Assembly (NCBI GenBank): GCA_051294905.1
Contig: CM119372.1
Coordinates: 12,216,001 to 12,280,000 of the forward strand
Length of the DNA stretch: 64,000 nucleotides
Reading direction: 5' to 3'
From: Botryllus schlosseri
Taxonomy: Eukaryota
In this document: positions 1 to 64,000 of the stretch, piece after piece
Numbering within the stretch: position 1 is the first letter of the stretch
Layout: every line of letters starts with the position of its first letter
Made by a program: the position numbers and the translations under genes
Notes under the pieces: model-generated
Told to the model about the DNA's origin: nothing
The model's database searches: none
What the model saw: only the letters and a program-made list of their open reading frames with translations

Positions 1-289
1 GGCTTTTTGAGTAAGACGCTATTGGAACAGCATTGTAGGGGAGGAGCAGCCCAGATAAACCTCTGACACACGCTACATCATTTTTATCGCTTTTCCTTTT
101 TATCTTTGATTTGCCTACATTGATTGTGTCATTTCAAGGACTACTCCACTTCATCTCAACACCATTCATGGCGATTAGGCTTAGCTTAGGTTATTTTGAA
201 TGCCTCACCATCATGATACTCGCTGTTTTGACACCGGCTATTCTGAATCCCTCACTACATGTGGTTCTAGTAACGCGTTTCATTTTCAG

Positions 290-3200
290 CATTGGAATGT
301 CCTGATCCAGCCACATTCCCCGATGCGACACTGATGTCGTGCACTGATGGGAGGAGCTTGGGTTCCATTTGCAGTTACGAGTGTCCTAGAAAAGTCGCGG
401 GTACCCTCCAACTTACCTGTCATGTCGATCCAGCGTCCGGATTGGACTATAAAGCTATTTTTGTTTATTCCGGAGACACGTGTGTGTGTAAGTTTGTCTG
501 AATACAGGTAGGCCTATATTTCTAATTTATTTTATTCATGGTGGATCTATCATCAGATATTGTACAGAAGTGGTTCCTAGTTGCCAGTGACCCAAATCTG
601 AGTTTTGCGTACATCTCACAACCTGCATTCTCAATATCAACATGCATGAAACAGGCAGACAAGATACCGAGGCCCCATTTTATCCAATCTCACAGTAAAA
701 GGTACTGTGGTGTCTGTGTTCGGGCAGCAAGTGTCTCTCTCTGCATGCCTCTTACCCATGCAAGCTAGAACTTTTTGCACTAAATGCGGGCAAGCCTTTC
801 TGTGACATTCTTCCCCACTCTGCATTAAAAGTCTAGGCACCCTCTTTTATGACCAGGCCACAACTTGTCAGCACCAGCCACTCATCGGATGCAGTGAGCA
901 GTGACCAAAGCCTGGTACATCCATGTTTGGGTCGGTGCCATAATTATAGAATCACCGGTGTAAAGAATGTGAAGAGTAATACGGCCCGTTTTGGACGGTT
1001 CTGCCTGAATTTTTATCTTGGTTTATGGCACATATAACGTCACAATTTATTCGACCAAATGGTATTTGTGAGCGTGAATCCGACTGCACGCCGGACAATG
1101 TTTTAACTGGTCTTTGATTTTAAGCAAATCAAGTACAATATGCATGAATGGAATGGAATGGAATGTTATGAAGTTCTCTTTTTGTAGATGTAAAGTGCCC
1201 CGATTTGGACAACAGCACGCTATCGACCGACACGACAATGACGTGCAACAACGAATTCTATCTTAACTCGGTTTGTACGTTCACCTGCGCAACCGGTGCA
1301 CGCATTTCAACGCCGTACGACACCATGAAATGTAACGACAGTGATAGCGACGGAGTGGGTGAATGGAATGTTGCCACCATGCCAAACTGTCTGGGTATAC
1401 TACCTCGTCCTGGCCGTACCTGGCTTTTATGTGATGCTGCTTTAGTTAACATTTTATTAAGCAAAATTGCATCCGGCAATATACCTTACCGTAATTTTCC
1501 ATGTACAATGCGCAAAATTTTACCGATTTTTTGCCCTAAAATTGGGGGGTGCGTATTATACATGGGGACAACAAGCTTTGAAAAAAATTTCCCTCCATAA
1601 AAACTTGATACCACACCTTTCATCGTGTTTGTTTCCAATCGCGCATCACTTTCAGTCATATCGCCCGGGAATCAGTGTAACGCGCTGCCAATTAGCGAGA
1701 AGCGTGTTGCCAATTACCGAGCAGCACAGCACGCGGTCTTCTGCTGAGTTAGTTTGCCGTTTGCACGCGAACGAAATTATGTCATTGAGCATGAGCATTG
1801 CTGCGCGCGCGGCAATCCTCGCTAGTTCATAGCGTCAATGTCAGGGCTCAACAATCGCATATGCAACAGGCCATGCGTGCAAGATATAATCGCTTGCGTA
1901 ATCAGTCGCATCTCTAACAGACCTGGCCTGAGTAATCGCATCTGTAATAGGCCTCGTGCGCAAGATGTCGTGTCGCTGGCCTAAACTATATCGTCGCAGG
2001 CTTTGCTGCTAACTACTTTCGTTTACAGACAATGCCGTTAATTGTATTATTATTAGCAATCGCATCTGTAATAGGCCTCGCGCTCAAGATGTCGTGTCAC
2101 CGGCCTGAACTATCGCGACGTCAGCCTCGCAGGCTTTGGCTGCTATCTACTATTGTTCAAAGACAATGCCGTTAATTGCATAATGATTAGCGATGGTTCG
2201 GTCATGATTGTTGAACACTGAAAACAGAATGACATCGTATACTAAAACACAGCTCTTCGTGTACTGCGAATGCAGGGTGCGTGCTATACATGGGTACAGG
2301 CTTTTTCCCAGAATTTGCAGGCCATTTTAAGGGTGCGTATTATACATGGAGGCGTACTATATTCGGAAAATTACGGTATCTTGAATTGAGATGAGTTGGA
2401 GTATTTGGTTGTATTAAGGTAAGCATCGGCCGAGTACGCTCGTTTTTTTTTAAAAAAGATATCTTGAATTGAGTTGCACCGATTCCAACAACGAGATTTC
2501 TAGTTGTAATATTAAGGTAATTAGAGCGAAATGCAGGTAATGGAATTCTAGTCTGATTTGTGAAATGTTTCTATGCTCTGATTTTAATTCGAATCTACTT
2601 TCTGGTTTTCCGGAAAATGCTAACGGAGAACTGTACAGTGCGAACCAAGCCAGACTTGCCGTAATTTGCTATTCTCTTGCTCATGACAATGAACTTTGAT
2701 TTGATGCAAACTGACCTTGACCCTTGATGACCGAGTTTCGCAAATTCTTTCTAAACTAACTTGAAAAAAGCTGTAGCGATAATTCTAATTGTAGTTTAAT
2801 TCGGAAAGACTGTTCAGCCATAATTCCGTTTCTAGTGTAATTTGAAGAAAGAAACTGTAGCTATAATTCCGATTCCAATTTAATTTGGAAAAGTTGAAAA
2901 TTTTCTAGTCGTCCTTTTCGTGTTCAGGAAAACAAAGTACATAGGTACTCTTGTTAGCATCAATCCAGAATGCCTTCTCTGGCATATTAATTTCACTCAG
3001 CTGTATCAAATTGTACCAGGAATAGCTGTATTGTTTCCCAAATCATACAAGTAGCAAAATTTGCATTTGACAACACGCAATAGCTATAAAGATGCCATAT
3101 ACAGATTCAACACTGCGTCTGACTGCGGTCAAACAACTCGCTAGCGATACATTGTTGCTATTGCTTGAGTGTGATTGTTGGTTTCTGTTACAGCTATAAT

Positions 3201-6200
3201 AACCTGTAGTCCGATCGCGCCAAGCATGATACCAGATAATCTTGAAATGAATTGTACCGACTCGAATGAACTCGGGTCGGTGTGTGTTTTCTCATGTGAC
3301 GAAGGTTTCAAACTTGCTGGTGGCGTTGATAGAATGGAATGTTTGGACCCTGATAATGATGGCCGAGGCGATTGGGATGAAATGATTCCTCTCTGCGAAC
3401 GTGAGTGTTGAGCGATATGAAAACTATTATTGTACCACTGTGTGTTCGGATGTCTTGTCTATCTGTAGACGTTGGTGGCACTTTAATTAGCCTTAGGTCG
3501 ATAAGATTATTTGTTTCATCCGTGTACTGATAATTCAAATAAGTAGTGGTCGTAGCAGTCAACACCTTCATGGTTAAAGGGCCATAAGTTTTGTACACCC
3601 ACTTGAGTGTTGATAATTGAACAAATAGGTCATCACATCGTTCGACTTTTTTAGTCATCAGCATCCTAAATCAGATTTTTGGCTGACCTGGCAAGTTCAC
3701 AAGTTCACACGAAATAACGTGGACGATTAATATGAAGATATAACTAATTTTGAAAATCTCCGCTCAAATAACTAAGAACCGTCTTGACCAACCCTGTCGC
3801 GCAGGGTAGAATCACTATGCTGCTCGCCACTTGGCCAATATTGTGAGATAAGAATGATGGTTGAGAAACCTGCCTTAATGCCATGAAACTGAAAACTCCT
3901 TTTGCAGCTGCTTGTTATTTCGGGCATCATCAATTGACGGCACCTAGCATCATCTCCACTGATTGACATTCTTGTGGAAAGTTGTGAATATATGTCCGCA
4001 TGCTAAATGAATTGTCGATACGTGGAGATTTGTAGCGATGACCTCGCTGGATTACTCTGTTGTGTTAACGCAGTTCAATTGCGATATTCAAATGCATGGC
4101 GTCGTCTCGTTTTTCTTTTGCAGGAATTGTATGCTTGCCGGAATATTCGTTTCTGTACAAGGGGTATATTAACTGCACCGACTCCAATTACTACGGGTCT
4201 TCTTGCAATTACTCTTGCGAGTACAGCCATCGTTTGGTCGGCTCTGAACCGGCGGTATGCTCAGATCCAGATGGCGACGGAGTCGGTCACTGGAACGACA
4301 CCTTGCCTATTTGCGAAAGTAAGACTTTTGATCTTTTCTGCAATGCATCTATTGCGATCCCAGGCAATTTACTTTATGCGAGGTCTCACAGGGTTTCTTT
4401 CCGGTAGTGTTCAACGCGTACGGTAAGGAAAGACAAAGCCCAACCTTCTTTGCTTCTCTTCAATCTTTAATTGGTTGACACAATGTCTTACGAATACGAA
4501 TACGTACGTACGAGTACGGTAAACTGAAATCAAAATACTACAATAAATACACAATCTAACCTAACCCTAACTTGAAAACTTACCAACTTTCTCGGCTCTA
4601 CTCTAACTACAAATTCGCGCCAACTACTATACGAAATGTATCCAGCCGGACATGACGTCAAAGGGTTATAGCTAAATGTGAATGATGCACAACTGCACAA
4701 TCTAAACATAGATACTACGTCTCTAACAGCATCTGTGAATGAATTGTGACGTTTACTGTCTCATTATCGGGTTTGAGATTAGGTGCCATTGAAGAGAGGT
4801 CCATGATTTCTGGAATGTTTGGGCGATTCTCAGAAGTGACCAAAGGAGATGTATTTTCGCTCGGGTACAAGTAAAGATAGCTTATTAGCGGACCGAAAAT
4901 TCTTCAGAAAAATATAAAACTCTTCCAAGTCTCATAAGTAGAGAGAGAAAGAGTCATTCAGTTGTTTTTCTATCAATCACATTGACTGAACATTCTAAGA
5001 TTTTCGCCCCAGAATTGACCCGTTCATTATTTTCGACCCCTTCTCGAAAATGTACCCAGTGGCGATATCACCCCCTCTGGGAACCACTGGTTTAGGATGA
5101 TAAGTTCCCTGGCGATTCTAAAAGACTGAACTTGGACATTTTGATTTAATCTGTGTTGACTCAGTAACAATGACTCAATGACTTCTTTACCTCTGAATCA
5201 AAAATGCACAAGTACAACACATGCGCCCTATTTCTTGTCGCTTCCTTTTTCTATACTATCTTCTTTACTTTCATTCAGTGTGCATGCCTCCTCTTTACAT
5301 CGCCTAGGCCAAGGTGGGTGTCCGATTCCATAGACAACTCCTAGTCGCTTCGACATCTTCCTTTCTTTTCATTGTATCGCATTTTTTGTGGTGTATTGAA
5401 CTGATAAAATTGCTAATAAACCAATGATGATGATGATGATGCCTCTGTGACGCCCTCAAGTTTCAATGACTACTTCACCTCGGAGTCAAAAGCGCATAAG
5501 TACAGCACACGCGCGTCAACGAAGAACAACTATCATATGAACGGGACGGAATACAAGAAAACGCATTGCTCTATCAAGTATGCCGGACCCCAATTGTGGA
5601 ACAGCATCTCGCCGGCTATCCAACAGTTGTCGGGCATGTCTTCATTCAAGTCGAAATACAGGGCAATTTTGTTCTGAATACTGGCCAGCCTTCAGATTAC
5701 CGGACCACAACCTAACATTGACCTCGCTCTCCGCCACATGCCACCTCATTTTGTCGCTTTCGTCTTATATTCTCTGCATTACTTTTCATTCAGTGTGCAT
5801 GCCTCTTCTCTACTTCGCCTAGGCTAAGGTGGGTGTCTGATCTTAAATGCTACTCCAAGTAGTTTCGACACCTTCCTATCTTTTCATTGTATCGTAGTCT
5901 TGTGATGTTTTAAAATGATGAAAATAATAATGAACTGATTTATGTCATCGCTGGAATTTTTTCTCTTCTGAGTAAGTGGTGGAAATGTTAAGTACTTGGT
6001 TATTGACAACGGGTATATTGGGAAAGATTCACGGCTTAGATTTTCCAGACCGAAAAGAGCCAGAATGATGTCATGACTTTTTTGTTTTTCTCCAGATATT
6101 TGCAGATGTACGAAAATATATACGGTATCTACACTCTCTTTCAGAGTATGTGATCGTGCCCCCTTCCGATTGCTCGATCAATCCCGAACCGGCAAGTGGC

Positions 6201-9200
6201 ACAATGAAATGCACCGATAACGGTTTCTTTGGATCGGTGTGCTCGTACTATTGTGACGCCGGATTCGTGCTGTTCGGGTCTGAGGATATTGAGTGTATCG
6301 AAAATGTGAACGGGACAGGGGAGTGGACCGATGTCTTTCCGATTTGCCTGAGTAAGTAGGCGAAATCCAAAGAAAATCGTTACTTTCGGTTTGTTTCAGT
6401 AAATTTCAGTGTTAACCGACATCCATTTTAGCTAACCCCGCCATGATTGCTGTGGAATCAGAGAACCAAGTTTTCGTATTCTTGCAGCCATATCTTGGCC
6501 GAAAGAAAATGAAAATTATACAAAATTAGGATTTTCTCGGAATGTCAAAAACAGACATAATATACCCTGCTTCCACGGCGACGATTATTTCATTTGGGAG
6601 TCGATTCTTAGTGATACCGCAGAAGTAGCGTAAAAAGTGGTTGAGTCAAAGCGATGAAGGAAGGAAAGGACGTAGTTTATTTTTGTCCTTGATGTTTTTT
6701 GCGGCATATACACCGACTCATGATACACATAGACACGATCTGTGCATATGCATACCATGAGTGCATGATGTGCATATGCCGCTGGACAAGGAAGTACAGA
6801 TGTAGCCTTACGGTTTTCTAAGTCATGCACCAACCCTCCATGCTATCCCAGTAATGCATGAGCGCCAAGCAGGGAAGTCATGGATACCAGTGTTACTAAT
6901 CAGGTCTTTGGTCTGACCCGGCTGGGGATCGAATCCACGACCTACCGATCAAGAAGCCGGACGCTTCACCATTACGCTATCTTGTCGGATGACCATTTTT
7001 TTAGTCAACACAGCACGATTTTCAGTAAAAATTTCAAAATCAGCTGGTTTCGATGTCGGTAAACTAACTTTTATGAATTTTAAAAAGTTTCCTCTCCCTA
7101 TTCCAGAATATGGTAACCCTATCCAATCAAAACTTGAGTTTTATTCTGGAAATTTGCTGAATCTTGTTCCCTTGCAAGGGCGGAGTGAATGAATTTTATC
7201 TTCGATGATGCCGGCATTCGAAGCTTGTTTAAAAGATGATTCGTTGACAGCGTATCTTGGCGAGTGTGTCACGTCAATGTACGATCCGGACCATGGCAGC
7301 GTCAGTTGTACCGGGAAAAATTACGTCATGTCCGAATGCACTTACACCTGCGAAGACGAATATCATATCGTCGGTGCCGCGGTCGTCTCTTGTCAAGATA
7401 ATGACTTGGACAGGTTTGGCGAATGGTCTTCAGACCCACCTGTATGCTTCCGTAAGTTCGCATACTTTGCATTTTCAACATTCTATCGCTGTGAAGGTCC
7501 AGAATTTAGGCTCACAGTAATATAATAAATGCATCATTTAATTTTTGCATGATATGAATGTCATCGAAATCGTTTGTCTTTTATCCAGGGCTGTGGAGTC
7601 GCAGTCGGAGTTTGGCCGATTTTCACTTAATGGAGTCGGAGCCATGAAAAGCCATGAAAACTATAATGGCTGGAGTCGGAGTCGTGGGAAAAATACTGAC
7701 TGGAGTCGGAGTTTGTGCAAATGACCCTGACTCCGACTCCAACTTCTCTATCATGAAAACAATCGCTTCCAAAGGATTTTCAATAGAATTTTTATGTACC
7801 ACTAATCACTGTTGTTAATGACCATACAGATCAGGTACGGCCAACCCGTGGCACACAGGCCAAGTACTATACCGCGGGAAGCTTTTGTGTGGCCTGCGAG
7901 GTAATTCTCCAAATTATTCATAGCATCAGGTAATATTCCAAGGCCAACCAAAATTTGATTTGCCTGACGGCGAAATTCGATGATGACTAAAACATCAGTT
8001 CTGACGCATCGGCGTATCCGGGGGGTCAGCCACATTTATCGCAGATCTTCGTATAGGACCAGCATAAACTAGAATATTTCGTAGCAGATTTATTTGACTA
8101 GAAGTCTTACTCGGCACTTCGTATGATTGTCACTAGATTTCTTGCATTCAGTATTGGAGCCCCTTTCTGAAAATTTTAAATACATGTTATTTACAGAATT
8201 GAGTCTAACTATATTCGCAATTAGGAGATAACGTGTCGTCGAACATGCGGCTTCGCTTGTGCACTCGCAGCGAGATCGTCGACGACGAAAGATTTTCACA
8301 AAATGATAGCGGCATGTTCACCGAAACCGTCGATATTGCTATAACGTCAAATAATCCTGTCCTTGCCAAATGAGCCCAGTGGTATACAGATGCGACCCCC
8401 AGTATATGTTAGTAACATATTCATTGATAGAATTCAGTCATTACCTTTGGAAAAAGTGCGACCAGGGCATGACTGCCCACTGCACAGCTGCATGACATAA
8501 TTGTTACCAATTTTAGAGCGTAGTAATATAAGTTTGGTTTGCAATGTTACCTAATTCGGTTCGCTCCTATCGGACGACTAAAAAAGGTTATCGACATTCC
8601 AGTTGCCGCCCAATGGTTCTTAAATCTCATGTATCCCTATGGCCGAAAAAGTTGGCCACCCCTGATATCGATAAAATTAGACATTACTTGCAAATTACAA
8701 CTCAGTTGCATAGAGGAAGAAAATCGCAATACGCATTTTTGCGATGCAGTCAAAATTGATGCAATATTTGGAATTATACCATGATGGGCCTACTGTGACA
8801 GAGCAAATGCTTCGGCTGGTTTTGTAAAATTGTAAAATTGATGTAAATATAACCAAACGATGCTTCCCACTTGACAAAATTAAAAGTATTTGTATTGCAG
8901 TGTAGCTTAGCTGTTTGGGTCGAACAAATGATTAGGAAAGACTGCAACGCCTAGTCCACTGAATGCTTGACTAAGTACATGTAGGCTAGACATAGGCTAT
9001 GGTATTTGACTACTTACTGAATTTCGTTTATGACCAATGTCTATTAGTACCGGTAGTAAAAGTTGTGTGCTTGTAATCATGTGTAATGAGAAAATTGGTA
9101 AGTTCAAACTCTATAATAGTTGCTGACTCATACACATGTGCAAAAGCTACACTTGGATTTTTTATCTACATTTTAATTATACAGGATTAGATATATGTCA

Positions 9201-12200
9201 TAGTTGAATGATTCATACGTATTAGGATATTAGAGAGTCCACCTTATAAAAGCTTATAAAATATGAAAAAGGAAGGATATTTAGCCAATGATTCTTTCAT
9301 GTTAATTGCATAGTGGATAATTCGAGCTGTGCCAGAATGAAACAAGTTTGCATGCCACCGTTAATCATATGTTTGCATATGTTTAATGGTTGTATGATAG
9401 TCATTCAACCGACAGTGTGGCATATAATTTTCGAATTAAATTGGTAATACTGTTGTAGTCGGAGTCGGTACGTTCAAAGACTCAGGAGTCGAAGTCGGTC
9501 CAATAAAAATGTGTGGAGTTGGAGCCGGTGGTAAAAGTTACCGACTCCACAGCCCTGCTTTTATCGCAAGAATTCTGCAGATTCTCAAACTTCTATGAGA
9601 TCCGAGACCCATTCCCGAAAGCAATCTCCATTTGACCACCTTCTAGTTTGTGTCTTACCTGTATTCACAACGCATGTTTCATGACCCACAGCTTGAGAAT
9701 CAGAACTGTGTTTATTTGATTCGACCATATGTGTGCATTGCACAATACACAGAAAAGTGTAAAGTGAACAATCAATCGGTAAGGAACGCACGCATTTTTT
9801 ATTCAGCCGACGTGGTACGGTGCGTTCCGACACATCAGACACCCAACAATTCAGTGTTGACGTGTACAAATGGAAATATCAAAAACTCCATCTGCACGTT
9901 CACTTGTGACGCCGGTTACTATGTGGACGGATCAAAAACGTCAGAGTGCACTGATGCTGATAACGACGGCATCGGCACTTGGAGTGCTGAAACTCCAACT
10001 TGCGAATGTAAGGACACATTATGTCATTACCCTTCGTTTTTTATGTTTACCGCCTGCTGTGGTAAGTGCTGATACGTCTACAATGTTTTTGTGCGATTTC
10101 GCCAGGCATACTGTCAATTTACCCAATTTTGTGATTGCTTAGTTGATATCTTGTTTCATTACTTCATATCCTATTAGATTAATCTTAGAAATTAAAAAAA
10201 AGAACTTTTGGCCTCAACTCTTTGAATCATCGCCGAAACGTTAGGTCCTACACAATTATCCGGAAAGTATTCGATCACCACAAATAGTGCTACTGGTTAC
10301 CTACCCATATATAAGTAGAAGTGACACCATCAATTTCTACTCAATTACAAGTAGAAATAGCGATTTCCGAGATATGTCAAACCACTTCGTATGGAAGTAG
10401 AAAATGAAGGTCAAAAAAGTACTCAATTGGTTTCAAAAATTAGATTCAGTCGAAACGTCGTATAATGGAACGATGGTGTCTACTTTTGAGATTACAGAGT
10501 GTACCTTCGTGACTACAGTAACACAACATGGCTAATGACACTACAAATAGATGCAATTTTTGAAAATATATCCAGTTAAAAGTGACACGGGCTATTTAAT
10601 GCAGTCCCAATGACAATATCACTCATAAAAGTCATGCAAATTTATCCTAAAACTTCTCCCTACTAGAACTACTTTGTTACTGACAATCTCCGTTCCTTAG
10701 CCCAATACGAATACTGCAAAATAATTGGTTTAATCGGTCTATTACTAGAATGTTGCAATTTTGCAACAGTCCTACGTACGGTAGAGAGAGATATCATCAC
10801 CAGTTGATACAATCTGATGCTTGGATTTTCGACCATTCGTGTATCTGCCATCAACGGCGGTTATCACGTAACTCAACTAATCACTACATTTCTTTTCCAG
10901 TGATAACCTGTGACCTCATAGATCCCGATGATTTAACGTCCGAAACGGCATTCTATTGCACCCATGAAAACTACGGCAACAGCGAATGCGCGTTCTCGTG
11001 CCCGGAAAAGTTTGGACTCGGCCCTGTCGCTAACATTACATGCTTGAACGTTGACGACAGCGATACCGGAGAATGGAGCGCAGCCGTGCCTGAATGCTTA
11101 CGTGAGTGTTCACCATGAGCACTCGTGTTCAAGACGCATTTTTTCACATAAAACACAGTCGCCTGAAAAAGATGCGTTTCATGTGAAGGAAAAATAAATT
11201 TCCATTGGTGTACATTGTTCACTGTTCAGTGAATGTCTAAGTGCTTTTATGCGTGTTGTATAACCTGATTCTCATACATTTTTATCGTTACGATTACCAC
11301 ATAATTACTGGTACAACTGAATTTATCTACCATGATTTTAAAAATTACATTCCCACCTCATACTTTACCAATTGGTTTATCTTCAAATATCTGTTAATAT
11401 ACTTGGTGTTGCGCCGTTTGTTCTTAAAGGGGCACTACGCTCAATAAATGATGTGGTCTCAAATTGACGGGCAATGGGCCGCAGCCATTTACTTCAGAAC
11501 GCCGCCGTAATGGAGCTGCAATTTGTTGAAATTTCCACAGGACCTTCACGCTCCAGCTGCCACGGCTGCTTGACCCGTTACATGGCACGATGTCTTCACC
11601 GTGGCACTTGCTCGACGAGATTAGCCAGTCACGCAGGGAACGAACTTTAGACAGATTTCCATCATAGCTTCGGCTGACAGCGATCTAAAGTTCGTTCCCT
11701 GCGTGACTGCCTAATCTTGTCGAGCAAGTGCCACGGTGAAGACATCGTGCCATGTAACGGGCCAAGCAGCCGCGGCAGCTGGAGCGTGAAGGTCCTGTGG
11801 AAATTTCAATAAATTGCAGCTCCATTACGGTGGCGTTATGAAGAAAATGGCTGTGGCCAAATCTTCTTTTTTTTTAATTTTGCCCTTCAATTTGAGACCA
11901 CATCATTTTTTAAGCGCAGTGCCCCTTTAATAAAGGGCACACGATAACTCTTCAAGTTAAATAAATTAGACTGCCCGAAGTGCTGAGAACTATATTCAAG
12001 TTAGTACCACCAGTCACCTATTTCGTGACTTTTCCGGAAGTGCAAGTAGAAGTAGTGATTTCAAAGTAGGCTAAGTGTAAATGCAAGTATTCTGGGCCTG
12101 GTTTGGGCTAAACTGAAAGCTGTGAAGTAGAAGTAGCGTAAAATCATGACCATTTGAGTAAGTAGGCGAAACAGACTCGGAGAACTGATGAAATTTGTAT

Positions 12201-15200
12201 ATTTTTGCAGCTATATCGTGCGCATTCGATCCGGACTCTTTAGACGACACCACTGTCTACGAATGCTCGGAATCTAACAGGCTTGGCTCGGTTTGTAACT
12301 TTACCTGTCCGTCCGGCATGAAATTGACGACCAGTCACAGCAGCGTGACGTGCCAGGATCCCGACGGGGACGAAATCGGCAATTGGAACCAAGCTGTCCC
12401 GGACTGCGTTCGTAAGATATCGTTGTGATATCATTTCAGCAGATGTATCGGCTCCATAGGATCTATGAATTTCCTAATAATTTTTAGTGCTATTTTAGCA
12501 CTCTGAAAAAAAATAGCAAGAGCCATGATTTCGTTGTTACTAGTCTCCTCGCCGTTCTATGGTCGGTGGTCCGCCCACTCGTCGGCAGCTACTTTCAAAT
12601 GTTTTTCACACAACATCCATTGTAGTAGAATAACTTCAAGACTTTTCGGGATTCTCTCTTCAATAGTTAACGGCACACCGAAGGGATTTAAATATATTAA
12701 AAAGCAAAACCAAAAAGGCAAAGTATGAAGCAACAATAAAAATCACAGACCATGAGATTCGCATTTAACAATAACAAACTTTGAAGTATAAGGTACTATA
12801 CGGCCGTAAACCAAACTTTACGCTGATTGGTCGAGAGACAATGCGAGTTGGTGAGTACTCGCAGGCTCGTCAAAAATTAGAGGGAACATTGCTTGGGAAT
12901 GCAGAGTAAGAAGGCAGGACTTCAAGCCTACGTCCACAAGCTTCATTTTCTCCTACCACTTTTGCAAGGAAGATTTTGCTGCTAGTGCATTAGATACACC
13001 ACGGAGATTGTGACTGAGTATCGCACCTCTCTTTAGAGGTGATTTTCCAAACTGTATTGGTGTATTTAATGCACTTTGGAAGGAAATGAATGAAAAGATC
13101 TGTTCTTCCCCAGTTCATTGCCATTAGTGGCACTGCATTTATAAACACAGTAGTATTTTGGTTATTCGGTTTCAGTAATTCTATTATTGATGAATAAATA
13201 AACATTTAACTGTAATCTTGTCGTTTCTATAGTCTACACGACTATAGGAATATATTGTAGTGCCAACTAGGCTTAGGTAAATGCAGCGTTCTCCGTTGCT
13301 GCGTCGTTTCCATGGCCATTGTCTCTCGACAAATCAGCGTAAAGTTTGGTTTACGGCCGTATAGTAGCAGCACAATTTGTAAATAAACAGCTACCAACAC
13401 GAAACAGAACAAACTAATTTGTAATTTGTAAGTTATAGAGAAAATCTTTTTGTCTGCTTAAAACAGGTTTGGTCAATTGAATAATGGTAGACTCCAACAC
13501 TTTTAAATAAAACAAAGATCGGCCTCGCGCAATGACAGTGAACATATTGTCATTATAGTGTTGTGCGCCGGCGAGGTTTTCACTTGAATGTTGACCAATC
13601 GGCAAAGCATATGCGTGGTAATCGTCATAACAATCTGTTTTGGCAGCTAATTTGCATTGGCGTGAGAGCTCCTTGCGGTCATTTGCGCACGTTTTTGAGC
13701 GCATCAATTTGGGAATATGCTGCTTAACACGCTCAAACAATGGATGTTGTATTGAAAGCTATATTCTGTACCACGAACCAGCTATTAAATGCTTTGCGCG
13801 AAGTCTTAACTTTCCTATTAGCTTCTTGCCGGGCTCATTGATTGTTTTAATCATATGAATGAGACATTACAACCCACATATTTGACATTTGCCAAATTTT
13901 GAACAACTCTACTATGCCCAGATCCTGTGTATGTAAAAAACAACAAGGACAAAAATAAATAACTTCCTATTCCTACATGTCCTAATTTTTTGAAACTACA
14001 AACAGCCATCTACTGTCCCGCATTGACAATCGAACCGGACACCCTGTACTCTTGCACCGACGCGAATCGGGGTAATTCCGTGTGTGACTTCCAATGCGGC
14101 GTGGGCCTGAAACTCGACAACGGCGTTGAATCGATAAAATGCGAAGACTTGGACGGTGACGGGATTGGAGCGTGGTCCAATACTGCCCCGGACTGTATCT
14201 GTGCGTACATGCTTTTTATTTCCCAAAGTTGTTTGCTAAGTTTCGTCCGATTCCTTTCAGTTATCGTGTGCCCCGTGATAAATCCAGCGGATTTGAGTCC
14301 AGAAACGAGCTTCATTTGCACCAATCTCAATTTTGGGAATTCGATTTGCACCTTCTCGTGCCAGGCGCATACGAGGTTTAAAAGCGACGTGAGCAAGGTG
14401 ACTTGTGTCGATAAGAATGATGATGATGTCGGCGAGTGGAGTCACGACCTGCCGTTTTGTAAGTTGAGCCAACCCTACATTTCAGTTAAGTGAAAACCTA
14501 TATTAATGTAGACGATACGTAGCGACAACTCATGCCACATAAAATGCCACAATGCTGAAGTACATATTGACGTTTTAAACGTCACCAAATGTATCAACTG
14601 GGGCTATCAAATGATATAATTATCCCATAAAACAATATATTCCGTCGTTTTGCCAACAATTTCGACGAGGACTTGCAAGGGAATATAAGCTTACCCTTAA
14701 CGATCCAGGCCAGACCGGACAATGTAGGCCTACTTGCCGTCTGAGTATTGCTACGTTGATATTGAGCAGAGTGTAAAACAAATTTCTATACTTGCTACCG
14801 AAATTACCCCATCAACAAGTTCTACAGCAGCAGCCAACAACGCAATCGCATGGATTTGGTTTTTATGATACAATAAACGTATGAAATGAAGATTGACCCC
14901 ATACGCCTGCTAGATTTTTTACATCAGACAACGATATCAACTTCATTGATTGGTTAAATAAGCATCATTCGCTGACTGTCTACATGTAGCGTATTTCGCT
15001 CTTGATGTTGTGAGATTGCGGGTCCAGCTCAAAGCAAAGAGTCACTAAATATTTGAGCAAGCTTTTGTAAAGGAAGTCAAATTTATGAGATTGTCAAGGT
15101 ACATGCTCGTTTAGTGTTAATATTTTATGCTGCCAGCGCTATCCATGTAGTGACCCGCAGTTGAAATGCAATAAATTTCGACCAAAGATGTTATAATGAA

Positions 15201-18200
15201 GTGACAATTGTAATATATGAAAAAGGTTCACATTGCAGAACCTACCAAGGTTCGTTTGTGAACTTGAACCTCTAAATTTCTGAGGTTCACACACAGAACG
15301 CAAACGTGAACCTCACGTTCACACCATCCCTACCAGTTACCCCTCAATCACGATTCTAGATATATATTTTTTACTTGATTTACTGACGCCAACGTATCGC
15401 TTGTAAAGCTTGTAATCGCAAGTGTGTAAGAATAATAATAATATCAGGGTCGAGGACTATCGTATTTCATTACGAAACACGTAAGTAATCTGCATACTGT
15501 GCAAGTTCAGCAAGTAATTTCTTGTCAACAGGAACAAACTGTACAATATCTTTACGGTGTTCCACAAACCACATGATCTGCTGTATAGATTCTTGTTGGA
15601 ACGCTAACGCCTTGTTGATACAATTTCGCTCATGTTGGAATGTCTTAGGCGTGCACACTTGCAGCCCGCCGTTACTATCGCCGTCTGACGGCACTTACGA
15701 ATGTTCCGACGAAAATCGTGTCGATTCCGTCTGCGCTTTCCACTGCGATATCGGATACGTGTTGACCCACGTCAATGTGATAATATGCGGGATGAACGCC
15801 GGCGGCACTCTGGGAGAGTGGAAGGGCGTGGAGCCACTTTGTGAACGTGAGTGAAAGGTTAGAGATTGAGTCTCCCACTGACCCCCTTACCCCAATAAAA
15901 AATTAGAAATAAATAAATAAATATTGTAAAATAATATCAGATAAATATCAAAACCTGTGGATTTAGACGAACCCAAAAAAAATGAATTGCCAAATTGACA
16001 GCTATCACAGAAAGCATATTATCATCAATTTCAAACGCTTTGCTACTTGTGAATGACCATTGATCAACACGTTCTTCTTTCGAATCTTTTTATATACCAT
16101 GTGCTAGCGTTTTCTCTACCCCACCCTTGAAATCACTGAGTATTCCGTCTTCTGCTGGACACAGATTTGTCCCCCACGAGCCACCCATAAAACTTGAATA
16201 AATAAATATCTGAAGAGTTCCTTAGGGGTACAGAACTTCAATATACAATGGAACGGTATATTCATATTGAAATGAACTCGAGTATTTCTGCTGGCACTCG
16301 ACAGGGGTAATGTCAGCAACTAGTAGAGAATTGGAAAGAACACTGTATATTAACAATGGTATCACAAATGACGTCACTGGCATAAAATTACGAATAATCA
16401 GGACGACGAGAGCTCAATGAACTATTGTTAGATGGTAGAATAACTCTGACCCCGACGTGTGTGAGCAGAAAATATTCAGGTTCATTTCAATATGAATATA
16501 CTATTCAATTGCCAATAAGTATGTAACAAAATAGGATCAATTTCAAGCAATTTGCGACATGTCACATCATGAACGATTATTGACCTGCACAGTTTCCATG
16601 AAGCATAGTCCAGCCACCCATGAAATCATCAGGTCTTCTCTCTTACTGGCCTCCGGATGGCGACACATATATTCTCCTAGCCACGTCATTCTATTCCAAA
16701 GATATTTGCAGCTTTCATATACGTGTGTCCGACGATCGAATCTTTCGAACTGTCGTCTGAAACGGAAGTGGTTTGCTCGAACGGAAACAAGAGAGGATCG
16801 CGATGTTCTTTTGAATGCCCCGACGACCTGGTGCTCAAACCCGCCATCGAAATTATCGAATGCGTCGACGCGAACCGAGACGGAATCGGCGACTGGTCCG
16901 TGGACCCGCCCCAGTGTAGAAGTAAGCAGAGCGGAGTTTATCCGTTTAAAATCTAAGTGGAACTGCGCCAGTCACTTCCCAGCAAGTTTTATTGTGTAAC
17001 CCACAATTGCATATGGCCAAACGTATGAAAAATAAATTGATAAGAAAAGCAACAATGCTAATACACATGCAATTTACTATTAATGCGTACGTTGAGCTTG
17101 CATATTAGATATTATCAGATTATGTCTAGGCTTCATTGACTTGATTTCCCTACTCTGAAACTATTCAGAATTACCTAAAATTGAGTTACACCTATTTTTT
17201 ACATGTAAGATCGTTAGTAAGTTTTCTTTATTTATACCTACAAAACTGCTATAATATCAGAAAAAAAACTGCCGGCATTCCGTAACCACCAAAAGCAGCC
17301 CTCTATGACATATTGAATAGACAACTGTAACTGTTCGAAATGCTTCGCGACCCACCATTGGATCTCGACCCACTGGTTAGAAAGCACTGGACTTGGACTA
17401 CTCAATCAAACAGTGATCTTCCGTGTCGATTTATGCTGAAAATTTGGTAAATATCGCGATCCATCGAAATATCAAGGTGTTGAAGTAAAATTTTGCCAGG
17501 CTCTCAGCTTTTTGTTATAAAATGATCTATTCGTGAAAGATTTACTCAGTACTGTCCTGTGCTGGAGAAGCACGGGTTATTATTGTACGAAGTTATTATT
17601 GCTGCGACAAAGCTGCTATAAGTGGCCGTAACATTTCTCACTCTTCATTCGCAAATCAGGATTTACTTACTGGTCTTTGTCGTAACAACACTGCTAATAA
17701 TATGCGAAGCATTTCTCATCTCTTATTCTCATATCGTTTTAACCCGAAACGGGAAAATGGGAAAAATCCTTAGCCTGTACATCAACTGTTGGTGTGCTGT
17801 GTATCTGCCCAAAATTTGGTTCCATCGCTCAATGCTTCCTTTATTTGTCGCCGACCAGAGACTTCATGTTCGGAAGAGAATATAGAAATAGCCCGCGGGG
17901 AGGCGAAGTGCACTTCGTTCAACGATATCGGCTCCGAGTGCAAATACGAATGCAATCCGGGATTTTATGTGCTGCCTCCATATTCGACTATCTGCCAGGA
18001 AGACGGCTCTTGGAATGATTCTGTGCCCGCCTGCAAACGTATTATCACTGTTCATTTCGTCTATTAGTTTCCGCGAATATATATAGGATGGCTGGTACAA
18101 CACGCTGATATAGCCACGCACTATCCGCTACCATTATGGGGCTTCACAGTGATTTTTATACGTCTTTCGACTCGAGCCCATCCCCCGGGTATTTCTTGAC

Positions 18201-21200
18201 TGATTGAAAGTCATATAGACTATTGGGCAGAAATGTCAATGTCTGAATCAGGTAAAGATTGCTACAGTAGGAATAGAGTAACTGGCGTAATTAAATTATA
18301 CACCATCTTCAATTCAAAGCCCCTATCATTTCACGAAAACTAGACTGCTTCTGCGATTCGTATAGACCAGTGGTTCCCAACCTTTTTGTCTTCATTCCCC
18401 GCTTCAGATTTACTCCGAGCCTTCATTCCCCACCAGGACCGTAACAGCACTTCGTCAGCCCCGCTTAAAAAACGTTGATCTTGGGCCCCACAGGGTGATA
18501 AACGCAACGTCTGGGGGGCGAAGCCCCGCTGAGTCTGTACGCTTTTTCCCCGCTACTTATCAGCTGCATTGGGTATACTGTTTAGTACGTCGCCTTATTG
18601 GTACTAAACGCGCGAAGTACGAAAAATTTATATAATTAGTGTTTTAATCGATAAGTGTGATCGGGAATTGTATATATTTTGTTATCAATTTTTTATCCCC
18701 TCTCCGCTCACGTAATCAGATTTACCGGTAGAGCTGAGTGAGGTGTGTTGGAAAAGGTAGGATCACTAAATAAGAATTAAACATCTTCGGGCGGACCCGT
18801 TGGTATATTGACTTCATTACATTATGCTACTTCATGACGTCCTATATCTGCTATGTCAAAAGATATGGAAATCGTCCAAACTAAAAGGCACACACGATTT
18901 CAAATTGATATTAGGCTACTTTACTGGCAAATAATTTTTCCCTACGGGATGGCGTTTGCCCTGTGGGGTTCAGATCACCAGGACAGGAACATTCGGCGCC
19001 AGCCATTTAGCCGCCTATGGACAATTAAACATATATGTATGTTGTATCGAAGTTTTCGGTCACCACAAGGCCATTCCTTCTCGGCCAAGGTCTTCTTGCG
19101 GCTGATCGTTCTGGCACACTTCTCGTAGTTGCATGCTACATGGCCTATAACTTCATGTGCCTTGGTGCATCGTGGCGCAGTAATGGCCGACGCCGAAGTC
19201 TCCATTTCTATAAATTCTACATATTTTCGTGGGGGAAGGGTACCGAATATTCAGATATTCGGCAATATTAAATCGCGCACGTAGCGCGCGAAAATTATTT
19301 TGAAAAAGTGGCGTAAATTTAAAAAAACAACAACTTTTATTTATGGTAATTCGCGAAATAATATCGGGTCTCTTCGTGCTCGCTCGCCACCCCCCCTCAA
19401 TTAGGGGGTTTGGGGTGCGGCAGTTACGGTCCTGTTCTCCACTACCCAGCACTTTTGTCATCACAGAGCAGCTATCTGCTGGTTTGGCTACACAAGACAC
19501 ACAACCACACCAATACGCAAGACAATCGCCTATAACTGCAACATAAAACGTATTGTGAACCGATACCAGTAACGCTCAAAATTTCGCGGAAGCGTTATTT
19601 CACGTCAAACTAGTCGTGCTGGACGTGTTTGTGACGCCATCATTGGCGATCCAGAGTTAAAAATGAGGTGTAAACAACACGCAATATAATTTTCGATACA
19701 TACATCCCAGAGCAGTTAACTGATAACGGCAATTGCGCATGTGTCTTCGTGAATTTGTAGACTGTCCTGTATATAATTTTGAACAAATGCGTCCATTCCC
19801 CACCAGAAATCATTGAATTCCCCACCGTTTGGGAACCACTGGTATAGACTGATCGACGAGACTTGTATTTCTATTAATTATATGCACTACTTTTGTGCAG
19901 GCTGCCTTAGCTGTGCAATAGATTATCTTCTAAAAAACCAATTCATCAGTTCCTGTTTCTGCTTGGCAAGCACTAGAATTTTGCGTGCACCCTGTGTCCA
20001 GAAAGTAGAAAAACAACTTACACTTTAGTATCAATGCCCGCTACTGTACTTTGGGATGTGGCCCTGTTTGGTCCCGATTTTTGGAAAATATGATTCTTGT
20101 AGGCTAAAAAACTCTGCCAGCCTAATACCCTTGGTGTCTCCTTTTGTATATATGTTTTACGGATCACGCCCCAAGTATCAATACCTGCTACTGTGCTTTG
20201 GGATGTGGCCCTGTTTGGTCCCGATTTTTGGAAAATTTGAATCTCATAGGCTAAAAAACTCTGGCAGCCTATTGCCCTTGGTGTCTCCTTTGGTATATAT
20301 GTTTTGCGGATCACGCCCCTACATCACTGTCGACTTTTCATCATTTACGAAGTGTAATTTTGACTCCTTCTGTTGAATTTTGCTATTCACACATGAATGA
20401 CCCTAAGGGTGTGAATTCGACTTGTGACCGGCGGTGTTTTTACGAAACGCCTGACATGCAGTCAAGTTTTTACCTCAATCCAGCTTCCAAATGCTACCCG
20501 GATTTGGAAGAGATGTTTGGAAGCGACGCAGATTGCTACGGCGGACACAGCCCGGGCGCTGAATGCGACGTTAAGTGCTCGCACACTTCTGAAAAGTACG
20601 GCACGAAGAGCAAGTTCGTCTGCGCCAATCAGGACCGGTACGACGGCGCCGGATTTTGGGACAATAACATGATCTCTTGTGCTGGTGTGTTGGCTGTTGG
20701 AAGTTTCTTCATATGCCCACCGAGCGTTACTTTATGACTGAGGCTGAGCAAGTGGAAGATAGTTTCATCCAAATATCCGATCAGATATTCAGTCTGCACT
20801 ACCGAGCGTAATAGTGTAATGGTGATGAGTCCGACTTCTTGATCGGTAAGTTGTGGGTTCAATCCCTGGCCTGGTCACACTAAAGGCTCTAAAACTGGTA
20901 TCTGCGGCTATCCCGTTCGGCGCTCAGGATTCAAGGATAGCGTGGAGGAGAAAAATCATGGTGGTGCACACTAGATAACCTTACCTAAAGGTTGTATCGT
21001 AGCTCCGTGGTCATCGCGTTATGCAGACTAGAATAAATCTGAACTCTCTCTCTCACTACTCAATCCTGTGGTTATGGTTTTAGGCTACTTTTACTTCTAC
21101 GGAACAGTTTTCGATGCAAAACTAGGTCTAGACTAGCCTACTTACTTTTTTTACATCTAAATTTCTACTTCTGGTACTTTGGTTGAAATTTCTACTTAAG

Positions 21201-24200
21201 CACCAACGACGACTACTTCGACTATCTAAATCCCGTGGATGTGTGAAGATGAGCTTAGATTAGATATATTTCTCCTACTTCCACTTGAAGTGGTTTTGAT
21301 ATGTCACTGGAATTGCTACTTCTACTTGTAATAGAGTGGGTATTTACGCCGTTGCTGCTACTTCTGTTTGAGCAGCAATGCTAAGTAATATGATCAATTG
21401 TAGTTATCACACCGTTCCAGATACTAATAGCATTATTGTAAAGTTTTGAGTGGTTTTTATCACTTCAATTCATGTCAGCGAATGTCTGTTTGTTCCTAGG
21501 CTGTGGCAGTGGCCTTCTTGACATTATGTTTGTTCTGGACGGATCCGAGAATTGGCCGGTGTGGGATTTCTCTGACGTCAAAGATTGGATACCTGATGTC
21601 TTACACAAGCTGAGAAAAGTTATTAACTACGGGGCCACGTGGATCTCGGTCGCCGTTCTCGGTAGCAGAGAAAGCAAATGCAACCAAATCTTCAGCATCC
21701 CTAACTATAAGGTGTTCATATGCTTATCAAACCCGTTATTGTTTTCGATATGATCCCATTCCGTCCGTGCAGCTGGAAATGAAATTGGAATATCGCACTC
21801 TCGAGGAGATCAGAAGAAGTGTGCGGGTTATCAAGCAAATGGGCGGTTGCGCCCACTTTGGCCACGGGCTATCGGAAGCTCTGAATTACATGAAAAGACA
21901 GAAACGTCCTCTCGTTACTGCTATCATGGTGCTTATGCTCGGCGGGAAATCTTATGACAGCGCCATTGCGGCGATGAAAACCTTCAACGCTTCAGGTCAG
22001 TGTGTTCCCTACATCATTTTCGTGATTATGCCTGGAGTATTAGGAATGGAGCAACCTCATTCATTAGCCACAATCCACAGATAGTCAAATCTGATGTATT
22101 AAAGCACAAATCCTGTTCTGCTGGTATTACGTGAAAAGTCTGTACTGCTGTAGGATCTCCAATATTTCTGGTCTTGCAATTTAAAAGAGAGTCGACCTTG
22201 AATTACACTTGTTGAATAAGACACCATTCGACTCTTGATAATGATTTAATGTGACTCGTTTCCGAGCATCGATCACTCCTGTTGTTTGTAAAAGTACGGT
22301 ATTGCATTGCGCCTGCATCTACATCGGCCTACACGTGCCATATCAGTCATTCGCAGAATCCATTGACGACGCCTCAAGCTGAATTCTTTCCCAGATGTGG
22401 CGTTGTTTGGCGTGGGCAAAGGCGAAGACGCGAAGGAATTTTTGCATAGCTACGGAATTCCACACTATCTCGTCAGTCACCCCGAAGATTACGACTTGGT
22501 GACTCCGGATATTTTGCAGAAAATCGTGAAACACGATTGCCAAGGTGACCTATGTCACTTGGCTGTCGAAATGAGAAGACAATATCTTGGCATTTTTATA
22601 CTACTTCAGTTCATTATTAAAATTTCATCATTTCCAAACACCACAAGGCTGTGATACAATGAAAAGATAGGAAGGTGTCGAAACGACTTGGAGTAGTCTT
22701 TGAATTCAGACACCAACCTGGGCCTAAGCGATGTAAAGACTCAAAGAGGAGGCATCCGCACTGAATGAAAAGTAAAAGAAGCAACAATATGAGGTGGCAT
22801 GCAACCGTAGGCGAGATCTATATCTCAGGTCGTGGTCCGGTAAAGTAGACTGGGCTGACTAGTCAATAGAAATTGCTTGTATTTCGACTTGAATGTGTAT
22901 ACGCTCGACGGCTGATGGATACCCTGCGAGATGATGTTCCAAACATTAGGTCAGGCATATTTGTTGGAGCGTCGATCGTATGATACTTACACTTCTTTTC
23001 TGGCAACCGTTGACTTTGCATTTTGTGAAGTAGAACGTAGGTTTGTGGTGTATTTGCCCTGTACCACAGAAATTGAACCAACCGTGCAATTTCGAATGTA
23101 GTCTACTCCGATTGGCTGCAAAAAGTATGTGGCCCTAATCTCCTTTTTGAAACTATTTACCGTACTTGAGCACTACACAGACCTTCATTTTCCTCTTCCA
23201 TTTGAAATAGTTGTGACATGTTGACATAAAACATTACTGCCTATCGCTACTTTAGCAGAAATGAGAACACTACTTCTACTCGATAAAAAACTTTGACCGC
23301 CTCCGGTATTGCAGAGCACTCTCTGTGTTCCGGCCCTATCGCAAACGGCAGCGCCATATGCGAAGTGACGGCCGGAGACCGCGTGAGGGAAGTCTGCAGC
23401 ATTTACTGCGACAGTGACTTCCAGCTTATCGGACCAGAATCAGCGAACTGCGGAGATTTGAATGGCGATGGCAAGATGGAATGGCTGTCTCCGCACGGAA
23501 CCTGTAAATGTATGTGAGCAGATGTCGTTTAAATAGAGACTTAAGACGTTCCTTATGCGCCTTTATCTCTTTTTGCTGTCATAAATGAATGCATAGTATT
23601 TAACGCACTCTAAAACCAGAGGTAGTCAGTAATGAAGTACTCAACTTTTTTGCCAACATTTAGTACCTACTCGAATGTTTATGATTTTAGACTACTTCCA
23701 CTTGTACAGTTATTAGACAAAACGTCTAAATTTTCACACCCTAGGATTGTGTCAAGTAGTTTTGCGATGTTTGCATCACTTTTGTTCGTGAAATCTTCAT
23801 AGTAACTGGAGGAAATAGCCCCTGTTATTACTGAAGCTGGAAATAAGTTCGAAAATTCCACCTTATTGGATTCCACCTAGATTTATTAGAACACACGTAT
23901 CACGCTTGCCGCTCGGTTAAAACCTCACTTTTGTCTTATCTTATCAGGCTTGGGGCTGAGCAATTGAAGGCCATAAATTCTGCCATTGGCGAACATCTGT
24001 TGGATAATTCCGCTTGTACAAAAAATAATCGAGACAACAGATTTCGTGTTGTTGGGAGGGGGCGTTCACACTTTCATTTGTCTGCCTTGAAGTCGACTTT
24101 TATCAAAATACACCACCCAAGGCTGTGTCAACAAAAGGAATTCGTGTACCATCTAATAATAGTACATTGAACGCTCTCGTATTCAAAATTTCATGCTGGT

Positions 24201-27200
24201 GATGTCATATTTTGTGATACGATGGTTGATATACGATGTTCTTTCCAATTCTCTACTAGTTGCTGACGATTACCCCTGACGGTTGTCTGCCGAAAATATT
24301 CGGGTTCATTTAAATATGAATATACTATTCCATTGTATATTGAAGTTCTGTACCTCCAAGAAGCTCTTCTAATTGTAGTATAAACAGAAATTCTTAAGCT
24401 GGTTGTCTACCCACTTGACTTCATTCTCGTTTCAAGCACTTTGTGAAACCGAAACGGTTTTTGAATCCGCCAAAATCCACACAAAAAGTCCGTCATGTAG
24501 CCTACTTATCCGTGGCATTTAAAGTTGAATGGTTTTTCAGTGGTAACATGTCCCGCCATCGAAACTCCAGACGACATGGACATGACGTGCACCAACGCCT
24601 ACTACTACTCGTCGGTATGCCATTTCACGTGCAACGACGGGCTGCACATGATCGGCCCTTCAGAGGTGTATTGCGGTGACCCGGACAGAACCGGCCAAGG
24701 AAAGTGGACCACAAAGCTACCGACCTGTACTCAAAGTGAGATTGTTGTTACAAATATCATAGTCAGTAATGAAGTACTATAAGTACTCAAGTACTTTTAC
24801 CTCTACTGGAGTAGCAATGCTGACTCCTTTGACGACCTCTGGTCTCGGCGAGGTGTTTCAGCCGCTGAAATATTTCCAGCCTTGATATGCTTACCCGAAT
24901 ACACGGCACCGGAATTCGGAAAGTCAACCTGCACCGATGCAAATAAGGCAGGGTCGCAGTGTACTTTCCGATGTGATCAAGGCTACAAATTGGTCGGCAG
25001 CGGTGATATCTTGTGTCAGGACGCGGACAGGGCCGGGCAGGTTACCTGGAGTGACCCCCCTCCGGTATGTGAAGGTTGGTAGAAACGATTTGTTGAAAGG
25101 TAACTTTGTTCTCAAGTGTACTGTATCTACGGTTCAGATTGCCCCGGTGGGTATTGTGCAAAGGATATTATTGTGCTGTTGGATGGCTCTGGCAGTGTCA
25201 CCATTGATGACCTGAAGCATGTGAGAAAATCCATTGCTGATATCCTGGAAGGTGTGCAAGGGGAGATTGATTCTGGATCGACACGAGTAAGGTTTTGATT
25301 TACAAGGCTATATCTGCACCTTCCATGTCCATTGGCATATGTATATCATGAGTCGGTGCTGCATAAACATCAAGGACAAAATATACAACGTCCTATTCCT
25401 ACTTGAAGTTCAAGCCATTAGCAAAACAATCATCATTTTATTAGCATCTTCAATGATTCTAGGTAACACGAGAATTCTCTACATTCCAGAGATAGGAGGA
25501 TTCAATACGAATTGGATTTAATTATAATGACAGAGCTTGCAACTGCGAGCCATGCACAGTGAAAAAAAGTAGCAGAAGATAACATAGATGGGATGTTGGA
25601 CATGGACAAGCGGTGAAAATGAAGTTTTAGGTGTTGGTGGACTATCAATATGTCAGAGCGTGGGCTGGTAATCTCAAGTGCAGACTAGTATATGGAAAGT
25701 TCTTCATTTCATTATATCCATCTACAACACATGCAGTCACATCAATACCCGATTACTCTTTTAGTATCAAGTTGTATTACTGTTGTATCAAATTACTAGT
25801 ATCTTTTAGTATCTTGATGTGACAGTACGAATCTTTCTTTGAATCATGTGTTTCAGGTGGGTCTTATTCAGTATGGTGGCACATCTACTTTCATATGCTC
25901 GTCCGATGCCGTCTCCCTTGAGTATGAGGTATAGTACTGCATTTTCATTGTGACATTGTATCGGTTTCCAGAATGAATGTAAGAGAGGAATTGCAGTTGT
26001 GGTAATCTACCATGATCTGGGGTCGAGTCAATGTGATTCAAATGCAGCTGGTCTAGGATCACTCAATCTATATTAGAGAGCTTATTTATTTCGTCTAAAT
26101 AGAAGACAATGTTCATAATCATGCAAGTCATGAAATCACATCATGTTTGAATCGCCAAGCTGACATTAGCTATTACTGTCATGGAGAACCGATATGACTA
26201 AAGTCTTCAAGGGCGTAGTCACCCATACATATTTCGATGAATTAATCTATCTTCTTCCCTGAATTAAGTAGGAAGATATAACGAGGAAAGAAACGAACAC
26301 AAAAATGAGGAAATATTAGAGAGTAACAGAAAAATGATGGATGTAGTTTCTGTTTTTGCCAATGTGAGCTTGTAATATCAATAAGATAATTGAGAATTTT
26401 ACAATCACCTCTACTTGCCTTAAATAGTTTAATACTAGTCGACTCAATTTTAATTATTTTGAATTTTTAGGTGCAATTAGAACTTGGCTACTATCCTTTT
26501 CGTGAAGTGAAGGATGCGATATCAGAGTTACCGAGATTCGGTCATTGCACCGCCACCGGTCAAGCGATTTCGGTGGTGGCGAAACATTTTCAAACCTTGG
26601 GTAGAGACAACGCGCATTGGGTCTTGGTACTCCTAACCGATGGGCGGTCGAATGACGATGTCGCCGGACCCGCCCAGAAAGCTAAAGATTCGGGTGTGTT
26701 AAAGTAGAATGCACGTGTGCTTTCGTTTTTCAAGATTCCTTAGGTTATTTTCTATGAATTTCGGACTCAATATGGAGAATAATACTAGGAATACCAGGTA
26801 GATTTTAGATCGATCAACCTTACTTGGTCGTTTCGACATTCTCTGTTCATTACATCGCACTGAGTCGTCTCTATCACAATCAAAACAATAGCAGTGGTCA
26901 GTCGCAAGTATGTTCTACTTTTACGAAGTCATCAGGTAGGTTTTGCTTGAAACTGAATCACGCTACCTCCAGTGGTAATGATTTTAGTCTACTTCTACTT
27001 ACCGTTTTCAGTTTTTTAGGCAAAGCTCGGCCTAGAATACTTATTTTCTTTACTTAATTGTAAATCGCTACCTTTACTTCAATAGAAATTTACGAATCTA
27101 CGGTGGTACTAACAATGCTTACTTTTACAACCTCTGTGTATCGAAAATCGACTAAAACATCAAACATGTTTGCAAGCATTTAATCAATTTTAGGAATCAA

Positions 27201-27492
27201 GATCGTTTCAATTGGCATTGGTTCATTCAATACGGACCAACTCATGGCGTATTCCAGCAAGATTTTCACTACAAAGGAATACAGTGATCTTGCAAAACTC
27301 GTGGTCGACGTCCAGAGTGCGATCACCTCTTTGGACAGCGAACCCATCAACTCGTCTGAATCATGTAAGTCAAATGGAAATTGTTCCAATGCTGAAATTG
27401 CGTAATTTTCTTCCTTAGTTTACAGGAATCGGCTTGCTTCAGCTATCTTCATCACGGCGCATCTTATGAGAAGATGCTTTTTGCGCTGTTGA
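290..27492 (+). CDS. Multi-CCP(sushi)/VWA extracellular protein, 5' end outside window: >=15 CCP - VWA (degenerate MIDAS) - 3 CCP - VWA (intact MIDAS); ~1620 aa in window
   Basis: Hand-assembled AG/GT-bounded, phase-compatible exons. CCP: 290-487, 1188-1394, 3194-3400, 4124-4318, 6145-6351, 7251-7451, 9807-10007, 10901-11101, 12211-12411, 14006-14200, 14261-14458, 15649-15846, 16712-16921, 17859-18038, 20484-20684. VWA1: 21500-21711, 21773-21995, 22395-22544. CCP: 23315-23509, 24541-24735, 24880-25074. VWA2: 25138-25286, 25857-25928, 26471-26693, 27194-27364. Putative last exon 27419-27492. CCP exons show a C..C..GSxCxFxCxxG(Y/F)..C..W..PxC pattern. VWA2 has DIIVLLDGSGS, VGLIQYG, LVLLTDG, GIKIVSIGIG. 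The final exon is uncertain: reading through the last intron also stops near 27404. Confidence 0.9.
1487..2378. mobile_element. Non-autonomous DNA transposon (Tc1/mariner/pogo-like, TA ends) with internal ~125-bp tandem duplication
   Basis: TACCGTAATTTTCC at 1487 and GGAAAATTACGGTA ending 2378; repeated subterminal GGGTGCGTATTATACATGG; internal direct repeats at ~1934-2057 and ~2058-2190. Confidence 0.8.
5160..5935 (+). mobile_element. Two tandem 3' fragments of an L2/CR1-type LINE
   Basis: ORF 5447-5677 (HKYSTR..SIKYAGPQLWNSISPAIQQLSGMSSFKSK) resembles the ORF2 C-terminus of L2/CR1-group LINEs; the shared 3' UTR CGCCTAGG..GGTGGGTGTC..CGACACCTTCC..CATTGTATCG occurs twice. Confidence 0.7.
6835..6988 (-). 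mobile_element. tRNA-derived SINE, 5' part
   Basis: Reverse complement aligns to the copies at 20.8k and 58.0k; A box TAGCGTAATGG and B box GATTCGATCCC. Confidence 0.75.
7586..9557. mobile_element. Non-autonomous hAT-type element (1972 bp)
   Basis: TIRs CAGGGCTGTGGAGTC / GACTCCACAGCCCTG; perfect 8-bp TSD CTTTTATC (7578-7585, 9558-9565); subterminal GGAGTC repeats. Confidence 0.92.
11428..11926. mobile_element. Palindromic (foldback) MITE with TTAA TSD, Kolobok-like termini
   Basis: AGGGGCACT..AGTGCCCCT flanked by TTAA on both sides; ~220-bp near-perfect inverted arms around a ~33-nt loop. Confidence 0.88.
12796..13364. mobile_element. MITE with ~48-bp TIRs and TA TSD
   Basis: CTATACGGCCGTAAACCAAACTTTACGCTGATT.GTCGAGAGACAATG and its reverse complement at 13317-13364, each flanked by TA. 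Confidence 0.85.
13414..13740 (-). mobile_element. Penelope-like retroelement remnant (GIY-YIG endonuclease C-terminal part)
   Basis: RVKQHIPK..PIGQH..YNDNMFTVIARGRSLFYLKVLESTIIQLTKPVLSRQKDF; homologous to ORF 23931-24170. Confidence 0.7.
16205..16515. mobile_element. Penelope-like terminal (pLTR) fragments in inverted arrangement
   Basis: 16205-16395 is the reverse complement of ~24180-24370, which lies just 3' of the GIY-YIG ORF; a second partial copy lies on + at 16449-16510. Confidence 0.65.
18368..19841. mobile_element. Non-autonomous hAT (Charlie/Buster-like) element containing a nested element
   Basis: CAGTGGTTCCCAA..TTGGGAACCACTG; perfect TSD GTATAGAC. Confidence 0.92.
18434..19434. 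mobile_element. Nested hAT-type element
   Basis: TIRs CAGGACCGTAAC / GTTACGGTCCTG; TSD TTCCCCAC / TTCTCCAC (7/8); related fragments at 44240-44567 and 44645-44929. Confidence 0.8.
20027..20319. repeat. Tandem duplication, 2 x 147 bp
   Basis: AGTATCAAT..GGATCACGCCCC unit starts at 20027 and again at 20174. Confidence 0.9.
20800..21055 (+). mobile_element. tRNA-derived SINE, near full length, (TC)n tail
   Basis: A box TAGTGTAATGG, B box GGTTCAATCCC, body shared with two other copies, ends AATAAATCTGAACTCTCTCTCTC. Confidence 0.8.
22610..22895 (-). mobile_element. L2/CR1-like LINE 3' fragment
   Basis: Reverse complement of the 5650-5935 UTR (GATACAATGAAAAGATAGGAAGGTGTCGAAAC). Confidence 0.7.
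23890..24375 (+). mobile_element. Penelope-like retroelement 3' remnant (GIY-YIG C-terminus plus terminal repeat)
   Basis: SAIGEHLLDNSACTKNNRDNRFRVVGRGRSHFHLSALKSTFIKIHHPRLCQQKEFVYHL, followed by a segment repeated at 16.2-16.5k. Confidence 0.72.
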
Positions 27493-27992
27493 TTTGCCTT
27501 GAAGTATTTGAAGATCTTGACGTTGTTTCATACGTGCCGATTTGCACTGTTTGTGTTTATAGTCATTAGTCAACAATATTTTGCGTTGGTTTATACCGAT
27601 TTAAGACTGTTTGTGATATCAATCTTGAATTTTATTGCTATTTGTTTCCGTAATAATGAATGAACATATTAGTTGGTCTCTGACTGTATTTGCAGAATTG
27701 CTGAGGTCTTAACACTTGGCCCTTGAACTAAGCTTAAATGTATGTTGGGTCAAAGCCAGGGGGCAGGTGCTAATTTTTAATTTACGGAACTAAGCGTTTT
27801 TGAATGTGAGAGCAGAGTCATCTTTAGTCTGAGATCCTCAGGTTCAAGATGTGTCCAGTGGTTGTATTCAAATGAAATGTCAGCCGGTTCTATCACAAAA
27901 GTCTCGATTCTTTAGCCGATTCTGTTATAAAAAGTCACTGACGGTAAACCAGTGATGTTAATTGGTTCGCTGATCTCACAACTTGTCGTGAG

Positions 27993-28229
27993 CAGAGGTG
28001 GTCAGTAACGAAGTACTACTTTGTGAAGTACTTGAAGTAGATTTTGCCTACTCACACTACTTTTTAAGTAGTTATGATTTTAGACTACTTCTACTTGACA
28101 GTTTTCAGTTTTGTAGGCAAAAATAAGCGTAGAATACCTACTTACTTGTGAACCACCACTTCTACTCGAGTAGAAATACCGGCGTTACTTCTACTTGAGT
28201 AGCGGTGGTGACTACTTTGACCACCTCTG
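27993..28229. mobile_element. hAT-type MITE, CAGAGGTGGTC family (237 bp)
   Basis: TIRs CAGAGGTGGTC / GACCACCTCTG; perfect TSD GTCGTGAG; CTACTT/AAGTAG subterminal repeats. Confidence 0.92.
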
Positions 28230-28370
28230 GTCGTGAGACCATAGCAATTTACATCGTAGCTTCTCAAAGCTTAGTCTTCATGCCAGCTGTGTTGTAAATT
28301 GCTATGGTCAGACGTTTCCATAGAGAACCGCCTGAATCCGACCACTGAATAGTGAATATAGACGATTGAG

Positions 28371-29635
28371 CAGAGGTGGTCAAAGTAGTCAAGAAAGCTA
28401 CTCATGTGGAAGTAGCGAAGAAAAAATCTACTCAAGTACGAGTAGAAGTAATTCTTCCATAAGTCAACTAAAACTACTTGAAGTAGAAGTAGAATTGACT
28501 GACTTTAAATTTACTCAAGTTAGTAAGTAGTTTTGAAAATAGTTTTAATTCGATCGTTGGCATGGACTGTCAAAAGCTGTAAATTGAGCTATGCGAAAGG
28601 TGCAGAGAGCTTGATCCGCATTGATGCATCCCAGGGGGTATCAATTTTCGACAGAATAAGCATTCTTTCGCATCATAGGATGCAAATTATAGTATTGATA
28701 TAAAAATGCAATACTAACCCTTTTTTACTAGGACACCCCGTTTTAGAGAACATCATGGTATGGCGCCCTGCCCCATATTATGAGACCCCAAGATAAGACG
28801 ACGAGCAAAACGGAGAAGTTGTATCGGAGACGGTTTCAACACTGCGCGTTTAGTATACGTTAATAACAAATGTTGTGGATCGTAAAATTCATATTTAGTG
28901 TAGCTTTACTTTCGGAAGATAGCGGCATTGATTACTACACTTGCTTTTATGCATCAACCAACATGTATGTTCTGCAGACAATAGAACTGAAAGTGATTAG
29001 AACTTAGAGTATGATACTCGGAATTGCACGTGGAATACAAATACTACTTATAAAAAGAGGAAAAAATATTTCGTGCTTTTTGTCCATAAAGCTTCAAAGG
29101 TGTAACGTTAAAAAAAGCCGGATTTTCCAGATTAGAAGGAGACGTCATGGGCTGCTAGATTACGATATGATAGGTAATTGCTAGTTTGCGAAACGGTAGT
29201 TTCAAACGTTATGGTGGGCCATATTTACTGTGATGAAATATTTGATATGTGCGACAATGTGGTGCGAGTTGAACCGAGCAATCCGGTACCTAAATTATAT
29301 TCACGACACTTTCATGAAAATGTATCGGTCACTAAATAACTGATGTGCGCAAAGCGCAACAAAATTTCTGGGCTTTACTTGACTTTTATGAATATTAAAT
29401 GTTGGTACTCCATGAAAACAGCTCCGAAATTCGTCAGGCTATCTGTCGCATTGGGGGATTAAACTACTTCTACTTGACAAACTGAAAATAGCGAAAAGTA
29501 AAGTAAATAGGTCACAAAATATTACGAAGTAGAAGTAGAGAAAATCAGATCGACTTGAGTAAGTACCAGAAGTAGAGGAAAACTACTTGAGTACTTCCGA
29601 AAAGTAGAAGTATACTTCGTTACCGACCACCTCTG
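28371..29635. mobile_element. hAT-type element, CAGAGGTGGTC family (1265 bp), opposite orientation to its neighbour
   Basis: Same TIRs; perfect TSD CGATTGAG. Eroded relatives at ~10.3-10.7k, 21.05-21.4k, 23.6k, 24.76-24.84k, 26.9-27.1k, 42.85-43.3k, 45.28-45.49k, 51.9k and 62.84k. Confidence 0.92.
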
Positions 29636-30649
29636 CGATTGAGTGATCAAGTTTCACGAAGTAAACAGGACAGGGCTTCTGGTATGGATCGATTCGACGA
29701 AGTGACTTTGCCGCAATCAAGTCAGTCAAGTTGTCACTACCATAGCTATGATCATTGTTCAATAATGTTCATGTTCCCTACACCGCAATCATCATCAATC
29801 AATCATCGCAATGTGACTGCCGAACGAAATGGTAAATTTTCCCACAAGATGGAGACAGAGAATCAAAACATTGCATGGTATAGTAACAAGGGACGCCCAG
29901 TTTGTTTTGCTCACGAGTGCATGTGGCAGACTACTTTAGCGGCCATATATCGTGTCAACCAATTTATTGAGAGAATCTTGACTAATCCAATTACGATATT
30001 TTGAATTACTACATATATTGAGGTGAGAAGCGATGATACATTGCAAATATGTTATATTTTTTGCTTGCAAATGTGTTATATTATGTGATAAGTTTCATAC
30101 TACAACCATCCTTTCAGGCTGTAGCTGACTTGATGATCTCCCGATCCCTTCGCTCCAGCCTGGTTCTGAATTATATATACTTTGCTTTGTATTTATCTAT
30201 ATGTGTATTATCAATGTTCATGGACCGAATAAATTCTCTCTCTCTCTCCAAGTTGAAGTAATTTAATACAGAAAATGAAGAATTGTATGAGCACAGGACA
30301 TCGATTTAATTCAGGATCAGACATCAGACGTAAATGCGATTATATTCTACTGGAATCTCGGTACGTTTTGCCTAATATAACATGTGAGCAGCGATGATTC
30401 TCCAAGTTAAAGTAATTATATTTTAAAAAATGAAGCATAGTTTGAGCACGGGACACTGATTCCATACAAGATTACCGGTATATACACGTTTGTTGCACAT
30501 ATAAATGTGTGATATTAAATATATGCTATGTCGTAAAAAGGTGTTCAGACATAAACGCTTTCTCCTCAAATTGGTACGACTAAATGGGTTTCTTTCGCGA
30601 ATGTTTTGCAGAGCCGATAACAATAGTCGCTATGAGGAAATAATTGAAA

Positions 30650-33600
30650 ATGTCAATAAATGCCAGCAGTGGGAGTAGATCGTCGCTGGTGCATTCTGGT
30701 GACAGTGAGCCTCAGCCCAAGAAAATTCGCCTTGGAACTGATAAAAGTGAACGACAAAACAAATCCCCATTATTCAGCCTTGTAAAATGGAGAAAGAATC
30801 GCAAAGTGGGAAATGAAACCGACACTGCCGTTGATTATTCGAAAAAGACTCAACGTAATGGAACATTTATGCGCCCGACAAGCGATAGATCATTGCACAA
30901 CAACAATCACGAAAGACACGAAGCCTCTCCGACAATGGACAGAAAGCAACCGCAGCCTGCTTCGAAAAAGTATTGGTTTTCGAAAACAGAGACCAAACTC
31001 AATGTGAATCGATCGGAATCAACAAAACTGTTATATTTTGGATTTTTATTACCTGCTTTGGCACTTCATCCAAAGTCATTAGAAGAGGCGAGTATTTGAA
31101 TTTTTGTATTTTTCTCATGAATACCAGTGCATTTCTGTGTGGTTAAACATATTTCCACCTACTGATTTGTCCATCGCAATGCTAACTATGGCTGCTTACA
31201 GACTAGTTGTTTATATCCTTCATCCACTTTTGATAACCAATGTGGTGTTGTCAGTATTATTATTCTGTTCTAATCGATTGCTTGTAGGGCTATATTCAGT
31301 TTTACGACATGTGGCTTAATTGTTGGCATTCCCACCTCAAAAATAGGGTCCGTTCATTCACTATTATGAAATTAAGATAAGATTTTGTGATGAAAATCCG
31401 AACATCTTTTTTAAAATTCGTCGCATCTATTGTTTTCAATCATTGCCTGGTCCGTCTGCAATCATTGTGAAAACAGGCAATCGATATTTTCCTTTTTAAA
31501 AAGTGCGACACACCAAAATATGACGAAGATTTCAAGCTCCGCCTTGCCGCTGCTCACATCAACGACGCCATCAACAGCCGTGGCAAATTCGGCCGGGCCA
31601 GGTCACTCATGAAATCAGACTATGTACAAAGGTAACCGTCGTGATTGCTGATTTTTGGCATTATTCATATCGTTGTTACGGGGATATCAAAATTGAACAC
31701 CACTTTTCTTCAGGTGTTATAAAATCATTTCGAGTCCGTATTGGGAGTATCTTATTTATTTGTTTATCGCGCTGCACTGCTTCATGGCTTTTTGGGAGCA
31801 GTCTCCCACTCCAACACCTATCAGACAACAATGGTAAGTCTTTGATGGAATTCGAGTGTGTCGTAACTACCTGCAGTGATTCATATTGTTTAGGCTTGGC
31901 GATTGGGTCATGAATGCATCTGTTCTGGTTATCGATGCCTTGTGCACAATGATTTATATCATCGACATTATTCTGTGGATCGGGTTTTTGTCATGGTCGC
32001 ATTTTTGGTCTGCGAAAGAAAACTTTTGGATTCGGTAAGATTTGTGGAATTTTTTAGCAGTGTGCTTCTTGGCTTTGAGCTAGTTTTTTACTATCTTTCT
32101 CCTTTCAGGTTTAGACTTATCTTGCTTCCCAGTTTAGCCGAGTTGCGTAGCCAATCGTTGAATTTATTCTTTGAGAATGCTTTGGTGTTTGCTTGAATAG
32201 CGTGCACTAACATAGTTCAATTCTTGCTCTGTGTAGGGTGGAGTTCGTGTTTACTGCAATGTTCATTGTAGACTATGTGATCCTGGTGCTGCAGAGGGCA
32301 TTGGGAGAGGTAAGTGATGCATGCAGTTTTTAGCGGTGATGTTGGTTGACCAGTTTTTGTAGCCATGATGTATCTCCGGTTCCGGCTAAGCCGTGAAGCG
32401 ACAGCTCAAAGTCTGGTCAGCACCTTTGTGCTCTGTATATAGGCTCTGTAAATGTATAAAATATATTCTGCTGTTAACATTCATGATGAAGCTTTTCTAA
32501 TTGTCAATTTTGGGTGAAATGTCACTTCGACTAGTATAGTTGTTCATGCTTCTCAGTATGAAATCGAACAGTTTGTCTTTACGTGAGATGAGCGAAATTC
32601 TCTTAATACACTTGCTGTCGAGTCTTGTGTTATAGGCAGGCATTACCAATTGTTCCCACCAGCAAAAATATTAATTTTATTACTAAACTGAATAATAATA
32701 TCTTTTAGACAAAATAATTCAATTAAAACCAGTTTGGCTAAAATTTGAAGCTATTTTCGGAAGAGATCGTTTCCCTAACTCTAACACTTTTTTATTAGCG
32801 TTTAATCGCACCATTTCGATGTTTACGTGCCGCGATGCTACTCTGCAAATCAAAGAATGTTTCTCATATCTTCAAAGTATTACTCAGCATTATGTCCAGA
32901 CTGGGCAAGGTTTGGTAAATTTACATTGTGCCGCTAGAACACTCATCTCACTGCAACAAATCAACAGGTGTTCGCTATAATCTTAATATTTATCTTCACA
33001 TTTGCATCCATTGGATTACACCTTTACATGTTGGACTATCATGAAGTTAGCCAGGATTGTCCCGATCCTAATCAAACGTGAGTAAATTTGATTGGATTGA
33101 TATCATGTATTGGTTTCAAATATTGATTGTAGGGTTCAAGTGTTTAATTTTTCAAATTCATTGATATGTTAAACTAGCAATTCAAGCACACTCAAGATAA
33201 GTAAGGAAGGCATGCACCTGTTTTTTCAGGCCACCTGATCATATAAAAGTAGGACGTTACTCATTGATAGTTCTAATTTATCAAAATACTTCAACTTACA
33301 TTCTCTTGAAGACAAGGTAATTCTAGTGGCTAGACCTACTTCTCCGTTACATTATTGTCATTGTATATGTTTAAAATTCCACGGCAATTTGCTGCCTATT
33401 AATGTTTAGGCCATTACATATACTACCCTATAGAAGGAATCTAGGAAAGAATAAGGAGATTCAGATTCCTTTGCCTTGGTCCAATATCTCTTTTGTGGAA
33501 TCTGACCTTATAAATCATTATCCTGATTTATTGTATGCTTTGAGGTGGTAGCTATACACTAAGCAAGGCCGTCGGTAAACTGACCATTGAAATCTCACAG

Positions 33601-36600
33601 CAGGGTCCTTCTATTGACATTTCGATGCTTACACAGTGGTATTGATTAGTAATTCACTCTGAGACAGATACGGTACCACAAATATTTACTTATTAAAAAT
33701 TTCTTTATCTTTTATGTTTTCTCAGAAACTGTACCAGCGTCTACTCTGGGTAAGAATTCTATTTGGATTGAAAATTGTGTTTCAATCTAGCTGGAATTTT
33801 TTGAGTCAAAGCTTTCCAAATGATTAATGATATCAGTTCATCTTTGATTGCAAAATAAAGTTGTTATTGCATTGTTGCTAGTAACCCCTGAATGTTTGTT
33901 TTTAAACAGCGCTTTCGACAATATTGCGATTGCCAGTGTTCACATGTTCGTATTGATGTCGACTGAAAATTACCCGGTAAGTATATACTAATATCTTGTA
34001 GCCACCCATGGAGGGAGATATTTCGGAAATTGTCATAGTGGCATAAAAAACTATTTTGGCATAGTGAAACGTTTGTTTGTTTCCAGAATCGTTGCAATAT
34101 TGCTTGTGCAATGCTATCCACACGTTTAATTGGTTTTCGCCGTTTGCAAGTAAAATTTATATGCTCAATATCATAAGCCAGTTATGCAAAATGAAATCTA
34201 CAGTACAGAACTGCCGGAAATATGAATGGTCAGTAAGTCCGGAGGTTACCACATATACCAATGTTTAAATCTGCTCAGAATAAAAAATGTTCAGGTCAAC
34301 ATGACCCTTATATATTGTTCTGGTGAGAGTTTCCATGTGTTAAACCTCAACGTTATGGACTTTACGACAAGTATTTGAACATTTCCAAATATTGACATTT
34401 CATGCTCGAGGCATATTAAATACACGCACTAACAATCTTAGCAGAGTTGAACATTTTTTCACGGAGTTGATGTCCCCAAAATATTCTTGAGTAATACTAT
34501 CTTTGTTGTCTTAATTGAACCAGGACTGGAAAGTGGAACAAATTTTAAGCAGCTCCCGTCCATTTATCATAAACTAGAAATTAATTTCAACTAACCAAGT
34601 TCAAATTTTGACTCCAAGGCTACTATGTGGGGACTCTGACTCTAACTAACAACTCGCACTGTTTCATATTGGTAATTCAGGCCCACACTTCCCAAATCAA
34701 ACTTCCACCCAAACTAGCCATTGTAAAGTGAGTAAAAACCTATCGATTCTCATACGAATTAGTAGTTCTGGTCTGAAGACCAAAACCCAAATGGATAGAC
34801 TATTAACATGCCGGTACAAGGTATTACAATATTCGAAATATGAATGAATTCCATTACAGTGAACGATAGCATGTCGATGTTTATCTTTATCAAAAATTAC
34901 TCCAACTTTTGCTGCATTTTGCAGGACATCATCATCCCGGCCTTTTTCAAGAGCACTGCGAATTTCTTTTACTTTATGTTTTATCTGTATGCCGGCGTAT
35001 TTTTTCTGACCGCTATTCTCCTGGCTATTATAGTCGAAAGCTATTGGGAGTACAGCAAGAAGCATGTCAAAATGGAAAGGCTGTAAGTAGGACATTGGCC
35101 GTCTATTCCGCTAAAACGTTTTAGTGTTGTTGATTTAATATAGATTGGACTCTTGTTGATTTAGGATTTTATGATCCTTCCAGAATGTTGTTGTCACAAA
35201 ATTTCTTGATCTGGCAGACTTATATACTGGATCAACATCTGCAGTTAGCCATACCTTTGTAACACCGAATTCATCATTCGCCTCTTGTGTTCACAGGAGG
35301 CAGAGAGAAGAATTAATAAGAGCTTGGAATCTTCTAGACTTGAATGGCACGGGTTATCTTAGCGTGTATGATCCCAAACTTTTAAAACTATTTGCACTGC
35401 TTAAGCCCAAGGTAAGTTATCTTATAGTATTCGTCTCCACAATGGAGTCACGGCCATTTGGAACAAAAATGATGAACATCTGTATTCTCTTTTGAGGATC
35501 AAAGTCTTTCCTTTAAATTTGTCACTTCACGAAAGATGTCGTGAGCTTGACGTCAAATTCTTGACAAATGGTTCAAGAGAAATTGAATATATAAGGACAT
35601 GACATTCCAGCAGAATGGAGAAAATATGTGAAAATTCTCACGCCCTTTTAATAATACTCCTATTGTGATATGTATAAGACAAATTCCTGCTAGAGAATTG
35701 AAATTGACACCAAACAACTGAATGCACGTCTTTGTGTGCTAAATGTATGACAAGATAAACTTGTAATATTATGGACGAAGTCAAAAGTTTTCTAATTTGA
35801 TTTGAAACTTCGCTTCAGGCATTACATAACGTTGATAATAAAACATGAAGTGTCAGCCATGTTGTTTGTCCTCGTATTTGAAGTTTACCATGTCAGCATA
35901 GCGCTCAAGAGACGGGAATGATAATATTTGTGTCTTTCAATATTACGATCTTGTTTTGACAAAACTTTGCGGATGAGTCACGAATCACTGTGTCGTCACA
36001 TTATCAACTCAATATTTACAGTTCTTCTGTCAATTCAGAACACGGAAGATCAAATCACTCAATTGATTGAGTATATGGGCGAAGGCAATGAGGACATTGA
36101 CACGTACGATTGGACGACCAGACTCGTTCAAACTCTAAGCATCGAGTTTGAAAACGAGACCAACGATGATATATCGTCCAACGGTTCCGTCGGTTACTCC
36201 AGACTTAGGTCATGCTGCAGTAGAATTATTCATGTAAGTAAATTTACAAGTAATCACCCTGTATTGGCAATCCCGTTATGAGGTATATCTTACTAAATTT
36301 CGAAACATTAAATTCCATGAAAACACAAATTTTTCAGGCCAATGGAATCGGGATGGCCATTCTCGTACTTATTCTTCTTCACAGGTATGTGTGGTGATGC
36401 AATAACTTTTGCGAGACTATGCAATATGATTAACTAGTCATCTAAGATTTGTTTCTACATCTACATACATTACTTCAGTTGCTTTGTGTCAATCCTAGTT
36501 CAACTTCATACGTTACGCTCAAATTTTTAAAGCTATATCGCTACGCATTTGAATTATTTTATACTCTGATACAGTATCATACCCTTCCCCAAAACAAAAA

Positions 36601-39600
36601 GTATGCGGATAGTGCTTTTTTGTGGCACTAATATTCATCTTGGATTTGATTTGAAAGCGCAATCAGATAGTTTTTATGAGTGTTGAAAAAGCCTCAAAGT
36701 CTGTCGAAACATTTTACTTGTGCATCATCAATCATCTATTTTTGCATGAGTACACAAGGTACAAAGTACAAGGTACAAGGTACAAGTACAAAGCTATCAC
36801 TGAAGGTACGCATCGACCAGTATTACTTTAGGCAACTGAAAAGTAATGAACATTAAAAGAAAGAAATGACTTTGCAACAGTGTGTCTGGTGCATCTCATC
36901 GCGCATTGCCTGTTTTGAATGGATGGAATTTCTGGTAAAAGCTCGTTTATGGTTTACGACATTCGTATCTGATCCGTTCAAACACATAACACCCGTAAAT
37001 CTACTAAGCTATGAATACTACATTAGGAAGGAGATGAGATTCTAAACATGTCTCTTACATGTGTTTTTGTTTTCAGTATATTCTTCTGCTTAATGTGGAG
37101 CGGCATAAACAATAACACCCAACTTGCTTTCCAAGCTACGCGGACAGCGATAGTATTTGTGTTTGTAGTGGAACTGGTATTGAGAATTTCTGCGGACGGT
37201 GCAAAGTTATTGAATATTCTCGATATACTCGACATCTCCATGATTGTGATTGCTGTCGTGGGCAACTTTACGTGGTGAGCTTAAATTTTATTTTATCAGT
37301 CCTCTAATCTGATTAAGGTTCCGTGACTGATATATAACAATTATTCTAAGAAATTTCAATCTTTCATGGATATATTTGGTGGAAGTCATCATAAAATGCG
37401 ACACAATTATCTGATTCGCAGGTGTTGAAATGGGTCGAGATCTCATTTATTCTCAATTTATTATTATTATATCTGGCCTAAGATTTTCAAGGACATCATA
37501 CATTAAACTTGAGAACCCATCACTATTCACGACTCATATACTTTGCTCCTCGATATATCTTCTGTTACTTTTCTGTTACTTTTCCGTTACTTCCGGTGTG
37601 TATGACTCTCATTTACATATTCTAGGCCAGTGCTGGTGCTTGATTGAAAGAATACTACAAGCCGTTATCATACACTTCTAGTCAAGTAACAGGTCTTAAT
37701 AATGATTTCAGATGTCAAACAATCATTTTCACAAATATGTATTCCTGAGTGTAGCTCATGAATTGTTGTGATATGTTTTCTCGCAAATTTGCATATTTCT
37801 AGGTACATTTTGTGGTTCGGTACTACGATTCAAAATTTGCAATTGTATCTCGGAGCATGTGTGGTGACTTCCTCTCTTGCGGTCATCGCCAGACTACTGT
37901 TCAATTCCGAACAAGCTCGGTCCGCGGTTCATATCTTACGCAACATATATCCCGTCATGTTCGATCTCATCCTGCTGGTCGTAATAATCATATACTTCTA
38001 CGCCATTCTCGGATTGGAAATATTTCAAGATAAGTATGTGGCGCACAGTCGTCGATTGGAACATTTAATTTTAAACACACATTCTATCGCGCAGCACACT
38101 GGAAAAAAGCAATGCTACGGGCTTCGAGGGAAGTTATGTGCAATATGGCTGCGGCGTCGGGTTTCAAACATTTGGATGCGCTCTCATGATTGTATTTCAA
38201 ATCGTGACTACTAACGATTGGCACCAAATCATGCTAGGCGCAATGATAGACGCCGGTGAGGTTGAAGAAAATATGTCACTCGAGTTGACAATGTCTAACA
38301 GGCATTCTGTGTTTGTCTGACAGGCTGGGCCTCTGCGTTTTACTTCATATCGTGCTTTCTGATCATTGATATGATTGTGATGAACCTGTTTGTTGCGATA
38401 TCAATTGAAGCGTATAAAAAGTTGGCGAGGGACGACAAGGCCATTACTACAAAATCGGAGACTGCGCCTGATTTCGAAAGCATGGACGAGAATCTTCCTG
38501 ACGGAGAGTCAGTCGCCAGTAATAATATGGCGGCCGGCAGTCGAATGAGTAAGGAGAAATCGGTAAGTATCTTTTTGCTGTGTGCGGACTAGTTTTAAAC
38601 AATAAAATGTAAGTGGTAGCGACCGCTATGTTACGTTATTTTTGTGTGACACTTCTGCATATGTCTCCGTGTGTTATCATCCAGCTGACATGCTTACATG
38701 ATTGAATTTCAACAATTTAATGCTTCTGTAGACCAACTTATGTGATTTTATCAATATTTTCGAGTCGAGGACCTTCTCCTAATTTTCATTGCTGTAATGT
38801 CACACGTTGCCTTGAATTATTGAAATTTAACTACAAGTGTATCAATGATTTTCATTGTTATATATACATTATCATCAAACATTGCAAAATTCTCGATGGC
38901 CCCCAGTTTGCGAATGCGAGCGTCTCGAAAAATGAACAATGAGTGAGAAAACCACTCACTCTTTCAATATCCCCAGGAACGTTCGCTGGGCGAGGCCGCC
39001 AAAGACGCTTTCACCGGAATCTTTGCTAGCACCCGAGCCAGGAAATTCTCCAATCCTCCGACGGTTCCGAATACCGTCGGCATGCAGTTCGGCAGGACCG
39101 GACCGAGAGGCTCTATCGCGATCACGAGCGTGCATACTGACACAAGCGATGACAATGACTCTGTCGATGATACGATACTCAGCCTTGGGAGACTGTCCGG
39201 TATGTGTCGAATGGAATTTATCCGACTACACAGCTTTTGGTTATGCATTATCTGTCGTGTTTAGGCTCGCAGAGATCGAGGAATCGCAATTTCCGGGTTT
39301 CGTCTGATTCATCGTCTTCTAGGAAGAGGGGAAGCCTACCGGATGGGGCATGGCCATCCCAACCCAGGTAATTTCAGCGCCTGTACTCGCTTGCTATTTC
39401 CCGAGGGAAGAAATGGTGGTGGCGGTCCTAACTAGTATCTATACATATTCCGCTATGTTATTTATTTTTATTTTTTAATCTGGAATAAAAAGTGTCTAAA
39501 ATATTAGTGTGTCTGTTAGGGTTTGGACCTCAAGAAATCCCCAACCCGGAATTCCTGGGTTTTAAACAGTTTTTCTGATCCTGATCCTGGAATTGATTCT

Positions 39601-42600
39601 AATAAAATCCATGGATTGCTAGAGTTCATTTACAAACGCTGATGTAGCGCCATAGTACTTTTTTTGTGAAATTGACAAGTAATATAATATATAAATGTAA
39701 TTTCGGTTGCGCGCATATATTCCTACTTTGCTAAGTCACATCGTCACTTCCAGTCAAATCTTATGTTTGACGAATCAATAAATGTCTCTCTGTCTGAAAT
39801 AAAAATGTGTATCTAGCTCGGGGGTTCTCAAAGAGTGGGCCACAAGAGCATTTGAGGTGGGCCACAGAGCTATTTGAAAAATTTTAGAAATAATCTAAGT
39901 TTAGTAATATTTGTTGTGTTATTAACTAAAAAATAAATTCATATTAGTTGATTATACGTTGGCTACTTTAAGCTTTTTATCCGACTCCGATGAGACGCAG
40001 TGGTAGGTATGGAGTCCACATCTCAAGTCGAAAATGGGAGGCAGAAACAGCGGCTTTTTCCACTGGCTATAACTACCTATGGCTAACAGCAACTAAAATA
40101 ATTTCGCGTATACAATACCTGGAAGGTAATGCTGAAGTAACCAATTATTCCGGCAGGGTCATAATGTCGTATGCAGTTGAATGAGGTGTATACGTGCAAT
40201 AAACTCGGAATGAAGTGTGATTGATTTACTGTACTTCGGCAAGTCGTATTATTGTAAGTTAAAAATGGCCACAACTGCAAATTATTAGCAACTTCTGGTG
40301 GAGGTATACTGCACCACCGCAACGAATAGTAATGAATTGAGGATTCAGCGGAGCGCATTAATATTTGGAGTTTGTTTAAATTGCATGCCTGGAAATCAAT
40401 GTACATAATGGAAGAGTCACGTGGATTGATAGTATCACTGGATTGAATATACCGACATCGCAACTTCAGTTGGTTCAGTACGTGACATAAAATGTACATT
40501 GTACAGCATGATTATACTATTCCTCTCAATAGTGGAACTAAAATCCCCATTACACAGTGTATGCGGGAATCCGATCATTGTGTTTCGCGAAGCGAATGGA
40601 GCAGCGGACGATCATAAAATACTCAGAAGTTTTAGCAGAGCCGTAACTGCCGCACCCACACCCTCAATCGGGGGAGCTAGAAGGGGCCCAAGATTATTTC
40701 GTTGGTCGTTTGTTGAAGATATTCATTCAACTTGAAAATTTTCGTCCCGACATGTTCATATTTTAATTTCATTAGTCAATAAGGAGAAAAATGCGCATAT
40801 TTTAGAGAAATAGGCATATCGCATCACGCATTGAACAGGATTATGACTTTCAGATTAGAGGTGGGCCACAGCACATTTTCAAACCGGAAAATGGGCCACG
40901 GCGAAGAAAGGGCTGAGAACCCCTGATCTAGCTGAATAGAATTATTATCCATTGTCCGGGTCAGGATTTTGTATTGAAATCAGTCCGGAATGTGACAGTC
41001 TGTATTTTATTAATTATAATATATTTTGAATATTGACGATGGTCAGTGGTCATCGTTGATTTGCAGCCGGCCCAAAACAGTTCCTATCCGTTTTACCGAA
41101 TGTGTAAATTACTAAACTTTCATAAACAAATGGTCCTGCTGAGACGAGTCCCCTTCGCTTTTATACAGCTCTGAACAGACGGTACCCAGAGCGGGACTGG
41201 GGATGGATAGGAGAGAAAAATTCAAAGCAAGAAGCGAACGCCTAAAGAGAGAGAGAAAAGAGAAACAAAGGAAGCAGCAAGCCGAAGAAGAAGCGACAAG
41301 CACAAACACCTTGAACGTTCCGTCTCCGAAACTGAGCATATCCGGTAACAGAATAGGATTGATATTTCAGATTGTGTCTGTTTGTTTGATCGCGCATTAA
41401 TTGCGCTCAATCCATCACGAAAGTGTGCTATAAAGATCTTAATGTAGATAATCCTCACAATTGACTTTGAAACAGTTTTATCTGGTACGGTTGTCTCTAT
41501 TATCAACTAAAACAGCTAGTATTTGTATAATATTTGTATATATCTATTTGTATATATGACAGCGTCGAAAAGACAAGAGTCACCACAAAATATCACTGTC
41601 ACTCACACCGTACTTGATGAAATATGGAAGACAATTTTAGTTTGTAACTTAATTCAAACTCTCCCAGAGCCTGGTGTAGATCCGAACAGGGGCAAGTGAA
41701 TTGAAGGAGCATTATTATTCTCACTCAATAATATTACCACTCTACTTGATGACTAGCTCTATGATGAATCTACTCAACTGAGGTAAATAAAGTCATTTCA
41801 GTTCAGTTAAGTTTAATATTAGTTTCATCATTTCAAGACACCGCAAGATTGCGATAAAATGAAAAGATAGGAAGGAGTTAAAACAACTTGCCGTAGTCTC
41901 TCGATCAAACAGCCACGTTTGCCTAGAGTCCTAGAACATGTAAATAAGAGGCATGAACTAAATTAATATCAACCGAAGATAACATAAAAAGGTAGACCAA
42001 TGGAAATGACGTGGAACATATCGGATACTGCTAATTATTTGCCTTCATATCACAAGATACGAATTGGACTGGGATTTTTGGCATTATTTCATCACAGAAT
42101 GGCAAGCGAATCCGTGTTGCAATGCACTTTACCATACTTTTCTCATCTCAGATGTTGTAAAATTGAAACGTGTGGTGAAAATCCTGAAACCCTACGACGC
42201 CAAAACGTCGGCAGAAATGAACGTGAAGGAAGGTCAAACGTTTTACGTCTCGGAAACTATGGGGGACATGTATCACGGGCCCAACGGATGGTTTCCGAAA
42301 AAAGTGGCACTCGACGTCGGCATGCAAGCGTCGGACGACCCATTTACAGAAGATATGAATGCTCCCGTTAAGAAAAAGAAATCCGTCAAATTTGTCAACT
42401 TCCAGGTAGAATCAGTACTGAAGTGCTTTTGAATAGTGGGTTGATATGCGTTGGTTTTCAAGGTCGAAAACGAAGTACTTCCGAAAGATCCGGGCACTCC
42501 TCCGATGGGTAGAGCGTCGCCATTAACGGGTATGTACGAATAGGTTCAGATATATGTATGAAGTTTTTCAATTTTCATACCAACCACCAACACGCTCTCA

Positions 42601-45600
42601 GGTTCGCAATTGCCGCATCGGCCGTCTGTAGGGAAGATGAGAATGAGGAAAGACGGCAACACTTGGAGAAGGGACATTCACGGCGAAATGACCGTGATGA
42701 ATAAGCAAGAGGTCATAAACTCTTTACTAGATCATGTTTATTAGCTTTTACTTTGCATACAATTCCGCCAACCGCTTTATGCATTTGTCTGTGGAAACGC
42801 TGCGTTGCTGAGACCACACAATGTGATAACAGATGTCTTACGCAGACGTGGTAAAAGTATTCAGAGTTGCTGCTCATTGCTCAAGTAGAAATAACCCTGT
42901 AAATTTCTACTCAATTTTTGATATATTGAGCAATATCTAAGATATGTCAAAACTACTTCAATTGGAAGGAGAAAATGAAAGATTTGAAAAGCAGCCTGAT
43001 AAGTAGCTTTGAAGTGTAGGTTTGATTTTGGATTCGCATACTTTTAGCAGTTGATCAGAGGTGACTAAATTCCAAATTACAATATGTATCTTCGCGACTC
43101 GTGTAAAATCTTCCATAATATATTAAGTTACTATGATACAGGGACTACTTCATATACAAAAGACACGCAAACTTATCTCAAAATCATTTCCTACTTTTTA
43201 AAATCCAAATTGTAAAAACTAAGTAGTTTTCCGTGGATGCTGTTCCAGTAGAATTGGTAGTAGTGTATAAACATAATCACTCGAGTCTTTGGATTTCACA
43301 ATTTTGGTTCCAATAAGTTATAGCTGACATGAATGGCTTCGAGAAAGTGAATGTTAGGTAGGCTTACCATACGTCCTCCTTTAACAGGATTTGTCCTCCT
43401 TTGTGAGGAAATTGAAAATTTTCACTGAGAGCGCCCAAATGTTCTCCTTTTCTGCAATTCGCCCGCCTTTACAGCTAGTGCTAGACCAGTGGTTCTTAAC
43501 CTTGCCCCCAGCGCCCCCCAGGGGGCGCTGGCGATGTTGAAGGGGGGCGGAAACGCTCAGGGGGCGATATGGGGGGCGCTGGGCTCAGGGGGGCGGTATG
43601 GGGGGCGCTGGAGAAAAATGGCTTCGCAGTAGATGATGTGGTGATAGGACATATCCTAAATGAGTATTCAGAGCAAATTCACACCGAAAACTTCGTTACA
43701 TATAGCCTTCAAAATACATATAGGTTTAATTGTCCATGGGCGCCTAAATGACTGACAGAGAATGTTCCTGTCTTGGCAATCTGAACCCCAGAAGACGAAT
43801 TCCATCTGGCAGGGAAAAATTATATGTCAGTGAAGAAATACCAATCTGAAATGGTGTGCGTCTTTTAGTTTAGTACGATTGGGCGACAGGGATATTCCTG
43901 TTGGGCGATATCCCCGTTGAGCGATTCTATATTTTTTGATATTGCAGACAGGGGGTCACGAAATAACATCATGCAACGAGGTCATACCAACGGGTTCACC
44001 CGCCCGAATATGTTTAATTATTGGTAACGGGCCCTACAGTTTCCAAGAAACCTCACAATGTTCGCTTTAAGTTTTGATGAGTCTGCGCACACTCAACAAC
44101 TCACTGCGCTGACCCTTGAACAACAGTGCGTAACGACTAAAAAAAGGTAATAACTCCGGATTTGTTGTGCGCAACGTAGATTTTCTGTGCGCAGAGACCG
44201 TGTCAGCACTGCGCACGTGCGCAGCTTAGAGGGACCATTGCACCTAACTCAGCTCTACCGGTAAATAAATGTGTTTACGTGAGCAGAGAGAGGATAAAAA
44301 TTGATCTCAATTTACATGCAATTCCCGATGATATTGACCAATTCAATCATTAATTAGTGAAATTTTTCGCACTTCGCGCGACTAGGCGAGAATAGCTCCC
44401 TCAGTAAATGGACACCCAATGTAGATACCTAATAGGCTATCAGCGGACAGCCTAATGGAGGTCTGGGAGCGAAGTCCCCCGGAAGTTTGGTTTATCACCC
44501 GATGGGGGCCCAGGACCAACGTTTTATGTTTGGGGAGGGGGGCTGACGAAGTGCTGTTACGGCCCTGGTAACGAATAATTGTACCTGCGGGAACGCCCGA
44601 ATATGTTTAATTATTAATTACGTGCAACTTATTTTCCTATACAACAGCTCACTCAGTGTTACTGGTAAATCTGATTACGTGGGCTGAGAGGATAAAAAGT
44701 TTATAGCGACTTATAAATGTAATTACCATGCATTATGGAAAATATGCAATTACCATGCATTATAGCAAATTTTGGTACCTAGGGCGACCAGGCCACACAA
44801 ACTTTGCTGACCACCAAAATCACGATATGGGGTTCGTGGGGGCGAAGCCCTCAAAAGTTCGGTTTATCACGCTATGGGTGCGCAAGGCAATCGTTTTTAG
44901 GGGGGTTGACGAAGTGCTGTTACGGCCCTCCCTCTTACTCATTGTCTTTATTACATTCCTTACAATATGAAGTTGAGGGGGGCGCTGGAGCACAATAATT
45001 TTTGAAAGGGGGCGCTGGACGAAAAAAGGTTAAGAACCACTGTGCTAGACTAATGGATAGGGTGGACTGAAAATCGGCATAAATGAGGCGAAATAGGTAA
45101 TGCGGACGTTCGAGCGAGTCATTCGGGAGTCGAATCATAGTGATGACTTTTTTTTTAGTCAACACAAGATTTCCAGTGAATATTTCAAAATCAGCTGTTT
45201 TCGTTTTCCTAAAACTATCTATGAAAATGTCCTCCTTAACGGATCCCCATATATGGTGACCCTTATGTTTACAAAGTACAGAGGTGGTCAGTAGCTTTTC
45301 GAAGGACTTCAAGTAGATTTTACCTAGTCACACTACTTTCTCAGTTGGATATTATTTTAGACTAATTCTACTTTTTCGTGACAGTTTTCAGTTTTTTAGG
45401 CAAAACCAAGCCTTAAATACTTACTTTTTTTCTTACTTGCATATTTCTACTTCTACTTGAGTACCGATGGTTACGACTTTCGCTAACTCTGTCAAAGATC
45501 CATGCCTTGGTTTTAATCCATGTTATTCCAATCTAAATCACCCTGAAAACCATTTCAGGCACAAGAGCTTGCCAAGCGATTACGAGGAGGGAAGATGAAC

Positions 45601-47658
45601 TATGAACGCCACCAGTCTAGGCTTAACCTCATGAAGTCCAATGTCAGCCGACTGAGTCTTCTAAACACCAGAAGGTAAGCCCACCCTCGTTGTCTTGTGT
45701 ATTTATAGTTGTTGATCTTTTCATTCTCGGTACGCTTATGTTGATGCTATCTTTACTATCTCCTGTTTGATCTGTCAATATTTCTATTCCACCACCAGAC
45801 AGCATTTGCAAATTATCTTTTTATACCTTTGACACAATCAATCTGTTTCCAGGTCAAACGATGAAATCTCACAGCAAATAATCGAGGAGAGGGAAGAGGA
45901 ATCTACGCCTCCATTGCCAATTTTGAAAGTGTCGGAGGCACAATCATCATCGGAACCGAGCGTAGCAAGCAATGATGATACAGACGCAAGTACTCAAAGT
46001 CAGTGTTTTTATGCTATTCAGTCGGAGGAAATCAATGTGTAATCTCGGATAATATTTCTTCAATACAATATTGGTACGTAGAGCAGACATGAATCACTTC
46101 ACACAAGTAGAAAATTGGTGCTTTGGAACATGCATACTGCTCATATCAGGGGCGGGCAACATACGGCCCACGGGGTTCTGAGCAGCCCGAAGAGAGTTTC
46201 TACACTGAAAGCGAATTATAATCTGAAAGTATTGACAAATTTTATGCGTCTCAATCCAAGTTTGCCAACCGGATAAACTACTTGTTCTGTTCGGGTCTAC
46301 ATACATTTGTGAGCAAACATTTTCGACCATGAATAATAAACAAGACAAGGCTGCGTTCCAATATAACGTGCAGTCTTTACTAAGGGTTTCTACATCCGAC
46401 ATGCAGCCACAGTTCAACGAACTTGTTGACAACTTTCATCGACCACAAATGTCTGATTGACTTCAACAGCTATTGAAGTACATTTGGTTAATAAATTCAC
46501 TCAATACTGTTTTTGGTCTATATCCTTTAAACTTAAAGTTTACATTGAATACGTTTTATTCCTTGCATAGGTGTATAAATACGCAATTAATGTATCGATT
46601 CTGTAATCCGGCCCGCCGAGCACTTCAGGTTCCCATATCAGGCCCGCCGACCGGAGAAGTTGCCCGCCCCTGGCTTAAATGAATAGGTTTAGGTTTGGAA
46701 CAACTTCTGGAAATTATGAAACACAATGTCTGGAAATTATGAAACACTATTTCATGACTAATTTGAGATGCCTGACGATATGAAAAAGCTATACGATTCT
46801 CCAAGTTATTTTCCATCGCTGTGGCGTTATATATATATATTTTTCATCGCAGTATATCCGTGACTTCAATGCTGAAAATCAGTGTTCTGTTCACAAATAT
46901 AGGTTTGAGCTGTGTCCAGGGATTATACTAGTTTGATGCATGATACATCACAAAACTATCAATATCTGTCTATAAATTACTTAACATGTGATAATATTAA
47001 CTAAGGAAAGCTAGGTCAGGTGGGTGTCTGATTTCGAAGACTGCTCCGAGTCGTTTCGACACCTTCCTATGTTTCATTGTATCGCAGTCTTGTGGTGTAT
47101 TAAAATGATGAAATTGTTAGCAATAAATTGAATTGAGTTGAGCATATCTCTCGTTTTGCAGCTACTTAGGAATTGGTGCGATTCTTTTTTATTTTACCGA
47201 CACAAATCTTCAGATAACGACACTTTGACCGTTCCCAAATCGTCGGGAAGGAATAAAGCCAAGCCAAAAGGCAACGGCGAAATCCCTAGCTGGTTGAAAA
47301 ATTTCGTGGCGAGCAACGGAGTAGAAGTGCAGGACGACTTGAAATTCGACGAAAGCAAACTGAAATCTCCTGCCGCCTCCGACGACGATGAGTATGCAGC
47401 CATATCTTTAAAAAATTTGATCACCAAATCGGAGTTTCCGTGTATCTTCACAGGTATAACGAAATACTGGACTGTTCGAAAAATCCTGGTACTTCCTCAC
47501 CTATGGAGATTTCACCAGTTCAAGATGATCCTGCAAATGATCAAGATAATGATTCGGGAACTGCATCTAATGGCTTAAAGCGTAACACTTCGGTGGATAG
47601 AATGTCCGTCCATGATATTGATGAAGATAATGTCAATTCTCTTAACTCAGTGACCTGA
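30650..47658 (+). CDS. Divergent two-pore channel (TPC)-like cation channel, 2x6TM with EF-hand linker and C-terminal SH3-like domain, ~1358 aa
   Basis: 27 exons with consistent phases, total 4077 nt ending in TGA: 30650-31003, 31477-31631, 31714-31833, 31894-32034, 32237-32309, 32799-32909, 32968-33077, 33726-33749, 33910-33976, 34925-35082, 35297-35411, 36039-36233, 36338-36384, 37077-37274, 37803-38033, 38095-38255, 38324-38562, 38977-39199, 39265-39367, 41169-41344, 42152-42405, 42463-42529, 42602-42711, 45559-45674, 45853-45998, 47214-47391, 47454-47658. TPC hallmarks: pre-S1 LAAAHINDAINSR, S4-I RLIAPFRCLRAAMLL, pore-I FDNIAIASVHMFVLMSTENYPDIIIPAF, pore-II FQIVTTNDWHQIM, S6-II IVMNLFVAISIEAY. 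The start ATG and first donor are the least certain parts. Confidence 0.88.
36750..36793. repeat. Short GTACAA(G) tandem repeat
   Basis: gtacacaaggtacaaagtacaaggtacaaggtacaagtacaaag. Confidence 0.8.
39819..40925. mobile_element. Non-autonomous hAT-type element (1107 bp)
   Basis: CGGGGGTTCTCA..TGAGAACCCCTG; perfect TSD ATCTAGCT; subterminal GTGGGCCAC repeats. Confidence 0.88.
41815..42030 (-). mobile_element. L2/CR1-like LINE 3' fragment
   Basis: TTTCATCATTTCAAGACACCGCAAGATTGCGATAAAATGAAAAGATAGGAAGG matches the same family. Confidence 0.65.
43359..45264. mobile_element. TAGGGTTACCA-family element interrupted by a younger hAT insertion
   Basis: TAGGCTTACCATACGTCCTCC..ATATGGTGACCCT; GTCCTC subterminal repeats as in 53051-53390; TSD eroded. 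Confidence 0.6.
43487..45042. mobile_element. Non-autonomous hAT (Charlie/Buster-like) element with nested fragments
   Basis: CAGTGGTTCTTAACCTT..AAGGTTAAGAACCACTG; perfect TSD TGCTAGAC; GGGGGCG subterminal repeats. Confidence 0.92.
46147..46672 (+). mobile_element. hAT deletion derivative retaining transposase C-terminus
   Basis: TIRs CAGGGGCGGGCAAC / GTTGCCCGCCCCTG, TSD 6/8; the + frame from ~46287 reads LFGSTYICEQTFSTMNNK..LRVSTSDMQPQFNELV (hAT dimerisation-type motif). Confidence 0.85.
47010..47135 (+). mobile_element. L2/CR1-like LINE 3' end fragment
   Basis: GGTGGGTGTCTGAT..GTCGTTTCGACACCTTCCTAT..CATTGTATCGCAGTCTTGTGGTG..AATAAA. Confidence 0.7.
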
Positions 47659-48243
47659 CGAAAAATTGTTTATCCTGTGCTTTCGTCATCTATGTGCTAT
47701 ACGCTGTAGCGGTCGGAGATTTGAAAATTAACGTATATTTACGAATGCATTTTAGTAAATACAAGAGAGGGCATTGCTTCATTTCACCAGAGTCTTTAAA
47801 CAGATCGTGAAGACTATGTGTGTTATTTGTTTAACGGTAGGCCTGCACAAGTGACTATGTCCCAATGTCTGTTCAGTGTTCACCTTTTTACGATTTATTT
47901 ACATTGTTGTGACATATTGCTATACGCTTTCGTTACTTTGAAGCGTCACTCAAGCTCATTCAATTTTGATCAACTTGATTGTGGCATTTCCAGAGTTTGT
48001 GGTTTACGAATGTCTTCTTAAATTTTGTCGTTTTCAAGTCAGTACATTTTTTATCCGGACTTTTTAGCCTGTGGTCGGCTTATTATGCACTTTGTCCTTC
48101 GTGAGACGTTTTCTTGAGATTTTTTAAGTTTGATAACATACCGTCGTAATCAATGAATATTTCAATTCTGCGCTGTTGTAATTGCGTCATGTGCAATTGA
48201 TATTGTAATTTTTTGATACTGGTTTGTGATTAACGCAGATGTA

Positions 48244-48249
48244 AATAAA
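48244..48249 (+). promoter_or_regulatory. Candidate polyadenylation signal (AATAAA) of the channel gene
   Basis: AATAAA about 590 nt after the stop codon, following a T-rich 3'UTR-like tract; motif only. Confidence 0.35.
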
Positions 48250-49837
48250 ATCCATACTATAAACCCTATCTTTTTCGCTACGGCGGTACAGATTGATTGG
48301 CGCAAATTATTGATGTAAATGGCGAACGTCAGGGATTGTAAAAGAAAGAAGGTAGCTCACTTCATATTCTGCATTTGACATGGCACGCAACAAATGCTTC
48401 CAATGATTTTTTCTTATATCTGGGAAGATATCACAGCCTGAATAAGCATGAATTTGAATACAGATGGGAAAATTTTCAGTCTGGAGTTTATTATTAAGGG
48501 TGGAGACCAGTTCCGCTGCTGTTGAGTAGTGATTCGCATGTTGCCCGTCCCTGCTATAGGCTCTATTATACTGCCAAGCGAGTTTGCTAAATTGAAGTTT
48601 GTTTAAAAGTGTCCGTAGCTTTCACATATAACTTGTCCGCAATGAGGTGTAGGCTACTTTTTTACAGGAACACTTGTGCCATTGTGACCGGGTGACTCAT
48701 TTCTCTAATCAATGAACATGGACAATTGGACAAGCACCCATGGCGCGTTATGGCACGCTGTCTAAGTCAAAGACTACGTCGCGTTCCCTCTGCGGTCCGC
48801 AACAGAGAGTCGGCGAATACGTTGGCCGGCTTGCACTTTAATTGAGCAACAGTAAACATCAGCAGCATTTGACGTGAGCAGCGGATAAGAACGGCATCGC
48901 TAAATCGTCAGATAAAAGAATGCGGGTAGGTTGATCGGCATATAAAAAGGCACGTTGGTCGCTCGGCGCAGGGCGCAGCACTCGTCGAACGACGGACTTT
49001 AATGCGGACAGAGCTCCGAACAATCGGCGCCAATGATTATTATGGTGATTGGCGCACTGATCTGCCATATACCCAATTTCTTGCATTTTCGAAATGAGAT
49101 ATAAAGAGCTAATATGTGTGACGGACGGGCAGAAAACTTGTCAAGGAACGGCACCGGTCCGTGGTGGTTGGGAACCACTGCATTAGGCAACGTAAATAGC
49201 AGAGCATGAACATGACCAATGTCACTGTTATATATGGAGTGAATACCATAGTGTGACGCTATTTTAATACTAATAATATTTGTACGCCTAGCTAGGTATT
49301 TGCTTGCGATTGGTTGACAGGGAATGTCATTTTAACCCCATTTAATACCGACTTAGCTGTGTCAATGATATATATACATATCATTGGTTGTGTGTACTGC
49401 AATGTGGATTGTCTATTTCGAAAAGAGAAAAGTACTACTACAACAACCGGTTTGTAGTTCATTTTTCGGGATGTTACAATCTTGGGATATTGATATTGGG
49501 AATATCCGGACGAATGTTATTTTATGGAATATTATTTATAGGTCAGTGAGTTACGTTCGCTGATTGAACTTTGAACTGCATGCTCGACTGCATATTTGGA
49601 AGCCGAATCCAAGGCAACAGGTATACTGCGAAGCCAGAAACACAAGGCTTTCTGAATCGTGTATCAGTTTCCCGATCCATTTCAAACACACGATATCATG
49701 CGTTCTGTCACTGTCACTGCCGCTCTTATGCAAATAAATAAAATTTAAAATAATACGTATTCACGCACCGGGAAGTTTTGTTGATCATTTCCTTTGTGGC
49801 CGACGGTGCCACTGGTAGAAAGGTATAGAACCAAAAG

Positions 49838-52800
49838 ATGACGATGGAGATTATAGAAGTCAACATACCTGTTGGGATTTCTGCTGATGTTGATGTGTTC
49901 GAGAATCTTAAAAGGAGTAAACTGGCGCGGGCTCAGGAGCAAACGAGAGAGGAGCTATCCCTCATAAAAGAAAGACTACAGCGGGTAAGATCAAATTTCA
50001 CTTGCGGATCAAATTCCCATACACTATGAAGGTAGATTACATTACTGCATGGATTCCAGTGGCCTTTAAATCATTAGCCTACTTCTACCCGAACAGTATC
50101 ATTCAACGAAGTACAACACACTGTATAAGGTTTATATATGTCAACTTATTCAACTCGAATATACATCTATGCCCTGATTATTATCATTATCAGTCATAAA
50201 CCAGCAGATACTTTGTACAGTTGCATCATAAAAAGTTATATTGGGTTTGTTGGGATTCTACCAAGACATTTATTTATACGCCTGTCCATATTTTGATGTT
50301 GTTTTTCTTCCAGGCATTTGACGATTATGAACTTGGAGAAAAGATGTTTTCCCAGCCTCCTGCTGGATCCAATATAGAATTCTTGGCAGACATGGTGAGA
50401 CCACTATTCAATTTTAGTACTATTCCAAAAGAACTGTTGCATGAAAACACGGTTAAGATAAATCAACTATGGAAAATCATATATTCTTTATGTATGGTAC
50501 ATCGTATGGATTGCATTACTTAAAATTACGGGACGACCCTGATTTCCACACTTTGTTCAATATCTCTTTCAATGTTAACAGGCTGAGCTGCAATCTATTG
50601 TTAACGATACGATTAAAAAGAACAAATATCAGCAGAAGTTGACAATTTTTATTGTCGGTTTTCAACAAACCTGTTCTCAACGGCTGCAATTGCTGAATCA
50701 AATTTCAGAGGTATGGAAATTCAATTTAATGCGCTTGTTTACACTTTCAATACTTGGTTCCGATATATGAAGCCCCAAAAAACACTAAACTGGCCTACAA
50801 GAAGACTTATAATGCTTTGAAGTGGCACCATAGGAATACGGTTGATTTTTACTTTACGCAATATAATAAGAAATATTGGAGTATATATTAGCATTGTCAT
50901 ATATATTTTGGTGCCATTCTTAAGATCACTCGACTCATAGTTCAAATTAGTTATAAACCGGTATTTAAATTCCGTTAGCCACTGTTTTTTGTACTCAATG
51001 AGTAAAAACTGAAAATAAAAACCAACATATAATTGTTATCCATCTCACAAAGTAATTGCTGAATGAATGTAATTATTTTATATCATCAGCTAGCATTATG
51101 AGATTTTGACTTTTATATGCATTTTCTTATTCTTATATTTCTGGTAACCTTGATAATATCCTACCTTTCTGGCTGAGTATCAGTGTATCGCTAGTGCATA
51201 TCCCACAATAATTTACCTTTGTCCTAGACCTTCACGCAGACGGGACTTGTGATAAAGTGCTATACTTGACTTTGAATAAAAATAGCTGCTTGCAATATTT
51301 AGTGAACACCGTAGTCAACTTGAAGGTTCATTTTATGGATAAAGGCTATTTTCATATGATAATTTCCGGTACTGAAAGAATCTGAACTAGATTTTCCTAT
51401 CATTGAAGTTCTTTGAAACGTACGGCGCGCCAGAGGAAGTCGATGACGTTGCTGAAGATAGCTTGCAAGGGCTCGACGTTGTGCAAATTAACGAAAACAT
51501 ACAAACGGCGCTCGATACGATGGACTCGGCTTTCGTAAAATTGAACGACATAAATCACGGTATTGTGGAATGCATGAATACGATGCACTCTGCTCTGTCG
51601 AGTAAATCGATGAAGTAAGCTCGCATGCGCGTTCTCTCTGGAACTTCTGCTTTAACCTTTTATTCTCACAGGAACAGAAAGAAAATGGAACGAAGTCTGG
51701 AACTTGCCAAAGAAGATGTTTTAAAGGCGACTGATAAATTGCAGGCAGCTCAACAAGGTTTTGTATGAATTATTTCATATAATTAACTTCATGTGAATTA
51801 CGTTATGTCATCATGTACCATCGCAATGAATAATATTCTGTCGGGTTGTATTGCTCCGAATACTGTCTTGAAAGTTTGATCTACAGACCGTTCAAGTAGA
51901 AGTGGAAGTACTCTGAAAACAACCATTCTAGAAAGTACTGCAAGTATGCAAAGCTTTCTTGAGTACTACGAAAAAGTAGAAGTACCTTGTTAGTGACCAT
52001 CTCTAATCCCGAGCATAGATTCCGTCAGTCTATTCGTAACAACTATGCGGTTTCAGAAATCAAAACCAAAGAGGATCAAAATAAAAAGCTCAGCAAGCTC
52101 ATGGAAAACAAAAGTAAAGACATAGCAAGCCTGAGACAGCAATTGGACAATCTCAAAGTTTGTTCTCAATCATGAAGAGCATTGACACGCAACGCTTCAT
52201 TTTTGTCACCGTTAAATAATTCTAGAAAGAGTTGGAGTCTGCCCGGAAGGAGGCAAACCATGGCCGGTTCATGTTCGAAGATGAATTGCGGAAGTTGCGA
52301 GGACAGATAGCAGTTCAGGAACGGCAATTGCAAGAATTTCAAAGTCAGAAGTCGGTTTCTCTACACGCTCAAACCGAAGACATCCTTAATGCGTCACTGG
52401 TAGGGAACATGTATGCGCACTGTGCATTGCTCAATCGTGAATCGATTACTACAGTCCGTGCTATGATCCTTGAGTCTCTGAGTTTTGGTTGAAGGGATTG
52501 AAGCTTTATTAATCATAATATTGATATTAATATTAATCGTTGCAATCCTATGCTTCCTCAGAGCAAATTGAACATTATAAGGCAATGATGTAGGCCAGTG
52601 TCTCCCAATCTTTTTTGAGCTACCGCCCCCTGGACCACGAATAAAGTGCCACCGGCCCCCAACACCCCCCTCACCACGCGTCATCATAAAACGAAAGTTG
52701 TTTTGCATTTAATACAGCTAATAATTAGATGAATGAAGCTGGTGTATCATTATCATCATTCTCGTCATATTGGATTTGACTTTTGATAGGAACAATATCA

Positions 52801-55800
52801 GTCTAAAATCTCCAGTGTTCACTTCATGTAGGCCTACTGGCAAGTCGGTTTCTGGTGTGAGTCAGGAACTTGGTCACGGCGCTGAGAACACGTTCTATCA
52901 AATATGAGCGGAGACGGGCAACGACGAAAAAGTCAACCCGACTCCTGTGAGAGTGTTTATTTTTTATTCAATTGTGTATCCAGAATAATCAATCAACCAA
53001 AAGTTCAATATCTTCAATCAATCGAACTCAAAATTGTTCTACAGTACAATTAGGGTTACCATATTTTGGGAATCTGAGAAGAGGAAGCTTTTTCAAAATG
53101 TTCAGACTTACGATGCTGGAATAAATTCCGGAAAAAATGATAAATTTTTTTCGAGTTAGTGGCTGGTTGACTAAGAAAAAGGTCATTTTTCCTGGCTCAG
53201 GTCCCCAAAAAACCGCCAGACCGTTACCCGAGCGCTGATTTCCTATATCTCAGTCCAATATCCACGTACATTTAACCAGAATTTTCAAAAAATAGGACAA
53301 ATTCTCAAAAAAGAGGACAAAAGGGCGTCCTCCGAGGACACTTTCAAAAACAGGACAAATCCTCTTAAAAGAGGACGCATGGTAACCCTAACTACAATGT
53401 AATCAGCTGTTCAAACATTTCATGTCTGAAAACTACACAAAATGGATTGATTATTCGGTGAGGAATTTCTAATTCGAATGTATCCTGGAACCGAATAACC
53501 ATCCCCGTGTAATTTTGTGAGAGGATTGATTCATGTTTCTCCATTAAAATCAGGTGTCGAGCTGGACTGATAGCTTAAAGCAAACTTGCGAATTGGAGCA
53601 GTTGTCGTGTCGCAAAATTCCGGTGAATTATCACTGACTTGTCACCGAATACGGACAGTGCCATGTTCACCTTTATCATTACTAAGAACGGATATATTCT
53701 ACCCTTAAATTTTGAGAAATACGACCGTCAAGTAGGAGTGATGTCGTTTCTCGCAACCAGAACGCCGTGTCGAAGGCCACGTTTACAGCGCTGTGAAAAA
53801 TCCACAATCGTTTGAAACAGATAATAAAATCACGTAAGACAGTTTCTCTTACAAAGCCATCACATCTTGCAGTGAGCAATAACTGCTCAAATATACTTCG
53901 TAGTTCTCACAGCAGCACACAATGAACCGCGCTTTTCGAGGATGCTGCCGACTGCTAAATTAGTCTATTGATGAGCAGGAATAACATTGTCAAGTAACAA
54001 TGGACTTTTCCGGTACAGCTGAATAAATAGACAGACGACCCTAAATTGCCTTACTGAATATATTATGCATTTTTACTGCGAACCTAGCTGCTTTAATAAT
54101 CAATCGTTTCAACACTATACGCAATAGTTGCCTTCTAAACCTACACCGTCCACATTTGCTCTCAGCGCCCCCCTACCACCCAATTTTTTTAGCCAGCGCC
54201 CCCCAATCGCCCATTTCATGGTCAGCGCCCCCTTCACGCTCACGAACGCCCCCATGGGGCGCTGGCGCCCACTTTGGGAACCACTGATGTAGACAGATAT
54301 GGTGGTGCGATGATAGTTTATGTCAATAAAAGTCACGTCTCTTAATTACTAAACAATGTGAACATATTTATATGAATGGCTTCATCACGGTGGTGTAGTA
54401 TCTCATTCCTGCATTCGGTATGAACTGAAGGTACTTGAAGGTACTTGCTTTTTGTGAAATTTTTTCATGATTTTGCTTTCTATTCTGTAATATTGTCTTT
54501 CAAGATTGGATTTTGATAAAATGGCACACTACTTGAGACTACAAAGAGTTGCTAGATCATCGTATGACCCGTTACACTTCAGTAGAAAAAGGAACTCACT
54601 CAACAATTAGGTACTGGTAACTTTTAAGTAAACTGAATAATTAACACACAGGAAGAGCTGGTGCGATTGAAGGGTTCCGTAACAGATGATGAACAAGATC
54701 AGATTAACTTTCGCAAAGGTAACTGGATTTTTGACTGCACTTTGTTACATGGATCGTGTGATCATATAAATTTTAGACAAATCCTGCAGCAACCCAGTAT
54801 GTAATCAATAAATTAGCCTTCATTTGTGGGTAGAGTGTAAAACTGTAATTGATATTTTGATGTATCTATATATAGCTATTGGTATATCAGGCCCTAGCAT
54901 TCCATTCATATGATCCTGATTCAGCTTCTTGGTAACATTTACAATTGCTGTGGTAATACTGTATCGTATCTTTCTGTGAGCTTCTCTTGTACTTTGTAAC
55001 TGGATTTGATTTTAAGCACCCAGTTCGTTCAATCATTATGCGTGAATGTTAATCGCTGTGTTTAGTACATTTACAAAAATTCTGTATCTTGTTTTAGTTG
55101 GGTTTTCCATGTGACATTTGACTGACACAATCCAAGATTATACGGTTATACTCTCCTTATAAAAGTTTTTGCTTCTGACATAGATACTGCTTTTTATGAC
55201 ATCTCGTATTGTACTCTAAAATCAAAGTCATTCTGAAATTGTAATCAAGCAGTATCGGGTAAGGTATCAACATGTGTTCGTGTATACACTAAGTAAGACA
55301 CGTCTTTCTACTGCCTTAAATATAAATTTCTCATAATGTCCCTAAATTCCTCTGTATTCAGAAATAAGTCTGCAGTATCGAGTGCAGAGTCGGCAGATAC
55401 AATACCTACAGTCGGAAGAGCTGGAACAAGTGCTATTTAACTACAGGAAGAGATTATCGCAAGCATTGGTAAAGATTTTTCCAAATATCTGTTTACCCTT
55501 CAAGCTATATTTGCTGATACGCATTTGGTTAGCAATCACGCACTTGCCTTACCCCACCGTAATTACCTACTAAGACTGAAGTGAAGTATCCCGATAGAAA
55601 CCGCACTCGCTGTTGCTATTAACCTACTTCAAGTACATAATGTGATATCATAACTCTTAAACAGTTCTTATGATGTTTGTCATACACTTCATGATGTATG
55701 ATTTACTAACTCCTTGCCATACATCTCATCAGGCACTAGATGATTTCACAAAACTTTTTTCTTTATATAGTCTGGACACATTCTTTTGGTGGGGAGATGA

Positions 55801-58800
55801 AACAATAGTTTCAGCCGTATCGCTGGTGTCGATTTACAAGGTTCCTTTGCTGTTCCTTAGTTACCAAAGACATGTAATGACACAGTAATCAGTAGTTTAA
55901 TGTAGCTGTGGTCTTTCAAGTGTATCATTTAATCATAAGAGGATGAGGATGTACCAGAACCACACTTTCGCTGTTTTGGATTCGTTCAAATTTACAGGAA
56001 TTCTCGTGGAATGATGATAGGTTTTTTGCGCCGGCTATACCCGTCCTTTGTTTGTTATCAATGGTTTGTTTTGTTAGCGGTCGGTATTATCTGATTTTTT
56101 TGTCATTTTGATGCTTCTGAGAGATGCTCCCTGAAATTCTATCCCGGATTGCTAGTATTGAGACGAAGAATTTTATAGCCGTGCAGTGGTACAAGAGACG
56201 ATATGAGATTAGTGTAAGACGGAAATACGGCATTGGCAGTTTTACGGAGCAGCTAAATAGGCAGGTGTATAGTCGGTTAAATATTGAAGCCTATCTTACA
56301 TGACATTTCATAGACGATTGACTTGGCAGCATTAGAAACCCTTTCCAAGAATATAATAGCATAATGTTTCGTTGTTGAAGGTGGATATATGATTTATATA
56401 TTCATACATAATTAGGTCTATAAGGCAGGCAGTATTTTTGCAGAAAACAGATATCTGCACTTTAAGTTTAGACTCCAATTGCATAGATTTCCAGATCCAC
56501 ATTATCTCTAGCAAGCTTATTCAATTCAATGTGGTTACAGCCGGGTTATGTCTTTATCGTGCTACTGCATTTCTATCAGATACTCATACTCAATCCATTG
56601 ATCGTTGTTAGAAACCTATAACTAGGCTTGCTTTTTTGCTGTGTGCAAAGCTTGCTTCATTTTGTGACTCACTAGTTCTGCTAATCAGCAATGGTAAATT
56701 GGAATAGGCTTGCTGACATGTTCCTATAGAATTCAAATAAATGCAAAAATGACTGCAATTGCTACCGCATCAACGGTTGACTTGAAGCAATTGAGAGCTG
56801 TAAGTATTTAGAGTTGTATGATACTCCGATGCTCTTGTTATAACTAACATTGCTTGCAAGTAATAACGGCGCGCTTCTAGGAAATTGAAGTAACAGAAGA
56901 TGACGTTCAGCAATGGGGTGTGGAAGAACAAGAAGAGAAGCCGCAAGAGCCAGAGGAGACGGATTCTCTGCCTCCCATGACCCCTGGATCAGGATTAGGT
57001 AAGATGGTGGTTTCTAAATTGGTTCATTTCAGTTTATTGATAATTTCATCATTTCAAAACACCACAAGATTGTGATACAATTAAAATATAGGAAGGAGTC
57101 TAAAGCACATACATATAAAGCATGCACACCGAATGGAACGTAACAGATGATAACATCAACAAGAAAAGCAATGAAATTGAAGTGGCCTGTGTTGGAAGGC
57201 GAGATCGATATCTCAGATCCCTGTCCGGTAATGTCAAGCACAGACTAGTAGTCATTCAGTGGAATCTACTTGTATTTTGTTTTTAATGAGAACTAGGCAT
57301 GCACGATGACTTTCGGATTGATTAATAATACACAACTGGTGAGGGCAGTCAATGATGTTAATCTAGATGTGTAAACTTTTTTTCGGATATTCACGGAAGC
57401 AATGCTCGTCGAAGTTATTGCCTGGTATTACAACAAAAGAAGAAGTTTGAGACGCAATGTCCTAAAGTTGTATTGACCCATGTCCCGTCTATTGGAAATG
57501 CTTACGCGAAGCTGATCAGATAAGAAGGCACAATTTCATAGGCAGATGTTGTGAAAATCTACCGAAGTACCAATCTATCCAATAAAGTCTTGATAAAGCT
57601 TATAACCTGTTGCAATAGCAGTGGTGTGGAAAGGAAATCGCTCAAGAGGCAGTGAATGTAGACTGTAGAGCAGTGGTTGCCACTTTTTAGAGGCCGCTGG
57701 ACATATGAATTCAATATCGGGATAAAATAAGCCACACAGTCTAACAGCCACTATTTTTAAACTTTACAACATCGCTACAATGCTGTGATCTCTAACATGG
57801 GCGGCGGACATAGTTATACAAACGAAATAAAATTTTATTAAAGAAATACAACAAAAATATCATGATCATTACTGTCATTCTATTTTAAACTATGAGCTGC
57901 GGGAGATACCTGAAAACAATTTTCAGCGACTAAATAATCGATATTAGGGTTAGCTAGACACGGTACTTGCTAGAAAACTATCTCCTCGTAAATCTTGATC
58001 TTGTGAAGAAGCCTCAGGTCGAGAGAGAGAGATATGGTATTCTTTTTCGCCTGCACCGTCGAGATGCTTTGACGACGGAGATGCGATGCGGCCATTATAG
58101 TAAGGTCATCTAGTCTGTACCCCCGTTTTTTTTCTCCTCCATGCTATCCTTGATTGCCGAGCGCCTAGCAGGATAGCTGCGGTCTACGGATACCAGTTTT
58201 CGAGTCTTTGGTCTGACCCGGCCGGGGATTGAACCCACGACCTACTGATCGAGAAGCCAGACGCATCACCATTACACTATCTCGCTCGGTCGTTTTCTAC
58301 ATGTCTTGGTCTTGGCAGTGTCTGGGACATTGCACGTCAAGTTAATGTACCCCGTCATATCAGCTAATTGTTCATCCATGAAATGCTATTACCATCGCCG
58401 AAGCTGTATCAGTTAGTGAGGAATAATGATGTTGGGCACAGGGGAATAGCTTGTGAACAACAACAACAATATCTTTAAATTACAGTTAATTTTAGCATTT
58501 TAGCATTCTTTGTAAATCTCAAATCATGTCGCGGGTCGCAAAATATGACCAGCTGTAGAGGATCGATCACATCTCTGGAAATTTACAGTTCGGGTTGGGC
58601 ATTTTGATTTATTTTCAGATAACGGGTTCGTCACGCCCGGTTCGGGACAGATTTCAGAAAACGAGTCATCCCTGACGTCGATGAGACGGCGGATATCGAC
58701 CGATATCGCACCACTACCGCAGCCTATCGATTTGACAGATGACGAATTCTGGGTATGATTACCGCTTTACGCAGCGAACATTCTTTCGAGTTGCTGTCTT

Positions 58801-61800
58801 TCTAGGACAACCTGTCTGAAAGAGAACTTTCCGCACACTTCGCCGAGTATCGACTCGAAGCCTTGCGGCAAATTCAGGAATTGCGAGACGCCTGTTCGCA
58901 GGCTCCCGATGATGAAATGATGCAGCGACACAGCGAGGATAAAAAGAAATGGAAGAGCGAAAAGTCTACTCTGCTCGGTCATATCCAACAGTTGCAAAAA
59001 CTTCAAGTCTGTGATATCGTTGAGATTGTTGCAGCCGGCCGCTAACTAACTTTTTTTTGCAGGAGGAGGCGGAATTAGACGCAAACGAGGCTATGAAGCA
59101 ACTGGAAGAAGTCACTGCCCAATTGGATGAGGTGCAAGGATCTATAGATAGAGGTAACTTTAACTAGATTTTTTTGTTCAGGGGTTCTCAGTAGGGGGCC
59201 ATCGCGCTGTTTTCAGTGTTGCATAAAGCTCACGTGGTAATTTTACCCAGCCAGCCATTTAAATAGCATCGCATGTAAAAAAACTTCTATTCTTCTGTGC
59301 CAAACTTTGTTTGTGCAATGTTTTGGATATTTCTTTCAGTATTGATAGCAAAAATACGACGTAACCAATTGCAGTCACAATTGTAAATGTCACAGGCACC
59401 CAGGATCAGTCTTGACCCGTGTGGACTTCCTTTGACTAATGCATTGACAAATCAGATTTTACGAATTCAGTGACAAAAATCAGCATACTACATCAATTTT
59501 ATCACATTTGATAGAGTCCGTTATTCAAAGCCGCTAATAGTAATAAAACTCAGCTTTTTTCTCTTACTGATTTACAATTTCTCAGCCGTACCAGTCCCAT
59601 GAAATTGTGTTGTCCCTGCTGAGTTAAGCGGCCGATGGAAGCTTTTTTCTCTTACTGATTTACAATTTCTCAGCCGTACCAGTCCCATGAAATTTTGTTG
59701 TCCCTGCTCAGTTAAGCGGCCGATGGACTGTCACTGATTGCAAAAATGGAAAAAATAAGAAAACCAACAATTTGACCGTTGACATGAATTGACCGTCGTC
59801 ATTTTATTTTGTAGCGGGCGAACAGACAAAACAAGACGAAGCTGCCGGTCAAGAAACTGAAAATGAGGTCGGAGAGCTTTCCTTGGACTGCATTATTTTC
59901 ATTTGATTCCATGTAGATGTTTCCGACCGCAGGCCAGCCGCGAGCAGGGCACCAGTCCGGACATGCCGAGCTCAGCGAAGAAATCTTTTGTCGAAGAAAA
60001 ACGGGCGGCGATGTTAAAGAGGAGAGAAGATGCTTCTTCACTATACACAACAAAGGTGTAATAGTTGAAAGCTTCTGATTACTTCTCAATTTCAGATAGT
60101 CACGTGTCATTTTGTATTTACCTTGTATTCGTTGGGCTGCATCTGAAAACTCGCCTGCTGCAAAACCCACGTTTCATTTTGTTTATCTTTGTTTTTGTTG
60201 CTTTTCAATTTTACTCTTTCAAAACCTGAACCATCAATTTTACACGAGTTCTCAAGTATCTGAGCATTAGATGTGATTTTCCATGTAGGGAGAGAGTGGA
60301 AGAAGTGTGTTGTGTTCAATTTGGAATTGTATTTTTTCATTTTATTGCATTGATGTACTTCACCGTAAATATTATAGGAATAGGTAATGCCTTATGTATC
60401 GGTGTGTGAAAAGATGTTCACTTTTAACTCAATGCGAGTCTACTCCTGAAGCTCCCGGTGCCGGTGTGTAACTATACAAACAGTATGTGCTTCAGTGTTA
60501 TGAAAATATAGCAAAGACATTCTTGCACTTATCAAATTTAAAATTTTTATTAGGCGCAATATTTTTACCGTAAAAATTACCCCTACGTCAATGGCTGTAT
60601 GGCAACATCAATGGCATAAATAGTAGTTCAGACATTGGAATTACTCGAATACTGACATTCTTACAGGCGTCAGACTCTGGTGATATGGAGCACTTCTCCC
60701 AGTCTTACAAAAAAGTACTTGAATTTCGCGGACATGTCATGGATCTGCTGTCAAACAACTCAGCAAGCCGGCAAATGTTGGCGCAATCGCAAGAGGCCAA
60801 CGTTAATGAGGCAAGCGAAAAATTTCATAATTCTGTTTCATATTAGCACAGTATCTCTGTTACAGACAAATGGAGATGGAATGATATTAATGTTTTGAAA
60901 TAGATATATCTCCGTGGTGTGGTTAGGATACTAGTGCCAAGGTAGCATAAGCGTTTTAAACAGCGTTTTAATCAGTGTTCTGTGGAAGTCTAGTCAAAAA
61001 TCGTTTTTTAATTTGGTTAGCCAAAGTCGCTGTTATATATTAATCTTTTCATTATCGTGAAATTCTGTTTGTTGCTCCTTAGGATATTAAAAGTTGAAAA
61101 ACATAAGAATTTATTGCTCAACATTGTTATATCGCCACATTGATCATAATCATTCATCGTAATCCGTCCTTACTCAGCACTTTAAATATGCAACGTGTTA
61201 TAGGCCGACAGTATGATGCTGCACATTCAGACGACCTTAACAAATGTCGAGTCCGCCGTGCAAACTCTTGTTCAAAATCTCCAAGACAGTAATTCCGCGA
61301 ACCAACGCATTGCCTACGAGTCGGAAGATTATCCGGGCAAAGTTGCAGAGCTACATGTAAGTAATACACAAGTTTGTAAGATGCGTTGTACGTTATTGAT
61401 GCTATTGCTCGAAACAGTCCGAGATGCAAGCGATGCGACTTGAATACGAAAGGCGAAGTCAGCGAGACTCTGAACTGATACAGCAACTGCAGCATTCGCT
61501 CGCCAATCTCAAGCAGGACAACATTCCAAACAATGTAAGAGTACATAGTTTGGGTATTGTGTGTGACCCACGGCGATAGTGGTTAAGTATCCCTCTCCAG
61601 TCCATACCGTGATGCAAAAGGCTGTGGGTGTATCGTTACTGATATTCATATCCTTACTTCGAGACTGGAAGATCGAAGCCGGAAATATTGGAAACAAAAG
61701 CTTCGAGTATTATAACCGTCAGCGTATGAGAGAAATACCCGATTTTCGCAGCAAATTATGGGCTGAAAATGCGGTTTCATTTATATCGCTCAATATTCAA

Positions 61801-63854
61801 GATTTGTGGTGAAGTTCTCGTGCGAATGTATGTCTTTTACCTGAGAAATTAGGACGACGGCAGGCCTATATACTGCTAATACTCGTGTAGCTGTGTAGTT
61901 ATCACGTGCTCATAGTCTTCAAACCCTATAGTGGAGTGCCGCGCAACGGTGATTATTTATATTTTGGATAACTACCGTTAACCACCTAAGCTTCGTGTCG
62001 ATTGTCAAGAGATTGTTCCGAGAAATTCTGCATATTTTTTTTTGAATTCAAACTGATTGTTTTTTACACAAATATTGACTTCACTTCATAATGCAGCGAG
62101 GGCAAGGGAAAGCACATTCAAGCTATTCCTACTCACTTAACTACTGTCCTTAGCTAACACCATGTATCTGATACAAAGGAAATATAATTTTTTTCGTAGT
62201 AATAGCTCACTACATGTTCGGCATATTAGTGCACCGTGTCACAGTAACTTACTCAGGCTTTGCAATATTCTCGCTTATCGCTAGGATATAATGACACCAT
62301 GATTCTGTCGTTGTAGTTTAGACTCATATATGCAACCTACGATAACAACATATATGATTATAACTGTATTAGGTGTATGTGTGGATTGAGACTTCACCGC
62401 CTCCTGACAGCAACGGACACAAGGTCAAGTTACTGGTACAGAGCGACCCATATTATTTAGTCAGCAAGTCCATTCGTCAGCTGCATGGCCCATACATACT
62501 CGAATATGTGGCGTACGGAGTCTCGTCTCACGGGCTTTGTTTTGCCGCAGATGAAAATCACGAGAAATACTCCGTCCGTGTCTGCCGCAGTCCATCCGGA
62601 ACAGTTGAACTATGACCCCAGCAGCCGTACCGTAACGAGAGAACCCGACGTCACGATGATGTTCACGAGGTTGGATTCGGAGCACAACGCCAAAACCTTG
62701 ATGAACTCGGCAAAGACCGGAAGGATTAATCAGGTAAGTGTCGAGTTTTGTGGTGTTACAAATAATTTTCAAACGGTAGTATTACTGTTATTAGTCTTGG
62801 AACAGTATTTTCATTAGACCCGCTATTTATGGCTAGTCCCAGAGGTGGTCAAATTGGTCAATGGCTACAACATGCATCTTCTCGACTGCACATTGCACAA
62901 CATGACTGATGACGTTTCAGCAAGTTAATATGATACGATTTCTCACTAAAGTGATGCTAATCAATCCCCAAACTCCTTTATACTTTACAAAAGCCAAAGT
63001 ACATAAAGAGTAAGTTTTCTCTTTAAAACTGTCAGGTAGAAGTGGAAGCAGTCTGACTTTGCTGTACAGGAAACGTTTGACCCAGATTCAAACATTCTCA
63101 TTGTCGAACCCAGCCCTTGCCAGAGCATAACATATATATTTTACTGACACGCAGCAAATCATTCGATTCTGGTATACAGGAAACGTTAGACTCCCTCGTA
63201 GTCACGATGGAAGGCTACAACGAAATCGCAAGCACCCGTTTCCATCAACTCGTGCGCAAGATTGTGCATCACACCAAAATGAAGGAGATTGAAGTCAACG
63301 TGAGAAACAGCAATCTAGTGACGTCGGAAGTATTCCAAATACTAGGTGAGAACCTGTTACCGGTTTCGGCGATTTTGAGAAACATGGGCTAAAAACGAAG
63401 GGGGCAAAATATTGGAATGTTAGGTCAATTTATTTGAAGAGATTACAGGCTCGTTGCCAGACACATCACAGGCCGCGAGAGTTGAAATGGATCAAATTTG
63501 CTGCACATTAACCCAATTGAATTTGTTTATGAATTCTCTTGACTCAGCAGAAAAAAGTGCATCCAAAAAAACTAATCACTTGATATATCGAGCTTGATAG
63601 GGGGGTAATGGGTCAAAGAGCTTTGGAACCACTGGCGTCTGTGAATTTTATGCGCATCCTTACCACACAGAGAAAATGGAAGACTTGCAACGTCGTCGGG
63701 CGCAGCACTGGAGCCGTCGGATGGACGAATTGAGTGTGAAGCGTCAGAGGCTCGGGCTGCTCTTGCAAGATGCGATGCAGAGACTGGAGAAGATCACCGG
63801 GGTGTTTCTGATCAAGCCGATGCTGTCGTATCCGGGGCGGGTGAAGTCGAGAAA
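49838..63854 (+). CDS. Coiled-coil protein, FAM186A/B-like; continues beyond window
   Basis: Exons: 49838-49984, 50314-50394, 50582-50710, 51409-51614, 51672-51757, 52057-52157, 52226-52399, 54652-54718, 55362-55468, 56881-56998, 58619-58752, 58806-59006, 59063-59153, 59815-59867, 59933-60055, 60667-~60810, 61204-61356, 61418-61534, ~62373/62551-62733 (5' boundary uncertain), 63180-63345, 63671-63854. Heptad E/K/Q/L-rich segments throughout. The N-terminus NIPVGISADVDVFENLKRSKLARAQEQTREEL and the distal WSRRMDELSVKR..GVFLIKP resemble FAM186 conserved ends as I recall them (not searched). The existence of the gene is well supported; the family call is moderate. Confidence 0.7.
52596..54286 (-). 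mobile_element. Degenerate hAT (Buster/Charlie-like) element with transposase remnant
   Basis: CAGTGTCTCCCAA..TTGGGAACCACTG; TSD ATGTAGGC / ATGTAGAC; minus strand ~52730-52910 reads SYLIERVLSAVTKFLTHTRNRL, then after a frameshift GDFRL..KSNM..HQLHSS. Confidence 0.82.
53051..53390. mobile_element. Nested TAGGGTTACCA-family MITE
   Basis: TAGGGTTACCAT..ATGGTAACCCTA; TSD AGTACAAT / ACTACAAT (7/8); GAGGAC repeats. Confidence 0.85.
57030..57290 (-). mobile_element. L2/CR1-like LINE 3' fragment
   Basis: AATTTCATCATTTCAAAACACCACAAGATTGTGATACAAT..ATAGGAAGG matches the same family. Confidence 0.65.
57671..58552. mobile_element. hAT-type element with eroded right TIR, hosting a SINE
   Basis: Left end CAGTGGTTGCCAC; 8-bp direct repeat CTGTAGAG at 57663-57670 and 58553-58560. 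Confidence 0.6.
58020..58290 (-). mobile_element. tRNA-derived SINE, near full length
   Basis: (GA)n tail on +; body and A/B boxes are the reverse complement of the 20.8k copy. Confidence 0.8.
59552..59727. repeat. Tandem duplication, 2 x 88 bp, nearly identical
   Basis: AGCTTTTTTCTCTTACTGATTTAC..AGTTAAGCGGCCGATGGA occurs twice, with about 2 mismatches. Confidence 0.9.
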
Positions 63855-64000
63855 GTATGTTTGTTTGGTTGTGCATTTCGTAGGTGACAGGCGATAATAA
63901 ACTTAAATATTGCTTTCAAGAATGCATAAAAACATACATAAAAATATGAATGTACTATTAACAGCCCTGTTCAAGTTCTGCACCACCAATAAGTTATTCA

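Follow-up and report, generated by a model that had tools for sequence, protein, structure and literature searches.

The window analyzed here, a stretch of 64,000 nucleotides from the Botryllus schlosseri genome (GCA_051294905.1, contig CM119372.1), carries a single multi-exon gene on its forward strand (Table 1), at the locus picked out in an earlier note. Searches with tblastn using the orthologs from Styela clava (P0001) and Ciona (P0002) recover collinear matches from 30893 to 47422, and since all 16 of the 16 genome matches of P0001 fall inside the window, at 31504–47422, the gene is single-copy. In our model, a coding sequence of 4128 nt runs from the ATG at 30650 to the stop codon at 47656–47658 and encodes 1375 amino acids (aa); the complete in-frame set of 27 exons claimed in that note holds, whereas its length of ~1358 aa falls short. 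GT-AG boundaries are present at 25 of the 26 introns, the exception being the intron after exon 1, whose GC donor at 31087 makes the 5′ end the least certain part. The 24-nt micro-exon 8 is required by the conserved NCT..YSG turret motif. Exons 22–26 are based on homology only, and the donors of exons 24–26, having near-equal alternatives, are less secure.

Table 1. Coding span and exons of the gene, in window coordinates.
Feature	Position	Strand	Basis
Entire coding span, 27 exons, 1375 aa	30650..47658	+	homology-guided splice model, spliced contigs
Exon 1: start codon, poorly conserved N-terminus, LLYFGFLLPALALHP motif at end; GC donor, least certain	30650..31087	+	tblastn, splice model
Exon 2: pre-S1 helix LRLAAAHINDAINSRGKFGRAR, family-wide	31504..31631	+	splice model, family motif alignment
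Exon 3: IS1	31714..31833	+	splice model, family motif alignment
Exon 4: IS2 (Y..D motif) and loop toward IS3	31894..32034	+	splice model, family motif alignment
Exon 5: IS3 (VEFVF..FIVD)	32237..32309	+	splice model, family motif alignment
Exon 6: IS4 (RLIAPFRCLRAAMLLCKSKN; three in-register Arg) and S4-S5 linker	32799..32909	+	splice model, S4 alignment
Exon 7: IS5 and start of turret I	32968..33077	+	splice model
Exon 8: 24-nt micro-exon, (T)NCTSVYS(G), conserved turret motif, N-x-T sequon	33726..33749	+	splice model, family motif alignment
Exon 9: pore helix I and filter I STENYP; Glu aligned to Cav selectivity Glu	33910..33976	+	splice model, pore alignment
Exon 10: IS6	34925..35082	+	splice model, family motif alignment
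Exon 11: EF-hand 1, loop DLNGTGYLSVYD	35297..35411	+	EF-hand_7 16.3 bits (cut-off 30), splice model
Exon 12: EF-hand 2 (loop degenerate in Botryllus schlosseri) and remaining I-II linker	36039..36233	+	splice model, family motif alignment
Exon 13: start of IIS1	36338..36384	+	splice model
Exon 14: IIS1-IIS3	37077..37274	+	splice model, family motif alignment
Exon 15: IIS4 (one Arg within helix) and IIS5	37803..38033	+	transcript, splice model, S4 alignment
Exon 16: turret II, pore helix II, filter II (TTNDW)	38095..38255	+	transcript gap, splice model, pore alignment
Exon 17: IIS6 and proximal tail	38324..38562	+	transcript, splice model
Exon 18: conserved post-S6 motif AAKDAFTGIFASTR	38977..39199	+	transcript, splice model, family motif alignment
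Exon 19: Ser/Arg-rich linker	39265..39367	+	with exon 20 fits 279-nt transcript gap
Exon 20: Lys/Arg-rich segment preceding SH3 domain	41169..41344	+	tblastn, transcript gap, family motif alignment
Exon 21: SH3 domain, fold kept; Met-Tyr in place of usual Trp-Trp	42152..42405	+	transcript, AF2, Foldseek
Exon 22: linker	42463..42529	+	homology splice model
Exon 23: motif WRRDIHGEMTVMN, family-wide	42602..42711	+	tblastn, splice model, family motif alignment
Exon 24: ELAKRLRGG segment; alternative donor 45674	45559..45635	+	tblastn, splice model
Exon 25: acidic segment; alternative donors 45998, 46004	45853..45989	+	splice model
Exon 26: TLTVP...GEIPSWLKNF motif, family-wide	47214..47433	+	tblastn, splice model, family motif alignment
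Exon 27: final coding exon	47454..47658	+	transcript contig starts, splice model

In runs of two studies, spliced RNA contigs carry repeat-II exons together with the SH3 exon, bearing out the splicing supposed earlier. One (X3 record 7, 2202 nt) aligns to 37802–38033, 38323–38561, 38976–39198, and 42151–42403, with a 160-nt gap after the first of these pieces and a 279-nt gap before the last; the other (X1 record 3, 1544 nt) follows the last three pieces of this path with an identical 279-nt gap. The 160-nt gap corresponds to exon 16, which measures 161 nt, the alignment being ambiguous by 1 nt; the 279-nt gap corresponds to exons 19 and 20 (103 + 176 = 279 nt), the only choice among 57 frame-open two-exon solutions that matches the orthologs. 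Therefore, the channel and the SH3 tail share one spliced molecule. X1 record 6 and X3 record 11 begin at 47454 and continue beyond 47900 (3′ UTR), while contigs at 45973–46304 cross the predicted exon-25 donor, and a raw RNA run (X16) has almost no reads on the exons.

The protein combines two Ion_trans repeats with an EF-hand-like I–II linker and a long C-terminal tail. In a pore alignment with Cav channels and the genome's own two-pore channels (TPCs), the filter Glu of repeat I is family-wide and falls on the Cav selectivity Glu, but the Asp of repeat II is present in 4 of the 23 family rows, all four of them tunicates, recurring in Sycon and a haptophyte; hence, of the acidic filters noted earlier, the former is a family trait and the latter belongs to tunicates and a few distant relatives. 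The supposedly uncharged IIS4 is indeed reduced in charge but not wholly devoid of it, given its one Arg. The three in-register Arg of IS4 align with Cav R0/R2/R3, and both voltage-sensor domains retain acidic and aromatic residues of S2/S3, so that some voltage gating via repeat I is conceivable. The IS4–S5 linker (CKSKN..HIF) and the end of IS6 are basic. The earlier EF-hand assignment fits EF-hand 1 best, its loop looking near-canonical, while the loop of EF-hand 2 in Botryllus schlosseri is degenerate, with neither Asp at position 1 nor Gly at position 6. This degeneration, with all EF-hand Pfam matches of the protein lying below cut-off, suggests that Ca2+ sensing may be weak or shifted to EF-hand 1.

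The tail following IIS6 is long, as had been noticed, spanning ~570 aa rather than ~500 aa. Conserved within it are the SH3 domain and a basic segment, along with the motifs WRR..TVMN and TLTVP..PxW. As a sequence, the SH3 exon scores under the Pfam cut-offs (SH3_9, 18.4 bits vs 30); despite this, the domain recognized earlier has a confident SH3 fold, with residues 6–55 of its AF2 model at pLDDT >90 and the Foldseek matches of that model being SH3 domains (prob 1.00). The tunicate versions are without the usual Trp pair, which normally contacts PxxP ligands.

The gene has 22 ortholog-level relatives, from tunicates to sponges (E ≤ 1.1e-125; the next match is Cav1 at 3.6e-11), with precomputed SH3 Pfam matches in 20 of them. 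The family has members in at least nine animal groups, among them sponges, cnidarians, spiralians, echinoderms, hemichordates, amphioxus, and tunicates, further examples being those of Branchiostoma, Diadema, Apostichopus, Glandiceps, Tubulanus, Oscarella pearsei, and Sanderia, and a second Lingula gene; all bear automatic names only, some reading "two pore calcium channel protein 1-like". A profile search against 1.84 billion representatives ranked the family first, choanoflagellate two-repeat proteins second (280–440 bits, as a single stretch across both repeats; 9 of 10 looked up, plus Barroeca), and four-domain channels third (≤266 bits); the top 150 matches include no canonical TPC. The choanoflagellate proteins and the family have TENYP and T(T/S)xNW pore motifs in common. 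In a maximum-likelihood tree (67 rows × 649 columns, LG+G4, UFBoot/SH-aLRT), the Botryllus protein lies inside the animal family clade (100/95), which joins choanoflagellate group A (95/94) and, with the choanoflagellate two-repeat channels, forms a 37-row clade (100/100) apart from the four-domain channels (halves 100/100) and from the canonical TPCs (100/94), the latter represented by three rows, two of them partial exon concatenates, with a TPC1 row and diatom TPCL left out. An AU test rejects the grouping of the family with TPCs (delta lnL 99.3, p 1.6e-11).

Canonical TPC genes with neutral filters, the presence of which the earlier note had raised, lie elsewhere in the same genome, viz., a TPC2-like gene (C13; TTANNPDVM and VVNNW, one exon matching hTPC2 at 6.4e-15) and a TPC3-like gene (C11; TTANSPDVM and VVNQW, one exon matching zebrafish TPC3 at 4.3e-37). 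Among the titles, abstracts, and passages covered by a literature search, no publication describes an SH3-tailed two-repeat architecture. The ortholog set, profile search, tree with AU test, co-resident TPCs, and this literature survey uphold the suggestion of a separate, uncharacterized lineage and no TPC1/2/3 ortholog. The link suggested earlier, to TPC-related proteins of holozoans, pointed in the right direction, since the family is sister to choanoflagellate proteins. As the best overall explanation, we consider it likely that this is a tunicate member of an unnamed, animal-wide 2 × 6TM family of the voltage-gated cation-channel superfamily, sister to choanoflagellate channels and distinct from TPC1–3.

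The predicted structure of a coral member (P0017; pLDDT 75.5, pTM 0.72, core >90, with the EF-hand pair and SH3 domain confident) shows a TPC-type fold, with AtTPC1 as the best Foldseek match (E 8e-18, TMt 0.77 over 702 columns) and hTPC2 (TMt 0.76–0.77), mTPC1 (0.69), and zebrafish TPC3 (0.76) as further ones; in the ESM Atlas, plant TPC1 families make up the nearest named clusters (0.96). A sequence search of the PDB placed Cav3 and Cav1 best by summed score, with AtTPC1, TPC3, and TPC2 as single full-length alignments. The family resembles TPC1/2/3 (6c96, 6nq0/8ouo, 6v1q) in its 2 × 6TM organization, fold, and P(D/E)xxxPA after filter I, but forms another clade and has Glu or Asp against the Ala/Asn/Asn of TPC filters, a one-Arg IIS4, the linker EF-hand pair, and the SH3 tail. 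Plant TPC1 (AtTPC1; 5e1j, 5dqq, 7fhn) shares the two repeats with an EF-hand pair between them; however, it senses voltage by IIS4, is without an acidic filter I or SH3 tail, and lies in a separate clade, the plant-type row P0213 grouping with canonical TPCs. Cav channels have the aligned filter-I Glu, and the Asp of their repeat-II (T)GEDW aligns with the tunicate filter-II Asp, but they have four repeats, form a separate clade, and carry more S4 charges and a Glu where repeat II of the family has Ser/Asn. Diatom TPCL (PMC11085791), likewise divergent among two-pore channels, conserves an Asp in its repeat-II selectivity motif, but is confined to diatoms and the vacuole membrane and is without EF-hands. 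The TPC-related (TPCR) clade of unicellular eukaryotes (Rahman et al., 2014, Sci Signal 7:ra109) is described in PMC4278181, PMC12839299, and PMC8490419 as lying outside TPC1–3 and having a filter that recalls the one in Cav channels. These two-repeat proteins resemble our family, which is probably the animal branch of the published TPCR clade; in contrast, a 2026 review (PMC12839299) has TPCR absent from animals, as against the animal distribution and conserved SH3 tail seen here.

A fusion of two adjacent genes, for a channel and an SH3 protein, in our model is very improbable: the tail exons do extend across 9 kb with repeat-rich introns, and their later part combines homology-only exons with contigs that cross a predicted donor, but contigs of two runs link the IIS4–IIS6 exons to the SH3 exon, orthologs of other phyla (20/22) hold Ion_trans and SH3 within one protein, and the post-SH3 motifs are collinear with orthologs up to the stop codon. 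The retention of tail and SH3 domain from sponges to chordates also contradicts descent from a canonical TPC1, TPC2, or TPC3 whose long tail was gained in tunicates. The two-repeat architecture, full-length PDB alignments, structural best matches, and database names would all favor such an orthology, which nonetheless commands next to no credence in the face of the split in the tree and AU test, the profile ranking, the differing filters, and the separate TPC2-like and TPC3-like genes. It is scarcely credible, too, that the gene is a decaying or non-conducting relic, as the EF-hand 2 loop and SH3 domain of the tunicate copies, compared with those of other animals, might hint, given the intact 1375-codon frame, spliced contigs, 71% identity to Styela across 636 core columns, and conserved pore and S6 motifs.

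We propose that the protein acts as a dimeric cation channel, which would probably admit Ca2+ and open in response to a ligand or Ca2+. By analogy with TPCs, two subunits would form a pseudo-tetrameric pore with a Glu/Asn/Glu/Asn filter ring, next to which tunicates would have an Asn/Asp/Asn/Asp ring; such a filter should pass cations including Ca2+, as opposed to the Asn-lined, Na+-preferring animal TPCs. The charge-poor IIS4 makes cytosolic ligands a more likely means of gating than voltage. One candidate is Ca2+, acting through the EF-hand pair of the linker in the manner of plant TPC1; another, more tentatively, is a phosphoinositide bound at the Lys-rich IS4–S5 linker. The conserved tail may tether or regulate the channel via protein contacts. 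A plasma-membrane voltage-gated Ca2+-entry channel, sensing voltage by repeat I in a reversal of TPC1/TPC3 and plant TPC1, would be consistent with the Cav-aligned Arg of IS4, the Y..D and D of IS2/IS3 expected of a charge-transfer center, and the Cav-like repeat-I Glu; however, TPC structures indicate that canonical TPCs also have Arg in IS4, yet do not use them for voltage sensing, and we regard such a repeat-I-gated channel as unlikely. More doubtful still is a TPC2-like action, i.e., an endolysosomal, phosphoinositide-gated, voltage-independent channel with a tail for trafficking only: with so few charges, IIS4 looks much like that of TPC2, which is voltage-insensitive, and the basic IS4–S5 linker and IS6 end and the structural match to hTPC2 are consistent with it, but the filter has Glu (in tunicates also Asp) against the Asn residues of TPC2, the EF-hand pair is like that of plant TPC1, and the genome has a TPC2-like gene of its own.

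The window gene is a member of an undescribed animal family within the two-pore/TPC-related (TPCR)-type channels, TPCR being compared here by published description only. The window, which is animal DNA, has ~40% G+C, and its forward-strand stop-to-stop frames between 30.6 and 47.7 kb hold pieces of a two-repeat channel. A Pfam scan of 124 such pieces (each at least 38 aa) yielded Ion_trans matches in four, at 13.8-22.5 bits each and under the 25-bit cut-off, together with sub-threshold matches on the window gene to EF-hand (16.3 bits vs 30) and SH3_9 (18.4 bits vs 30). The frame at 37762-38211 used as a query recovered full-length predicted P0001, the Styela clava orthologue (1425 aa; 71% identical across the exon), P0002, the Ciona intestinalis orthologue (1336 aa; Ion_trans and SH3_2), and one JGI fragment. 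The tblastn matches of both orthologues, each with two Ion_trans domains (152 and 150 bits, respectively), are collinear with the window exons across 30893-47422, including the tail. The window protein likewise has two repeats, and not the four homologous ones typical of Cav, Nav, and NALCN. Splice sites were picked to bring the product as close as possible to P0001 while respecting GT/GC-AG boundaries and the reading frame; the gene so modeled comprises 27 exons with 4128 coding bases, which encode 1375 residues; its micro-exon (see table) is easily missed by automatic annotation.

Coordinates of the window gene, its upstream neighborhood, and the canonical TPC genes in the same genome (G000)
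Feature	Location	Strand	Remarks
Window gene	window 30650-47658	+	
Micro-exon of window gene, 24 nt	window 33726-33749		encodes NCT..YSG turret motif of repeat I (conserved Cys and N-x-T sequon)
High-copy repeats in introns of window gene	window 39700-41450, 43200-45560, 46150-47320		many repeat-internal joints
Upstream multi-exon gene(s), Sushi/CCP-rich	window 3175-27054	+	12 ORF pieces match PF00084 (E 1e-9 to 7e-4)
VWA matches in two upstream exons	window 21614-22081, 26471-26704		
TPC2-like gene	G000:C13 ~5628500-5643100	+	filters TTANNPDVM, VVNNW; one exon vs human TPC2 6.4e-15
TPC3-like gene	G000:C11 ~14520700-14526100	-	filters TTANSPDVM, VVNQW; one exon vs zebrafish TPC3 4.3e-37

Four sequencing runs were compared with the window, of which two, X1 and X3, belong to separate studies and contain spliced contigs. 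X8 behaves as DNA, with pieces collinear with the genome, introns included; from ~6% of X16 (raw RNA) 200 reads were placed, of which 190 were partial and mostly in intronic repeats, with almost none on exons and no junction evidence among them. X3 record 7 (2202 nt) matches 37802-38033, 38323-38561, 38976-39198, and 42151-42403, leaving gaps of 160 and 279 record bases, and X1 record 3 (1544 nt) matches the last three of these pieces with an identical 279-base gap. The ends of the pieces fall on AG/GT sites with a 1-base ambiguity; the 160-base gap corresponds to exon 16 and the 279-base gap to exons 19 and 20, the only one of 57 frame-open two-exon solutions that matches the orthologues. The exons of repeat II are thus on one spliced molecule with the SH3 exon. 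X1 and X3 also each have a contig that begins at 47454 and extends beyond 47900, corresponding to the final exon followed by the 3′ UTR. The earlier note had read the channel and its SH3-bearing tail as a single gene, which is borne out by the 27-exon model, the spliced contigs, and the collinear orthologues.

The gene model is less secure at exon 1, whose donor is GC, and at exons 24-26, for which alternative donors do nearly as well. At 31087-31335, an X1 contig of low depth (249 nt) begins exactly at the GC donor and enters the intron, leaving the exon 1/2 junction without confirmation. Contigs from X1 (240 nt) and X3 (332 nt) at 45973-46304 begin within predicted exon 25 and continue collinear with the genome past the donors; they could represent a retained intron, a different 3′ end, or a repeat, and the X8 depth in this stretch exceeds the single-copy level. 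Over the three stretches of high-copy intronic repeats (see table), the summed X8 contig depth is 10^2 to 10^4 times the single-copy level (~75-90).

A search with the core of P0001 recovered 22 proteins at E ≤ 1.1e-125, with the next match being Cav1 at 3.6e-11. These relatives come from tunicates, crinoids, a brittle star, sea stars, a hemichordate, an annelid, a nemertean, a brachiopod, cnidarians, and homoscleromorph sponges. A nine-member profile run against 1.84 billion representatives matched 16755 proteins at E ≤ 1e-3, of which the top-ranked are family members, including those of amphioxus, Diadema, Apostichopus, Glandiceps, Tubulanus, Oscarella pearsei, and Sanderia, and a second Lingula gene. 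They are followed by a second tier of more distant two-repeat relatives, matching in one stretch spanning both repeats (280-440 bits), from choanoflagellates (nine species), the sponge Sycon, Owenia (a second gene), the haptophyte Prymnesium, and environmental sequences, and then by four-domain channels, none above 266 bits. Canonical TPCs (TPC1-3) were absent from the best 150 of the 16755 matches (188.5 bits at this rank cut-off). Against PDB sequences, the same profile scored 149.7 bits with TPC3, 120 with mouse TPC1, ~120 with AtTPC1, and ~245-250 with Cav3, the last summed over three matched stretches. The family hence ranges over tunicates, amphioxus, echinoderms, hemichordates, an annelid, nemerteans, a brachiopod, cnidarians, and sponges; none of the named members looked up is from a vertebrate or an ecdysozoan, which may fit loss in those lineages. 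In some animals there is an additional paralogue that has diverged further (P0070 in Owenia, P0050 in Lingula). The database names of all family members are automatic, and labels such as "P/Q-type calcium channel alpha-1A-like", "sodium channel type 4/7/11", and "two pore calcium channel protein 1-like" are misleading.

In the 495.5-Mb assembly, where the window is C2:12216001-12280000, all 16 places matched by P0001 at E ≤ 1e-3 are inside the window gene, which is therefore single-copy. The plant-type TPC1-like protein P0213 as a query led to two other loci, and tblastn and local profile searches of ~85 kb around them recovered collinear exons of two canonical TPC genes, one TPC2-like and the other TPC3-like, both with neutral filters and charged IIS4 segments (loci L001-L012). 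A third, TPC1-like locus was not found in the genome with one exon query at E ≤ 0.01. Whether canonical TPCs coexist with the window gene had been left as a check, and these two genes, distinct from it, answer that they do.

The 29-sequence profile used for tree sampling (7998 candidates sharing most words scored) returned nine proteins, with no named TPC1-3 among them, and for this reason the partial TPC2-like and TPC3-like sequences of the same genome were used. It also recovered P0213, which matches AtTPC1 at 2.8e-54. The resulting alignment of 67 rows and 649 columns (IQ-TREE, LG+G4; ultrafast bootstrap/SH-aLRT) has 19 family, 10 choanoflagellate, and 11 other second-tier rows, both halves of 12 four-domain channels, and a canonical TPC sampling of three rows (P0213 and the two partial own-genome sequences), with no TPC1. 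The window protein groups with that of Styela (100/99), within a clade of the four tunicates (100/100), and the animal family as a whole is recovered at 100/95 with an internal order near the species tree. The second Owenia gene joins the family at 94/77, choanoflagellate group A then joins at 95/94, and all 37 family and second-tier rows with a TENYP-type pore form a 100/100 clade. The canonical TPCs (100/94), which include P0213 away from the family, and the four-domain halves (100/100) form separate groups. Forcing the family and the three TPC rows into one clade costs 99.3 log-likelihood units (AU test, p=1.6e-11). The window protein is thus not an orthologue of TPC1, 2, or 3, as had been suspected from its sequence, falling outside the TPC clade in this tree of three TPC rows and no TPC1, with the AU test and its differing filters concurring. 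Since the tree is unrooted and the three groups share one node, it does not tell which two are closer, and the proposal that the family is closer to four-domain channels than the canonical TPCs are was dropped. Among the second-tier proteins, Sycon P0071, from a calcareous sponge, groups with a second choanoflagellate subgroup, and the Prymnesium protein (P0075/P0198), named "EF-hand domain-containing protein", lies inside the same 100/100 clade; with a haptophyte member there, the lineage either predates Holozoa or was transferred.

Residues were compared across the window protein and its 22 relatives, and in a separate alignment with Cav and TPC rows. A pre-S1 helix of the form LAAAHIxDAxxGRGxxGxAR is conserved family-wide, and IS4 of the window protein (RLIAPFRCLRAAMLLCKSKN) has three Arg in register with Cav K0/R2/R3. 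Its repeat-I filter is STENYP, with the Glu retained in 22 of the 23 family rows (Ser in Lingula P0021) and in most choanoflagellate rows shown. This Glu, which supplies the Cav-like acidic filter residue ascribed to TPCR, aligns with the Cav selectivity Glu (T-x-E-x-W), and the position is occupied in canonical TPC rows by Ala (the TPC2-like and TPC3-like sequences of the same genome) or Asn (P0213). The repeat-II filter is TTNDW in all four tunicates, T(T/S)(S/N)NW in most other rows, and TTAGW in Lingula P0021; the tunicate Asp aligns with that of Cav repeat II (GEDW), and N-D-W recurs in Sycon and one haptophyte relative. The neutral filters of TPC1-3 (T-A/S-N-N; V/M-N-N) are absent, their counterparts in the window protein being S-T-E-N-Y and T-T-N-D-W. 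The acidic filters first noticed in the sequence accordingly hold for both repeats, the Glu across nearly the whole family and the Asp in a narrower set. The IIS4 helix was earlier described as uncharged; it is indeed charge-poor, but retains a single Arg, aligned to Cav R3, versus R-x-x-R-x-x-K and R-x-x-R in the TPC3-like and TPC2-like genes of the same genome, respectively.

The I-II linker has two EF-hand-like loops, a pair at the location where plant-type TPC1 also has one. Loop 1 of the window protein (DLNGTGYLSVYD) is near-canonical, and loop 2 fits the canonical pattern (D-x-N/D-x-D-G-x-I-D-x-x-E) in echinoderms and cnidarians, has Gln at the last position in sponges, and is degenerate in all four tunicates. 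Precomputed EF-hand_7 matches exist for Lingula P0021 and S. urceolata P0069, and the AF2 model of the coral member P0017 has a helix-loop-helix pair at 430-490 (pLDDT ~90). The EF-hand claimed for the window gene stands, as a pair, at the level of the family; in the window protein itself loop 2 is degenerate and the Pfam matches stay below the cut-off.

The tail after IIS6 (~570 residues) contains modules kept all the way from sponges to chordates: a SAKxFLxxIFxSSR-type motif, a Lys/Arg-rich segment, the SH3 domain, (D)WRRxIxGxxTVMNxEE, and TLTVxxP...GE(M/I)PxWxxxF. Window exon 21, modeled from a 29-row alignment (residues 6-55 with pLDDT >90), is predicted to form a five-stranded SH3 β-barrel; every PDB match listed by Foldseek is an SH3 domain or a protein containing one (prob 1.00, TMt up to 0.83, rmsd 1.2-2 Å). 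In Ciona, SH3_2 is recovered at 26.5 bits, over the 21.8 cut-off, and precomputed SH3 matches in 20 of the 22 close relatives likewise uphold the SH3-bearing tail. The Trp of the SH3 Trp-Trp pair contacts the ligand at the PxxP surface. This pair is replaced by Met-Tyr, Met-Met, or Met-Leu in all four tunicates, with the Trp retained in nearly all non-tunicate rows, suggesting that the tunicate SH3 has kept the fold and lost the usual PxxP-binding Trp pair. An ESM Atlas search with the tail of protein P0009 gave no usable match. The full-length predicted fold of P0017 (46-row alignment; pLDDT 75.5, pTM 0.72, core >90) has both the EF-hand pair and the SH3 domain (895-946) modeled confidently, and is closest to AtTPC1 (E 8e-18, TMt 0.77), human TPC2 (0.76-0.77), zebrafish TPC3 (0.76), and mouse TPC1 (0.69). 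The two tandem 6TM Ion_trans repeats and the TPC-type fold are thus shared with canonical TPC1-3, which are defined additionally by gating by PI(3,5)P2 and/or NAADP and an endolysosomal location.

TPCR, as described, is a two-repeat group outside TPC1-3 with unicellular holozoan sequences, and our family, its probable counterpart in animals, groups with choanoflagellates (95/94; whole clade 100/100) in the tree of 67 rows. However, passages of a 2026 review give animals three TPC paralogues and protists an extra TPCR branch with filters nearer Cav, "not found in animals" (PMC12839299), and passages of a commentary (PMC4278181) and a Toxoplasma TPC paper (PMC8490419) likewise describe a clade of unicellular organisms, whereas the present family occurs in many animal groups. 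Elsewhere, passages of a 2020 review (PMC7312350) put the TPCs at three for sea urchin and for lophotrochozoans and list "six homologs" for sponges, Brailoiu et al. (2009; PMC2717647) took only TPCs of human and sea urchin as queries, and diatom TPCL is a separate, divergent branch that lacks EF-hands (PMC11085791). The titles, abstracts, and passages searched, with subscription papers mostly outside their scope, contained no description of an SH3-bearing two-pore-type channel, and no paper on a two-pore channel called "TPC4" was found in this literature. The family adds a further conserved two-pore-type lineage to animals, where reviews count three genes and no TPC-related branch, with a distinctive build that combines a Cav-like pore Glu, an EF-hand linker like that of plant TPC1, a second voltage sensor poor in charge, and an SH3 tail.

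By analogy to every solved TPC, two subunits would form a pseudo-tetrameric pore, with a ring at the Cav Glu position of Glu/Asn/Glu/Asn in tunicates or Glu/Ser/Glu/Ser in most animals, and an adjacent Asn/Asp/Asn/Asp ring in tunicates. The two to four filter carboxylates suggest a cation pore admitting Ca2+, unlike the Asn-lined animal TPCs. IIS4 is the voltage sensor in TPC1, TPC3, and plant TPC1; with one Arg, that of the present channel is probably inert, and the channel may be gated by cytosolic Ca2+ through the EF-hand pair, by a lipid acting on the Lys-rich IS4-S5 linker, or by voltage via repeat I. Conservation of the tail modules suggests that contacts with proteins are regulated there. 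A wider reading, which we advance tentatively and hold to be rather unlikely, is that the family is both the surviving animal branch of an ancient TPCR-like lineage, a possible model of the four-domain precursor, and a fourth, non-endolysosomal, Ca2+-permeable class with an SH3-wired tail. The lineage would have kept the Cav-type pore Glu, existed in the choanozoan ancestor, and counted haptophytes among its relatives, and may offer the nearest living model of the two-domain intermediate from which the four-domain Ca2+/Na+ channels developed. As a fourth class, the channel might be gated by cytosolic Ca2+ via the EF-hands and/or repeat-I voltage sensing, and linked by its SH3 tail to cortical or endocytic partners, an arrangement retained from sponges to amphioxus and tunicates. 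Members occur in tractable animals (Ciona, Nematostella, sea stars, amphioxus, and sponges), making testable which ions pass through a two-repeat channel that has a Cav-type filter and how it is gated, which bears on the origin of four-domain Ca2+/Na+ channels, and which marine invertebrate Ca2+ signals rely on a never-studied ion channel.

As for the neighborhood, ORFs of at least 70 aa at 48-64 kb of the window had no Pfam match, and the Sushi/CCP-rich gene or genes upstream, with their VWA-matching exons, could encode a complement-control or SVEP-like protein.

Follow-up and report, generated by a model that had tools for sequence, protein, structure and literature searches.

The window (the whole 64,000-nucleotide stretch of Botryllus schlosseri DNA analysed here) contains a gene for a two-domain channel that belongs to a distinct, conserved family lying far from TPC1, TPC2 and TPC3. 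The reading favoured here, to which a probability of about 0.6 may be attached, is that members of this two-domain family form TPC-like dimers and would act as Ca2+-permeable, weakly selective, voltage-independent cation channels.

The gene and its transcripts

The features of the gene are collected in Table 1. The encoded protein has some 1350-1400 residues according to a gene model in which the 5' start and the last four exons are prediction only; sixteen GT-AG exons between 31714 and 39199 are in a single frame with no stop. Filter I is divided between two exons, the first ending S-T-E-N-Y-P (with GAA as the Glu codon) and being joined to D-I-I at 34925 by a GT-AG splice that removes a 948-nt intron, while T-T-N-D-W of filter II occupies 38207-38221, with GAT as the Asp codon. 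Contigs of run X3 bridge 15 of the 15 joints listed between 31085 and 38095, including the one that splits filter I (33975/34924), at which a loose end in run X4 also continues into the next exon; the SH3 exon and filter II share one contig (contigs of X1 and X2). Since, in addition, orthologues from Styela, Ciona and Clavelina carry both filter motifs (and a fragment from Phallusia that of filter II), the original prediction that a single channel gene holds both acidic filters is confirmed.

Table 1 Features of the channel gene, in positions of the window.
Feature	Position	Strand	Content or support
Two-domain (2 x 6TM) channel gene, EF-hand-type linker, SH3 domain, long tail	30650..47658 (end approximate)	+
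First coding exon, predicted ATG	30650..31087	+	Joint in contigs of runs X2 and X3; frame
GC-AG intron	31088-31503	+	Directly 3' of first coding exon; GC donor
Exons	31504-31631, 31714-31833, 31894-32034, 32237-32309, 32799-32909	+	Pre-S1, IS1-IS4, IS4-S5 linker
Exons	32968-33077, 33726-33749	+	IS5, turret
Exon	33910..33976	+	Pore helix and filter I; Glu codon 33965-33967 at high-field-strength (EEEE) column
Exon	34925..35082	+	Asp at +4 of filter I, second pore helix, IS6
EF-hand 1	35297..35411	+	Pfam EF-hand_7 E=0.0021, below cut-off; alignment
EF-hand 2	36039..36233	+	Degenerate in 4 ascidian rows
Exons	36338-36384, 37077-37274	+	IIS1-IIS3
Exon segment	37803..38033	+	IIS4 with single Arg, linker, IIS5
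Exon segment	38095..38255	+	Turret, pore helix, filter II
Filter II residues	38213-38215, 38216-38218	+	Asn at EEEE column, Asp at +1; Gln at +4
Exons	38324-38562, 38977-39199, 39265-39367, 41169-41344	+	IIS6 (first exon), proximal tail after IIS6
SH3 domain exon	42152..42405	+	Contigs of X1 and X2; Pfam SH3_9 E=0.00074, below cut-off
Exons	42463-42529, 42602-~42711	+	Conserved tail motif starting Trp-Arg-Arg, common to unicellular relatives
Four predicted 3' exons	~45559-45674, 45853-45989, 47214-47391, 47454-47658 (with stop)	+

Two more trivial origins for the motifs were rejected: a mis-spliced or chance motif by the bridging contigs and by the orthologues that carry the motifs, and a broken Cav fragment by the contig shared between the SH3 exon and filter II and by the conserved architecture. 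Among the predicted 3' exons the first and third have tblastn matches to Styela and Ciona, but 45559..47658 allows 30 open exon combinations, so that the boundaries there are approximate. Raw RNA runs X16 and X20, of which just 6 and 13 parts in 100 respectively were read, gave no depth over the channel exons, which says nothing as to expression.

A family apart from TPC1-TPC3

A word-index search returned 40 further matches with E <= 1e-53 and 30-68% identity, the next match lying at 1e-13. They come mostly from named animals ranging from sponges to ascidians, and the family as a whole takes in sea squirts, sponges, corals, sea urchins and amphioxus, in all at least eight animal phyla or subphyla, together with the choanoflagellates Choanoeca, Microstomoeca and Salpingoeca urceolata. 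The Ciona gene is LOC100179610 and that of sea urchin LOC115929441. The same search found no member in vertebrates, arthropods, molluscs or nematodes, where the family is apparently absent, and Salpingoeca rosetta, Monosiga and the other species with a published TPCR (TPC-related) channel were not among the family matches in our searches. An SH3 tail is carried by most animal members (SH3_2 was found in 30 of 36 relatives), and the ESM Atlas holds a cluster of 70 proteins combining Ion_trans with SH3.

The Styela protein has two Ion_trans stretches and an EF-hand match, as expected of a 2 x 6TM channel with an EF-hand-type linker. Used as a query (lacking IS1-S4), it matched mouse TPC1 with E=1.2e-9, TPC2 with 5.4e-11, TPC3 with 2.6e-18 and AtTPC1 with 1.3e-23, whereas insect and mouse TPC1 match one another at 4.2e-198; a family profile scored TPC1 (7e-50), AtTPC1 (2e-49) and TPC3 (3e-48) almost equally. 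Orthologue-level similarity to any one of TPC1, TPC2 or TPC3 was thus not seen, nor were their neutral filter motifs T-T-A-N and V-V-N-N-W (PMC11844439). These values weigh heavily against the idea that the gene is a very divergent TPC1 orthologue, standing in for a TPC1 that is seemingly missing from the Botryllus genome. Such an origin could explain why some family records bear the automatic name TPCN1, and why an insect TPC1 query matched only the separate TPC3-like and TPC2-like loci in this genome (a V-V-N-N-W codon pattern, with 79 genome matches, fewer than its control, was used only beside other matches); however, with similarity to mouse TPC1 so far below that of insect TPC1, a profile that does not single out TPC1, and three TPC isoforms reported from sea urchin (taken here as TPC1-3), it is scarcely credible.

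The helices of the predicted structures also fit the TPC-type plan. The Choanoeca model had only TPCs as its best 18 Foldseek matches listed, while for the partial Styela model, again without IS1-S4, the best match was Nav1.7 (Z 25.7, rmsd 3.5, 379 aligned) and the best 50 matches listed included no TPC. No SH3-bearing or fourth animal TPC was found in the literature covered, which mostly excludes subscription papers, and the available part of a survey of channels sorted by human families (PMC12749960) has no passage on SH3 or two-domain channels. The existence of a distinct family beyond TPC1-3 lies outside the scope of the original prediction.

In a 36-row tree, built per domain and containing only two TPC1 sequences (from insects, on long branches), the animal and choanoflagellate members come together as a single clade in each domain (95/92 and 99/94), and in both the family groups with TPC rather than Cav domains, as sister to insect TPC1 (100/99 and 97/89, on this thin sampling). 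The tree does not include TPC2, TPC3, plant TPC, TPCR, Nav, NALCN, CatSper or the TPC2-like and TPC3-like proteins of Botryllus; it cannot polarise the filter I Glu, which may be ancestral. The original prediction had gone further, proposing a Cav-like filter of two Glu and two Asp in a surviving intermediate toward four-domain channels. It is true that domain I groups with Cav DI/DIII and domain II with Cav DII/DIV (split 100/96), that an Asp occupies the Cav DII Ca site, that the family branches are shorter than those of TPC1, and that the family profile matches Cav3 domain II at about 100 bits. However, the odd/even grouping has been reported for all TPCs, the Asp is nearly ascidian-only, and the position beside TPC1, off the Cav stem, leaves the proposed intermediate unsupported, albeit on the same thin sampling; we regard it as improbable.

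The filters, permeation and gating

The filter I Glu aligns both with the Ala/Ser of TPC filter I and with the Cav EEEE column, and the agreement of the TPC and Cav alignments upholds the earlier proposal that a Glu in Cav register replaces the TPC Ala. Its conservation in orthologues, offered at the time as a check, is also found: 42 of the 43 relatives with coverage of the site keep it, from choanoflagellates to ascidians, though the rows are redundant in that several amphioxus isoforms are included. One Lingula paralogue is without any filter acid. The filter II Asp, for its part, aligns one residue past the EEEE column, at the +1 position that is the 'Ca site' of Cav domain II; the column itself is occupied by Asn in ascidians and by Ser in most other members. 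Conservation of the Asp, likewise offered as a check, fails outside the ascidians, with just 5 true cases in 47 rows as against 40 with Asn, and in view of this rarity the Asp was most likely acquired late, within the ascidians.

From the observed gene structure, family membership, residue register and conservation we infer the following ring composition, selectivity and gating. Solved TPCs are dimers, according to the part available of PMC12839299, and by analogy the Botryllus channel is likely to dimerise in the same way (a dimer prediction confined to Styela residues 1-500 scored 0.09, which speaks neither for nor against this, and the predicted models are without side-chain coordinates). 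In such a dimer the anticipated two Glu and two Asp would both be present, but in separate rings rather than as four acids together, because the Asp comes one position later: the central ring would consist of Glu/Asn/Glu/Asn (for most non-ascidians, Glu/Ser/Glu/Ser), the ring above it of Asn/Asp/Asn/Asp (outside ascidians, Asn throughout), and the outer ring of Asp/Gln (other members mostly having acid/acid). Two central carboxylates, together with Thr-Thr in place of Val-Val, would then remove the Na+ preference of TPCs, though Ca2+ selectivity would stay below that of a Cav, and in ascidians the Asp would provide an extra Cav-like entry site. Since the conserved Glu stands where calcium channels carry theirs, the Botryllus channel is likely to pass Ca2+ better than the familiar animal TPCs; a permeability above that of TPC2 is plausible, the prediction being helped by the Thr-Thr before filter II, as V651T/V652T abolished the Na+ selectivity of TPC2 in simulation (PMC11844439).

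A clear potential caveat is that in solved TPCs filter I is lined by backbone carbonyls more than 7 A apart, filter II setting the selectivity (PMC6424560), and that changing Ala272 has only a subtle effect (PMC6424560, PMC11844439), so that a Glu here could matter little, and a side chain pointing into the pore is just one possibility. The Glu could instead be structural, hydrogen-bonding behind a wide filter I in a channel that is Na+-preferring or non-selective as TPCs are, with the ascidian Asp a matter of minor tuning. It would also fit this that ascidians retain the Asn corresponding to Asn653, the residue on which the Na+ preference of TPC2 mainly depends; against it, the Glu falls exactly in the Cav column and has been retained from choanoflagellates to ascidians, and the majority of the family have Ser for Asn653, preceded by Thr-Thr, substitutions that abolish Na+ selectivity when TPC2 is simulated (PMC11844439). 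A structural Glu of this kind seems unlikely.

As to gating, IIS4 has a single Arg in 46 of 47 rows, aligned with the last Arg of AtTPC1, and at 3, 6 and 9 residues before it the 47-row family alignment shows neither Arg nor Lys, so that the R3-R5 Arg of the TPC1/TPC3 voltage sensor are not seen; loss of the R3 Arg abolishes voltage dependence in TPC (PMC6424560). With one IIS4 Arg, voltage gating of the Botryllus channel is unlikely. The basic triad that serves PI(3,5)P2 in the IS4-S5 linker of TPC1/TPC2 is also not found: against R-R-x-x-R of insect TPC1, the three positions are basic in 6/32, 0/32 (all His) and 3/33 animal rows, being Ser, His and Lys in the Botryllus gene (mapping to Lys203/204/207 of TPC2 (PMC6424560) was by pattern), and a basic cluster remains after IS6. 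Given the lone Arg and the degenerate PI(3,5)P2-type linker, gating would most likely be chemical, through cytosolic Ca2+ at an EF-hand together with a partner bound via the SH3 domain or tail helix. It cannot be universal for Ca2+ to act in this way, since the EF-hand 2 ligand pattern, present in 21/35 animal rows (0/2 for TPC1), fails in 4/4 ascidian rows, while that of EF-hand 1, kept in Botryllus and Styela, is degenerate in Ciona, Clavelina and most other animals.

Compatible with the favoured reading as regards selectivity, though very improbable, is a channel located not in endolysosomes but in the plasma membrane or in cilia or flagella, or else a scaffold subunit that conducts poorly. 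Its members being found in choanoflagellates and marine invertebrates, the family has a distribution loosely like that of CatSper, and the SH3 tail, together with the lack of an acidic dileucine before S1 in the Styela, Ciona, Clavelina and amphioxus rows (it is scattered in others), would suit such a location; on the other side, TPC, two-pore and SH3 were not found in the main text of a sea-urchin flagellar proteome paper.

Relation to known channels

As far as the available text of the reviews goes, animals have three TPCs with neutral filters, and acidic filters belong to TPCR, a clade of unicellular organisms (Rahman et al. 2014) found only in protists and described in a 2026 review as absent from animals; Salpingoeca TPC homologues are described as carrying a Glu or an Asp in either domain (PMC4278181, PMC6259924, PMC12839299, PMC8490419). 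Should this fourth clade of animal channels, with its conserved Glu at the Cav locus, prove real, that census would need correcting, and Ciona, sea urchin, amphioxus and Nematostella would gain a candidate Ca2+ pathway that is so far unstudied; Ca2+ signals in these animals have been assigned to TPC1-3 or Cav. The family also opens an old question to direct test, namely whether Ca2+ selectivity is attainable in a two-domain pore and how much it owes to each acid. Nature provides variants that have only the two central Glu, others that add the Asp, and (one Lingula paralogue) one devoid of filter acids; these could form a natural series for how Ca2+ selectivity arose in such a pore.

TPCR, known here by partial published description, resembles the family in having two domains, choanoflagellate members and a Cav-like acid at the high-field-strength site (here the domain-I Glu), but is said to lack animal members, whereas the present family has an SH3 tail and is represented in eight or more animal phyla or subphyla. 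On balance we lean slightly towards the family being the animal branch of protist TPCR. The fuller proposal is tentative, and we would put it at rather less than even odds: that TPCR persists from sponges to ascidians as an SH3-tailed fourth two-domain family, mis-annotated as Cav, Nav or TPCN1, voltage-independent and Ca2+-permeable, in which ascidians may have rebuilt the Cav domain-II Ca site.

Animal TPC1, TPC2 and TPC3 share with the family the 2 x 6TM plan, the EF-hand-type linker, a filter I ending N-aromatic/N-P and a filter II ending in Trp, but identity is only about 21-23%, and the family differs in having Glu for Ala, Thr-Thr-Ser/Asn for Val-Val-Asn, one IIS4 Arg, a mostly lost linker basic triad, and SH3 with a long tail. 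AtTPC1 of plants is the best single-sequence PDB match, likewise with Ca2+-type EF-hand ligands and a non-canonical filter II; unlike the family it has no acid at either central filter position, is voltage-gated via IIS4 and lacks SH3. The diatom TPCL, in the available part of PMC11085791, has VND in filter II, where the third position is Asp as well, a precedent for the ascidian N-to-D change, but forms a separate, vacuolar diatom clade without EF-hands. Finally, Cav2 and Cav3 share the domain I Glu at the EEEE column, the domain II Asp at +1 and (with most members) an acid at +4, but have four domains, acids at all four central positions and a charged S4, in contrast to the two domains and two central acids per dimer predicted here, domain II supplying Asn or Ser.

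Range of the family and its place among two-domain channels

What emerges is that animals have a fourth clade of two-domain channels, conserved and mis-annotated, and with it a selectivity hypothesis open to direct test. Searching with the pore-II exon brought up orthologues from Styela clava, at 89% over 53 aa, and from Phallusia; automatic annotation names them as Cav channels. Of the 65 proteins matched by the Styela core, one is the query itself and 40 reach E ≤ 1e-53; a partial relative follows at 1.6e-13, and the remainder is weak and mostly Cav channels. The strong matches come from sponges, cnidarians, a brachiopod, nemerteans, an annelid, echinoderms, amphioxus and ascidians, and their record names include Cav, Nav, TPCN1 and uncharacterised; a single choanoflagellate, Choanoeca flexa, was among the matches, and used as a query it gave three further relatives, including Microstomoeca roanoka and Salpingoeca urceolata. 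Pfam SH3_2 is present in 30 of the 36 aligned family members, with no SH3 seen in the unicellular ones, and a Trp-Arg-Arg/Gln tail motif occurs in four of five unicellular members, as in animals. A 70-member ESM Atlas cluster likewise combines Ion_trans with SH3.

Sequence comparison argues that the family is not TPC1, TPC2 or TPC3. The Styela protein, in an isoform without IS1-S4, matches mouse TPC1 at 1.2e-9, TPC2 at 5.4e-11 and TPC3 at 2.6e-18, and AtTPC1 at 1.3e-23; for an insect TPC1 against mouse TPC1 the value is 4.2e-198, and the family profile gives similar scores for TPC1, AtTPC1 and TPC3. TPC2-like and TPC3-like loci, both with neutral filters, are distinct from the channel gene in the Botryllus genome, where an insect TPC1 query found no TPC1. 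In filter II of the TPC3-like gene, Gln replaces the second Asn.

In a domain tree of 36 rows, with seven animal and three choanoflagellate members representing the family, these form one clade in each domain (support 95/92 and 99/94), two insect TPC1 are its sister (100/99 and 97/89), and its domain II is placed among Cav DII/DIV (100/96). The tree is without TPC2, TPC3, plant TPC, TPCR, Nav, NALCN and CatSper and its TPC1 rows are long-branched, so that it establishes the clade and not its deep position; given the sister relationship to insect TPC1 in this thinly sampled tree, the suggestion that the channel is an intermediate towards four-domain channels was not borne out. The Choanoeca structure model (mean pLDDT 64, core high) has TPC structures as its top matches, and the truncated Styela model has Nav and Cav structures.

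Gene structure

Both filter motifs of the original prediction are present at the positions it gave, in one spliced open frame that crosses sixteen GT-AG exons from 31714 to 39199. Contigs of three sequencing runs (X1, X2 and X3), whose RNA nature is a guess only, were compared with the exon joints, and joints in contigs are taken as splicing because intron removal at GT-AG ends is a hallmark of spliced transcripts. X3 contigs span 15 of the 15 joints listed between 31085 and 38095, among them the joint separating filter I from the next Asp, and single contigs of X1 and of X2 link the filter-II exon across six more joints to the SH3 exon and extend past it.

Features of the channel gene and its surroundings (window coordinates), with TPC-like loci of the same genome
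Feature	Position	Strand	Basis or remark
Sushi (SCR) repeat protein, numerous exons	270-18100	+	acidic loops
Exons, possibly tandem paralogues or end of upstream gene	20250-27450	+	von Willebrand factor A and Sushi-like segments
Repeated elements, probably miniature transposons	28180-28420, 29480-29620, 39800-40950, 43400-45300		inverted arms or very high contig depth
Channel gene	30650 to ~47658	+	final exons predicted only
GC-AG first intron	31088-31503		crossed by contigs of two runs
Domain-I Glu codon	33965-33967	+	exon frame
EF-hand 1	35297-35411		
EF-hand 2	36039-36233		
Domain-II Asp codon	38216-38218	+	exon frame
SH3 exon	42152-42405	+	X1 and X2 contigs
Tail motif from Trp-Arg-Arg, then predicted helix	42602-42711	+	common to animal and unicellular members
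Exon-like frames of another gene	50200-63900	+	Pfam search without notable match
TPC2-like and TPC3-like genes	G000:C13 ~5.63 Mb and G000:C11 ~14.52 Mb		

Filter register and conservation

In a single-domain alignment with Cav2 and Cav3 the domain-I Glu shares the EEEE column, and one place past that column the domain-II Asp aligns with the Cav domain-II Asp; the EEEE column is described as the high-field-strength site, with a Ca site at +1 and an outer site at +4 (PMC6259924). Conservation was counted over 47 relatives, a redundant set excluding the window sequence. Among the 43 that cover the position, 42 keep the Glu, and the prediction made from it stands; the proposed Cav-like ring of two Glu and two Asp fails, the Asp being one place beyond the column of the Glu. 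Conservation in orthologues, put forward as a check, holds for the Glu and, beyond ascidians, not for the Asp, the +1 position being Asn in 40, Asp in only 6 and Gly in 1. Styela, Ciona, Clavelina, Phallusia and one further fragment account for five of the six Asp rows; the sixth is a broken gene model, misaligned. At the central position of domain II there are 37 Ser, 7 Asn and 3 others, and +4 is acidic in 44 of the 47, with Gln in Styela and the window. By these row counts the Glu is an ancient mark of the family, and the Asp was most likely added in the ascidians; an N-to-D change of the same kind is reported in diatom TPCL (PMC11085791).

The sole covering row without the Glu is a Lingula paralogue (P0040, second copy), which has lost the filter-II Asn and the outer acid as well and would constitute a natural neutral-filter control.

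Proposed permeation and gating, and comparison with known channels

By analogy with solved TPCs the channel would assemble as a dimer, which would hold two central carboxylates, half as many as in Cav. Thr occupies the two positions preceding the filter-II centre in 44/47 and 42/47 relatives, and in TPC2 simulations V651T/V652T is reported to abolish Na+ selectivity (PMC11844439). From the two carboxylates and the Thr pair a Ca2+-permeable, weakly selective channel would be expected. Against this expectation it may be said that filter I of TPC is described as lining the pore through its backbone, and Asn653 as the main Na+ determinant in TPC2 (PMC6424560), the equivalent of which is retained in ascidians.

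As to gating, the best guess is a chemical one, putatively by cytosolic Ca2+ or by a partner at SH3 or the tail helix, the Trp-Arg-Arg motif and helix being possibly a partner-binding site. IIS4 has a single Arg and is without the R3 charge that is stated to confer voltage dependence in TPC (PMC6424560), and the PI(3,5)P2 linker triad is largely lost in animals and partly kept in choanoflagellates. The Ca2+-ligand pattern of EF-hand 2 is found in 21 of 35 animal rows and 0 of 4 ascidian rows, that of EF-hand 1 is retained in the window species and Styela, and Ciona and Clavelina have it in neither. An apparent switch is thus seen, EF-hand 1 being kept and EF-hand 2 lost in the window species and Styela, and the reverse in most other animals.

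The literature search, with coverage of subscription papers mostly lacking, found no description of a fourth animal TPC or of one with an SH3 domain, and passages of bioRxiv 10.1101/181578, PMC12749960, PMC3194816, PMC5150636 and PMC7024835 had no bearing on the family. Published counts, three TPC isoforms for sea urchin and six homologues for sponges (PMC7312350), may hide the channel gene. TPCR is defined as a unicellular TPC clade having Cav-like filters (PMC4278181, PMC8490419) and is stated in PMC12839299 to be absent from animals; compared through published descriptions, two of its features are found in the present family also.
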